From contig JAKSPQ010000002.1 in the NCBI GenBank assembly GCA_024404665.1, positions 1 through 38,830 of the forward strand: a stretch of 38,830 nucleotides of DNA, written 5' to 3'. Positions 1 through 38,830 of this stretch are shown here, in pieces. Both the position numbers and the translations under genes were made by a program. The notes beneath the pieces were generated by a model. The model was not told the DNA's origin, made no database searches, and worked only from the letters and a program-made list of their open reading frames with translations. The stretch's first letter is position 1, and the number at the start of each line of letters is the position of its first letter. This DNA comes from Clostridia bacterium. Lineage in GTDB: Bacteria; Bacillota; Clostridia; Oscillospirales; CAG-272.

Positions 1-7
1 TTGCCAT
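1..7 (-). CDS. Start codon only of a co-directional gene that leaves the window. It may be the partner half-transporter of the adjacent ABC exporter.
   Basis: ATG at 7..5 on the minus strand, with AGGGAGG 10 nt upstream. It starts 17 nt after the TGA at 27..25. Product identity is inferred only from the usual pairing of ABC half-transporters. Confidence 0.25.
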
Positions 8-24
8 TTATAGCGGGCCTCCCT

Positions 25-207
25 TCAGGGCAGTGAACCGGATTTTACCTGCGATGCGTAAATATCGCGGTAGGTTTCCGATTCCCGCATAAGCACGTCA
101 TGCGGTGCGCAGTGTACTATTGTGCCGTCGGATTCGATAACGGCTATTCTGTCCGCGGTCTTTACGGACGCTATTCTCTGAGCGATCATTATGACCGTGG
201 TGTCATC
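25..207 (-). pseudogene. Out-of-frame 3' remainder of the same ABC gene (D-loop and H-loop region).
   Basis: The -1 frame reads DDTTVIMIAQRIASVKTADRIAVIESDGTIVHCAPHDVLMRESETYRDIYASQVKSGSLP up to the TGA at 27..25. This is a typical ABC ATPase C-terminus. This frame is closed immediately upstream by a TAA, so it is not an independent gene. Confidence 0.6.
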
Positions 208-1823
208 AGGGCCTTCTGGAGCTTAGCCTCGGTGGCAAGGTCCAGGGCGGACGTGGAGTCGTCGAGAATAAGGATTTCGGGACGTCTTACAAGCGCTCTC
301 GCAATGGACATGCGCTGCTTCTGTCCACCGGAGAGGGATGCGCCCTTCTCGGCAATGAAGCCGTCGTAGCCCTCGGGAAGACTGTTCACGAATTCGGCAG
401 CCTGTGCAGTGTCCGCTGCTTCCTTAACCTCGGCATCGGATGCGTCGGGCTTGCCCCACTTTATATTGTTGCCGGCAGTATCGGAAAACAGCTCAGTTTT
501 CTGCATGACGTAGCCGATTTTCTTTCTGAGAGAGGAAAGTCTGTAATTTCTGACGTCGGTTCCGTCCACAAGAACGCTGCCCGATGTGCAGTCGTAAAAT
601 CTCGGAATCATCTGTATCAGAGAGGTTTTTCCGGAGCCCGTCTCGCCGATGACGGCAAGCGTTTCTCCGCGTTTCACCGTGAGATTAATATCCTTCAGTA
701 CCTCGCGGCCAACGGTTCCGGGATAGGAGAAGGAGACATTTCTGAATTCAACGACGGTTTCGCTGTCGGGATTGCCTTCCGCGGCTCCGTCTGCGATGAC
801 GGGTACGGATTCCAGAACCTCATTGATTCTCTTTGCGGAGGCTCCCGCTCTGGAAACGGTCTGGAAAATGAAGGTCAGCATCATTACGGAGCTCAGAACC
901 TGTGAAATATACGAGGTTCCCGCCATAATCGCGCCTACGGTCATTCCGCTGTTGCCTATTGCGACCTGTCTTCCTCCGATGAATATGACGGCGGCCGTCG
1001 CAAGGGCCATGATCATCGTGAGAACGGGGCTCGTGAACGCAATGAGAAGGCTTACTCTGAGGGAGGTATCTCTCATCTCCCTGTTGGCCTTGTCAAAGCG
1101 CTCACATTCGTATTCCTCTCTGGAATACGCCTTGACGACTCTTGCTCCGCCTACGTTTTCCTGAACTACGGCGTTTACTCTGTCAAGCTTCTCCTGAACG
1201 ACGGAGAATAGAGGCACGGCCTTGAGAATGATGGCCGTAAGCAGCACGACGAGCACCGGAAGAGCGCAGAGAAGCACGGCTCCGAAGCTCAGGTTGAGCT
1301 CCAGAAGCATGATGGTTCCGCCGATGAAGAATGCGGGGGCGCGGACAAAGTGCCGGATTATGGCCTCCACGAATTCCACGACCATGGATATATCGTTGGT
1401 CATTCTTGTGACGAGGGAGCCGGTGGTGAATTTGTCCGTCTGCTCTATGGAGAGGGACATCACCTTGCCGAAGGCATCGCGCCTGAGATCATTTCCGAAG
1501 CCCTGGGAAGCCGATGCGGCGGTCCAGGCGCACATCGTGCCGAAAAATCCGCCGATAAGCGTGACTAGCAGCATCATAAGACCGAAGCCTATGATTACCT
1601 TCATCTTTTCCGCAGGATCGATTCCGAAGAAATTCAGAAGCGAAAGAGCAATGGCGGAGCCCTTTTCGGGATCGTAGATGTCTTCTCCCATGACACCGTA
1701 GTTCACAAGGAACGACATGAGAAACGGCAGGCAGAGATCGCCGATTACCTCTCCGGCCATTATTATAGGGGAGATGACGGCCAGAAGCCTGTAAGGCTTC
1801 ATATACCTGAATAGTTTTTTCAT
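189..1823 (-). CDS. ABC exporter half-transporter (fused permease and ATPase, type I exporter). Degenerate-site subunit, ended prematurely by a frame break.
   Basis: 544-aa ORF with six predicted N-terminal TM helices. Walker A is GETGSGKTS, the signature is LSGGQKQRMSIARAL and Walker B is ILILDD. It ends at ...LQKALMTPRS* before the H-loop. Confidence 0.9.
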   Translation of the reverse strand: MKKLFRYMKPYRLLAVISPIIMAGEVIGDLCLPFLMSFLVNYGVMGEDIYDPEKGSAIALSLLNFFGIDPAEKMKVIIGFGLMMLLVTLIGGFFGTMCAWTAASASQGFGNDLRRDAFGKVMSLSIEQTDKFTTGSLVTRMTNDISMVVEFVEAIIRHFVRAPAFFIGGTIMLLELNLSFGAVLLCALPVLVVLLTAIILKAVPLFSVVQEKLDRVNAVVQENVGGARVVKAYSREEYECERFDKANREMRDTSLRVSLLIAFTSPVLTMIMALATAAVIFIGGRQVAIGNSGMTVGAIMAGTSYISQVLSSVMMLTFIFQTVSRAGASAKRINEVLESVPVIADGAAEGNPDSETVVEFRNVSFSYPGTVGREVLKDINLTVKRGETLAVIGETGSGKTSLIQMIPRFYDCTSGSVLVDGTDVRNYRLSSLRKKIGYVMQKTELFSDTAGNNIKWGKPDASDAEVKEAADTAQAAEFVNSLPEGYDGFIAEKGASLSGGQKQRMSIARALVRRPEILILDDSTSALDLATEAKLQKALMTPRS

Positions 1824-1868
1824 TTTGGTTACGGGGTATCCTTTCGGTTTTTAACCGGTATCGGCCGG

Positions 1869-3335
1869 TCAGTTGTTTTCAAGATTATCGATTATTATCT
1901 CGCATACGGAGTCAAAGGCCTCCTGTGAAGCCCCGGTGCCTCCGGCGTACTCTATGCGTTCGAACTCGTCCGTGAGAAGCTTCGCGGTTTTTCCGTCAAC
2001 CGCAAGCATCTCTCCGCGGAGCTTTTCGGATATTTCGCGGGGAGTATCGGAATCCTTTACCGTGCGTCCCTTATCCTTAAGGGTCTCAACAAGCTGCGAG
2101 TAAGCAAAACGGTACTTGTCTTCGGCGCGGGTCCTGAGCTTCAGCGCCTCTGTAAAGTCGCGGTAGCTCTTTTTCTTCCTTGCCGGAGCTGCGTGACGGC
2201 CGGATGAGACAACGTCGTCCTGCTTCTTTTCCTCGTCTACATAATAGAGCGAGAATTCGTTTCCCATATCGGGAGAGAAAAAGTCCGCAACGGGACCGAA
2301 AACCGCAGCTATGATAAATAAGATGAGATTTTTAAGCTTTTCGGTCAGAGTCTTCATAAAATTCCTTTTCCTTGTAATTATATAAAAGATAAAAACAAAG
2401 AAGATCGCAAGGAATATTACGAGATAAATCTTTCCGCTGACGTCGCGACGTCCGTTTTTTCTGAAAATATAATCGCCGAGGGCTGAGATTTTGTCGTTGG
2501 CTTCTATTTGGGAGTCGGGATCGTTGATGTCCGCGGAGCCCGAAAGCGCAAGAGCAATAAAGAGTCTTACGATGATAAGAAGTCCCGCAATCATTACATA
2601 GAAAAATGCGGAGGAGAGAAGAAACGCACAGAAAACAAGAAGCGTCAGCGCAAGATTATAGCCCCTCTGCCGGCTGCCTGCCACGGCCCCGATAGCGCCC
2701 TTGTAAAATCTTCCGAGATTTGCCTGGTTCATTGCAAACTGAACCACGGTGGCATATCCTATGAAGCATATGCCTGTCGTAAGCCTCGCCCCCTCCGAAA
2801 ATACCGAGAAAACCACGGCTCCGGACGCGGAAATTATGAGTCCCGCCATGGCTGCCTTGCCGGTGAGCATTCTGTCGTAGGGGAAGAACCATGAGAAAGA
2901 GCCTACAAATACGGAAGCTGCCGCTACGGCGGCAATAAGGAAGGGAATGACGGAGTCCGGATCGTAATAAACTCCGGGGAGAGCGCTTGACTCGATAAGA
3001 AACTTGTCGGCAAGACGCGCGGCGGTAAGAGCCGCAGCGGTCCCGGCTAAGGCAAGAACGGGAAGCGCATGTCCGAAACGGTAATATCTGAATTCGGATT
3101 CATAGGACAAATCTGATTCCGTTCTTTTTACGCCTCTGATGCGGCACCAGAGAGACTGAACGGAATAACCTATCGCAAAGCAGAGCAGCACCGTTGCGAA
3201 AATCGCCGGTACGGGAGCGGATGGCAATACCGAGGACGATATCGGCACCGCAAAGCCGGCCGTAAGAAAATAACCGCCGAAAAACGTCAGCAGTCTGTAA
3301 AATACATCATATCCGGAATGCTTTTCGGGAGTCAT
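1869..3335 (-). CDS. Polytopic membrane protein with a DUF4129-like cytoplasmic C-terminal domain.
   Basis: About 10 hydrophobic segments, followed by a C-terminal ...SDTPREISEKLRGE...FERIEYAGG... block typical of DUF4129. I chose the ATG at 3335 (AAAGGAG 8 nt upstream) over the GTG at 3353, which lies inside that RBS. Confidence 0.6.
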   Translation of the reverse strand: MTPEKHSGYDVFYRLLTFFGGYFLTAGFAVPISSSVLPSAPVPAIFATVLLCFAIGYSVQSLWCRIRGVKRTESDLSYESEFRYYRFGHALPVLALAGTAAALTAARLADKFLIESSALPGVYYDPDSVIPFLIAAVAAASVFVGSFSWFFPYDRMLTGKAAMAGLIISASGAVVFSVFSEGARLTTGICFIGYATVVQFAMNQANLGRFYKGAIGAVAGSRQRGYNLALTLLVFCAFLLSSAFFYVMIAGLLIIVRLFIALALSGSADINDPDSQIEANDKISALGDYIFRKNGRRDVSGKIYLVIFLAIFFVFIFYIITRKRNFMKTLTEKLKNLILFIIAAVFGPVADFFSPDMGNEFSLYYVDEEKKQDDVVSSGRHAAPARKKKSYRDFTEALKLRTRAEDKYRFAYSQLVETLKDKGRTVKDSDTPREISEKLRGEMLAVDGKTAKLLTDEFERIEYAGGTGASQEAFDSVCEIIIDNLENN

Positions 3336-3371
3336 GTTTCTCTCTCCTTTCACTTACGGACAGTCCTTTGG

Positions 3372-3470
3372 CTTTTTCAGAGCCTTATTATGCCGTATTC
3401 TTTTTCAGAGCCTGATTATGTCTTTATGCCGGTTCTGAACATGGTTTTGTCTGTATGCTTTTTCAGAACC
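3372..3470. repeat. Three dispersed copies of the CTTTTTCAGAGCC motif, including a 21-nt direct repeat at 3372-3392 and 3400-3420.
   Basis: ctttttcagagccttattatg (3372-3392) and ctttttcagagcctgattatg (3400-3420) differ at one position. A third copy, ctttttcagaacc, is at 3458-3470. A shortened inverted copy, ggcctgaaaaag, is at 3492-3503. Confidence 0.7.
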
Positions 3471-3543
3471 GAAGAAGTTTACTGTCCTTCGGGCCTGAAA
3501 AAGAATAAAGAGCCGTACCGTGCGACGGAATACGGGTTTCTGT

Positions 3544-3585
3544 ATCGGGGCTGCCCGTAAACCTGAGTTTACGGGCAGTCCCGAT
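3544..3585 (-). terminator. Very strong hairpin immediately 3' of the secreted-protein gene. It is terminator-like but has no U-tract.
   Basis: ATCGGGGCTGCCCGTAAAC-ctga-GTTTACGGGCAGTCCCGAT forms a 19-bp stem (one G-U pair) with a 4-nt loop. It lies 34 nt after the stop codon at 3619. There is no T-run on either side. Confidence 0.5.
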
Positions 3586-3618
3586 AATCAGCATGGGTTA
3601 TTTATCCCCTGAAAACCG

Positions 3619-5046
3619 TCAGTCCTCTCTGCGTCTGATGAAGGCGCAGCCCAGAACGGCGGCGGGAATTACGGACAGAGCGGCAAACGAGCCGCAGCCC
3701 TTCTTTTCCGCGGAAGAGGAAGCGGTGGTTACCTCGGGAGCTGCTGTTCCCGAAGCCGTGCTCTCAGCGGGAGCGGAGGTATCATCGGTTGCCGGGGAGG
3801 TCGTTTCGGTGACGGCAGGGGCGGTTGTCACAGCCTCCGTGGTTGCGGCGGCAGTGGTGACATTATCCTTGAGAGCCTTGGCGACACCCTCCAGGACTGC
3901 AGCGGCGGCTTTTACGGTCGCTTTTCCCTCATCGGTGAGACCGATGGCGAAAATCTGCTCCTGGTCGCTGGTGCCGGAGCCCTGGTCTCCGAGGTACAGG
4001 ACTCCCCCGTGGTATCTCATACCGACGATGGAGTTTATGGGATCTACAAATGCGAGATTGTATTTCTCGTCATAGGGAAGAACGATGTTGTTCTCGGTAA
4101 TGGTCATAGAGGCCTTTTTATCGAGAGTCTGCTTGTCATAAACGACGATTTCGGAGCCTGCCTTCTGGGAAGCGCAGAGAACGTAGTCCTCAACGACGGC
4201 AACGGCATAGCCGGTGGCCTGGGATACTTCTCCGAGAACGGAGTTGCCGTCCTCGCTGAGCTTTAAGAGGCCTGCGCCGTTCTGAGCGGTATAGGCGATG
4301 TAAATCGTACCGTCATCGTCGATGTCAAGATAGTTGCCCTCGGTGACATCGCCGGAGGAGGCGGTGGAAATCTTCTGGAGATCGATGCGTCCGCCGATGC
4401 CGAAGGAGGTGTCGAGAGCCGGGGCCTCGGGAGTGGTTACGTCAAATCTGTAAAGATAGTCCTCGTTGTAGTTGATTACTACATAGCAGTAGTACTTGCC
4501 GCCGATGGCTTTTACGGCTACGCCGTTTACTCCGACCTTGGAGTTGTTTTCATCGACCAGCACGGGTACAACGCTCTCGGTCTTCATGAGGTCGTCCTTG
4601 ATTTCATCTGTCTTTACGACTGCGAGATATGCTCTGACGGCATTGGGGTTATAGGCGAGACCTACGTAGAGATAGCCTCTGTCGTCGCAGTCAAGTCCCT
4701 TGGGGTAGGAACGTGTGCCGACCTTTTCGCCTTCGGTCTGCTCATAATACCAGTATGCGCCGGCATGTCCGGTTTCGGTATCGAATCTGACGACTGCGCC
4801 TGCTCCGTTCGGGTTGAGTATACCGCCGAAGAGGTGCTTGCCGTCGGGGGAAACGGTGAAGCCTCTCATGCAATACTTGCCTTCGAGAAGTATGTCGTCA
4901 TCGGTGTAGTTTACACCGGAGGCGCACTGCATGAGAAGAGTAAACTTGGGATCGCTGAAGTCGGATTCGCTTACGGCTCCGGAGAATACTCCGAAGACCG
5001 AAACGGTAAGAATGACAGCCGCGATGAATGCAATTGCTTTTTTCAT
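3619..5046 (-). CDS. Secreted beta-propeller-like protein with a Thr/Ala/Ser-rich linker and a C-terminal GC-motif membrane anchor.
   Basis: Signal peptide MKKAIAFIAAVILTVSVFGVFSGAV. Repeated strand-rich blocks (YLYVGLAY, GTIYIAY, GGVLYLGD). About 55 aa of T/A/S/P linker. The tail is KKGCGSFAALSVIPAAVLGCAFIRRRED. RBS AAAGGACGG. Confidence 0.7.
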   Translation of the reverse strand: MKKAIAFIAAVILTVSVFGVFSGAVSESDFSDPKFTLLMQCASGVNYTDDDILLEGKYCMRGFTVSPDGKHLFGGILNPNGAGAVVRFDTETGHAGAYWYYEQTEGEKVGTRSYPKGLDCDDRGYLYVGLAYNPNAVRAYLAVVKTDEIKDDLMKTESVVPVLVDENNSKVGVNGVAVKAIGGKYYCYVVINYNEDYLYRFDVTTPEAPALDTSFGIGGRIDLQKISTASSGDVTEGNYLDIDDDGTIYIAYTAQNGAGLLKLSEDGNSVLGEVSQATGYAVAVVEDYVLCASQKAGSEIVVYDKQTLDKKASMTITENNIVLPYDEKYNLAFVDPINSIVGMRYHGGVLYLGDQGSGTSDQEQIFAIGLTDEGKATVKAAAAVLEGVAKALKDNVTTAAATTEAVTTAPAVTETTSPATDDTSAPAESTASGTAAPEVTTASSSAEKKGCGSFAALSVIPAAVLGCAFIRRRED

Positions 5047-5079
5047 GTTTTTCCGTCCTTTGCTGTGTTTTTTTGAATA

Positions 5080-5562
5080 TCAGAGGAAGCTCGCGATAAG
5101 CAGCCAGCTCTTTTTATCGAGTGCTCCGAGGCTCTCGATTTCGTAACGGTTATCGTCGGAATCGCGGATTATGACTCTGTCGGGATCGTAAATCTTCATG
5201 TCGTTATGGCGGTTTCTGACTCTGAAGGACGTATGTCCGTGGTCTGTTTCCGCCGAAATCTTAAGCATTCCGGTTTTGTCGTTGCATTCCGTGATTTTGA
5301 GTATTTTGGGGATGAGGTAGTAATCGTTGAAGCAGGCTTTGACGGCGGCTGCGGACTCCTCGGTAAGGTCGGAATACGACTTTATTACGGCTATTTCCTT
5401 TTCCCCTTTGTCGATAACCGAAATCCAGTGGTCTCTGTCGGAGATGGGGAAGAGTCTGCGGAGCTCGGCGTTTTCCCATACCTCTCCGTTCATTTCGAGT
5501 CTGACCGTGTAAACATCCGTGATCGTGATGACAGCGGATTTATCAAGATAAATTCTCTCCAT
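5080..5562 (-). CDS. DUF1854 family protein (ABC-exporter-associated).
   Basis: RLFPISDRDHWISVID...EIAVI...L...YLIPKI..I...........ETDHG...F.....D..I.....RVIIRDSDDNRYEI..L..LDKKS matches the DUF1854 pattern as I remember it. GGAGG lies 7 nt upstream, and the gene starts 12 nt after the ABC gene stop. Confidence 0.75.
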   Translation of the reverse strand: MERIYLDKSAVITITDVYTVRLEMNGEVWENAELRRLFPISDRDHWISVIDKGEKEIAVIKSYSDLTEESAAAVKACFNDYYLIPKILKITECNDKTGMLKISAETDHGHTSFRVRNRHNDMKIYDPDRVIIRDSDDNRYEIESLGALDKKSWLLIASFL

Positions 5563-5574
5563 GGTTCCGCCTCC

Positions 5575-7857
5575 TCATTCGAAGTGGTGCTCAGCCTTTG
5601 CGGCGTTGAGCTTTTCGGACATAGACTGAATTTCCACGAGCTTGTAGTATTTGCCCTTCATGGCAAGAAGCTCCTCGGGAGTGCCGCACTCAATGATCGA
5701 ACCGTTGTCAACAACGACAATCTTGTTGGCGCGGGAGAGGGTTGACAGTCTGTGAGCTATCATGATGGTTGTTCTTCCGGCTATCAGGCGCTCAATAGCT
5801 TCCTGGATAAGGTGCTCGGTCTCGGAGTCGACGGAAGCCGTGGCTTCATCGAATACAAGCACGGACGGATTGCGGAGAACCGCTCTTGCGATGGAAACTC
5901 TCTGGCGTTCACCGCCGGACAGACCCACGCCTCTTTCACCGAGGACGGCATCGTAGCCGTCGGGCTGGCGAACGATGAAGCTGTGAGCGTTGGCGATATC
6001 GGCGGCCTGAATAACTCTTTCAACGGGGCAGTCGTTGAGACCGTACGCGATGTTGTTGAATATCGTGTCGTGGAACATAAGCGGCTCCTGCTGAACAAAG
6101 CCGATTTGTCCGCGGTAGTATTCCATATCGATGTCGCGTATATTGACACCGTCGACGAGAATTTCGCCGTCGTAGTTGTCGTAATAACGCAGGAAAAGGT
6201 TCACGAGCGTGGATTTTCCGGAGCCCGTGGTACCAACGATGCCGACAACATCGCCGGGTTCTATGGTGAGATTGATATTTTTCAGGGTTTTCTTGGTCCT
6301 GTCGAACGAGAAGCTGACGTTTCTGAACTCAATCTTACCCTTCATTTCGGGAAGGACGTTGCCCTTTCCGAAGTCGTGCTCGGGCTCGGCGTCAAGAATA
6401 TCGAGAATTCTTTCGGCTGAAGCGAGCGCGTGCTGGTAGGAGTCGTTCAGGTTGGCAAAGAAGTTTACGGGCTCGTAGAACATGGAGGCATAGGAGATGA
6501 AGGAGGTAAGCAGACCTGCGGTCATGACCGTGCCGCCGACAGTTGTGGAGCCGCTTATAACCATGTTGCCGCCGAACCACCAGATGACGATGGAGCCGAG
6601 ACCTATGCAGGTTCCGACAACGGCGGGGAAGGCGTGAAGAATGGTAGCGGCGGAGGCATCGGTTTCATACCATGCCTGATTCTTCTTTTTGAAGCGCTCT
6701 GTGGAGTTCTTCTCGTTGGTAAAGGATTTTACTACTCTTATTCCGGGAATCGTGTCCGTGAGGACGGAGGTAACGGCGGTCCATCTTGCCCAGATGCGGA
6801 GATAGAACGGACGGATCTTCTTGGAGAAGATTCTTGCGCCGATGACGACGATCGGAACGGGAATGAGGGAGAAAAGCGTCAGTCTCCAGTCCTTTATGAG
6901 CATGATGGCGATGATGCCCACCATTTTGAAGAACTGAACCACGACCTCCTGAGAAATTCTCAGCATAAAGGCCTGGATGGTGTTGGAGTCTCCGCTGATT
7001 CTGTTGATTACGGCACCCGTGGATGTCTTGTCGTAGAATCGCATGGGGAGGTACTGAGCCTTTTCGTAAACGTCGTTCCTGATTCTGAGAACGACTCTGT
7101 CACCGACTTTTCTGAGCATGATGCCGCGCAGGCAGCCGATAAAGTGGCTTAAGAACTGAATTCCGATAAGGATCAGCGCCACCTCGATCAGTCCGTCTCT
7201 GCGGTTGTTCGGCAGAATGTCATCGATGAGGTTTTTGTTGAGCGTAGGGGGAATAAGAGCAAGAGCTGTGGTTGCCACAGAGAAGATAACGGAAATAATC
7301 AGCACCTTCCATTCGGGAGTGATGTATTTCAGAAGCTTCTGTGCGACCTGTTTTTTGCTTGCGCAGTGGATGCATTCTACTCCGGGAGAAGAGAGGGCGC
7401 GTCCGCATTTCGGACATACGCTCAGCTGCTTTTCGTAAACGGCTTCGACACAGGCAAAGGCCTCGGCGGCATCCTCGCCGTTAATCATGGAGTTGATGTA
7501 GGTTGCGGCGCTCTCGCAGAGAGTGTTGACCGCGAATGTGTAGCGGAAGATGTTTACTATGTCATCGTTCTGAAGGGTAAGTCTGAGTATGGCGTTTCCG
7601 TACATGCGCTTGTTCTGTGCGCTCTTGATATCGGAGAACGATACTCTTTGGCCCTCGTGGCCGGTATCAAACTCGTAGGTCATTATGTCGCAGTCGCTGA
7701 CGAGCAGCGCAGAGCGGCAAAACTCGGACTTGATTGAAATACCGCCGATTACGGCAAAGAGCCAGGGATGTCCGGGAGCTTCAAGGCTGCGAACGGCTTG
7801 GATTTCTGCAGCTGTGAGAGATGTGTTTGTAAGAAGCTCCGTTCTTTTTTCTTCCAT
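5575..7857 (-). CDS. ABC exporter (permease and ATPase) with an extra cytoplasmic N-terminal domain of about 175 aa that ends in a C4 zinc ribbon.
   Basis: Walker A GTTGSGKST, signature LSGGERQRVSIARA, Walker B VLVFDEATASVD and H-loop MIAHRLST are all canonical. The N-terminal region contains CPKCGRALSSPGVECIHC (DNA 7363-7416) ahead of the first TM helix. Confidence 0.9.
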   Translation of the reverse strand: MEEKRTELLTNTSLTAAEIQAVRSLEAPGHPWLFAVIGGISIKSEFCRSALLVSDCDIMTYEFDTGHEGQRVSFSDIKSAQNKRMYGNAILRLTLQNDDIVNIFRYTFAVNTLCESAATYINSMINGEDAAEAFACVEAVYEKQLSVCPKCGRALSSPGVECIHCASKKQVAQKLLKYITPEWKVLIISVIFSVATTALALIPPTLNKNLIDDILPNNRRDGLIEVALILIGIQFLSHFIGCLRGIMLRKVGDRVVLRIRNDVYEKAQYLPMRFYDKTSTGAVINRISGDSNTIQAFMLRISQEVVVQFFKMVGIIAIMLIKDWRLTLFSLIPVPIVVIGARIFSKKIRPFYLRIWARWTAVTSVLTDTIPGIRVVKSFTNEKNSTERFKKKNQAWYETDASAATILHAFPAVVGTCIGLGSIVIWWFGGNMVISGSTTVGGTVMTAGLLTSFISYASMFYEPVNFFANLNDSYQHALASAERILDILDAEPEHDFGKGNVLPEMKGKIEFRNVSFSFDRTKKTLKNINLTIEPGDVVGIVGTTGSGKSTLVNLFLRYYDNYDGEILVDGVNIRDIDMEYYRGQIGFVQQEPLMFHDTIFNNIAYGLNDCPVERVIQAADIANAHSFIVRQPDGYDAVLGERGVGLSGGERQRVSIARAVLRNPSVLVFDEATASVDSETEHLIQEAIERLIAGRTTIMIAHRLSTLSRANKIVVVDNGSIIECGTPEELLAMKGKYYKLVEIQSMSEKLNAAKAEHHFE

Positions 7858-8006
7858 TCTTTTTGTTACGGCAGCCGCAAGACTGAAATCATTGACGGAT
7901 TATCTGCCGGTGGGAGGCCCGAACCGCATGAAGCCGGAAAAGAAAATAAGGCTTCAGAAAAGGGAAGAGCTCGCGCGGAGGGGCAGGTTGGGATAACATG
8001 TTTTGT

Positions 8007-8071
8007 GTTTTTCACGGATATAATACTTTATGTTCAGATGAGCTGTTCATCCGTATATATCCGTGAAAAAC
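8007..8071. repeat. Perfect 16-bp inverted repeat with a 33-nt spacer.
   Basis: GTTTTTCACGGATATA (8007-8022) and TATATCCGTGAAAAAC (8056-8071). The spacer contains a smaller dyad, GATGA...TCATC. Confidence 0.8.
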
Positions 8072-8149
8072 AAAACGCGGACTTTTTCATAGCTTCCGGT
8101 CACATTCCGAAAAAACGGAAGAAGCCGGAATGTCGATGAAAAAGGCTTC

Positions 8150-8599
8150 TCAGATTGAAGCGATTTCGTTGAAGATATCGCCTATTGTGCCGAATTCTCC
8201 GGAAGCGATGAGAGCACCCATGGCGCAGCCGTAGAGGGCGTAGAGGATAGTGGAGATAATGCCGAGAATGAGACCTACCGTGCAGAGAATCTTGGCGACC
8301 TTGAGCTTGCCTGTGAGCGGAACGCCCTGAGCGACAAAGCCCTTTACCTTCTTCTTACCGACAGCGGCGAGAATGATGCCGACAACGGTGCCGAAGACGA
8401 GCGAGAGAATGCCGAGTACGAGCGCGGGAGTGGTGTTTACCTGCGGGGCGGGAGTATAAGCGGGCTGTGCCGCCTGCTGATAAACCGGCTGTTCGGGAGC
8501 GGGCTGTTTGGGCTGAGCCGAAGCCTTGAGATTGGCTCCGCAGTTGGGGCAGAAGGAAAGACCGTCTTCTGCGTGTGAACCGCAATTGGGACAGAACAT
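8150..8599 (-). CDS. Zinc-ribbon membrane protein.
   Basis: N-terminal MFCPNCGSHAEDGLSFCPNCG (double CxxC), a Pro/Gln-rich linker, then 2-3 hydrophobic helices. RBS AAGAGG. Confidence 0.7.
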   Translation of the reverse strand: MFCPNCGSHAEDGLSFCPNCGANLKASAQPKQPAPEQPVYQQAAQPAYTPAPQVNTTPALVLGILSLVFGTVVGIILAAVGKKKVKGFVAQGVPLTGKLKVAKILCTVGLILGIISTILYALYGCAMGALIASGEFGTIGDIFNEIASI

Positions 8600-8649
8600 G
8601 TTGTGTACCTCTTTTCCGCAGCTTTTTATGCTGCTTTTTTATTTTTTTA

Positions 8650-8820
8650 TTTGGTCTGCTTTTAATGGTTGGCTTTTTTCAGAGCCTGCTCTTCTTTCAG
8701 AGCCAGCTCTTTTTCAGAGTTTGATCTTTTTTCAGAGTCAGCTCTTTTTCAAAGTCCGCTCTCATTAATAGTTTGCGCTTTTTAATAGTCCGCATTTTTT
8801 ATGGTCTGTGATTTTAGTGC
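8650..8820. repeat. Degenerate tandem array of about 10 units, each 17-18 bp, with consensus GCTCTTTTTCAGAGYYW.
   Basis: The best-conserved units end at 8684, 8702, 8719, 8737 and 8754 (...ttcagag or ...ttcaaag). Flanking units decay to ...ttaatag, ...ttatgg and ...ttagtg. Each core unit contains the dyad GCTCT-ttttc-AGAGC. Confidence 0.8.
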
Positions 8821-8964
8821 CATGAACTACGGCTGTTTTTTGAAGCTCGGCTCAGACACCCTAAAAACGGATGAAACGTTTTTTCCAGAATCTCCCGAGG
8901 TCTGAAAACGTTTTTTAGGGGCAACAGACGGACTGAAAGCGATCTGAATGTCGTAAAAATTCCT

Positions 8965-9906
8965 TCAGCAATCTATGAAATCGCGGAGAAAATCCGCTAT
9001 GCTTGCGTCGTATTTTTCCTGCTCTGCCTGTCTCACTCTCGAGTGGCCGCCGTGATCGAACCATACCACGCGCTTTTTTGCGGTGCATTTTTCAAAGATT
9101 GCGGAGGATTTCTCGGGGAGAGAATAAATATCCTCCCTGCTGTGAAGGAAAAGAATCGGCTTTTTAAGCTTTTCGATTCTCTTGAGCGGTCCGTTGGATA
9201 TGACTCCTGCGTGAGCTCTCAACGAAATGATTGCCATCACGCCGTAGAGAAGCGGAAAAGTGGGCTTATTCATATCCTTCATGTGATTGCCGAAGGTTTC
9301 GCAGAAGTTTATGTACATGCCTTCCGCCGCCATTCCGTTTATGTAATCGGGACAGCCGGCCGATGTGAGAGCATTCAGAGCATTTGAGGAGCCTATGCAG
9401 ATTCCGTGAATGAATATTTCGCGGTTACCGAGCTTATCGTGAAGCAATTCCGCCCATTTCAGTGTGTCTCTGTATTCGACGAGTCCCACCGAATTGAAGG
9501 TTCCCTCAGAGAGACCGTGAGATCTCTGATCGATAACAAGGACGTTTCTTCCGCATTTTCTGTACGGCTCGGCGAAATAGAGCGAGTAAAGAAGCGATTC
9601 CGTTCTGCCGGGAAGAATAATTACGGCCTTGTCGAAGCCGAAATCGTAATACTCGCCGACAAGCTTAAACCCGTCGTTTTCGATTTCGACGTCGCGCTTT
9701 ACGTCGGCGTGCGCTTTTCCCCAGGCGACGCCGTCCTCGAACATGCGTACCATTACCGGATCTTCCGGAGCAGAGCATTCGCGTCCCCATTTTTCGGGCT
9801 TGTTTCTGACCATGAGGACCGAGTATAGAATGAATGAAAGGAGAACCATCGGAGCTATTCCGAAGATTATTACGGCAAGAATGATTATCGTGACGATCGG
9901 TGGCAT
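8965..9906 (-). CDS. Membrane-anchored alpha/beta hydrolase with Cys at the nucleophile-elbow position.
   Basis: N-terminal TM helix. The oxyanion-region block is AVIILPGRTES. The nucleophile elbow is HGICIGS (G-x-C-x-G). The protein is a paralogue of the hydrolase at 14000-14962. Confidence 0.75.
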   Translation of the reverse strand: MPPIVTIIILAVIIFGIAPMVLLSFILYSVLMVRNKPEKWGRECSAPEDPVMVRMFEDGVAWGKAHADVKRDVEIENDGFKLVGEYYDFGFDKAVIILPGRTESLLYSLYFAEPYRKCGRNVLVIDQRSHGLSEGTFNSVGLVEYRDTLKWAELLHDKLGNREIFIHGICIGSSNALNALTSAGCPDYINGMAAEGMYINFCETFGNHMKDMNKPTFPLLYGVMAIISLRAHAGVISNGPLKRIEKLKKPILFLHSREDIYSLPEKSSAIFEKCTAKKRVVWFDHGGHSRVRQAEQEKYDASIADFLRDFIDC

Positions 9907-9932
9907 CTGTCAGCTGGTCCTTCCTGTGATAA

Positions 9933-11573
9933 TTAAACCGCGCAGATTATGTATCTGTATATTTCCTGGTATCCGTCAAGGAAGGAAATATCCGCGAGCG
10001 GAAATGATGCGGAGACTGTTTCGGCGAGTGCTTCTTTACCTGCCTCGTCAGCGGGCTCGGCGCAGAAGACGATGAAGGTTTCGGCATCGGCGATATCGGG
10101 AAGTCCCGTGAGAGCGATTCCGGCAGCGGCCTCCGGAGTGTCGGCAACTGCGACGATTTCCCCTCCGGATATTGCAATGGCCTTTCCTGCGGAAATTCTG
10201 AAGCCGTGCATTTCGGAATCCCGCGAAGCCGTCGCTATAGCCACGGATTTAACGGTTTCGATTCCCGTCTTCATCTGAGAGATTCTGTAATCGGGGTCGG
10301 TGCTGTCGACAACGTCCATGGCGAGCGCATAGTAGCCCTCCGCCATTCCGGGTGCCTCAAGCACCTCGACTCTTGATTCCTTGTACATTGATGCCGCCTG
10401 TCTTGCCGCAAAGTAAATGTTTTTGCTGCACGGCAGCACAGCTACGGTCTCGGCGTTTGCCAGCTTGAAGGCGGCGATGAATTCCTGCGATGACGTATTC
10501 ATCGTCCTTCCGCCGTCTATTACGATTTCGCAGCCGAGCTCCGAAAAGATTTTTTTCATTCCGTCCCCGTTCACTACTGCGATGCGGGCGAATTTGGAGC
10601 GGGGCTTTTTTGCGGTTTTGGCTATGTGCTCGTTGTGCTGCAGCTGCATGTTGTCGAGCTTGAAGGACAGAAATTCACCGAATTCTCTTGCGAGGGCGAT
10701 TATCCTTTCCGGTCTTTTCGTGTGAACGTGAACCTTTATTCTGGTCCCGTCCTTCACGACCACGAGAGAATCACCGAGCTTCGAGAGCTCGGACGTAAAG
10801 GCATCCTCGCGGAAGCGGTGGTTGTATCCCGCTCCGTTCATGAGCTGAAGGATGAATTCGAGGCAATAGCCGTATTCGAACGTGGAATCCGCATCGAAGA
10901 ACGAGAGGTCCGGCCCCTGCGGCTTTTCGGTCGGAGCGGTCGATTCGGGAGTGGATACGAGCTCTCCCCTGAGGGCTCCGAGCATTCCCTCGGCTATGAC
11001 AATGAAGCCCTTGGCTCCGCTGTCTACGACTCCTGCCTCCTTGAGAACGGGAAGAAGCTCCGGAGTCATGGCGAGGCTTTTCTTCATTTCGGCTATGTAC
11101 ATAGCGAAAATGGAATCGATTGAGGTGTTGCGGTCGAGCTGTGAGCGTATGTGCTCTATGCCCTCTCTGGTAACCGTGAGGATTGTGCCCTCAGCGGGCT
11201 TTAACACCGTTGAATAGGCTGTTTTATATCCTCTGATGAGAGCGTTTCTGAGTTCGGCGGGACCCACCCAGGGTTCGCGGGCGAGCTCCGCGGCAATGCC
11301 CTTGAAAATCTGCGAGAGTATTACTCCGGAATTGCCTCTGGCTCCCAGAAGCATTCCTTCGCTTACGCCCTTCATATATGTGCCCGCATCCGCTGAGGAG
11401 ACTGCTTTTTTCAGTCCGTTTTCGAGCGTCAGGCGCATATTTGTTCCGGTGTCTCCGTCGGGAACCGGAAAAACGTTCAGATCGTTAATCTCGGCTTCAT
11501 GGGTCTTTATGTTCGAAAGACCGCCTGCAAGCATTTTTTCAAGGTCCGTACCGTTGATTTTTCTTATTTTCAC
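9933..11573 (-). CDS. fakA: Fatty acid kinase ATP-binding subunit FakA (DAK2-domain protein, YloV family).
   Basis: 546 aa. The N-terminus MKIRKINGTDLEKMLAGGLSNI...VFPVPDGDTGTNM is the YloV/FakA Dak2 signature. The start codon is GTG. Confidence 0.8.
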   Translation of the reverse strand: MKIRKINGTDLEKMLAGGLSNIKTHEAEINDLNVFPVPDGDTGTNMRLTLENGLKKAVSSADAGTYMKGVSEGMLLGARGNSGVILSQIFKGIAAELAREPWVGPAELRNALIRGYKTAYSTVLKPAEGTILTVTREGIEHIRSQLDRNTSIDSIFAMYIAEMKKSLAMTPELLPVLKEAGVVDSGAKGFIVIAEGMLGALRGELVSTPESTAPTEKPQGPDLSFFDADSTFEYGYCLEFILQLMNGAGYNHRFREDAFTSELSKLGDSLVVVKDGTRIKVHVHTKRPERIIALAREFGEFLSFKLDNMQLQHNEHIAKTAKKPRSKFARIAVVNGDGMKKIFSELGCEIVIDGGRTMNTSSQEFIAAFKLANAETVAVLPCSKNIYFAARQAASMYKESRVEVLEAPGMAEGYYALAMDVVDSTDPDYRISQMKTGIETVKSVAIATASRDSEMHGFRISAGKAIAISGGEIVAVADTPEAAAGIALTGLPDIADAETFIVFCAEPADEAGKEALAETVSASFPLADISFLDGYQEIYRYIICAV

Positions 11574-11643
11574 TGTAAACCGAAGCTTCTTTCAAGTATT
11601 TCTGATTTGTTTCGGGTGCGATGATGATTACGGAATGCCGTCT

Positions 11644-12987
11644 TTACCGGTCGGCCTTTCCCATTTCGGAAACCGATGCCGGCAGCATGAATGACAGAGC
11701 GAAGGAGACAAGGGTGCCTGCCGCGCATATGAGCGTCATATACACAACCGCGCTGACTCCGCCGATTTCGGTTTTCTTGAGAGCCGTGAGGACGAGTCCC
11801 GTCGCGATTCCGGAGGCGATGCCGGAGAAAAGCCCCTGTACCGCAAAGTACATTGCGGAATGAGATATGCCGGTGCGCGCTTCCTCATCGGCGGCGAGCT
11901 GAGCCGGGACCGAGTATGCGACGGCGAACATCGCTCCTATGGCAAAGGAGGAGATGAGGCCTCCCGCAACCGAGCATATTGTTTTTGGCAATCCTGCGGG
12001 CACGAAGTTGCCGATGAAGTACATCATCGTCATTCCGGCCGTGTATGTGAGAAGAATATATCTGAAGGCGAAGGCAAAGCCCTTTTTCTTCAGTATGCGG
12101 TTATAAAGAACAAGGGTGAGCGGAACGGGTGCGAAGGAGCAGGCCATGACGACAATCATGCTCATGCCGACAACGGAGAAGAACTCGTTGATTCCTCCGA
12201 GGAATAGCTGAACTCCGAAGGTCATAAAGGAGTAAACAATCATCCAGAGTATGAAATCACGGTTTCTGAACGTGATCGAGAGCGATTTTACAAGGCCTAC
12301 GGTCTTTTTTTCGCCGGATACTCCGTTTGAATCCCTGTTTGAAGGCTCCTTTATCATAAAGAGCGGAATCAGAACGGTCAGGGAAAGCGGAGCCACTGTG
12401 AGGGCAACCGTCTTTATGTTTACCGAGTTGAGCATCGCTCTCACAACAACATATCCCAGAATGAAATAAACTATGTCAAAGAACGATTTTACGTTGGAAA
12501 TCAGGTTCCTCGCATCGATATTGTCCACGATTTCGGTGAATGTCGCGTAGTACGTCACCATCGTGAGAGTATAAAAGCTGTAAAAAACACAGAGGAGAAC
12601 GCCGTAGTATACCGTATTGAGCAGCGTTGCTCCGTCATTGGGCGCAAAAAGGAACAGGAGATATGCGGCGAGCATCGGAACAAATCCCAGGACAATCGAC
12701 GGACGGCGTCTGCCGAAGCGTGATTTCAGCCTGTCCGTAAAGGAGGCCATGGGAATATCGATGACACCGTCGATGACCTTGGCGACAAAAGCGAAGATCG
12801 CCCAGACACCGGCAATGACGAGATCTTTGCCCGCAAAGGTCTGAAAAGGGACCGCGCTTTCGGAAAAGCCTCCGATTATCAGAGCGCTGCAAAGATAGGA
12901 GTTGAACATTAAACCGAGCATATTGATGCCCATTCCCGCTGCCGCGTAAAGGAACATCTGCCATTTTTCAGTCAGCTTTTTCATCAT
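11644..12987 (-). CDS. MFS-superfamily permease of the GPH (glycoside-pentoside-hexuronide-like) type. Substrate unknown.
   Basis: About 12 TM segments. The loop 2-3 motif is DGVIDIPMASFTDRLKSRFGRRRP (GPH pattern D..D.P.G...DR...R.G+RRP). RBS GGAG. Confidence 0.75.
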   Translation of the reverse strand: MMKKLTEKWQMFLYAAAGMGINMLGLMFNSYLCSALIIGGFSESAVPFQTFAGKDLVIAGVWAIFAFVAKVIDGVIDIPMASFTDRLKSRFGRRRPSIVLGFVPMLAAYLLFLFAPNDGATLLNTVYYGVLLCVFYSFYTLTMVTYYATFTEIVDNIDARNLISNVKSFFDIVYFILGYVVVRAMLNSVNIKTVALTVAPLSLTVLIPLFMIKEPSNRDSNGVSGEKKTVGLVKSLSITFRNRDFILWMIVYSFMTFGVQLFLGGINEFFSVVGMSMIVVMACSFAPVPLTLVLYNRILKKKGFAFAFRYILLTYTAGMTMMYFIGNFVPAGLPKTICSVAGGLISSFAIGAMFAVAYSVPAQLAADEEARTGISHSAMYFAVQGLFSGIASGIATGLVLTALKKTEIGGVSAVVYMTLICAAGTLVSFALSFMLPASVSEMGKADR

Positions 12988-13014
12988 ATTCTCTTTCTCC
13001 GTGCGTCCGGCGCG

Positions 13015-13956
13015 TTATTTTTTGGAAAGAGATGCGGCTATATCCGCAAAGCTTTCCTTTTCGGCGGATAGGTCGGGAGCAATGGCAGTTCCGAAATAGT
13101 AGGAGGCCATGAGGCCGGGACCGATGTTGATTCCGTTGTAGGGATGAACATCGCCGATGATAACCTCGCGGGGCTTGATTCTTTCCTCAATGAGCTTCTT
13201 GTATTCGAGAGCCTGGGGATATCTGCAGGTCTGAGCGATGAAGATGAGCTGCTCCGAGGGATTTACGATGGTTTTTTCCATGTATGCGATCATTGTGGCC
13301 ATGGCAGCCTTGGCGCCCGTTGCCTTTGTGAGGACTGTGGTAAGTCCGTTGGCGCCGAACTCGCCGAGGGGCTTGACGCCCGCAAGAGTGCCGAAGAAGG
13401 CCTTCGCATGTGTGATGCGGCCTTTTTTGGCGACAAAGCTCAGGTCATCGAGCCAGCCGGACTGTCTGAAACAGTTCTTGTTGGCTTCGAGCCATTCGGT
13501 GATTTCCGCGCAGGATTTTCCTTCGTCGCGGAGCTTTGCGGCATAAATCGCAATGAGTCCTACGCAGGGACCGAATCTCAGGGAGTCGACGCAGCCGACG
13601 GAGGCCTCGGGATGTCTTGCGAGTACATTGGCTGCGGCGGCCTTAAGGAAGCCGTAGGAGCCGGAAATTCCGGAGGAGATGGTGACGACTACAACGTCGT
13701 TGCCGGCGGAAACGAGCTCCTCGAGCTTGTTTTCGAATTCCTGAACATTCGGAGGAGACGTCTTGTAATCATCGGGGTGTTTTTTGAGGGCAGCATAGAA
13801 GGCATCGCGTTCTTCGGGCTTCCACTCAAGGAAGGCATCGGCATTGTCGTTGCCGGGAACGCTGATGTGGCCGATGATGATATTAAGGCCGTATTTCTTC
13901 TGAAGCTCCGGCGATAAATCGGAGGATGAGTCGGTGAGAATTGCAACAGGTCTCAT
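13015..13956 (-). CDS. DegV family fatty-acid-binding protein (FakB-type).
   Basis: MRPVAILTDSSSDL...TSPPN...ISSGISGSY matches DegV motifs. I chose the start at 13956. The longer ORF to 14076 would overlap the upstream gene by 77 nt and adds an implausible basic leader. Confidence 0.8.
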   Translation of the reverse strand: MRPVAILTDSSSDLSPELQKKYGLNIIIGHISVPGNDNADAFLEWKPEERDAFYAALKKHPDDYKTSPPNVQEFENKLEELVSAGNDVVVVTISSGISGSYGFLKAAAANVLARHPEASVGCVDSLRFGPCVGLIAIYAAKLRDEGKSCAEITEWLEANKNCFRQSGWLDDLSFVAKKGRITHAKAFFGTLAGVKPLGEFGANGLTTVLTKATGAKAAMATMIAYMEKTIVNPSEQLIFIAQTCRYPQALEYKKLIEERIKPREVIIGDVHPYNGINIGPGLMASYYFGTAIAPDLSAEKESFADIAASLSKK

Positions 13957-13999
13957 TTTTGTTGTCCTTTGTTTTTTATTTTGTTTTCTGAGTAACGCT

Positions 14000-14962
14000 T
14001 TATCTGAACGGACGTGACTCTGCGGTTTGCATTTTTCCGCAGACTGAGCTGTCTGCCGAAAGCAGGGAGGCGGCAAGCTCCTTAATCTGCTCTCCGGAGG
14101 CCAGACAGCTGCAGGCGTGCTCCGCGCCGACAGCGGTGAAAAGGCCGACGGAGCCCGGACAGACCGAGCTCATTTTTTCCACATCACCGTATGAAACGGT
14201 TGTGTCCCTGTCTCCGCACAGGAAAAGTATGGGGGCGCGGGCATTCGAAAGAGGCCCTGTGACTGCCTTTCCGAGATCCTCGCCGGCGAGCAGCTTTCCG
14301 AAGACGAGCGCCGGAGGAATTATGAGAAAGGACGGCAGGTGCATTTTCGCGCACATTCTCTTAAGCTGCGCTTCCGGGGATATGAACGGGCAGTCTATTA
14401 TGAGCGGTATTCCCGCAAGCCTGTCCGACGCGAAAGCTACCGATGTGCCTCCGAGGGAAATGCCGTATACCGCCGCTACTCTGTGCCCCTTTGCTTCAAG
14501 GAGATTTCTCCACGCGACGACGTCGTCGCCCTCACGGATTCCGAGCGTCGTGAAGCGTCCGCCGCTTTTTCCGTGGGCTCTCTGCTCGGGAATCAGCACC
14601 GCATATCCGAGATCCAGGAAGATTCCGGCAGGCGTGCTCACCGAGCATTCCGGATCCGCTCTGTAGCCGTGCATCAGAATGACCGTGTTCGGCCTTCCCG
14701 GCGAGAATAGACGTCCGGAGAGGACCGTGCCGTCCGCGGATACGCATTCGGTATGCTCGCATTCCGTGGCCAGCAGTCGGTCGCGCGCGTCGGATATTTT
14801 GCCGACAAAGGGGGCATAGTAGCTGTTTGCAAGCAGCTCTTCGGAATACTCCCTGTATGAGGACCTTCCGAAAACCGCCATGAACGATATGAATGTGGGT
14901 ATTATCGAGAAAAAAACGAAAAACAGTATTATTGCAGCGAGGGTTATCAGTATGAACTTCAT
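14000..14962 (-). CDS. Membrane-anchored alpha/beta hydrolase (Ser nucleophile).
   Basis: N-terminal TM helix, the block VILMHGYRAD and the nucleophile elbow YGISLGG. Its ATG overlaps the stop of the LRAT-like gene (ATGA). Confidence 0.8.
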   Translation of the reverse strand: MKFILITLAAIILFFVFFSIIPTFISFMAVFGRSSYREYSEELLANSYYAPFVGKISDARDRLLATECEHTECVSADGTVLSGRLFSPGRPNTVILMHGYRADPECSVSTPAGIFLDLGYAVLIPEQRAHGKSGGRFTTLGIREGDDVVAWRNLLEAKGHRVAAVYGISLGGTSVAFASDRLAGIPLIIDCPFISPEAQLKRMCAKMHLPSFLIIPPALVFGKLLAGEDLGKAVTGPLSNARAPILFLCGDRDTTVSYGDVEKMSSVCPGSVGLFTAVGAEHACSCLASGEQIKELAASLLSADSSVCGKMQTAESRPFR

Positions 14963-15438
14963 TTGAGACGCGAATTGTCCTTTCCGCCCGGCTCGGCTGT
15001 TTTCACCGGGATTTTATCGTTTTTGTTTTTTCCTGAGAACAGATGCTCCCAGTGCCTTCTTACTGTTTCCTCTGCGGTGCATTTTGCCTTGCCCATGGCG
15101 CATTCCCAGACAAAATGCTCGCAGTTGTTGTGCAGAAGGCTGTAACCGCCCTCTCCGAGCCTGCTTCGTGCCCGGCTTACGGTTTCTTCGGGGGAAAAGC
15201 GTGATTTGCGCTCTCCCTTTTCGCACACGCCGGTTTCCACGATTTTTCCGGCTGAGAAAACGTCGATGTCGGTCGATATGACCCTGATTTCTGCATCGTC
15301 CCTGAAAAGACCGCCCGTAGGGGGCAGACCGAAGGCGATTACCTCGCTGTCGGAAACAAAGATTCCGTAATGATAAATGCTTCCGATGCGGACTCTTATC
15401 ATGTCTCCTGTCCGGCATTCGCCCGGAATCCATTTCAT
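14959..15438 (-). CDS. LRAT/PLAAT-like (NlpC/P60 superfamily) thiol acyltransferase or phospholipase.
   Basis: GDMIRVRIGSIYHYGIFVSDSEVIAFGLPP and LLHNNCEHFVWEC line up with the vertebrate LRAT blocks GDLIEI...HWAIYVGDGYVIHLAPP and LLVNNCEHFV. Its ATG overlaps the ACP stop (ATGA). Confidence 0.65.
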   Translation of the reverse strand: MKWIPGECRTGDMIRVRIGSIYHYGIFVSDSEVIAFGLPPTGGLFRDDAEIRVISTDIDVFSAGKIVETGVCEKGERKSRFSPEETVSRARSRLGEGGYSLLHNNCEHFVWECAMGKAKCTAEETVRRHWEHLFSGKNKNDKIPVKTAEPGGKDNSRLK

Positions 15439-15686
15439 TTTGTCTTTTCTCCGATGAAGTCCACCACGTCGCCTACGGTAACAAAGCTTCCGAGTCCGAC
15501 GCTGTCGAATCTGATTCCGAACATTTCCTCTATCCCGATGACGGTGTAGAGCATTCCCACCGATGAGAATCCGCAGTCCTCGCGGAGTCTCAGGCCTTCG
15601 TCGAGCTCTCCCTCGAGAAGCCCTGAGTCGGCGTCCGTGAGAGAAAGAATTTCTTTGAGTTTTGCTTTTATTTCCTGTCTTTCCAT
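15435..15686 (-). CDS. Stand-alone acyl or peptidyl carrier protein.
   Basis: 83 aa and acidic, with DCGFSSVGML (the DS-type phosphopantetheine attachment motif) at the expected position. Confidence 0.8.
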   Translation of the reverse strand: MERQEIKAKLKEILSLTDADSGLLEGELDEGLRLREDCGFSSVGMLYTVIGIEEMFGIRFDSVGLGSFVTVGDVVDFIGEKTK

Positions 15687-15703
15687 ATGCGTTACCTCGT
15701 TAA

Positions 15704-17206
15704 TTACTGTTTCTTTCCGTGGCGGAGAATCTTCATTGCGGGAGTACGGGGGAAGTCCGTATCGCGGATGCAGAGTCTGTTGTACCGCTTATATGCGGGA
15801 AGGGAGGCATTGACCTCCTCGATCATGGCTCTGAGCCGACCCGCGCGCTCTTCCTCGGGAAGCTTTCCGAGCTCCGTCATTCTCGGGAGAACCTCGAGAA
15901 CCAGTACGGAGGAGCCGTTTTCGGTTTTGTCCTCATAGAGCTCGCAGTCCTGAACGCAGTTCAGCGCGGAGAAGGAGGCTTCCACCTCGGCGGGAGATAT
16001 GTTTTCGCCGTTCGGAAGAACGATTATTTCTTTGATTCTTCCCGTGATGTAGAGGAAGCCGTCGTCATCGATTCTGACAAGATCACCTGTCCTGAACCAG
16101 CCGTCCGTGTATGCGGCCGAGTTATCGTCGCCGATGTATCCGTCCATCATGTTTTCGCCCTTCAGCCATAGCTCTCCGTCCTCAATTCTGTATTCCATTC
16201 CGGGATACATGATGCCGACGGAATCGGGCTTTTTGAGGCTCTCGGGGTTGCCGGAAACAAGGTTTGCGGATTCGGTGAGACCGTATCCGGGAAGCAGCGT
16301 AATTCCCATCGAAGCGTATTCCCTGATAAGATATGGCGGAACGGCCGCGGCACCGCAGATTATAGTCCTGAGGTCCTGCCCCAGCATGTTTCTTCCGAAT
16401 TTTTTCGAGAGAGTAAGCGCCATTTCGGCGAGCGCCGGAACCATTACCATAATTGTGGGGCGGAAAACGGCTATGTCTCTGAACATATCCTTGTTGCTGC
16501 GGCAGATGAAGAGGGTGCTTCCCGTGTAAAGGGACGTCATGAGGTTTCTGATGAGTCCGAAAACGTGCGAGAAGGGAAGAACAAGAAGATATTTCTGTCC
16601 GAAAACGTCTTTTATTCCGTAGCAGCCGTTAACGGTTCCGCGCATGAACGCTCTGTTCGAGAGAACCGCGCCCTTGCTCTTTCCGGTGGTTCCGCCGGTA
16701 AACATGATTACGGCGGGAACGTCCCCCGGGACGTCGGATGCCGGGACGGGCTCTTTTCCGCTGTCCGCGGCGCTGATGATTTTTACGTTCGGCGCGGCTT
16801 TTGAAAGAACCGACATCCTGTCGGCTGTTTCGTCAGTGTGGACGACGGCGGCGAGCCCCAGCTGCATCGAAAGGCCGTAAACCGCCTCGGCCGGAAGTCC
16901 CGCGGGCATGATGAGGCAGGTTTTTCCGGCGGTTACGGCGGCTATAAAGGCCTTGACGAAGCCGTAGGAGTTCGGCGCGATGATTCCGATTCTTCCTCCG
17001 TCCGGGAGAAGGCCGCGGAACAGGGCGGCATCGCTCTCAAGCTCTGCGAAGGTGTGCGTTTCTCCGCCGTCGTTTATCGCGACGGTATCGGCGTATTCGG
17101 CGGAAACCTTTCTCCACATATCGGAAACCGAAGAACAGGGCTTGATTCTGTCAAAAACCTCGTCCGTCGTGTATTTTCTGAATATTTCTGCTGATGCTGT
17201 TTTCAT
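15704..17206 (-). CDS. AMP-binding (ANL family) acyl-AMP or acyl-carrier ligase.
   Basis: P-loop FTGGTTGKSKGA, GYGLTES, WFRTGD...GRIKE...GENISP and a C-terminal Lys (TPAMKILR). I chose the ATG at 17206 (AGGAG 8 nt upstream) over the longer ORF to 17260. Confidence 0.85.
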   Translation of the reverse strand: MKTASAEIFRKYTTDEVFDRIKPCSSVSDMWRKVSAEYADTVAINDGGETHTFAELESDAALFRGLLPDGGRIGIIAPNSYGFVKAFIAAVTAGKTCLIMPAGLPAEAVYGLSMQLGLAAVVHTDETADRMSVLSKAAPNVKIISAADSGKEPVPASDVPGDVPAVIMFTGGTTGKSKGAVLSNRAFMRGTVNGCYGIKDVFGQKYLLVLPFSHVFGLIRNLMTSLYTGSTLFICRSNKDMFRDIAVFRPTIMVMVPALAEMALTLSKKFGRNMLGQDLRTIICGAAAVPPYLIREYASMGITLLPGYGLTESANLVSGNPESLKKPDSVGIMYPGMEYRIEDGELWLKGENMMDGYIGDDNSAAYTDGWFRTGDLVRIDDDGFLYITGRIKEIIVLPNGENISPAEVEASFSALNCVQDCELYEDKTENGSSVLVLEVLPRMTELGKLPEEERAGRLRAMIEEVNASLPAYKRYNRLCIRDTDFPRTPAMKILRHGKKQ

Positions 17207-17283
17207 ATGCGTAACTCCTGTCAGGATTGGGATTCGGAGAGCCGTCCGAAGAACGGACACCGCCCGCCGTGATTTATTTCGGG

Positions 17284-17961
17284 TTAATGCCCGGCGTATT
17301 CCGCAAGGGCTTTTTCTTTTTCTATGATGTATGAGGCCGCCTCGTTGATTTTGGCAAACGAAGGCCTTTCGCCGCAGAAGGCGGCAAGGTCTATCGGCTC
17401 TCCGAATACGGCTTTGACTCTGCCGAAGGGCTTTTTCCTTTCGGTGAGGAGCACCGGAAGCACGGGAACGCCTGCCTTCAGCGCCATAAGGACCATGCCG
17501 GATTTGAAGCCTCCGATCGGGTTGCCCTCCGTGTCGATATGTCCTTCCGGGAACATTGCCACGGCGCAGCCCTCACCGAGCCTGTCGGTAATCTGTCTGA
17601 ATGAATCCATGCCGAAGTTTTCCCTGTCCACGGGAATTGTAAGAAAGCTTCTGAACCAGAAGGCTGATGTGCGCGATGCCCAGAACTCCTTCATGCAGAC
17701 GAATCTCAGCCTTCTTTCGGGAATGAGCATCATGAGGTCTATGGGATCGGAAAAGCCTATGTGATTGGATACAATCAGCATTCCACCGCGAAAATCCGGC
17801 TTTTTTCCGGCGTATATTCTTTTGGGCCTGAAAATAATGAGGCCCGGAGCAGCGCTTATACGTATCAGGTCGTAAAGCAGATATCCGAATGAGAGCACGG
17901 GAGCTTTCTTGGGCTTTGCCCCGTTTTTTTCACCGCTTTTGCTGTTATTGGTTTCAGGCAT
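17284..17961 (-). CDS. PlsC-family (LPLAT) acyltransferase, copy 2.
   Basis: The HX4D motif is SNHIGFSD and the FPEG motif is MFPEGH. Confidence 0.85.
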   Translation of the reverse strand: MPETNNSKSGEKNGAKPKKAPVLSFGYLLYDLIRISAAPGLIIFRPKRIYAGKKPDFRGGMLIVSNHIGFSDPIDLMMLIPERRLRFVCMKEFWASRTSAFWFRSFLTIPVDRENFGMDSFRQITDRLGEGCAVAMFPEGHIDTEGNPIGGFKSGMVLMALKAGVPVLPVLLTERKKPFGRVKAVFGEPIDLAAFCGERPSFAKINEAASYIIEKEKALAEYAGH

Positions 17962-17982
17962 GTTGTCTTTTCCGTTTCATGT

Positions 17983-18618
17983 TTATTCGGCCTCGGTAAG
18001 GGGGCGGAGCTCCGAGACTAGGTCTTTAAGCTTTGCGCTCACCAGCCGGAGATTTTCGGCGTCGCCCGCGGATTCATCGGCGAGATCCGCTGCGAATACG
18101 GGTGTTCCTATCGCAACTCTCGCGCGCTTTCTTCCGAAGTACGAGCCGTTTGTGTAGACGGGTATAACCGGCGCTCCTGTGGCCAGAGCCAGCGCCGCGG
18201 CTCCGGACCTGAATTCAAGCGGACGTTCCTCTTCCTTCCGGGGGATTCTTCCCTCGGGGAAAATCAGGACGGTTCCGCCGTCGGAGATAACGTCCGCGCA
18301 TTCGTCGAGGCCGGCAAGCGTATGCGAGTTTCTGTCGATTTTTATTCCGCCCATTGCCTTCAGGAACGCTCCGAGCGGCTGCTTTTCGAACAGAACCTCC
18401 GCCATGGGAACCCTGAGAGTTCTGCCGTAAAAGACGAAGATCCATACCGCGTAATCGTAAACCGAGGTATGATTGGATACTATGATTGCCGGCCCGCGTA
18501 TGCCCCTGCCCTGAACCGCGCGGTCTTTGTACGAGACCTTGGTTCTGAAGCAGCAGTACTGAACGGGGAAGCCCGTGACCTTTGCGAAGCCGTTTAAAAA
18601 TCTAATCAAGCTTTTCAA
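17983..18618 (-). CDS. PlsC-family (LPLAT) acyltransferase, copy 1.
   Basis: The HX4D motif is SNHTSVYD and the FPEG motif is IFPEGRI. The start is uncertain: a TTG at 18618 with a weak RBS, overlapping the upstream gene by 17 nt. Confidence 0.8.
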   Translation of the reverse strand: MKSLIRFLNGFAKVTGFPVQYCCFRTKVSYKDRAVQGRGIRGPAIIVSNHTSVYDYAVWIFVFYGRTLRVPMAEVLFEKQPLGAFLKAMGGIKIDRNSHTLAGLDECADVISDGGTVLIFPEGRIPRKEEERPLEFRSGAAALALATGAPVIPVYTNGSYFGRKRARVAIGTPVFAADLADESAGDAENLRLVSAKLKDLVSELRPLTEAE

Positions 18619-20560
18619 GTGATTTTTCCGAGTATTCGTAGATTTCTTTTATTGTGGACAGTCCGTCCGCGGAAGGAGGAAAGGCTATTCCCAGCTCTTC
18701 TCCCAGAAGAGCGGTAAGGGCGGCATATTCGAAGCTTGAGCCTCCGCAGTCCGTAAAGAAGTCCGCGGTGTCCGACGCTTCTCCGGAGAGGCGCAGCACG
18801 GACATGAATGCTTCCCTGATTTTTTCGTAGAGCACCGGATTTCCGGCCTCCGTACGGACGGTGCCGAAGGAGAATCTTTCGAGAGCTCCCGACGATATGT
18901 TTCCGGCAATCTTTTTGCGGTTCAGCTTGAAATCGCCGTCTCCGATAAGCTGCGACGGTGTTACGAACACCTCCGCTATCAGGCCCGAAAGACCTGCCGA
19001 GGCAATTCTGCCGTTTACTGCATCGCGGATTTTTTCTACAGCCTCCGCGGTAAGATATCTGCCGACGGAAACCGCGAGCACGGGAACCGTGCCGCCGTTT
19101 CGCTTAACTCCGCAGAGACAGACGGACGAGGCTCCGAGACCGTCAAAGAGAGGCTCGATGATGTTGGGGTTCAGGTTTTCTCCGCCGGGACCGATGACGA
19201 GCTCGTCGCTGCGGCCGAGAACGTACAGCCTGCCGCTTTCATCGATGCGGGCAAGGTCGCGCGTGTCAAAGTCCCGCGGAAGCGGGACAGATGCGCCGTC
19301 GGAGACCGTATAGGCCGCTTTTGAAATTCCTGAGGAAATCAGAGTTCCTTCGGCATTCACCGAGTATGCGGCGGACGGCAGAGGGATTCCGGCGGAGCCG
19401 CTGCACAGTGTGTCAAACCGGTTCGAAAGCTCGACCGAGGTTATTCCGGTCTCAGTCATTCCGTACCCGTTCGCAAGCCTGTAGCCTATTCCGTTGAAGA
19501 ATTCGAGAACGTCCCGGCCTATGCCGGCGCCTCCCGTAATCATGAAGCTTATGCTCTCTCCGAACAGCTTCTCCCTGACTTCACGGAAGGCCTTTTTGCG
19601 GAATGCTGCGGAAAGAACGGGGATAAAATCAAGCTTTTTCGCTATTCCGAGTCCTTTTTCGAACCTTGCGGCGGTTTTTTCGCCTCTCGCCTCTATTTCC
19701 TTCATTGCGGCGGAGTATGTCTTTTCCCAGAAGAGCGGGACCGCGAAAATGTGTGTCACGCCGTGTCTCTTTATTGTGTCGGTGACGGTTGACGGCGAGA
19801 GATCCCCGAGCTTTACGAAGGTCCTGGAATAAAACGCGAACCACATGTAAACCGCCGTAAGGCCGAAAATGTGGCAGAAGGGAAGAAGCGCAAGGAGCTT
19901 GAGCTCTCCGCGGAAGTGCCGTTTCATGAGCCGGCTTTTCCTGATTATTTCCGCGCTGTCAAGAAGCTGGGCCTTTATCTGCGACGCTGTGTAGGCACAG
20001 CACTTTACGCTGAACGAGGTTCCGGACGACATTACGAGTATTGCGCTTCCGAACGGACTGCCTTCCGGGAGCTCCGAAGGAGAGCCGATGCCGTCAGCCG
20101 TGACGGTTTCGCAACCGTCAAAGCGTACTGCTTCCAGAGGGACGGTTCCGTCCGTGATTATCGCCTTTACGCCGATGCCGCGAATCGCCTTTTCAAGCAC
20201 GGGAACTCCGAGCCTCGTGTTTATGAGTAGAGGCTTAAAGCCCGCCCGAAGCGTTGCCCAGAGGAGCTCGATGAACAGCGGACCGTTTTCGGCTGCAATT
20301 CCGATTACGGAATCCGCCGGAAGGGAAGCAAAGCGCCCGGCAATCATGCATGACAGCTCAAGAGCTTTTGCGTAAGCTTCTCCGTAGGTGGTTTTCGCTA
20401 TGCGGTATCCCCGGCTTTCCTCCCAGAGAATATTTTCCTTCTCGGCGAACATGAGAGGGAATATGTCGTCAAAGCGTTCTCCGGTGTTCTTCAAAAGGGT
20501 CAGCCTATGTTTTACAAAGCTGTTTATATTGCCGTACCCTCCGAGATTTTTAAGCCGCAT
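18602..20560 (-). CDS. AMP-binding ligase fused to a C-terminal carrier (thiolation) domain.
   Basis: GYGMTETG, ...TRDLARIDESGRLYVLGRSDE...GGENLNP, then a C-terminal FFTDCGGSSFEYAAL (GGxS phosphopantetheine motif). AAGGAG lies 7 nt before the ATG. The gene ends with TAG. Confidence 0.85.
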   Translation of the reverse strand: MRLKNLGGYGNINSFVKHRLTLLKNTGERFDDIFPLMFAEKENILWEESRGYRIAKTTYGEAYAKALELSCMIAGRFASLPADSVIGIAAENGPLFIELLWATLRAGFKPLLINTRLGVPVLEKAIRGIGVKAIITDGTVPLEAVRFDGCETVTADGIGSPSELPEGSPFGSAILVMSSGTSFSVKCCAYTASQIKAQLLDSAEIIRKSRLMKRHFRGELKLLALLPFCHIFGLTAVYMWFAFYSRTFVKLGDLSPSTVTDTIKRHGVTHIFAVPLFWEKTYSAAMKEIEARGEKTAARFEKGLGIAKKLDFIPVLSAAFRKKAFREVREKLFGESISFMITGGAGIGRDVLEFFNGIGYRLANGYGMTETGITSVELSNRFDTLCSGSAGIPLPSAAYSVNAEGTLISSGISKAAYTVSDGASVPLPRDFDTRDLARIDESGRLYVLGRSDELVIGPGGENLNPNIIEPLFDGLGASSVCLCGVKRNGGTVPVLAVSVGRYLTAEAVEKIRDAVNGRIASAGLSGLIAEVFVTPSQLIGDGDFKLNRKKIAGNISSGALERFSFGTVRTEAGNPVLYEKIREAFMSVLRLSGEASDTADFFTDCGGSSFEYAALTALLGEELGIAFPPSADGLSTIKEIYEYSEKSLEKLD

Positions 20561-20714
20561 GGGGTTGCTCCTTAAATTAATCTAAATTATATCTTGAAAT
20601 ATTGACATATATAATTATTATATCACAAAACCGTCGGGACCGCAACAAAAAACGGTGATTTATGCATTTTTCTTTTCTTTTTTTGATTTTTTGTCAAAAG
20701 TTTGGAGAAACCAC

Positions 20715-20743
20715 TTGCGAATGGCCGCTTTTTGTGGTATACT
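20715..20743 (+). promoter_or_regulatory. Sigma-A-type promoter for asnA.
   Basis: TTGCGA, a 17-nt spacer, then TATACT with an extended -10 element (TGgTATACT). It lies about 75 nt upstream of the asnA ATG. Confidence 0.55.
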
Positions 20744-20818
20744 TTATCCGAAAAATGGATAAAACCGCTGAAATACGGTCTTTTTTGTTTTATTTAACAA
20801 GTATCGGAGATAAGAAAA

Positions 20819-21826
20819 ATGGCAATCTACATACCCGAGGGCTATAAGTCAGGGCTGACCGCCAGACAAACCCAGATAGCTATCAAAAAAATAAAGGACT
20901 TCTTTCAGACGGATCTGGCAAATCAGCTCAACCTCCGCCGCGTGTCCGCTCCGCTGTTCGTAAGCCGCGCATCGGGCCTCAACGACGGACTCAACGGCTG
21001 GGAGCGCCCCGTCGGCTTTGATATTAGCGACATTCCCGGAGAGGACTTTGAGATTGTACAGTCTTTGGCAAAGTGGAAGAGAATGGCTCTCGGACGCTAC
21101 GGCTTTGCCGTCGGCGAAGGTCTGTATACCGACATGAACGCCATCAGGCGCGACGAGGAAACCGACAATATCCATTCCGTTTTCGTTGACCAGTGGGACT
21201 GGGAAAAGGTTATAGCCAAGAGCGACAGAACCCGCGAAACGCTTCACACTACCGTAAAATACATCTATGACGCGCTCCGTCAGACGGAAAACTACATCGC
21301 CGACGATTACGGCTTTATCGGACACCTCCTTCCCGAGAAGGTAACCTTTGTTACCTCGCGCGAGCTTGAGGAGAAATATCCCGACAAGACACCCAAGGAG
21401 CGCGAATATATCGCGGCTAAGGAATACGGAGCCATCTTCCTCGAGCAGATCGGCGGAGCCCTGAAAAACGGCAAGCCCCACGACGGCCGCGCCCCCGACT
21501 ACGACGACTGGGAGCTCAACGGAGATCTCATGGTTTACTATCCGATCCTCGATATGGCACTCGAGCTCTCGAGCATGGGTATCCGCGTAGACGAGGATGC
21601 TCTTCTCCGTCAGCTGGCAATCGCAGGCTGCCCCGAAAAGGCTGAACTGCCATTCCACAAGGCTCTGCTGAACGGTGAACTGCCTTACACCATCGGCGGC
21701 GGAATCGGACAGTCGAGAATGTGCATGTTCTTCCTTCACAAGTGCCACATCGGCGAGGTACAGGCATCGTGCTGGCCGGCGGACGTGGTTGCCGCCTGCA
21801 GGGAAAAGGGAGTATTTCTTCTGTAA
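20819..21826 (+). CDS. asnA: Aspartate--ammonia ligase (asparagine synthetase A).
   Basis: SLAKWKRMALGRYGF..GEGLYTDMNAIRRDE...HSVFVDQWDWEKVI is collinear with E. coli AsnA. 335 aa. Confidence 0.9.
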   Translation: MAIYIPEGYKSGLTARQTQIAIKKIKDFFQTDLANQLNLRRVSAPLFVSRASGLNDGLNGWERPVGFDISDIPGEDFEIVQSLAKWKRMALGRYGFAVGEGLYTDMNAIRRDEETDNIHSVFVDQWDWEKVIAKSDRTRETLHTTVKYIYDALRQTENYIADDYGFIGHLLPEKVTFVTSRELEEKYPDKTPKEREYIAAKEYGAIFLEQIGGALKNGKPHDGRAPDYDDWELNGDLMVYYPILDMALELSSMGIRVDEDALLRQLAIAGCPEKAELPFHKALLNGELPYTIGGGIGQSRMCMFFLHKCHIGEVQASCWPADVVAACREKGVFLL

Positions 21827-21836
21827 TAAAAAACAC

Positions 21837-21870
21837 GTCGGAAGGCTCCGGGCCTTCCGACTGTTTTTTA
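21837..21870 (+). terminator. Bidirectional intrinsic terminator between the convergent asnA and DtxR-family genes.
   Basis: GTCGGAAGGC-tccgg-GCCTTCCGAC (10-bp GC-rich stem), followed by TGTTTTTTA and preceded by AATAAAAAACA. Confidence 0.8.
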
Positions 21871-22236
21871 TGCTCCGATATGCTTTTTTATCGCTTCGTA
21901 TGATTCGTCGCTTATATCGTGCTCCATCTTGCAGGCGTCAGCCGCAGCGTTTTCCCTGCCGACTCCGAGTCCGACAAGAAACTCCGTCAGAGTGCGGTGC
22001 CTGTCGTAAATCTTTTCGGCAAGCTCGCGGCCCGAGCCCGTAAGAGCTATGTAGCCCTCGCTGTCTATAATGATGAACCTGCCCTCGCGCAGCTTCTTCA
22101 TCGCACGGCTGACAGCCGGCTTTGAAAAGCCCATATACTCAACGACGTCTATGGACCTTATGAGATCCTGCTTGTCCGAAAGTATCAGGATAGTTTCCAG
22201 ATACATTTCTCCGGATTCCATCAGTGTATCGTTCAT
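21868..22236 (-). CDS. DtxR/MntR-family metal-dependent transcriptional repressor (short form, no SH3-like domain).
   Basis: GEMYLETILIL......IRSIDVVEYMGFSKPAVSRAMKKL...G.I........I.LT..G...A..IY.RH..L..FL is the DtxR N-terminal HTH and dimerisation pattern. Confidence 0.8.
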   Translation of the reverse strand: MNDTLMESGEMYLETILILSDKQDLIRSIDVVEYMGFSKPAVSRAMKKLREGRFIIIDSEGYIALTGSGRELAEKIYDRHRTLTEFLVGLGVGRENAAADACKMEHDISDESYEAIKKHIGA

Positions 22237-23006
22237 TTTCCGGTATCCTCCGTTTCTTCGTCGGTCATTTCGAGAGGCAGCCTTGAAACCTTTCTGAAGC
22301 CGTCGATCTCTCCCCTCAGTATTGCGCCGAAAATTCTGTGCCTCAGTCCCCTGTGTTCGCGGTCGAGCCTTGCGAGGAGCTGCTTCATTTCCTCGCGCTC
22401 CGTGTTTCCGTCAGCGGGACAGGTGGTTTTTACCACCGGAAGCCCCGCTTTTGAGGCAAAATATCTGACATCCTTTTCGGGCATATACACAAGAGGCCTT
22501 ATTACGGTGATCCCGCACCTTGAAAGATAGGTCACCGGTCTGAAGGTTCCTATCCTGCCTTCAAAGAACAGATTAAGCATGAAGGTCTCCACCACATCGT
22601 CGAAATGATGTCCCAGAGCCACCTTGCTGCAGCCGGCACGGATCGCTGCGTCATTCAGGGCACCGCGGCGCATCTTGGCGCAGAGCGAGCAGGGATTCTG
22701 CTCCTTACGGACGTCGAATACTATTTTCGAGATGTCCGTTTTGTGTATGATGTATTCCACGCCGAGCGATTCGCACAGCGCGGAAACGCCGGAAAAGTCC
22801 ATTCCTTCGAGTCCCATGTCTACGGTAATCGCCTTTACCGTGAAGTGCTTAGGATAAAAGCGTGACAGGGCAGAGAGCGCCACGAGAGTCGTCAGAGAGT
22901 CCTTGCCGCCGGATATTCCCACGGCGATGACGTCCCCCTCCTTTATCATTTCATAGTCCTCGACCGCTCTGCGTGTGTAGCTTAACAGTCTTCTTGTATC
23001 AGCCAT
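22233..23006 (-). CDS. PP-loop ATPase of the TtcA type (tRNA 2-thiocytidine-like sulfurtransferase).
   Basis: PP-loop VGISGGKDS, PCSLCAKMRRG and a second Cys pair (TTCPADG). The ATG at 23006 overlaps the upstream stop (ATGGCTGA). The 3' end overlaps the DtxR-like start (ATGA). Confidence 0.7.
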   Translation of the reverse strand: MADTRRLLSYTRRAVEDYEMIKEGDVIAVGISGGKDSLTTLVALSALSRFYPKHFTVKAITVDMGLEGMDFSGVSALCESLGVEYIIHKTDISKIVFDVRKEQNPCSLCAKMRRGALNDAAIRAGCSKVALGHHFDDVVETFMLNLFFEGRIGTFRPVTYLSRCGITVIRPLVYMPEKDVRYFASKAGLPVVKTTCPADGNTEREEMKQLLARLDREHRGLRHRIFGAILRGEIDGFRKVSRLPLEMTDEETEDTGK

Positions 23007-23700
23007 TGAACAGAATGTCCTCCAGATTCTCAGGTGTTTCGAGATAATGAACGGCAAGTCTGCGCATCGTTTTTTTCGTCGATGCGGCTGCCGCGGCCCA
23101 GCCTGCGAAGGCGAAGGCGCTGCCTGCGGCCATAGCCATATCGTATCCGGGCTTCAGGTCGTCCACCACCAGAATGTCCGACGTGCTGCAGCCAAAGCGG
23201 GCTGCCATATCCTCGAGAGGCCACGGCGAGGGCTTCCTTTTCAGCGGGTTGTCGTCCCATGCATATATGACGTCCGGTACGCAGCCGAAATGAATTTTCC
23301 AGTCTCTTTCAATATTTGCGGCATAGGAGTGCGATACCACGCAGATTTTGCCTCCTGCCCCGAACTGCTTTTCTATTATGCTTTTCAGCCCCTCTACCGG
23401 AGACGGAACCGTGCTTTTTACGTATTTCTGCCAGGTGTTTACCTCGATGACCATCTCGTCTTCGTTGAATTTCAGTATTTTCCTGCACAGGTCGTCAAAG
23501 CCCGGCTCATAGCAGAGCTCCATGAACTCGTCGTATGAATATCTGACGTCCGGACGAAGAAGCGAGAGAGTTTCCTGAAAGGCGGGCCAGTTTACCTCGG
23601 GGGTGGAATGAACGGTTGTGTCGTCGTGGTCAAGAGCCAGTATTTTGTATTCAGTCTTAAGCTTGCACATTTCAGTCACCGTTTTAAGCGTCGCCGGCAT
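22999..23700 (-). CDS. HAD-superfamily hydrolase.
   Basis: Motif I is ILALDHDDTTV and the late motif is VVDDLKPG.DMA..AG. Confidence 0.65.
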   Translation of the reverse strand: MPATLKTVTEMCKLKTEYKILALDHDDTTVHSTPEVNWPAFQETLSLLRPDVRYSYDEFMELCYEPGFDDLCRKILKFNEDEMVIEVNTWQKYVKSTVPSPVEGLKSIIEKQFGAGGKICVVSHSYAANIERDWKIHFGCVPDVIYAWDDNPLKRKPSPWPLEDMAARFGCSTSDILVVDDLKPGYDMAMAAGSAFAFAGWAAAAASTKKTMRRLAVHYLETPENLEDILFNG

Positions 23701-24493
23701 TTCCGTTTCCGCCGGCTTTTTTTATATCGGAAAAGGAGAGCGTCTCATAAACGGACGCAGCTTTTTCGGTCATTGTCCTTCTGCCGCTTCCGTCGGGAAC
23801 TTCAAAAATAAAAAAGGGCGGCAGTGCCTCGAGTCCCGGAGCTCCTCCGAGCAGTCCTTCGGTCAGAACGAGCGTCGGGGCGGACCGGGTATCAGGGTAA
23901 ATCATCATCATTCTTTTGGGCTCGATGGAGCTTTCCCGCATCGCGGCGAAAAGATCCGGCAGCCTTCCGGGACGGAAGACGCAGTAGAATGAGCCCCTGT
24001 AGTTGAGAAGACGGGCGGCTGCGGCGCAGAAATCATCGATTCCGCCGTGATTCTCATGCCTTGCATCATCCGCGACGGTATCGCTGCTGCGGGTTCCGGG
24101 GTGAGATATGTACGGCGGATTTGCCACAACCGCTCCGAATCTTCCGCCGATGTCGTCATCGGTGTGCTTCAGGGTGCGTATGTCGCGGTTGACCACCTTA
24201 ACAAGACCGTCGAGACGGTTGAGCTTTACCCCGCGCGACGCGGCATCCGCAGACTCCCTGCGAAGCTCCGCCGCAAGCGTGAACCCTGATTTTCCGTATG
24301 CGGCAAGCAGGAAGGAAATCACTCCGGTTCCGCATCCGAGCTCGCAGATTCTTGCCGCAGGACGGACAAAGGATGCGAGAAGCCAGGCGTCTGTTCCCCA
24401 GGAGAGTCCCGCGCCGGAATCTATTATATTGATTTTGCCCGCAGCCGAAAGCTTTTCGCCCTCACGCAGGAGCGCTCCGATGTCGGAATCCAT
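23684..24493 (-). CDS. SAM-dependent N6-adenine-type methyltransferase, YabB/TrmN6-like.
   Basis: SAM motif ELGCGTGVISFLLA and catalytic motif NPPY (VVANPPYISH). GGGAGG lies 6 nt before the ATG. Its position relative to holB and ricT matches B. subtilis yabB. Confidence 0.7.
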   Translation of the reverse strand: MDSDIGALLREGEKLSAAGKINIIDSGAGLSWGTDAWLLASFVRPAARICELGCGTGVISFLLAAYGKSGFTLAAELRRESADAASRGVKLNRLDGLVKVVNRDIRTLKHTDDDIGGRFGAVVANPPYISHPGTRSSDTVADDARHENHGGIDDFCAAAARLLNYRGSFYCVFRPGRLPDLFAAMRESSIEPKRMMMIYPDTRSAPTLVLTEGLLGGAPGLEALPPFFIFEVPDGSGRRTMTEKAASVYETLSFSDIKKAGGNGNAGDA

Positions 24494-24535
24494 GCCGTGA
24501 CCTCCCGATTATGTAAAAAATAACTGCCCAAATAA

Positions 24536-24573
24536 GGGGTTGTCAAAAAGTCAGAGACTTTTTTGACAACCCC
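24536..24573 (-). terminator. Intrinsic terminator hairpin after the ferredoxin gene.
   Basis: GGGGTTGTCAAAAAGTC-aga-GACTTTTTTGACAACCCC forms a 17-bp stem with one bulge. Flanks are T-rich on both strands. Confidence 0.65.
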
Positions 24574-24594
24574 GATTTTAGTTTTTTGAAGGAA

Positions 24595-24840
<246 letters not shown>

Positions 24841-24852
24841 CTATGCACATAT

Positions 24853-24897
24853 ATTTTATCACATTTTTCGCGAAATTCAATAGTTTTTCGCGAAAAA
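24853..24897 (-). promoter_or_regulatory. Ferredoxin promoter with two TTTCGCGAAA palindromes.
   Basis: On the minus strand: TTGAAT (24880..24875), a 16-nt spacer, then TGaTAAAAT (24861..24853). The palindromes are tttcgcgaaa (24866-24875) and tttttcgcgaaaaa (24884-24897). Their centres are 20 bp apart. Confidence 0.55.
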
Positions 24898-24929
24898 AAT
24901 GATGATTTATAAAAGTTTTTTTGTTTGTA

Positions 24930-26699
24930 TCAGTCAATCGGCAAATCAGCATCAATCTGATCCGATCTGTCTCGGTCTCTGTGTCCTCGCGTGTATTCGG
25001 GCTCGTCATTTTTGACTTCTGCCAGCACAAGCACCTTGATTTCCGAGGATTTGTAGAGTTTCGGAGCTTCTTCCTTGTCGTGAAGTCTGACTTTTACGGA
25101 CTGAGCCATGGGTCTGAGCTCCATAACGGTTCCTTTTCCGTCCGGAGTATCAACCACGGAATCAACCGTCGGAAGGGCGGCGATCTCCTCGTTGTATGCG
25201 GCCTGCTCGAATCTCAGGCAGCACATGAGTCTTCCGCAGCTGCCGGAAATCTTGGACGAGGTTAGGGCAAGCCCCTGTTCCTTGGCCATCTTGATCGTGA
25301 CCTGAGCATAATTCGGAAGGAAGGCGGAGCAGCAGAGCTTTCTTCCGCAGCTGCCTTTTCCTCCGAGCATTCTCGCCTCGTCTCTGATTCCTATCTGACG
25401 GAGCTCGATTCTCGTGTGGAATACGGACGCAAGGTCCTTTACGAGCTCGCGGAAATCAACGCGCTGGGCGGCTGTGAAATAAAAGATCAGTTTGGAGTTG
25501 TCAAAGGTATACTGGGCTCCGACGAGCTTCATGTCGAGACCTCTTGCCGTGATTTTTTCAAGGCAGATTTTCTCGCACTCCTTCTCGCGGCGCTTGTTGT
25601 CGGCATCGTGCTCGAGATCCGCCGGGGTTGCTTTGCGGATTACGGGCTTTAAGGGCTGGACGATGGTGTCGTCCGGAACCTTGCGGTTCGGAAGCGCAAC
25701 CTCGCCGAGCTCTGCTCCTCGCGCCGTTTCGACGATGGCCTTTTCTCCCTTGCAGAATACGGTGCTTCCGGGATCGAAGTAGTATACCTTTCCGCCCTGA
25801 GGGAAGTGAATGCCTACGATTTCGGTGCCTTCGACGGGGGGCTCGGGCTTTTTCAGGTCCGCCGGAAGGGCAAAGACGTCGTCGAGAGTCGGATCGGGAG
25901 GCATGGAATCGAGGATTTTATCCTCGGTCTCGTGATTTGACGAGAAGCCGAAGACGGAGCCGTCGGAAGAGCCGAAGCCGGACGGGCCGAACTCATCGGC
26001 CAGAGTCTGGTTAAGGATGCGGATATCGTTTTCCTTAGGCTTTTCGGCGGTGTTTTCGGCCTTTTTATCGGTGCTTTTATCCTGATTTTTTCCCTGGGAA
26101 GCAGATTTGTCTCTGCGTGCCTTTGCATCCTTTATGGCGCGTGTTTCCTTCTCGAGGGCCTGAGCCGAATATTCCTTTACGGATTTTTCGCGGCGTTCGT
26201 TTTTGAATTCCTTTTTGGGCAGGGGCTTTTCGAAAGCCTTTCCGTCCTGTGCCGGCTTTTCGGCAGCGGAGGTGCGGGGAGAAGGAACCGGGGCCTTCGG
26301 AGGCAGACCGCCCCGTCTCTCGGGCTTTCTCTGGTCGCCTGCCGGCTGCGCGGCGGAAACCGGCTGCTCCGGAATTTCCTTGTGCGGCTTTGAAGCTCCG
26401 GGCAGGGGAGCCTTCGGAGGCAGAGGAGCCTTTGACGGCAGAGGAGCTTTCGAGGGGAGAGGTGCCTTTGGAGGCAGAGGTCTTGCCCCCGAAAAAGGAA
26501 CGCTTCCGTTCGTCTCCGCCGAGGGGGAGCCTGACGGGAGAGCGGATTCGTTCTCGGACTTGTGACCGTGTTTGTATCTGCTGTTGCGGTCGTTTTTCTG
26601 TTTTCTGGAGGGATTATCCCTGCCTTCCCGTTCGCCGTTGTTTTCCGGAGCTTCGGGAATCGGGGTGCCGTTTTCGTTTATACTGTTTTTGTCGGACAT
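24930..26699 (-). CDS. ricT: PSP1-domain protein (RicT/YaaT family) with a low-complexity N-terminal extension of about 290 aa.
   Basis: The C-terminal half (VVGIHFPQGGKVYYFDPG...GSCGRKLCCSAFL...GSCGRLMCCLRFE) is the PSP1 domain with its Cys pairs. The gene lies directly downstream of holB, as in Bacillus. Confidence 0.75.
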   Translation of the reverse strand: MSDKNSINENGTPIPEAPENNGEREGRDNPSRKQKNDRNSRYKHGHKSENESALPSGSPSAETNGSVPFSGARPLPPKAPLPSKAPLPSKAPLPPKAPLPGASKPHKEIPEQPVSAAQPAGDQRKPERRGGLPPKAPVPSPRTSAAEKPAQDGKAFEKPLPKKEFKNERREKSVKEYSAQALEKETRAIKDAKARRDKSASQGKNQDKSTDKKAENTAEKPKENDIRILNQTLADEFGPSGFGSSDGSVFGFSSNHETEDKILDSMPPDPTLDDVFALPADLKKPEPPVEGTEIVGIHFPQGGKVYYFDPGSTVFCKGEKAIVETARGAELGEVALPNRKVPDDTIVQPLKPVIRKATPADLEHDADNKRREKECEKICLEKITARGLDMKLVGAQYTFDNSKLIFYFTAAQRVDFRELVKDLASVFHTRIELRQIGIRDEARMLGGKGSCGRKLCCSAFLPNYAQVTIKMAKEQGLALTSSKISGSCGRLMCCLRFEQAAYNEEIAALPTVDSVVDTPDGKGTVMELRPMAQSVKVRLHDKEEAPKLYKSSEIKVLVLAEVKNDEPEYTRGHRDRDRSDQIDADLPID

Positions 26700-26747
26700 A
26701 TTGTGGGGTGTGCCTTTCGTATAAAGCGGGGCCGGACTGAATTCCGG

Positions 26748-27659
26748 TCAGATTATTTCCGCGTCTGTAAGCATTTTCATGAGTGTCAGACGGGTATTCA
26801 TATTCTTCTCGATTGCTTCCGCCGCGTTTCCTACGGCATCCAGAATGTCAAGAAGGCGTTTGACTGTATATTTCGAAGAGAGCTTTACGGCGGCCTCCCG
26901 GTCCGTAAAGAAAAGCATTTCGCATGCCGGTGCGCGCTTCAGTGCGGCGAGATCGCGGAAAGTCGGTCTCAGAAGCGAGAGCATTTCCGCGGCAATCTCC
27001 CTTGAGCCCTTGCATGAGGAGATAAGAAGAGACATTGCCCGCGCTCCGTTGCTTCTGTCGGCGCACAGAGCCGCAAATTCCGCTGCCGAATTCCGGAGCT
27101 CCGTGATTTCGTTGTCGGTACCGTCCTCGGTCTCCGGCTCGAGCCTGAGCATCGGTGCCCGGCTTCTCACGGTTTCGAGAAGGCTTCTGCCGTCCTCGCA
27201 GAGAAGCAGTATCATGGCGTATGCCGGCGGGGCCACGAGTGTGAGCAGAGAGGCGTTCTGAGCCTGGACCGTCATGATGTCGGCGGAGTCGACAATGTAG
27301 ATCTTATAATCGAATTCCGTAGGATAGATATGAATGTCATTCCTCAGATCCCTGATTTTGTCGATTCCGAGGGAGGACCTGCCTTCATCGGGGGACGTGA
27401 CCGTTACGTCCGGAGCGATGCCGGCCGCTATGTTCCTGCAGCTTCTGCAGACTCCGCACGGCAGAGGACGGACGGGATCCCTTCTGTTTTCGCAGCAGAC
27501 TGCCATCGCAAGCTCCCCGGCGAAGCTCTGCCTGACCGAGGCGGAGGAGCCCTCTATTATGTAAGCGTGCGACAGCGACGGGGGATCGGACAGGAGTACC
27601 CCCGAGAGCACTGCCTTCAGCGGCCGGTTGCCGCGAAGAGACGGTAATATATCTTTCAT
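26748..27659 (-). CDS. holB: DNA polymerase III delta-prime subunit.
   Basis: HAYIIEG, the zinc module CGVCRSCRNIAAGIAPDV, and ...IYIVDSADIMT. 303 aa. Confidence 0.8.
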   Translation of the reverse strand: MKDILPSLRGNRPLKAVLSGVLLSDPPSLSHAYIIEGSSASVRQSFAGELAMAVCCENRRDPVRPLPCGVCRSCRNIAAGIAPDVTVTSPDEGRSSLGIDKIRDLRNDIHIYPTEFDYKIYIVDSADIMTVQAQNASLLTLVAPPAYAMILLLCEDGRSLLETVRSRAPMLRLEPETEDGTDNEITELRNSAAEFAALCADRSNGARAMSLLISSCKGSREIAAEMLSLLRPTFRDLAALKRAPACEMLFFTDREAAVKLSSKYTVKRLLDILDAVGNAAEAIEKNMNTRLTLMKMLTDAEII

Positions 27660-27749
27660 CCGGACTTACTCCATGCAGGTCTGTCCGTTCGCCGGACCTT
27701 CGGAAACGGCTTTCGGGCAAACAATTCCTCATTGTAAACTTGATATTTA

Positions 27750-27778
27750 ATTATATATCAACTTCCTCCGGATGTCAA
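27750..27778 (-). promoter_or_regulatory. Consensus sigma-A promoter for holB-ricT.
   Basis: The minus strand reads TTGACA, tccggaggaagttgata (17 nt), TATAAT. Confidence 0.7.
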
Positions 27779-27815
27779 GTTTTTTTCGGTAAACAATCAT
27801 AAAGACATCAAACTC

Positions 27816-27844
27816 TTGACATTCTTGCGTTTTATAATTATAAT
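27816..27844 (+). promoter_or_regulatory. Consensus sigma-A promoter for the ABC-2 operon.
   Basis: TTGACA, ttcttgcgttttataat (17 nt), TATAAT. Confidence 0.7.
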
Positions 27845-27938
27845 ATAAGAGTATATTACAGTGCGTCGGGCCGGCCGACGGTCCCTGCGCGCTTTTCATA
27901 TGGTCCGGAAGAAGCGGACCGGAACGGAGGAAACGACT

Positions 27939-29042
27939 TTGATAAAGGTCAAAAATCTGACAAAGAAATACGGCGACAATACGGCGGTCAACGATATTTC
28001 CTTCACCATTGAGGAGGGAAGAATATACGGACTTCTGGGCCCCAACGGTGCCGGAAAATCAACGACGATGAATATTATTACCGGGTGCCTTGCGGCAACC
28101 TCCGGAACAGTCCTTGTGGACGGAAAGGATATCTTTGAGAATCCGATCGAGGCGAAAAAGCACATAGGATATCTCCCCGAGATTCCGCCTCTTTACACTG
28201 ATATGACGCCCGCCGAATATCTCGAATTCGTTGCGGAGGCAAAGGGCGTGCCCTTCGCAAAGCGCGCAAAGCAGGTAAAGAGCGCAATGGAAAAGACGGA
28301 TCTTATTCCCGTCGCCGACAGACTTATCCAGAATCTTTCAAAGGGATACAGACAGCGCGTCGGCATCGCTCAGGCCATGATCGGAGACCCCGACGTAATC
28401 ATCCTCGACGAGCCCACCGTCGGACTTGACCCCAAGCAGATCATAGAGATCCGCGAGCTCGTCCGCAGTCTTGCGAAAATCAAAACGGTCATTATTTCAA
28501 GCCATATCCTCTCCGAAATCGCGGAGGTCTGTGACCACGTTCTGATTATTTCCGGCGGCAGACTTGTCGCCGATGAGTCCCTTGCCTCCCTTGAGGAGCG
28601 CGCCAAGCGTTCGAACGGTCTCTGCATAAAGGCCAGATGCGATGCAGACACTCTTGTTAAAACGGTTAAGTCCGCCGGCGACTTTGAGGTCGTCCACGTA
28701 GGAAATGCCGGTCACGGTCTGTGCGAGGGTGTTGTTTCCGCAGAATCGGATACGATGGTCTCGGAGAAGGTTTTCGCCGCCTTTGCGGCAGCGGGTATTC
28801 CCGTAAGCGAGCTGTATTTCAGGGAAAGCTCGCTTGAGAATATCTTCCTAAAGCTCACCGAAAGCTCGATTTACGGCGACGACGATGCGGTCGCTGCCTC
28901 CGATAACGGCCCCGACGGTGAAGACGGTGAAGGCGGTGACGCCGAAGACGGTGATGCAAATGATGAAAACGGCGGGCCCGAAAAGGAAAGCGACGATGAT
29001 TACAAGCCGCTCTTCGGCTCAGTCGGCGAGGAGGACAGATAA
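27939..29042 (+). CDS. ABC-2-type transporter ATPase (GldA-like) with an acidic C-terminal tail.
   Basis: Walker A GPNGAGKST, signature LSKGYRQRVGIAQAM, Walker B VIILDEPTVGLD and H-loop SSHIL. I chose the TTG at 27939 (GGAGG 8 nt upstream) because ABC ATPases normally start a few residues before IKVKNLTKKYG. Confidence 0.85.
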   Translation: MIKVKNLTKKYGDNTAVNDISFTIEEGRIYGLLGPNGAGKSTTMNIITGCLAATSGTVLVDGKDIFENPIEAKKHIGYLPEIPPLYTDMTPAEYLEFVAEAKGVPFAKRAKQVKSAMEKTDLIPVADRLIQNLSKGYRQRVGIAQAMIGDPDVIILDEPTVGLDPKQIIEIRELVRSLAKIKTVIISSHILSEIAEVCDHVLIISGGRLVADESLASLEERAKRSNGLCIKARCDADTLVKTVKSAGDFEVVHVGNAGHGLCEGVVSAESDTMVSEKVFAAFAAAGIPVSELYFRESSLENIFLKLTESSIYGDDDAVAASDNGPDGEDGEGGDAEDGDANDENGGPEKESDDDYKPLFGSVGEEDR

Positions 29043-29905
29043 TGGAAGCCATATACAAAAGAGAATTGAAATCTCTGTTCAACGGCCTGACCGCATGGAT
29101 TTATATGGGCGTTATGTTCGTAATGTGCGGTATTTTTACAATGGCCAACAATCTCCTGAGCCTGTATTCCCAGTTTGAATACGTTCTGAGCTCGCTTCCG
29201 CTTTTCCTTCTGGTGGCGGTTCCGATTCTGACAATGAGATCCCTCTCCGGAGAGAAGAGAGCGCGTACGGATCAGCTTCTTTACTCTCTGCCGCTAAAGA
29301 TGTCACAGATTGTAATAGGCAAGTACTTCGCTCTCGTAACCGTTCACGCGGCCGTATCTCTTGTCATGGGCTTTGTGCCCGTCATTCTATCTCTCTACGG
29401 AGACGTGCATTTCGGCTCCGCATATTCCGCGCTGCTCGGCTTTTTCCTTCTCGGCTGCGCGCTGATAGCGGTCAACCTTTTCCTCTCCTCGCTTATAACC
29501 AATCAGGCGGCAGTCTGCTTTGCAGGCATAGTCGCGGGCTTCCTGCTATATCTCATGAGCGGACTCGCATCGCTGTTCCCCTCAACCGCGGGAGCCTCGC
29601 TCTTTGCCTTTGTGGTGCTCTCCGTTCTCGCCGGACTCGTTCTGTATTTCCTTACAAAGAACCTCCTGATAGGCGGAGGAGCTGCCCTGGCGGGAGCTGC
29701 CGTTTCCGTCGTCGTGTTCTTTGTAAAAAAGACGGCCTTTGAGGGTCTTTTCCCGAGAATTATCGAATATCTTGCGCTGTTTGACAGACTTAACAGCTTT
29801 ATCAACGGGATTTTCGATATCACGGCAGTGGTCTACTACATAACGCTCATCATATTCTTCGTATGGCTTTCGGTCCAGTCGATGGATAAGAAGCGCTGGA
29901 ACTGA
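29042..29905 (+). CDS. ABC-2-type transporter permease (GldF-like).
   Basis: 287 aa with six hydrophobic segments. The start overlaps the upstream stop (TAATG). Confidence 0.75.
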   Translation: MEAIYKRELKSLFNGLTAWIYMGVMFVMCGIFTMANNLLSLYSQFEYVLSSLPLFLLVAVPILTMRSLSGEKRARTDQLLYSLPLKMSQIVIGKYFALVTVHAAVSLVMGFVPVILSLYGDVHFGSAYSALLGFFLLGCALIAVNLFLSSLITNQAAVCFAGIVAGFLLYLMSGLASLFPSTAGASLFAFVVLSVLAGLVLYFLTKNLLIGGGAALAGAAVSVVVFFVKKTAFEGLFPRIIEYLALFDRLNSFINGIFDITAVVYYITLIIFFVWLSVQSMDKKRWN

Positions 29906-29922
29906 CAGGGAGGTACGGACAG

Positions 29923-31395
29923 ATGAATGAAAAAGTAAAGCAGAAATTCACGGACGGCATCGCCTTCGGAAAAGCCGGAAGAATGGGCACGTATACCGCG
30001 GTCATGGCCGTGATACTCGTTGCGGTTCTTGTTTTTGTTAACCTGATCTTTTCGGCAATTCCCTCGAGATACACAAAGCTCGACACGAGCGTAAACAATA
30101 TTTATACGCTCTCATCGCAGAGCACGAAATACCTCTCCGCGTTAAAGGAGGACGTTACTCTGAACTTCGTATGCAGCGGAGGAACAGAGGACGAGATGCT
30201 CTCCACGTTCCTTGACAGGTTCACGTCGGTCTCGTCAAAAATCAGCGTGAAGAAGGTTGACCCCGTAAGCGACCCCACACTGCTTGAAAAGTATCCCGAG
30301 CTCGAAACAGCCGACAATTTCTCGGTAATTGCCGTCAGCGGCAAGAGATCCAAGCTCGTGGGCTATTCTGATATGTACTATTATTTCAACGAGCAGGTCG
30401 GAGAGCTTTCGTCCTCCGAGTTCAGCTACTACAATCAGATGTACGGCGGACAGCTCGAGGCATATTACGGCCCGTTCACCCTCTATTTTTCCGGAGACGC
30501 CAAAATCACGGGTGCCATAGAATACGTCACCGCCGAAACGGTTCCCACCGTATATATCCTTGAAGGACACGGCGAGGCCGCTCTTTCCTCCACGCTGGTC
30601 AGCGCGCTCTTTGACAATTTCGGAATAGCGCACTCCGTCATCAACATCGCAATCGATGCGGAGATTCCGGCGGATGCGGATACCGTCATCGTCAACAATC
30701 CCTCGAACGACATAACCGCCGGTGAAGCCATGGCGCTCATTGATTTCATCGACAGGGGCGGAAACGTCCTCCTCTTCACGTCCGACGGCTGCGACACCAT
30801 GACTAATCTCATGAAGGTTACGGGTGCCATGGGACTCGGAGCGGAATCCGGAATAGTCAGCGAGGGCGACAGCTCAAAGCACTATCCGAGAAACGCCAGA
30901 TATATATATCCCGAATTCAATCCGGACCATGCGGCATCAAAGCCGGTTTCCTCCTATTCCGGAAAGCTCATTTCTCCTTCCTCTCACGGAATAGTAATTA
31001 CCGAAAAGAGCGGAGTCACGGCGACATGGCTTGCGAGAACCTCTGACAAGGCAACGACAACCGAAAACGATGAGGCAAAGTCATATATCCTTTCCGCGGC
31101 TGCGGAGAAGGGAAGCGGCAAGCTTATATGGACTTCATCCGCGGATATGATATCCGACACCTTTATCAACGCCACGAGCGGATACAATCTCGCGTTTGTT
31201 GACGGCTCGCTCTCATGGATGCAGAACAGCTACTCCTCGGGACTCGGAGTCATAGATGCCGTAAGCCTTTCGAGCTCCTCGCTGGCGATTACGGAGGGAC
31301 AGGCCAATTTCTGGGGCGGAATAATGATATTCGTCATCCCCATCGGCTGCATTGCCATAGGTACCGTAATCGTTATCGTACGTAAGAGAAGATAA
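29923..31395 (+). CDS. GldG-family ABC-transport auxiliary protein.
   Basis: N-terminal and C-terminal TM anchors around a large extracytoplasmic domain. It begins ...NIYTLSSQSTKYLSALKEDVTLNFV, and it occupies the position after the ABC-2 permease. Confidence 0.65.
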   Translation: MNEKVKQKFTDGIAFGKAGRMGTYTAVMAVILVAVLVFVNLIFSAIPSRYTKLDTSVNNIYTLSSQSTKYLSALKEDVTLNFVCSGGTEDEMLSTFLDRFTSVSSKISVKKVDPVSDPTLLEKYPELETADNFSVIAVSGKRSKLVGYSDMYYYFNEQVGELSSSEFSYYNQMYGGQLEAYYGPFTLYFSGDAKITGAIEYVTAETVPTVYILEGHGEAALSSTLVSALFDNFGIAHSVINIAIDAEIPADADTVIVNNPSNDITAGEAMALIDFIDRGGNVLLFTSDGCDTMTNLMKVTGAMGLGAESGIVSEGDSSKHYPRNARYIYPEFNPDHAASKPVSSYSGKLISPSSHGIVITEKSGVTATWLARTSDKATTTENDEAKSYILSAAAEKGSGKLIWTSSADMISDTFINATSGYNLAFVDGSLSWMQNSYSSGLGVIDAVSLSSSSLAITEGQANFWGGIMIFVIPIGCIAIGTVIVIVRKRR

Positions 31396-32612
31396 TGAAC
31401 AAACAGATAAGAAACATTTTGATCATACTCGCGGTGCTTGCCGCCGCGGCCGGAATTTATCTGATTGCCCGAAGCCTTTCGAACGGCTCCGACGGCAGCG
31501 AAACCTCAGCTCCCTCGGAGGAATACACTCTTCCTCCGGTGGATCAGACAAAGCTTACGGAAATCTCGATTACCGTAAGAAAAATCGGAGAATCCGCCGA
31601 AATCAGAAAGCTCGGCTTTGTTCTGAAGGAGGATATGACGGGTTGGGAGTGGACCGATGACAAATCCGTTCCTCTCGACAATCAGGTTTTCGCGGACATC
31701 GTGCTTGCCGTAAGCGGAAAAGCCTCCGATTACCGCATAACAGAGGTTGCGGAGGAGTCGCTTCCGAAATACGGCCTTGATACGCCGTTCATCGAGGCTT
31801 CCTTCGGCTATTCGGACGGCAGCGCGTACAACTGCAAAATCGGCTCGTTCAATGCGTTTTCCGACAGCTATTACTTTATGGACGGCAAGGATCCGTCCGT
31901 CGTTTACACGATTTCATCCGCGGATGCGGAGGTTCTCGACAAAACGATAGCGGATTTCGTTCTCTCCGAAAAGGCTCCCGAAATCACGTCCTCCGGGATC
32001 ACGTCGGTTTCGGTTGAAAAGGACGGGCACAAAACCGTGTATTCATATAATCCGCAGGGTGTCGCGGGTTACTATACCGACGAATACAAGTGGTCGCTGT
32101 CCGCGGACGGCGCAGAGCCGTTCCCGATTTCGTCTGATGTAGGAAACCGCATAGTTTCTGCGATTACATCGGCCGGATTTTCCGAATGCGTGGCCTTCAG
32201 AGCAGATACGGACCTTTCCGCATACGGCCTTGACAAGCCCGTGAAAATGACCGTAGCCTATACTTATACGGAAAAGGTATCCGATTCCACGAGCGGCCAG
32301 AGCCAGGATGTCCGTAAGAACGGAGAATGGGTGCTTCTGTTCGGCAGCGCCGATGAAAACGGAGAGCTTTACGTGAAAACCGAAAGCAGCGCCCTTGTGT
32401 ATCTCATGGAGGACTCGGCTCTCTATTCGATGCTCATCGATGCCGACGCTCTTGCTCTGAGACCCGCTGAGCTCGTCGTAATCAATCCCGATAAGCTTGA
32501 CGGAGTAAGCTTCTCGGCCTCAGGCAAAACTCTCCGCGTGCTTTATGAAAAGAGCGACGCGAAGGTCGTCTTCAAGGATGCCGACGGAGCCGAGCTTAAA
32601 TACAATCTCTAG
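31395..32612 (+). CDS. DUF4340-like anchored protein. It ends at an in-frame TAG, and the coding-like frame continues to 32870.
   Basis: N-terminal anchor MNKQIRNILIILAVLAAAAGIYLI and the usual position after GldG. After the TAG at 32610-32612 there are 85 further in-frame sense codons. Confidence 0.65.
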   Translation: MNKQIRNILIILAVLAAAAGIYLIARSLSNGSDGSETSAPSEEYTLPPVDQTKLTEISITVRKIGESAEIRKLGFVLKEDMTGWEWTDDKSVPLDNQVFADIVLAVSGKASDYRITEVAEESLPKYGLDTPFIEASFGYSDGSAYNCKIGSFNAFSDSYYFMDGKDPSVVYTISSADAEVLDKTIADFVLSEKAPEITSSGITSVSVEKDGHKTVYSYNPQGVAGYYTDEYKWSLSADGAEPFPISSDVGNRIVSAITSAGFSECVAFRADTDLSAYGLDKPVKMTVAYTYTEKVSDSTSGQSQDVRKNGEWVLLFGSADENGELYVKTESSALVYLMEDSALYSMLIDADALALRPAELVVINPDKLDGVSFSASGKTLRVLYEKSDAKVVFKDADGAELKYNL

Positions 32613-32898
32613 TCCGAAATCGCAGATACCCTCTGCGGCATCAAGGCGTCGAGCGACTCATCTCTCATCGCGGCGGATCCCTCCGTTTCAACCGGAAAGG
32701 CTGTGTTTACAGCAGTGCTCAGTCTCGGTGAAGCGGGCGAAAAAACGCTTGAAATACTGCCCCATACAGCGGATTACTTCCGTGTGTCCTTTGCCGGACG
32801 CGAGTCACAGCTTGTAAAAGCATCAGACGTAACAAAGCTCCTTGAAGCCTTCGGAGCTTATTTCGGCTGAATTCAGCAGCAAAAGAGGACCGGAATTA

Positions 32899-33255
32899 AT
32901 GGGAAGCGGTAAGCTAGGCAGCCTCTTCGGGGGGCTGTTCGGAAAGAATAAAAAGGATCCGGACAACGTGTATTTCCGCCGGGAAATGGCGGAAAGAATC
33001 GCCGGACACAGAATAAGATACGTTACGGAGCGCAGGGATGACGTCGATGAAGTCATAGGCAGAGAGGGAAGCCTCTCCGTACGCGACGGCGAATTCATCG
33101 TGTTTGCGTCATCGGAAATTCTCTTCAGGTGCGAGGTCGACGATCTCAGGGCGTGGGAGCTGCTGTCAAAGGACGGAGTTGTGCTCACGGCGCACGACAT
33201 CGAACACGGCGGAAAAGAGCGTACGATAATAGTATATTACGTTTATTACAGATGA
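32899..33255 (+). CDS. Hypothetical 118-aa protein (possibly a PH-like fold).
   Basis: ATG at 32899 with AGAGGA 9 nt upstream. A Gly/Lys-rich N-terminus is followed by a strand-rich domain. I recognised no motif. Confidence 0.5.
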   Translation: MGSGKLGSLFGGLFGKNKKDPDNVYFRREMAERIAGHRIRYVTERRDDVDEVIGREGSLSVRDGEFIVFASSEILFRCEVDDLRAWELLSKDGVVLTAHDIEHGGKERTIIVYYVYYR

Positions 33256-33260
33256 AAAAA

Positions 33261-33298
33261 CAGTTGCCGGAAAAGCCGCATGGCTTTTTCGGCAACTG
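33261..33298. terminator. Bidirectional intrinsic terminator between convergent genes.
   Basis: CAGTTGCCGGAAAAGCC-gcat-GGCTTTTTCGGCAACTG forms a 17-bp stem with one mismatch. It is flanked by AAAAAA on one side and TTTTT on the other. Confidence 0.8.
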
Positions 33299-33323
33299 TT
33301 TTTCAGTGCTCCATTTCGTTCTA

Positions 33324-34361
33324 TTATTTTTTCAGTGCCATTTCGGCGAGCATCTCGCAGAGATCTCCGTATTCGATGCCGACGGCCGCGGCTTCCTGAG
33401 GAAGAAGGGATGTGGGAGTCATGCCGGGAAGCGCGTTGACTTCAAGGCATACGAATTTGCCGGAGGGTGTAAGAATGAAATCCGCGCGTCCGTACATTTC
33501 CATTCTGAGTGAGCCGAAGGCGGCAAGAGCCAGTCTCTGAATTTCCGCCGTTTCCTCATCGGTGAGCGGAGCGGGGCAGATTTCGGTCGTGGCGCCGCTC
33601 TGGTACTTGTTGGCATAATCATACCAACCGCTCTTCGGAATAATCTCCACGGGCGGAAGTGCTTGTCCTCCGAGCACCGCGCAGGTGAGCTCGCGGCCCT
33701 CTATGAGTTTCTCGGCCAGAACGGACGTTTCGTATTTTGCGGCAGACGCAAGCGCCGCGTCAAGCTCCTCTTTTGTGAATACGCGGGATACGCCCACGCT
33801 TGAGCCGCAGGAGGCGGGCTTTATTACGCAGGGAAGACCTACCTCGTTCAATATTCTTTCGGCTGTATCCGCGCTTCCGGCGTTGCAGTATATTCCTTCC
33901 GGAACCGGTACTCCCGCGCCGCTCATCATCTTCTTTGCGATGTCCTTGTCCATCGAAAGCAGGGCTCCGATATATCCCGTGCCGGTGTAATGCTTAATGC
34001 CGAAGCTGTCAAGCGTTGCCTGCAGCATTCCGTTTTCTCCTATGGAGCCGTGAAGCGCCAGGAAGACGGCATCGGCGGCCTTGCAGAGCTCTATGATGCC
34101 GGGGCCGATATAAGCCTCACGTCCTCCCGCAGATGCCTTTACGGCCCCGAGATCGGGCTCCTTTTCCTCTACCCGGCAGGCGGGAAAAGGTGTGCGTCCG
34201 AACATGTCGGACACCGGGACGTTTTCGTCGGTGCCGAGGTAAAGATCGGCTAAGGCCACATCGTGACCTTTGTTTATCAATGCGTTGGCGATGAGGGAGC
34301 CGGAGACGCGGGAAACGTCGCGCTCGGGGCTCAGACCGCCGCAAAGGACTGCAATTTTCAT
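33324..34361 (-). CDS. ddl: D-alanine--D-alanine ligase.
   Basis: MKIAVLCGGLSPERDVSRVSG, ...HGSIGENG..Q, and an ATP-grasp C-terminal half ending EVNALPGMT. Confidence 0.9.
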   Translation of the reverse strand: MKIAVLCGGLSPERDVSRVSGSLIANALINKGHDVALADLYLGTDENVPVSDMFGRTPFPACRVEEKEPDLGAVKASAGGREAYIGPGIIELCKAADAVFLALHGSIGENGMLQATLDSFGIKHYTGTGYIGALLSMDKDIAKKMMSGAGVPVPEGIYCNAGSADTAERILNEVGLPCVIKPASCGSSVGVSRVFTKEELDAALASAAKYETSVLAEKLIEGRELTCAVLGGQALPPVEIIPKSGWYDYANKYQSGATTEICPAPLTDEETAEIQRLALAAFGSLRMEMYGRADFILTPSGKFVCLEVNALPGMTPTSLLPQEAAAVGIEYGDLCEMLAEMALKK

Positions 34362-34391
34362 GATTTTTCTCTGTTTCCGGTCGGGGGTGAC

Positions 34392-36596
34392 TCAATAGTC
34401 GGCCTCGGCCATGTATTTTTGGGCGTTTTCCGCTATGAATACCTTTCTTGCGGGAAGGTTGTTTCCGAGAAGGATATCGAATATCTCCTCGGTTGCGGCA
34501 GCATCGGTGGGGGTTACGGCGATAAGTCTTCTGGTTGCCGGATTCATGGTGGTCTGCCACATCATATCGGGCTCGTTTTCGCCGAGACCCTTCGAACGCT
34601 GAAGCGTGTATTTTTTGTCTCCGAGAGTCTTTATGATCTCGGCTTTTTCGGCTTCGTTATATGCGAAATAGGTCTCGTCTTTGCAGGTGATTTCAAACAG
34701 CGGGGACTCCGCTATAAATACTCTTCTTTCGCGGAGCAGCGTCGGCAACAGTCTGTAAAAGAGTGTCAGAAGAAGGGTGCGAATCTGAAAACCGTCCTCG
34801 TCGGCATCGGTGCAGATGATGATTTTCGCCCAGCGGAGAGCGGAAAGGTCAAATGTGGCAATGTCGTTGTTCTTTACCTTAACCTTCTTGTCAAGCTCTA
34901 CGCCGCAGCCGATTACTCTCAGAAGGTCAACGATGATATCGTTGTCGAAAATCTGCTTGTAATCGCTCTTCATGCAGTTCAGCGTTTTTCCTCTGACGGG
35001 GATTATGGCCTGGAATTCCGCGGCTCTGCCGAGCTTGCAGGATGTCAGGGCTGAATCTCCCTCCACTATGTAAAGCTCGCGCAATTCGGGATCCTTGGAT
35101 CTGCAGTTTACGAATTTCTCCACTCTGTTTGAAACATCGAGGGAGCCCGTAAGTTTTTTCTTTATGTCGATCCTGGTTTTTTCCGCATTTTCGCGGCTGC
35201 GCTTGTTTATAAGCAGCTGAGCTGCGATTTTATCCGCATCCGAGGGATGCTCGATGAAGTAAATGTCGAGTTGCTTTTTGAGATAATCCGTCAGCGACGA
35301 CTGAATGAATTCGTTGTTTATCGCCTTTTTGGTCTGGTTTTCGTAAGAGGCGACGGTGGAGTGGCTGGATATGACGATGACGAGCGAATCCGCAATATCG
35401 CCGAAGGTGATTTTCTGCTCGGTCTTGTTGTACTTTCCGCCGTTGCGGAGCATTCTGTCGAGCGATGAGAGAAACGCCGCCCGTACGGCTCTGTCGGGTG
35501 AGCCGCCGTGCTCGAGCCAGGAGGAGTTGTGGTAATACTCCTGGATTCCGGCAATCTGAGTGAAGCAGAAGGAAATGTCCGCCTCACGGTCGTAATCGGC
35601 CTTGGCCTCGCGGTCGTGTCCGCGGTCGGTCATGGAGAGAACCACGGGCTCTGTCAGGGATTCGCCTCCGGTGAGCTCCGATAAGTATCCGCCGAGACCC
35701 GTCTCCTTCGGATAATAGTATTCCGTCTCTTCAAAGCTTCCGTCCGGCTGCTCGAGCTTCAGGATGAATTTTACGCCGAAATTCACGGCTGCCTGACGGT
35801 GCATGACGTCTTTGAAATAATCGTGGGGAATGTTTATATCAGTGAAAACCTCAAGGTCCGGGAGCCATGAAATAACGGTTCCGGTGCGCTTTTCGGCTTT
35901 TGTTAGCTCTCGTGTTTCGAGCTCGGTTACGGGAAAGCCCTTTTCGAATCTGATATAGGTATCGTGAGCTCCGTCAAAGGAATCCACGTTCATGTATGTT
36001 GACGCATACTGCGTCGCGCAGGCGCCGACTCCGTTTGTGCCCAGCGAGCACTTGTACGCAGCGCCGCCGGCGGTATTGTCCATTTTGCCTCCGGCGAACA
36101 TTTCGCAGAAGACGAGCTCCCAGTTCCAGCGGCCCTCCTTCTGGTTGAAGCCGAGTGGAACACCGCGGCCGAAGTCCTCGACCTGCATCGAGTGATCCGA
36201 ATAAACCGTTGCGACGATCTCGCTGCCGTAGCCGGCGTTTGCCTCGTCGATGGCGTTTGCAAGAATTTCAAAAAAGCCCTGCTTGCAGCCCTCGAGGCCG
36301 TCTGAGCCGAAGATGATCGAGGGGCGTTTACGTACTCTGTCGGGGCCCTGGAGCATGGTTATGCTCTGGTCGTCGTATCCTCCGGGCCTTGACGTTTCAG
36401 ACGTCTTTGAAGCCTGTGCCTTTGCGGAGGACTTTTTCTCTTTTCCGTTTCTGTCAGCGGTTTCTTTATCAGCTTTGTTTTTTTCACTGCCGGAGGCTTT
36501 TCCGGCCCGGGATTTCACGGGAGCCTCATCTGTGACAATTGTTGTTGCGGTCTTTTCCGCAGGAGCTTTATTTTTTTTATCGGGTGTTTTTGCCAT
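34392..36596 (-). CDS. Type IIA DNA topoisomerase B subunit (GyrB/ParE-like, divergent) with a Lys-rich N-terminal tail.
   Basis: GHKL block EILANAIDEA, ATP-lid GTNGVGA, QTK loop YENQTKK, Toprim LYIVEGDSA, PVRGKTLN, IIICTDADEDGFQIRTLLLTLFYR and QRSKGLGE. I chose the ATG at 36596 (AAAGGAAAGG RBS) over the longer ORF to 36773. Confidence 0.85.
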   Translation of the reverse strand: MAKTPDKKNKAPAEKTATTIVTDEAPVKSRAGKASGSEKNKADKETADRNGKEKKSSAKAQASKTSETSRPGGYDDQSITMLQGPDRVRKRPSIIFGSDGLEGCKQGFFEILANAIDEANAGYGSEIVATVYSDHSMQVEDFGRGVPLGFNQKEGRWNWELVFCEMFAGGKMDNTAGGAAYKCSLGTNGVGACATQYASTYMNVDSFDGAHDTYIRFEKGFPVTELETRELTKAEKRTGTVISWLPDLEVFTDINIPHDYFKDVMHRQAAVNFGVKFILKLEQPDGSFEETEYYYPKETGLGGYLSELTGGESLTEPVVLSMTDRGHDREAKADYDREADISFCFTQIAGIQEYYHNSSWLEHGGSPDRAVRAAFLSSLDRMLRNGGKYNKTEQKITFGDIADSLVIVISSHSTVASYENQTKKAINNEFIQSSLTDYLKKQLDIYFIEHPSDADKIAAQLLINKRSRENAEKTRIDIKKKLTGSLDVSNRVEKFVNCRSKDPELRELYIVEGDSALTSCKLGRAAEFQAIIPVRGKTLNCMKSDYKQIFDNDIIVDLLRVIGCGVELDKKVKVKNNDIATFDLSALRWAKIIICTDADEDGFQIRTLLLTLFYRLLPTLLRERRVFIAESPLFEITCKDETYFAYNEAEKAEIIKTLGDKKYTLQRSKGLGENEPDMMWQTTMNPATRRLIAVTPTDAAATEEIFDILLGNNLPARKVFIAENAQKYMAEADY

Positions 36597-36787
36597 TTGT
36601 CTGCCTTTCCTTTGTATGAATGAACGTCCTCCCTGAAATGAGGACAGCGCGCGGAGCAGGGAAGAGGCTTCGCGCTGATATGATAAGCTTCGGGAAGATA
36701 ATTGTGTTCCGTTCTGCAAAGCGGGCTTGCAGCCGATAAACACCTTGCCGGACTCGGTTTGGACCGTCGGCACAAAATGCCTCTTAT

Positions 36788-36816
36788 ATTATACACCTCC
36801 AAATGATAAAAAGCAA
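36788..36816 (-). promoter_or_regulatory. Sigma-A-type promoter for the topoisomerase-ddl unit.
   Basis: The minus strand reads TTGCTT, a 17-nt spacer, then TATAAT. This implies a 5' leader of about 185 nt. Confidence 0.5.
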
Positions 36817-36899
36817 CCCTTTTTTGAAAAATATATGATATAATCGACGCAAAAAACACTTTATACTCATCTAACTGAAATCGGCTTCTTGACAAAAGA

Positions 36900-36915
36900 T
36901 TAGATGTACATCTAA
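36900..36915. promoter_or_regulatory. Perfect 16-bp palindrome, a candidate operator.
   Basis: TTAGATGTACATCTAA lies 5 nt downstream of a TTGACA hexamer (36889-36894). An extra half-site, CATCTAA, is at 36868-36874. Confidence 0.45.
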
Positions 36916-37049
36916 TTCAGGCGTTTTCGGGTCTTTCTGACGTTGCATTGGGTATGCGACAGAAAAATGAGCTTAAACCGGAGCGCCTTGATTTTTTCGG
37001 CGGAATTCATGACGAAAGAACGCTCGTAACCCGCTTCCGATTCTTTTTG

Positions 37050-37078
37050 TTGACATCGCTTTTCCCTTATGATATAAT
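37050..37078 (+). promoter_or_regulatory. Consensus sigma-A promoter for the PHP gene.
   Basis: TTGACA, tcgcttttcccttatga (17 nt), TATAAT, including an extended -10 element (TGaTATAAT). Confidence 0.7.
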
Positions 37079-37267
37079 GTGGGCGCAAGGTTGACCGGCT
37101 CCCGCCCCGGACGTACAGACCGAAGACTCGTTCATCGGCAGGGCTTGGACAGCCTTTTTCTATAGTATGATTTATTGGCTGCCTGTTGGGTTTTCAGCCA
37201 AAAGAACGAAAGGAGTGCCGGAAAAGGCATTCGGCCGGAGCCTGCCGATTTTCCGGTGACTGATAAA

Positions 37268-38209
37268 ATGAACATTAAGCTTTTCGCTAATATGCATAAT
37301 CATTCGACTCATTCCGACGGTGTATACACTCCCCGAGAGCTCGTGGAAATTGCAAAAAAAGAAGGCTTCGGTGCCATGGCTGTTACCGACCACGATACCG
37401 TTACCGGCAACGCACCTCTGGCCGAGGCTTGCGCTGAGGCCGGTCTTGACTGTCTCTTCGGCGCCGAGTTCACGTCTCCCTCCGACTTTTCGAAGAATTT
37501 CTACCATATTTGCGGCTATTCCTTTGATCCGACTTATCCCGAGATGGCGGAATATCTCCGCAGAATGAGCTTCAACGAAACCAACCAGACAAAAAAGCTG
37601 TTTGACAGAGGTCTGGAGATAGGATATCTTCACGACATCACATGGCAGGACGTGCTTGACGACAATCCCGGCGTATCGTGGATATGCAACGAGCCCGTGT
37701 TCAGGTCGCTGAAAAAAAGAGGCCTCGCGAAGGATACCGACTACCCGGAATTCTTCGCGAAGGTTTACGGACCATACAGGGCCACGGTCCCGAACGTATA
37801 TCCCTTTCTCCCCGCGGATGAGCTTATAGATCTCGTGAGACGCGCCGGAGGCTTCATGGTGCTTGCTCACCCTCACGGACAGCTTTGTGATCTTAAGAAG
37901 CTGTGTGAGAGGGGCCTGCGCGGAGTTGAGGTCTGGCACTCCATGCTTACGGCAGACGAGCGCAGAGAGGCTCTCACGGCCGCCGGAGTGCTCGGGCTGT
38001 ATGTAAGCGGAGGTGAGGATCACGAGGGCCTCTGCGGCGGTCAGTACAGCCGCTACGGGAACCCGAAGGAATCGCCGTTCTACTTTGATCCCATGACGCT
38101 CGGAACAACCGAGTATTTCTTCCGGGAGATGCAGTCGGGCAAGACGGTAAAAAAAGACGATGCCGAAAGACGCGGCATTTTCGGAGAGCTGCTCTCTCTG
38201 GACGTGTGA
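37268..38209 (+). CDS. PHP-domain metal-dependent phosphoesterase.
   Basis: MNIKLFANMHNHSTHSDG (HxH motif), AVTDHDT, and ...LAHPHG. I chose the ATG at 37268 over the TTG at 37175. Confidence 0.8.
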   Translation: MNIKLFANMHNHSTHSDGVYTPRELVEIAKKEGFGAMAVTDHDTVTGNAPLAEACAEAGLDCLFGAEFTSPSDFSKNFYHICGYSFDPTYPEMAEYLRRMSFNETNQTKKLFDRGLEIGYLHDITWQDVLDDNPGVSWICNEPVFRSLKKRGLAKDTDYPEFFAKVYGPYRATVPNVYPFLPADELIDLVRRAGGFMVLAHPHGQLCDLKKLCERGLRGVEVWHSMLTADERREALTAAGVLGLYVSGGEDHEGLCGGQYSRYGNPKESPFYFDPMTLGTTEYFFREMQSGKTVKKDDAERRGIFGELLSLDV

Positions 38210-38456
38210 AGGCGGGGACGTTTGACTGACGGAATTTCACAACGCGGTGCGAGGTCTTAAGCGGACGAAGACCGGCTGCTCTCGTTCCGCCGTTCGGTCA
38301 GCGCCCGGAGAAAGAACAAATAAAAAATACCGGCACCTGAAATTGCTCTCAAGTACCGGCATTTTCTTATGGGACTTTTTTAACAGCCCCTTTTGTTTTG
38401 GGGCCTATTTTACGGGCCCTGCTTTTCTATTGACCGTCGGCTGTCGGAAAACCGAA

Positions 38457-38830
38457 TCAGCCGTGCTTTCGTATCAACTGATCGGCGTATCTCAGGGTCT
38501 GCTTCAGCGCGTTTTCCTTTTCGGTGCCCGCGAGTCTCAGCTTGTGGGCATATGCGAGAGCCTCTCCCATTACGGGACCGGGCTTTAACCCCGCCTTCAC
38601 AAGATCTCCTCCCGTTACGTAAGGCCTCGACATAAGCTCCTTAAATATTCCGAGACGCTCGAAAAGATATGCTTCGGATTCGTAATATGGTCTGTCGTGC
38701 GTCATTCCGAAGCTGTCGGCAAGCGCCAGGAGAATCAGGTCGTTCGGCTCCTCCGAGCGGTCATACATGCGGTTTGTGGCTTTGACCGATGAGTTCTGCC
38801 ATGCCAGTGTATTTGGCATCATGTGAAGCT
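38457..38830 (-). CDS. 3' part of a CCA-adding enzyme or poly(A) polymerase-family (HD-domain) gene. The 5' end lies outside the window.
   Basis: The C-terminal block YVTGGDLVKAGLKPGPVMGEALAYAHKLRLAG..KENALKQ resembles the C-terminus of Firmicute CCA tRNA nucleotidyltransferases. The ORF is open to the window edge. Confidence 0.5.
   Translation of the reverse strand, partial: LHMMPNTLAWQNSSVKATNRMYDRSEEPNDLILLALADSFGMTHDRPYYESEAYLFERLGIFKELMSRPYVTGGDLVKAGLKPGPVMGEALAYAHKLRLAGTEKENALKQTLRYADQLIRKHG

Follow-up and report, generated by a model that had tools for sequence, protein, structure and literature searches.

Gene content and layout of the operon

The window analysed here, a 38.8-kb stretch of clostridial DNA, contains an operon of 11 or 12 genes on the minus strand. 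The first-pass annotation had described an eleven-gene cluster, and all eleven open reading frames were recovered at the coordinates it gave (20560-8965), while its domain assignments were confirmed with Pfam and NCBIfam profiles. Catalytic motifs are intact throughout the 11 genes. The features are as follows.

20561..20650, minus strand: putative promoter and ribosome-binding site of the operon, read from the sequence
18602..20560, minus strand: g1, 652 aa, adenylate-forming ligase with a fused carrier (T) domain (Pfam AMP-binding 3.8e-30, PP-binding 5.6e-07)
17983..18618, minus strand: g2, LPLAT/PlsC-superfamily acyltransferase 1, 211 aa (PF01553, 1.6e-21)
17284..17961, minus strand: g3, LPLAT/PlsC-superfamily acyltransferase 2, 225 aa (PF01553, 2.4e-16)
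15704..17260, minus strand: g4, stand-alone acyl-CoA-synthetase-like ligase, reading frame of 518 aa (AMP-binding 3.1e-53, AMP-binding_C_3)
15435..15686, minus strand: g5, stand-alone carrier protein, 83 aa (weak NCBIfam ACP matches only)
14959..15438, minus strand: g6, LRAT/PLAAT-like Cys-His acyl enzyme, 159 aa (PF04970, 2.2e-18)
14000..14962, minus strand: g7, membrane-anchored alpha/beta hydrolase, 320 aa (weak Pfam hydrolase matches, G-I-S-L-G)
13015..13956, minus strand: g8, DegV/FakB-type protein that binds fatty acids, 313 aa when read from the ATG at 13956 (PF02645, 7.9e-51)
11644..12987, minus strand: g9, MFS_2 (GPH-type) permease, 447 aa (PF13347, 7.7e-28)
9933..11573, minus strand: g10, FakA fatty-acid kinase catalytic subunit, 546 aa (Dak2, FakA-like_M, FakA-like_C)
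8965..9906, minus strand: g11, membrane-anchored alpha/beta-fold enzyme, 313 aa (Abhydrolase_1 2.2e-10, G-I-C-I-G)
8150-8599, minus strand: g12, possible accessory gene for a 149-aa Zn-ribbon protein with two TM helices (Zn_Ribbon_1, faint DUF4190)

The compact spacing noticed earlier holds. Neighbouring genes share 4-nt ATGA overlaps at 15435-15438 (g5/g6) and 14959-14962 (g6/g7), and the start of g2 lies over the end of g1 for 17 nt (18602-18618). The lengths of orthologs suggest start codons at 17206 for g4, an ATG giving 500 aa, and at 13956 for g8, whose reading frame extends up to 14076. Given these two starts, all other gaps measure 77 nt or less.

The single AT-rich promoter region proposed at 20561-20700 proved readable: it holds an extended -10 element (TG-A-TATAAT, 20625-20617) and, upstream across a spacer of 17 nt, TTGCGG at 20645-20640, while AAGGAG is found about 7 nt upstream of the g1 ATG. 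The segment 20561..20650 is probably the promoter and ribosome-binding site of the operon. It is missing from the list of the consensus scan because its -35 hexamer matches only three of six bases, and it contains no Rfam elements. The hairpins reported after 8965, by contrast, did not hold up: the hairpin there is no more stable than folds of shuffled sequence (z = +0.89), and no intrinsic terminator lies at this place. The GC content of the operon equals that of its flanks, and its neighbours in the window are housekeeping genes.

Conservation across Clostridia

A relative of g1 is present in at least 229 species-representative genomes, of 185,579 species genomes. The hosts include Ruminococcus, Lachnospiraceae, Oscillospiraceae and Christensenellaceae, with a strong bias towards rumen and gut. 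Gene order was judged on the 69 loci from other genomes that were long enough to be complete, and it is the same in all 69 even though the genome neighbourhoods differ and the flanking genes vary by lineage; synteny extends to a distant relative. Co-conservation, set beforehand as a test of the cluster, is thereby established. Catalytic motifs are invariant over 51-85 orthologs, and some variants show fusions between members of the operon. These observations show that g1-g11 form one functional unit. Chance adjacency of unrelated genes that happen to share a strand is refuted, and we give it practically no weight: it would have to account for one order in 69/69 loci from many families with differing flanks, for the overlapping start and stop codons, and for the member-to-member fusions.

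Not every gene is equally widespread. Five genes (g1, g2, g8, g10 and g11) occur in each of the 69 complete loci and g5 in 96% of loci, followed by g4 in 83% and g9 in 61% (absent from 17% and 39%, respectively); g6 is absent from 13%. In some loci (L041, L121) the whole block g4-g5-g6 is wanting, so the earlier division into two fixed modules was too rigid. The only recurrent extra neighbours across lineages are a third alpha/beta-hydrolase and a Zn-ribbon membrane gene. In the window the latter corresponds to g12, to which the unit probably extends: 24 of the 69 complete loci have it after g11, and about six more carry a related Zn-ribbon family. The spacer between g11 and g12 in the window is 365 nt long and includes an 18-nt tandem repeat.

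Ligases, carriers and phosphopantetheinyl transferase

By their sequences both ligases are assigned to the acyl/aryl-CoA-synthetase type. Neither qualifies as an amino-acid adenylation domain (TIGR01733, with a cut-off of 317, gives 27.5 and 103 bits), and their A4 motif, LPF(C/Y)HIFGL, lacks the Asp. For g4 the best relatives in NCBIfam and the PDB are long-chain fatty-acid-CoA ligases, FadD13 and FcsA, and its motif DGWFRTGD is of the fatty-acyl-CoA-synthetase type. The structure model of g1 (AF2, pLDDT 87.8) shows an ANL fold and the carrier domain, and 85 orthologs all keep the P-loop Lys185, the catalytic Lys544 and the carrier Ser608. Its closest relatives by sequence and structure are MenE, 4-chlorobenzoate ligase (4-CBL), EntE (EntE-EntB) and CahJ, and the acid that it activates may not be a fatty acid. 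The claim of two fatty-acid ligases is supported as far as neither is of the amino-acid type and g4 is long-chain-like; for g1 a fatty acid is no more than a possible substrate.

The stand-alone carrier g5 was rejected as a housekeeping AcpP, with NCBIfam ACP models scoring 16-28 bits against cut-offs of 66-146, and the Ser of its GFSS motif is invariant in 73/73 orthologs. It had been remarked that no phosphopantetheinyl transferase (PPTase) is encoded in the window. This is true of all its 38.8 kb. In most relatives, however, the LRAT-like gene includes one as a fusion: 46 of 67 g6 orthologs have a C-terminal extension homologous to Sfp-type PPTases (about 35 full-length, about 11 truncated), the full enzyme showing the motifs FSLSH, GIDIE and WTxKE. 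The g6 of the window has lost the PPTase domain. No literature linking LRAT with phosphopantetheinyl transferases was found.

Acyltransferases and alpha/beta-fold enzymes

The two PlsC-type proteins share 27% identity. The NH-x4-D and FPE[SG]R motifs of g2 are invariant in 82/82 orthologs and the HX4D of g3 in 80/80; g3 matches Thermotoga PlsC in the PDB (5kym, 1.1e-06). In four loci (L106, L117, L122, L152) g2 and g3 form a single fused protein, which supports that the two work together. Both remain below the AGPAT subfamily cut-off (62.5 bits for g2, against 102.95), and a glycerolipid acceptor is for this reason an assumption.

The LRAT-like Cys enzyme was correctly recognised: His23 and the Cys of NCEHF (N-C106-E-H) are invariant in 68/68 orthologs of g6, and its PDB matches are PLAAT2/3/4. 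Both alpha/beta-fold proteins match the Pf2001 esterase 5g59 (5e-11 for g7, 5.6e-11 for g11) and begin with a TM helix (residues 1-33 and 1-35). The triad of g7, Ser169-Asp253-His282, is invariant in 70 orthologs. In g11 it is an invariant Cys-Asp-His (Cys170-Asp259-His288), the Cys of H-G-I-C-I-G being present in 51/51 orthologs, and fakA always directly precedes this gene. A Cys nucleophile in an alpha/beta fold accompanies acyl transfer in BAAT and PHA synthase.

Fatty-acid kinase and permease

The assignments to FakA and DegV are secure, with g10 scoring 484 bits on TIGR03599 (cut-off 396) and g8 182 on TIGR00762 (cut-off 99.7); the PDB matches of g8 are to S. aureus FakB1 (about 2e-17). 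Both close g10 homologs whose context was checked lie inside the same operon. The permease g9 is the best-conserved protein of the set (median identity 64%). In a Foldseek search with its AF2 model (pLDDT 78.8) the best four PDB matches are MFSD2A lysolipid symporters (E 2e-9 to 1e-8), which lead MelB narrowly. Close homologs of g9 lie in this operon in the 2/2 contexts checked and in all fetched loci carrying one, and in some variants g1 and g2 are separated by a second MFS_2 gene. On this evidence the tie of the operon to a lipid transporter is stronger than the sequence alone had shown at first.

Comparison with known systems

In the Gram-negative LplT-Aas system a lysophospholipid is flipped by LplT and re-acylated by Aas (PMC11416262). 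As in our operon, the genes for an MFS permease of amphipathic lipids and for a PlsC-type acyltransferase accompany that of an adenylate-forming ligase, which yields an acyl-carrier thioester; some operon variants are even ordered ligase-carrier, MFS, PlsC, PlsC. The resemblance to Aas/LplT claimed in the first-pass annotation is functional only, since no gene meets the family models of either. Scores on the Aas models were 17-118 bits, with cut-offs of 886-1349, there is no PlsC-ligase fusion, and g9 was rejected as an LplT, being MFS_2/GPH rather than MFS_1. Moreover, the operon has private carriers with their own PPTase instead of AcpP, holds its components in duplicate and further includes FakAB, a PLAAT-like enzyme and two membrane hydrolases; its hosts are Gram-positive.

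The kinase genes correspond to FakA/FakB of Firmicutes in scores, full domain set and FakB1 likeness. The usual place of fakA is near recG and asp23, away from acyltransferases, whereas here it has a permease gene on one side and the gene of a Cys-triad alpha/beta enzyme on the other, in an operon that also encodes thioester-forming ligases.

A further parallel is the fatty-acid-amide pathway OaaA/OaaACP/OaaC of gut Clostridia. According to PMC13310621, citing Chang et al., an adenylating enzyme (a stand-alone A domain) places an exogenous fatty acid on a dedicated carrier, from which a separate transferase serves a small acceptor. Compared with the pathway as described there, the operon has no condensation domain and possesses two modules together with FakAB, hydrolases and a permease. 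Its transferases are LPLAT, PLAAT-like and Cys-alpha/beta enzymes, which would imply esters rather than amides. A private carrier and ligase for one specialised lipid pathway, apart from AcpP, are also known from sphingolipid synthesis in Rhodobacteria, where an ACP and an acyl-ACP synthetase serve serine palmitoyltransferase (PMC9386255). That system differs in its taxa and its PLP-dependent Claisen condensation, and fusion to such a BioF/SPT-like enzyme is seen in just one of the distant g1 relatives (P0356).

Two mammalian comparisons remain. Like PLAAT/HRASLS and LRAT proteins, g6 retains the catalytic His and Cys and matches PLAAT structures, but the C-terminal membrane anchor is lacking and most orthologs carry the fused PPTase. 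With MFSD2A, a sodium-lysophosphatidylcholine symporter, g9 has Pfam MFS_2 in common and gives its best structural match; nevertheless identity is just 14-16%, phmmer found no sequence match between the two, and MelB sugar permeases score nearly equal.

Proposed pathway and alternatives

We tentatively propose, at somewhat less than even confidence, that the operon is a self-contained, FakA/FakB-coupled system that depends on carrier proteins and esterifies acyl chains scavenged from the environment to a (lyso)lipid acceptor. Its observed basis is the identity of the domains and their co-conservation; substrates and the order of steps are our inference. The membrane-anchored Ser hydrolase g7, with or without g6, would free or shuttle acyl chains of complex lipids, and free fatty acids would be trapped as acyl-phosphate by g8 and g10. 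Where present, g9 might import or flip an amphipathic acceptor, comparable to MFSD2A and LplT with lysolipids. The two ANL ligases would charge the two private carriers with carboxylic acids as thioesters, the T domain of g1 in cis and g5 by g4, after priming in most relatives by the g6-fused PPTase. From the carriers g2 and g3 would acylate the acceptor at two positions; a lysoglycerolipid or a backbone built on glycerol is the most likely acceptor, and it would finally bear two acyl chains. The Cys-triad enzyme g11 would act as a transacylase, not a hydrolase, and possibly forms the link between the pathway and FakAB-made acyl-phosphate or acyl-carrier thioesters. The coexistence of acyl-phosphate and acyl-thioester activation is left unexplained by this scheme.

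A specialised-metabolite pathway with NRPS-like logic is rather unlikely in our judgement. Here an aryl, hydroxy, dicarboxylic or short branched acid would stay on the T domain as scaffold or head group, g4 and g5 would provide a fatty acyl donor with FakAB merely feeding the fatty acid, the LPLATs, g6 and g11 would assemble an acylated ester or amide and set it free, and the permease would export it. The relatives of g1 named above fit this, and so do public annotations of some orthologs as 'non-ribosomal peptide synthetase', the PLP-enzyme fusion of one relative, the occurrence in only 229 of 185,579 species genomes, and carriers far from housekeeping ACPs with an Sfp-type PPTase of their own, as in biosynthetic gene clusters. 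The clostridial fatty-acid-amide clusters (PMC13310621) likewise combine A domain, ACP and transferase to use exogenous fatty acid. However, Pfam gave no condensation, reductase, thioesterase-domain or ketosynthase match in the cluster proteins, whose matches all fall in the families given in the feature list above, and it is with membrane lipids that the two LPLATs, the PLAAT-like enzyme, FakAB and the MFSD2A-like permease are all concerned. An optional permease would be odd for a product exporter, and flank-like GC content together with synteny in a distant relative looks like resident, core-like metabolism.

Another reading is a housekeeping route by which lineages with reduced de novo fatty-acid synthesis make membrane phospholipids out of exogenous fatty acids. 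FakAB acyl-phosphate would feed PlsY, while AcpP-dependent acylation of glycerol-3-phosphate and lysophosphatidate would be replaced by the ligases, the carriers and the PlsC-like enzymes. We consider this improbable. The canonical FakA and DegV scores, the housekeeping neighbours, the likeness of g3 to Thermotoga PlsC and the location of the closest FakA homologs (n=2), perhaps the only fakA, inside the operon are in its favour, but the operon is restricted to a small fraction of Clostridia species and has neither plsX nor plsY, g2 and g3 miss the AGPAT cut-off, the carriers are distant from AcpP, and hydrolases, PLAAT-like enzyme and PPTase fusion would be superfluous in a de novo route. LRAT-family enzymes esterify alcohols, and the operon could also detoxify or buffer free unsaturated fatty acids, which are toxic and plentiful in rumen and gut, by esterifying them into an inert storage or neutral lipid from which hydrolases re-release them. 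The habitat bias agrees with this, as does the presence of enzymes for capture (FakAB, ligases) as well as for release (hydrolases); nonetheless wax-ester and DGAT-type enzymes are lacking, as is a regulator, two private carriers and a permease are unexplained, and as an idea based on inference only we hold it to be improbable.

Taken together, the observation behind the first-pass annotation is confirmed and its interpretation as a whole is partly supported. No published report of this gene combination was found, in line with the earlier statement that no operon of such composition had been characterised, and this lipid-acylation operon is uncharacterised in the literature. Within the operon, ligase, carrier, LPLAT and hydrolase are each present twice, a paralogy which suggests that an ancestral one-chain module has been duplicated for two positions.

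Organization and conservation of the operon

ORF calling placed eleven minus-strand genes (g1 to g11 in transcription order) at the coordinates proposed in the first-pass annotation, and a Pfam and NCBIfam scan upheld every domain assigned to them there. The overlaps at 15435-15438, 14959-14962 and 18602-18618 were likewise found. From ortholog lengths, g4 appears to start at 17206 and g8 at 13956; given these starts, the remaining intergenic gaps are 77 nt or less, as claimed. Two signals can be read upstream of g1: the extended -10 element TG-A-TATAAT of a promoter, at 20625-20617, and the ribosome-binding site AAGGAG. The hairpin or terminator proposed 3' of 8965, after g11, did not hold up: stability is not above that of shuffled sequence (z = +0.89) and no terminator pattern is present. 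The GC content of the operon is that of its flanks, and a scan of the window yielded no Rfam families and no tRNA.

Genes of the operon and their presence in relatives. Percentages refer to the 69 loci that were of sufficient length to judge, among 166 fetched loci on which the twelve window proteins were mapped.
g1, 18602-20560, minus: AMP-binding and PP-binding; 100%
g2, 17983-18618, minus: PF01553 acyltransferase; 100%
g3, 17284-17961, minus: PF01553 acyltransferase; separate gene in 94%, fused to g2 in the remainder
g4, 15704-17260, minus: AMP-binding and AMP-binding_C_3; 83%
g5, 15435-15686, minus: small carrier protein, with weak ACP matches only; 96%
g6, 14959-15438, minus: LRAT; 87%
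g7, 14000-14962, minus: alpha/beta hydrolase, G-I-S-L-G; 97%
g8, 13015-13956, minus: DegV; 100%
g9, 11644-12987, minus: MFS_2; 61%
g10, 9933-11573, minus: Dak2, FakA-like_M and FakA-like_C; 100%
g11, 8965-9906, minus: alpha/beta hydrolase, H-G-I-C-I-G; 100%
g12, 8150-8599: Zn-ribbon membrane gene, possible accessory; 35%

The spacer between g11 and g12 is unusually long in the window (365 nt) and contains an 18-nt tandem repeat at 8675-8762 (about five copies, plus-strand consensus TTTTTCAGAGTCAGCTC). In several relatives the two genes are separated by 13-45 nt.

A search with the g1 protein returned over 1,100 clusters, none of them from outside the Clostridia; the top match beyond the window is 62% identical. 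Three neighbourhoods that were inspected contained the identical gene series within unrelated flanks, and gene order proved colinear in all 69 judgeable loci. Close homologs of FakA and the permease also reside inside the same operon type in four of four contexts checked. The block g4-g5-g6 is optional, being missing for instance from loci L041 and L121. A third alpha/beta hydrolase is present downstream in about 18 loci; apart from this gene and the Zn-ribbon gene, the fetched loci have no consistent neighbours across lineages. These results show that the operon genes co-occur obligatorily.

Scanning one genome per species, we found g1 relatives in 229 genomes, mostly rumen or gut MAGs, from Ruminococcus, Lachnospiraceae, Oscillospiraceae, Acutalibacteraceae, Christensenellaceae, Mageeibacillus and others. 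Cultured carriers include Ruminococcus sp. JL13D9 and JE7B6 and Ruminococcaceae bacterium P7. The operon is widespread, and it is uncharacterised: a full-text literature search gave no account of it or of its gene combination, and a survey of gene clusters in IBD leaves its families unmentioned. A transcriptomics paper on R. bromii proved irrelevant to the operon.

Ligases and carriers

The second ligase, g4, is nearest to long-chain fatty-acid-CoA ligases (FadD13, FcsA) and contains the motif DGWFRTGD. The first, g1, is strongly divergent, with weak sequence matches to MenE, 4-chlorobenzoate ligase and FadD13. Its AF2 model (pLDDT 87.8) has its best fold matches in MenE, EntE-EntB fusions and 4-CBL, generic ANL matches that do not tell a fatty from an aryl acid. 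Activation of amino acids, which would speak against lipid acylation, finds no support: on the NRPS model TIGR01733 g1 scores 27.5 and g4 103 bits (cut-off 317). In NRPS adenylation domains an Asp of the A4 motif binds the alpha-amino group; this Asp is missing both from g1 (LPFCHIFGL) and from g4 (LPFSHVFGL). By sequence and fold g1 clearly belongs to the ANL acid-thiol ligases, here joined to a carrier, and not to the amino-acid A domains; this defines its class rather than the acid that it activates.

A whole-library search with g1 gave 282 representatives at E <= 1e-30, the best 150 of which are mostly 630-660 aa long. A more distant g1 family in a different gene context was sought, but the second-tier relatives (about 33-37% identity) share the operon type, as do those near 35-37% identity that were reached by metagenome scan. 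One g1 relative from the search of representatives, P0356 (1087 aa, 33% identity), joins ligase and carrier to a BioF/serine-palmitoyltransferase-like PLP enzyme, a fusion that points weakly to substrates with aliphatic acyl chains.

Acyltransferases, LRAT-like enzyme and gene fusions

Both g2 and g3 have the LPLAT motifs HX4D and FPEGxR, and g3 matches Thermotoga PlsC. With 62.5 bits for g2 and 57.2 bits for g3 they stay below the cut-off of the AGPAT subfamily (TIGR00530, 102.95 bits), so that the acceptor is not fixed by family membership. In loci L106, L117, L122 and L152 the two are fused into a single protein with two PF01553 domains; the first three of these loci lack both the second ligase and the permease.

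The g6 protein scores 67.1 bits on PF04970 (gathering threshold 24.3) and aligns to PLAAT2/3/4, including PLAAT3. The mammalian members of the LRAT/PLAAT enzymes, which are NlpC/P60 acyltransferases, have a C-terminal transmembrane anchor. No such anchor or hydrophobic segment was found in g6; where mammalian PLAAT has its anchor, g6 orthologs have a phosphopantetheinyl transferase (PPTase) domain. This C-terminal extension occurs in 46 of 67 orthologs, all of one family. At full length it contains the Sfp-type motifs FSLSH, GIDIE and WTxKE and matches Pfam ACPS as well as NCBIfam AusB, EntD, AcpT and HetI. About 11 orthologs from Ruminococcus-type loci have a truncated form (a protein of about 280 aa without the GIDIE and WTxKE half), and the extension is lost in a further 21 orthologs, the window included. 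The statement that the window encodes no PPTase stands, since six-frame translation revealed neither the enzyme nor a remnant of it, but it does not extend to the orthologous loci, where the enzyme is present as a fusion to g6. A literature search combining LRAT with phosphopantetheinyl transferase gave no result. Through such physical fusions the LRAT-like enzyme is linked to the priming of carriers, and the two LPLATs are linked with one another.

Variant proteins in orthologous loci.
L106:4058-5344, L117:11908-13209, L152:2358-3632: tandem PlsC-PlsC fusions, 424-433 aa, replacing two separate genes
L040:14944-15978, L002:13481-14542, L152:5459-6595: LRAT-PPTase fusions, also in about 40 other loci, L015 and L045 among them
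L087:2624-4504, L107:11946-13829, L150:11937-13874: long second MFS_2 permease, 626-645 aa

Hydrolases, Fak proteins and permeases

An N-terminal membrane anchor is found only in g7 and g11; g9 is polytopic and g12 has two helices. Both hydrolases match Pf2001 esterase. The catalytic domain of g11 is probably cytoplasmic, given the invariant Arg/Lys after its anchor and the positive-inside rule. BAAT and PHA synthase are examples of alpha/beta-fold enzymes in which a Cys nucleophile goes with acyl transfer, and by analogy g11 would be a transacylase.

FakA and FakB form acyl-phosphate from free fatty acid. By their profile scores g10 and g8 are bona fide members of these families: g10 has all three FakA domains and reaches 484 bits on TIGR03599 (vs 396), while g8 reaches 182 bits on TIGR00762 (vs 99.7) and matches FakB1 in the PDB at about 2e-17.

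The permease g9 scores 97.6 bits on MFS_2 and 28.7 bits on MFS_1, under the cut-off of 33.4. It has no match in the PDB by sequence. Its AF2 model (pLDDT 78.8) is closest to four structures of the lysolipid symporter MFSD2A, followed at a small margin by MelB. Genes for a permease of this MFSD2A/MelB type are closely linked to those for the ligase-carrier and the LPLATs: six loci (L087, L089, L090, L107, L141 and L150) have a second MFS_2 gene immediately after g1 and before g2, full-length in five (about 620-645 aa) and shortened to a 384-aa ORF in L141. Three or four extra C-terminal helices are present in the three full-length copies examined; this extension was tried as a homolog of g12 and shows no similarity to it. 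Locus L150 has both permease types, and its operon halves are swapped.

Duplicated modules and active sites

Residue invariance across 51-85 orthologs, depending on the gene, shows the predicted active sites to be intact. The P-loop Lys and catalytic Lys of the ligases are invariant, as are both carrier serines and, in both LPLATs, HX4D and FPE[GS]R (82 orthologs for g2, 80 for g3). The same holds for the catalytic His (H23) and the NCEH residues of g6, with the Cys (C106) of its NCEHF motif, in 68 of 68 orthologs, and for the triads Ser169-Asp253-His282 of g7 and Cys170-Asp259-His288 of g11. Identities between paralogs of the window are 29% for the pair g1/g4, 27% for g2/g3 and 29% for g7/g11. 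Because of this paralogy the operon resembles a module that has been duplicated (ligase, carrier, LPLAT, hydrolase), to which the LRAT-like enzyme, FakAB and the permease appear to have been added.

Proposed function and known systems

The reading best supported by these sequence data is that the operon would perform carrier-dependent acylation of a lipid acceptor, coupled to the scavenging of fatty acids and lysolipids. The substrates would be fatty acids and the acceptor a (lyso)glycerolipid, with the order of the steps likewise deduced. This reading accounts neither for the presence of both acyl-phosphate and acyl-thioester activation in a single operon nor for the LRAT-PPTase fusion. A more far-reaching proposal, which we consider improbable, would make the operon an unrecognised lipid machine of hundreds of gut and rumen Clostridia species, running a two-position 'Lands-cycle' on private carriers. 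The Cys-type alpha/beta enzyme g11 and the PLAAT-PPTase g6 would then represent new acyl-transfer chemistries (for example the ligase-independent loading of carriers from FakAB acyl-phosphate or with acyl groups taken from phospholipids), and the product would be an undescribed membrane or host-active lipid class made from dietary or host fatty acids. The operon is a variant of lipid-acylation systems of known kinds.

Aas unites a PlsC-like acyltransferase and an ANL ligase on a single polypeptide and re-acylates imported 2-acyl-lysophospholipid with acyl-ACP made in situ. LplT, encoded beside aas, is of the MFS_1 type by Pfam. The first-pass annotation had likened the cluster to a split, duplicated Aas/LplT system joined to FakA/FakB; its observation is confirmed, its interpretation only in part. 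PlsC and ligase are separate genes in the window, and among the fusions in relatives (ligase-carrier, PlsC-PlsC, LRAT-PPTase) PlsC-ligase is never seen. The NCBIfam equivalog cut-offs for Aas (NF005959 886, NF006386 1221 and NF005291 1349 bits) are all missed, with scores of 17-50 bits for g2, 26-62 bits for g3 and 118 bits for g4. Membership in LplT fails as well, g9 being MFS_2 with MFSD2A and MelB as nearest structures. The operon can thus be likened to LplT-Aas (PMC11416262) in its working, but not by the Aas models or the LplT family. It shares its logic with the clostridial fatty-acid-amide pathway (PMC13310621) and with the dedicated ACP and ligase pairs of sphingolipid synthesis (PMC9386255), whereas its transferases differ from both. 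The free-standing condensation domain that marks the NRPS-like fatty-acid-amide pathway has no Pfam match among the cluster proteins.

Other features of the window

Several further genes and gene sets were noted in the window.
189-7857, minus: a pair of ABC exporter genes (products of 544 and 760 aa) enclosing a DUF1854 gene, a DUF4129 protein (1869-3353) and, at 3619-5046, a 475-aa protein that matches nothing in Pfam
24930-26699, minus: 589-aa PSP1-domain protein; PSP1 covers residues 351-436 only, and Pfam gives no match for the long region N-terminal to it
27861-32612, plus: GldG-like auxiliary set of four (ABC ATPase, ABC-2 permease, ABC_transp_aux/DUF7088, DUF4340), syntenic with locus L001
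34392-36773, minus: GyrB/ParE-like ORF, 793 aa, with DNA_gyraseB, Toprim and C-terminal domains by Pfam; HATPase_c not found by Pfam at E <= 0.01

The first 130 or so residues of the GyrB/ParE-like ORF are rich in Lys and Ser; its true start may therefore be downstream.

Significance

Two features are candidate enzymological novelties: the PLAAT-like domain with its fused PPTase, and the constant pairing of fakA with an alpha/beta enzyme that has a Cys triad. The use of dietary and host lipids by anaerobic gut and rumen Firmicutes is a poorly understood field, in which FakAB is to our knowledge the only well-studied route. Here FakAB is physically linked to acyl-transfer enzymes of three kinds, to acyl activation by thioester formation and to transport of the lysolipid type, in an operon that many fibre-degrading Ruminococcus and Lachnospiraceae have. 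If these bacteria remodel their membranes with exogenous chains, this would bear on fatty-acid toxicity, the ecology of biohydrogenation and the effects of feed fat in ruminants. If a distinct lipid is made, the operon would be a candidate source of host-active microbial lipids.
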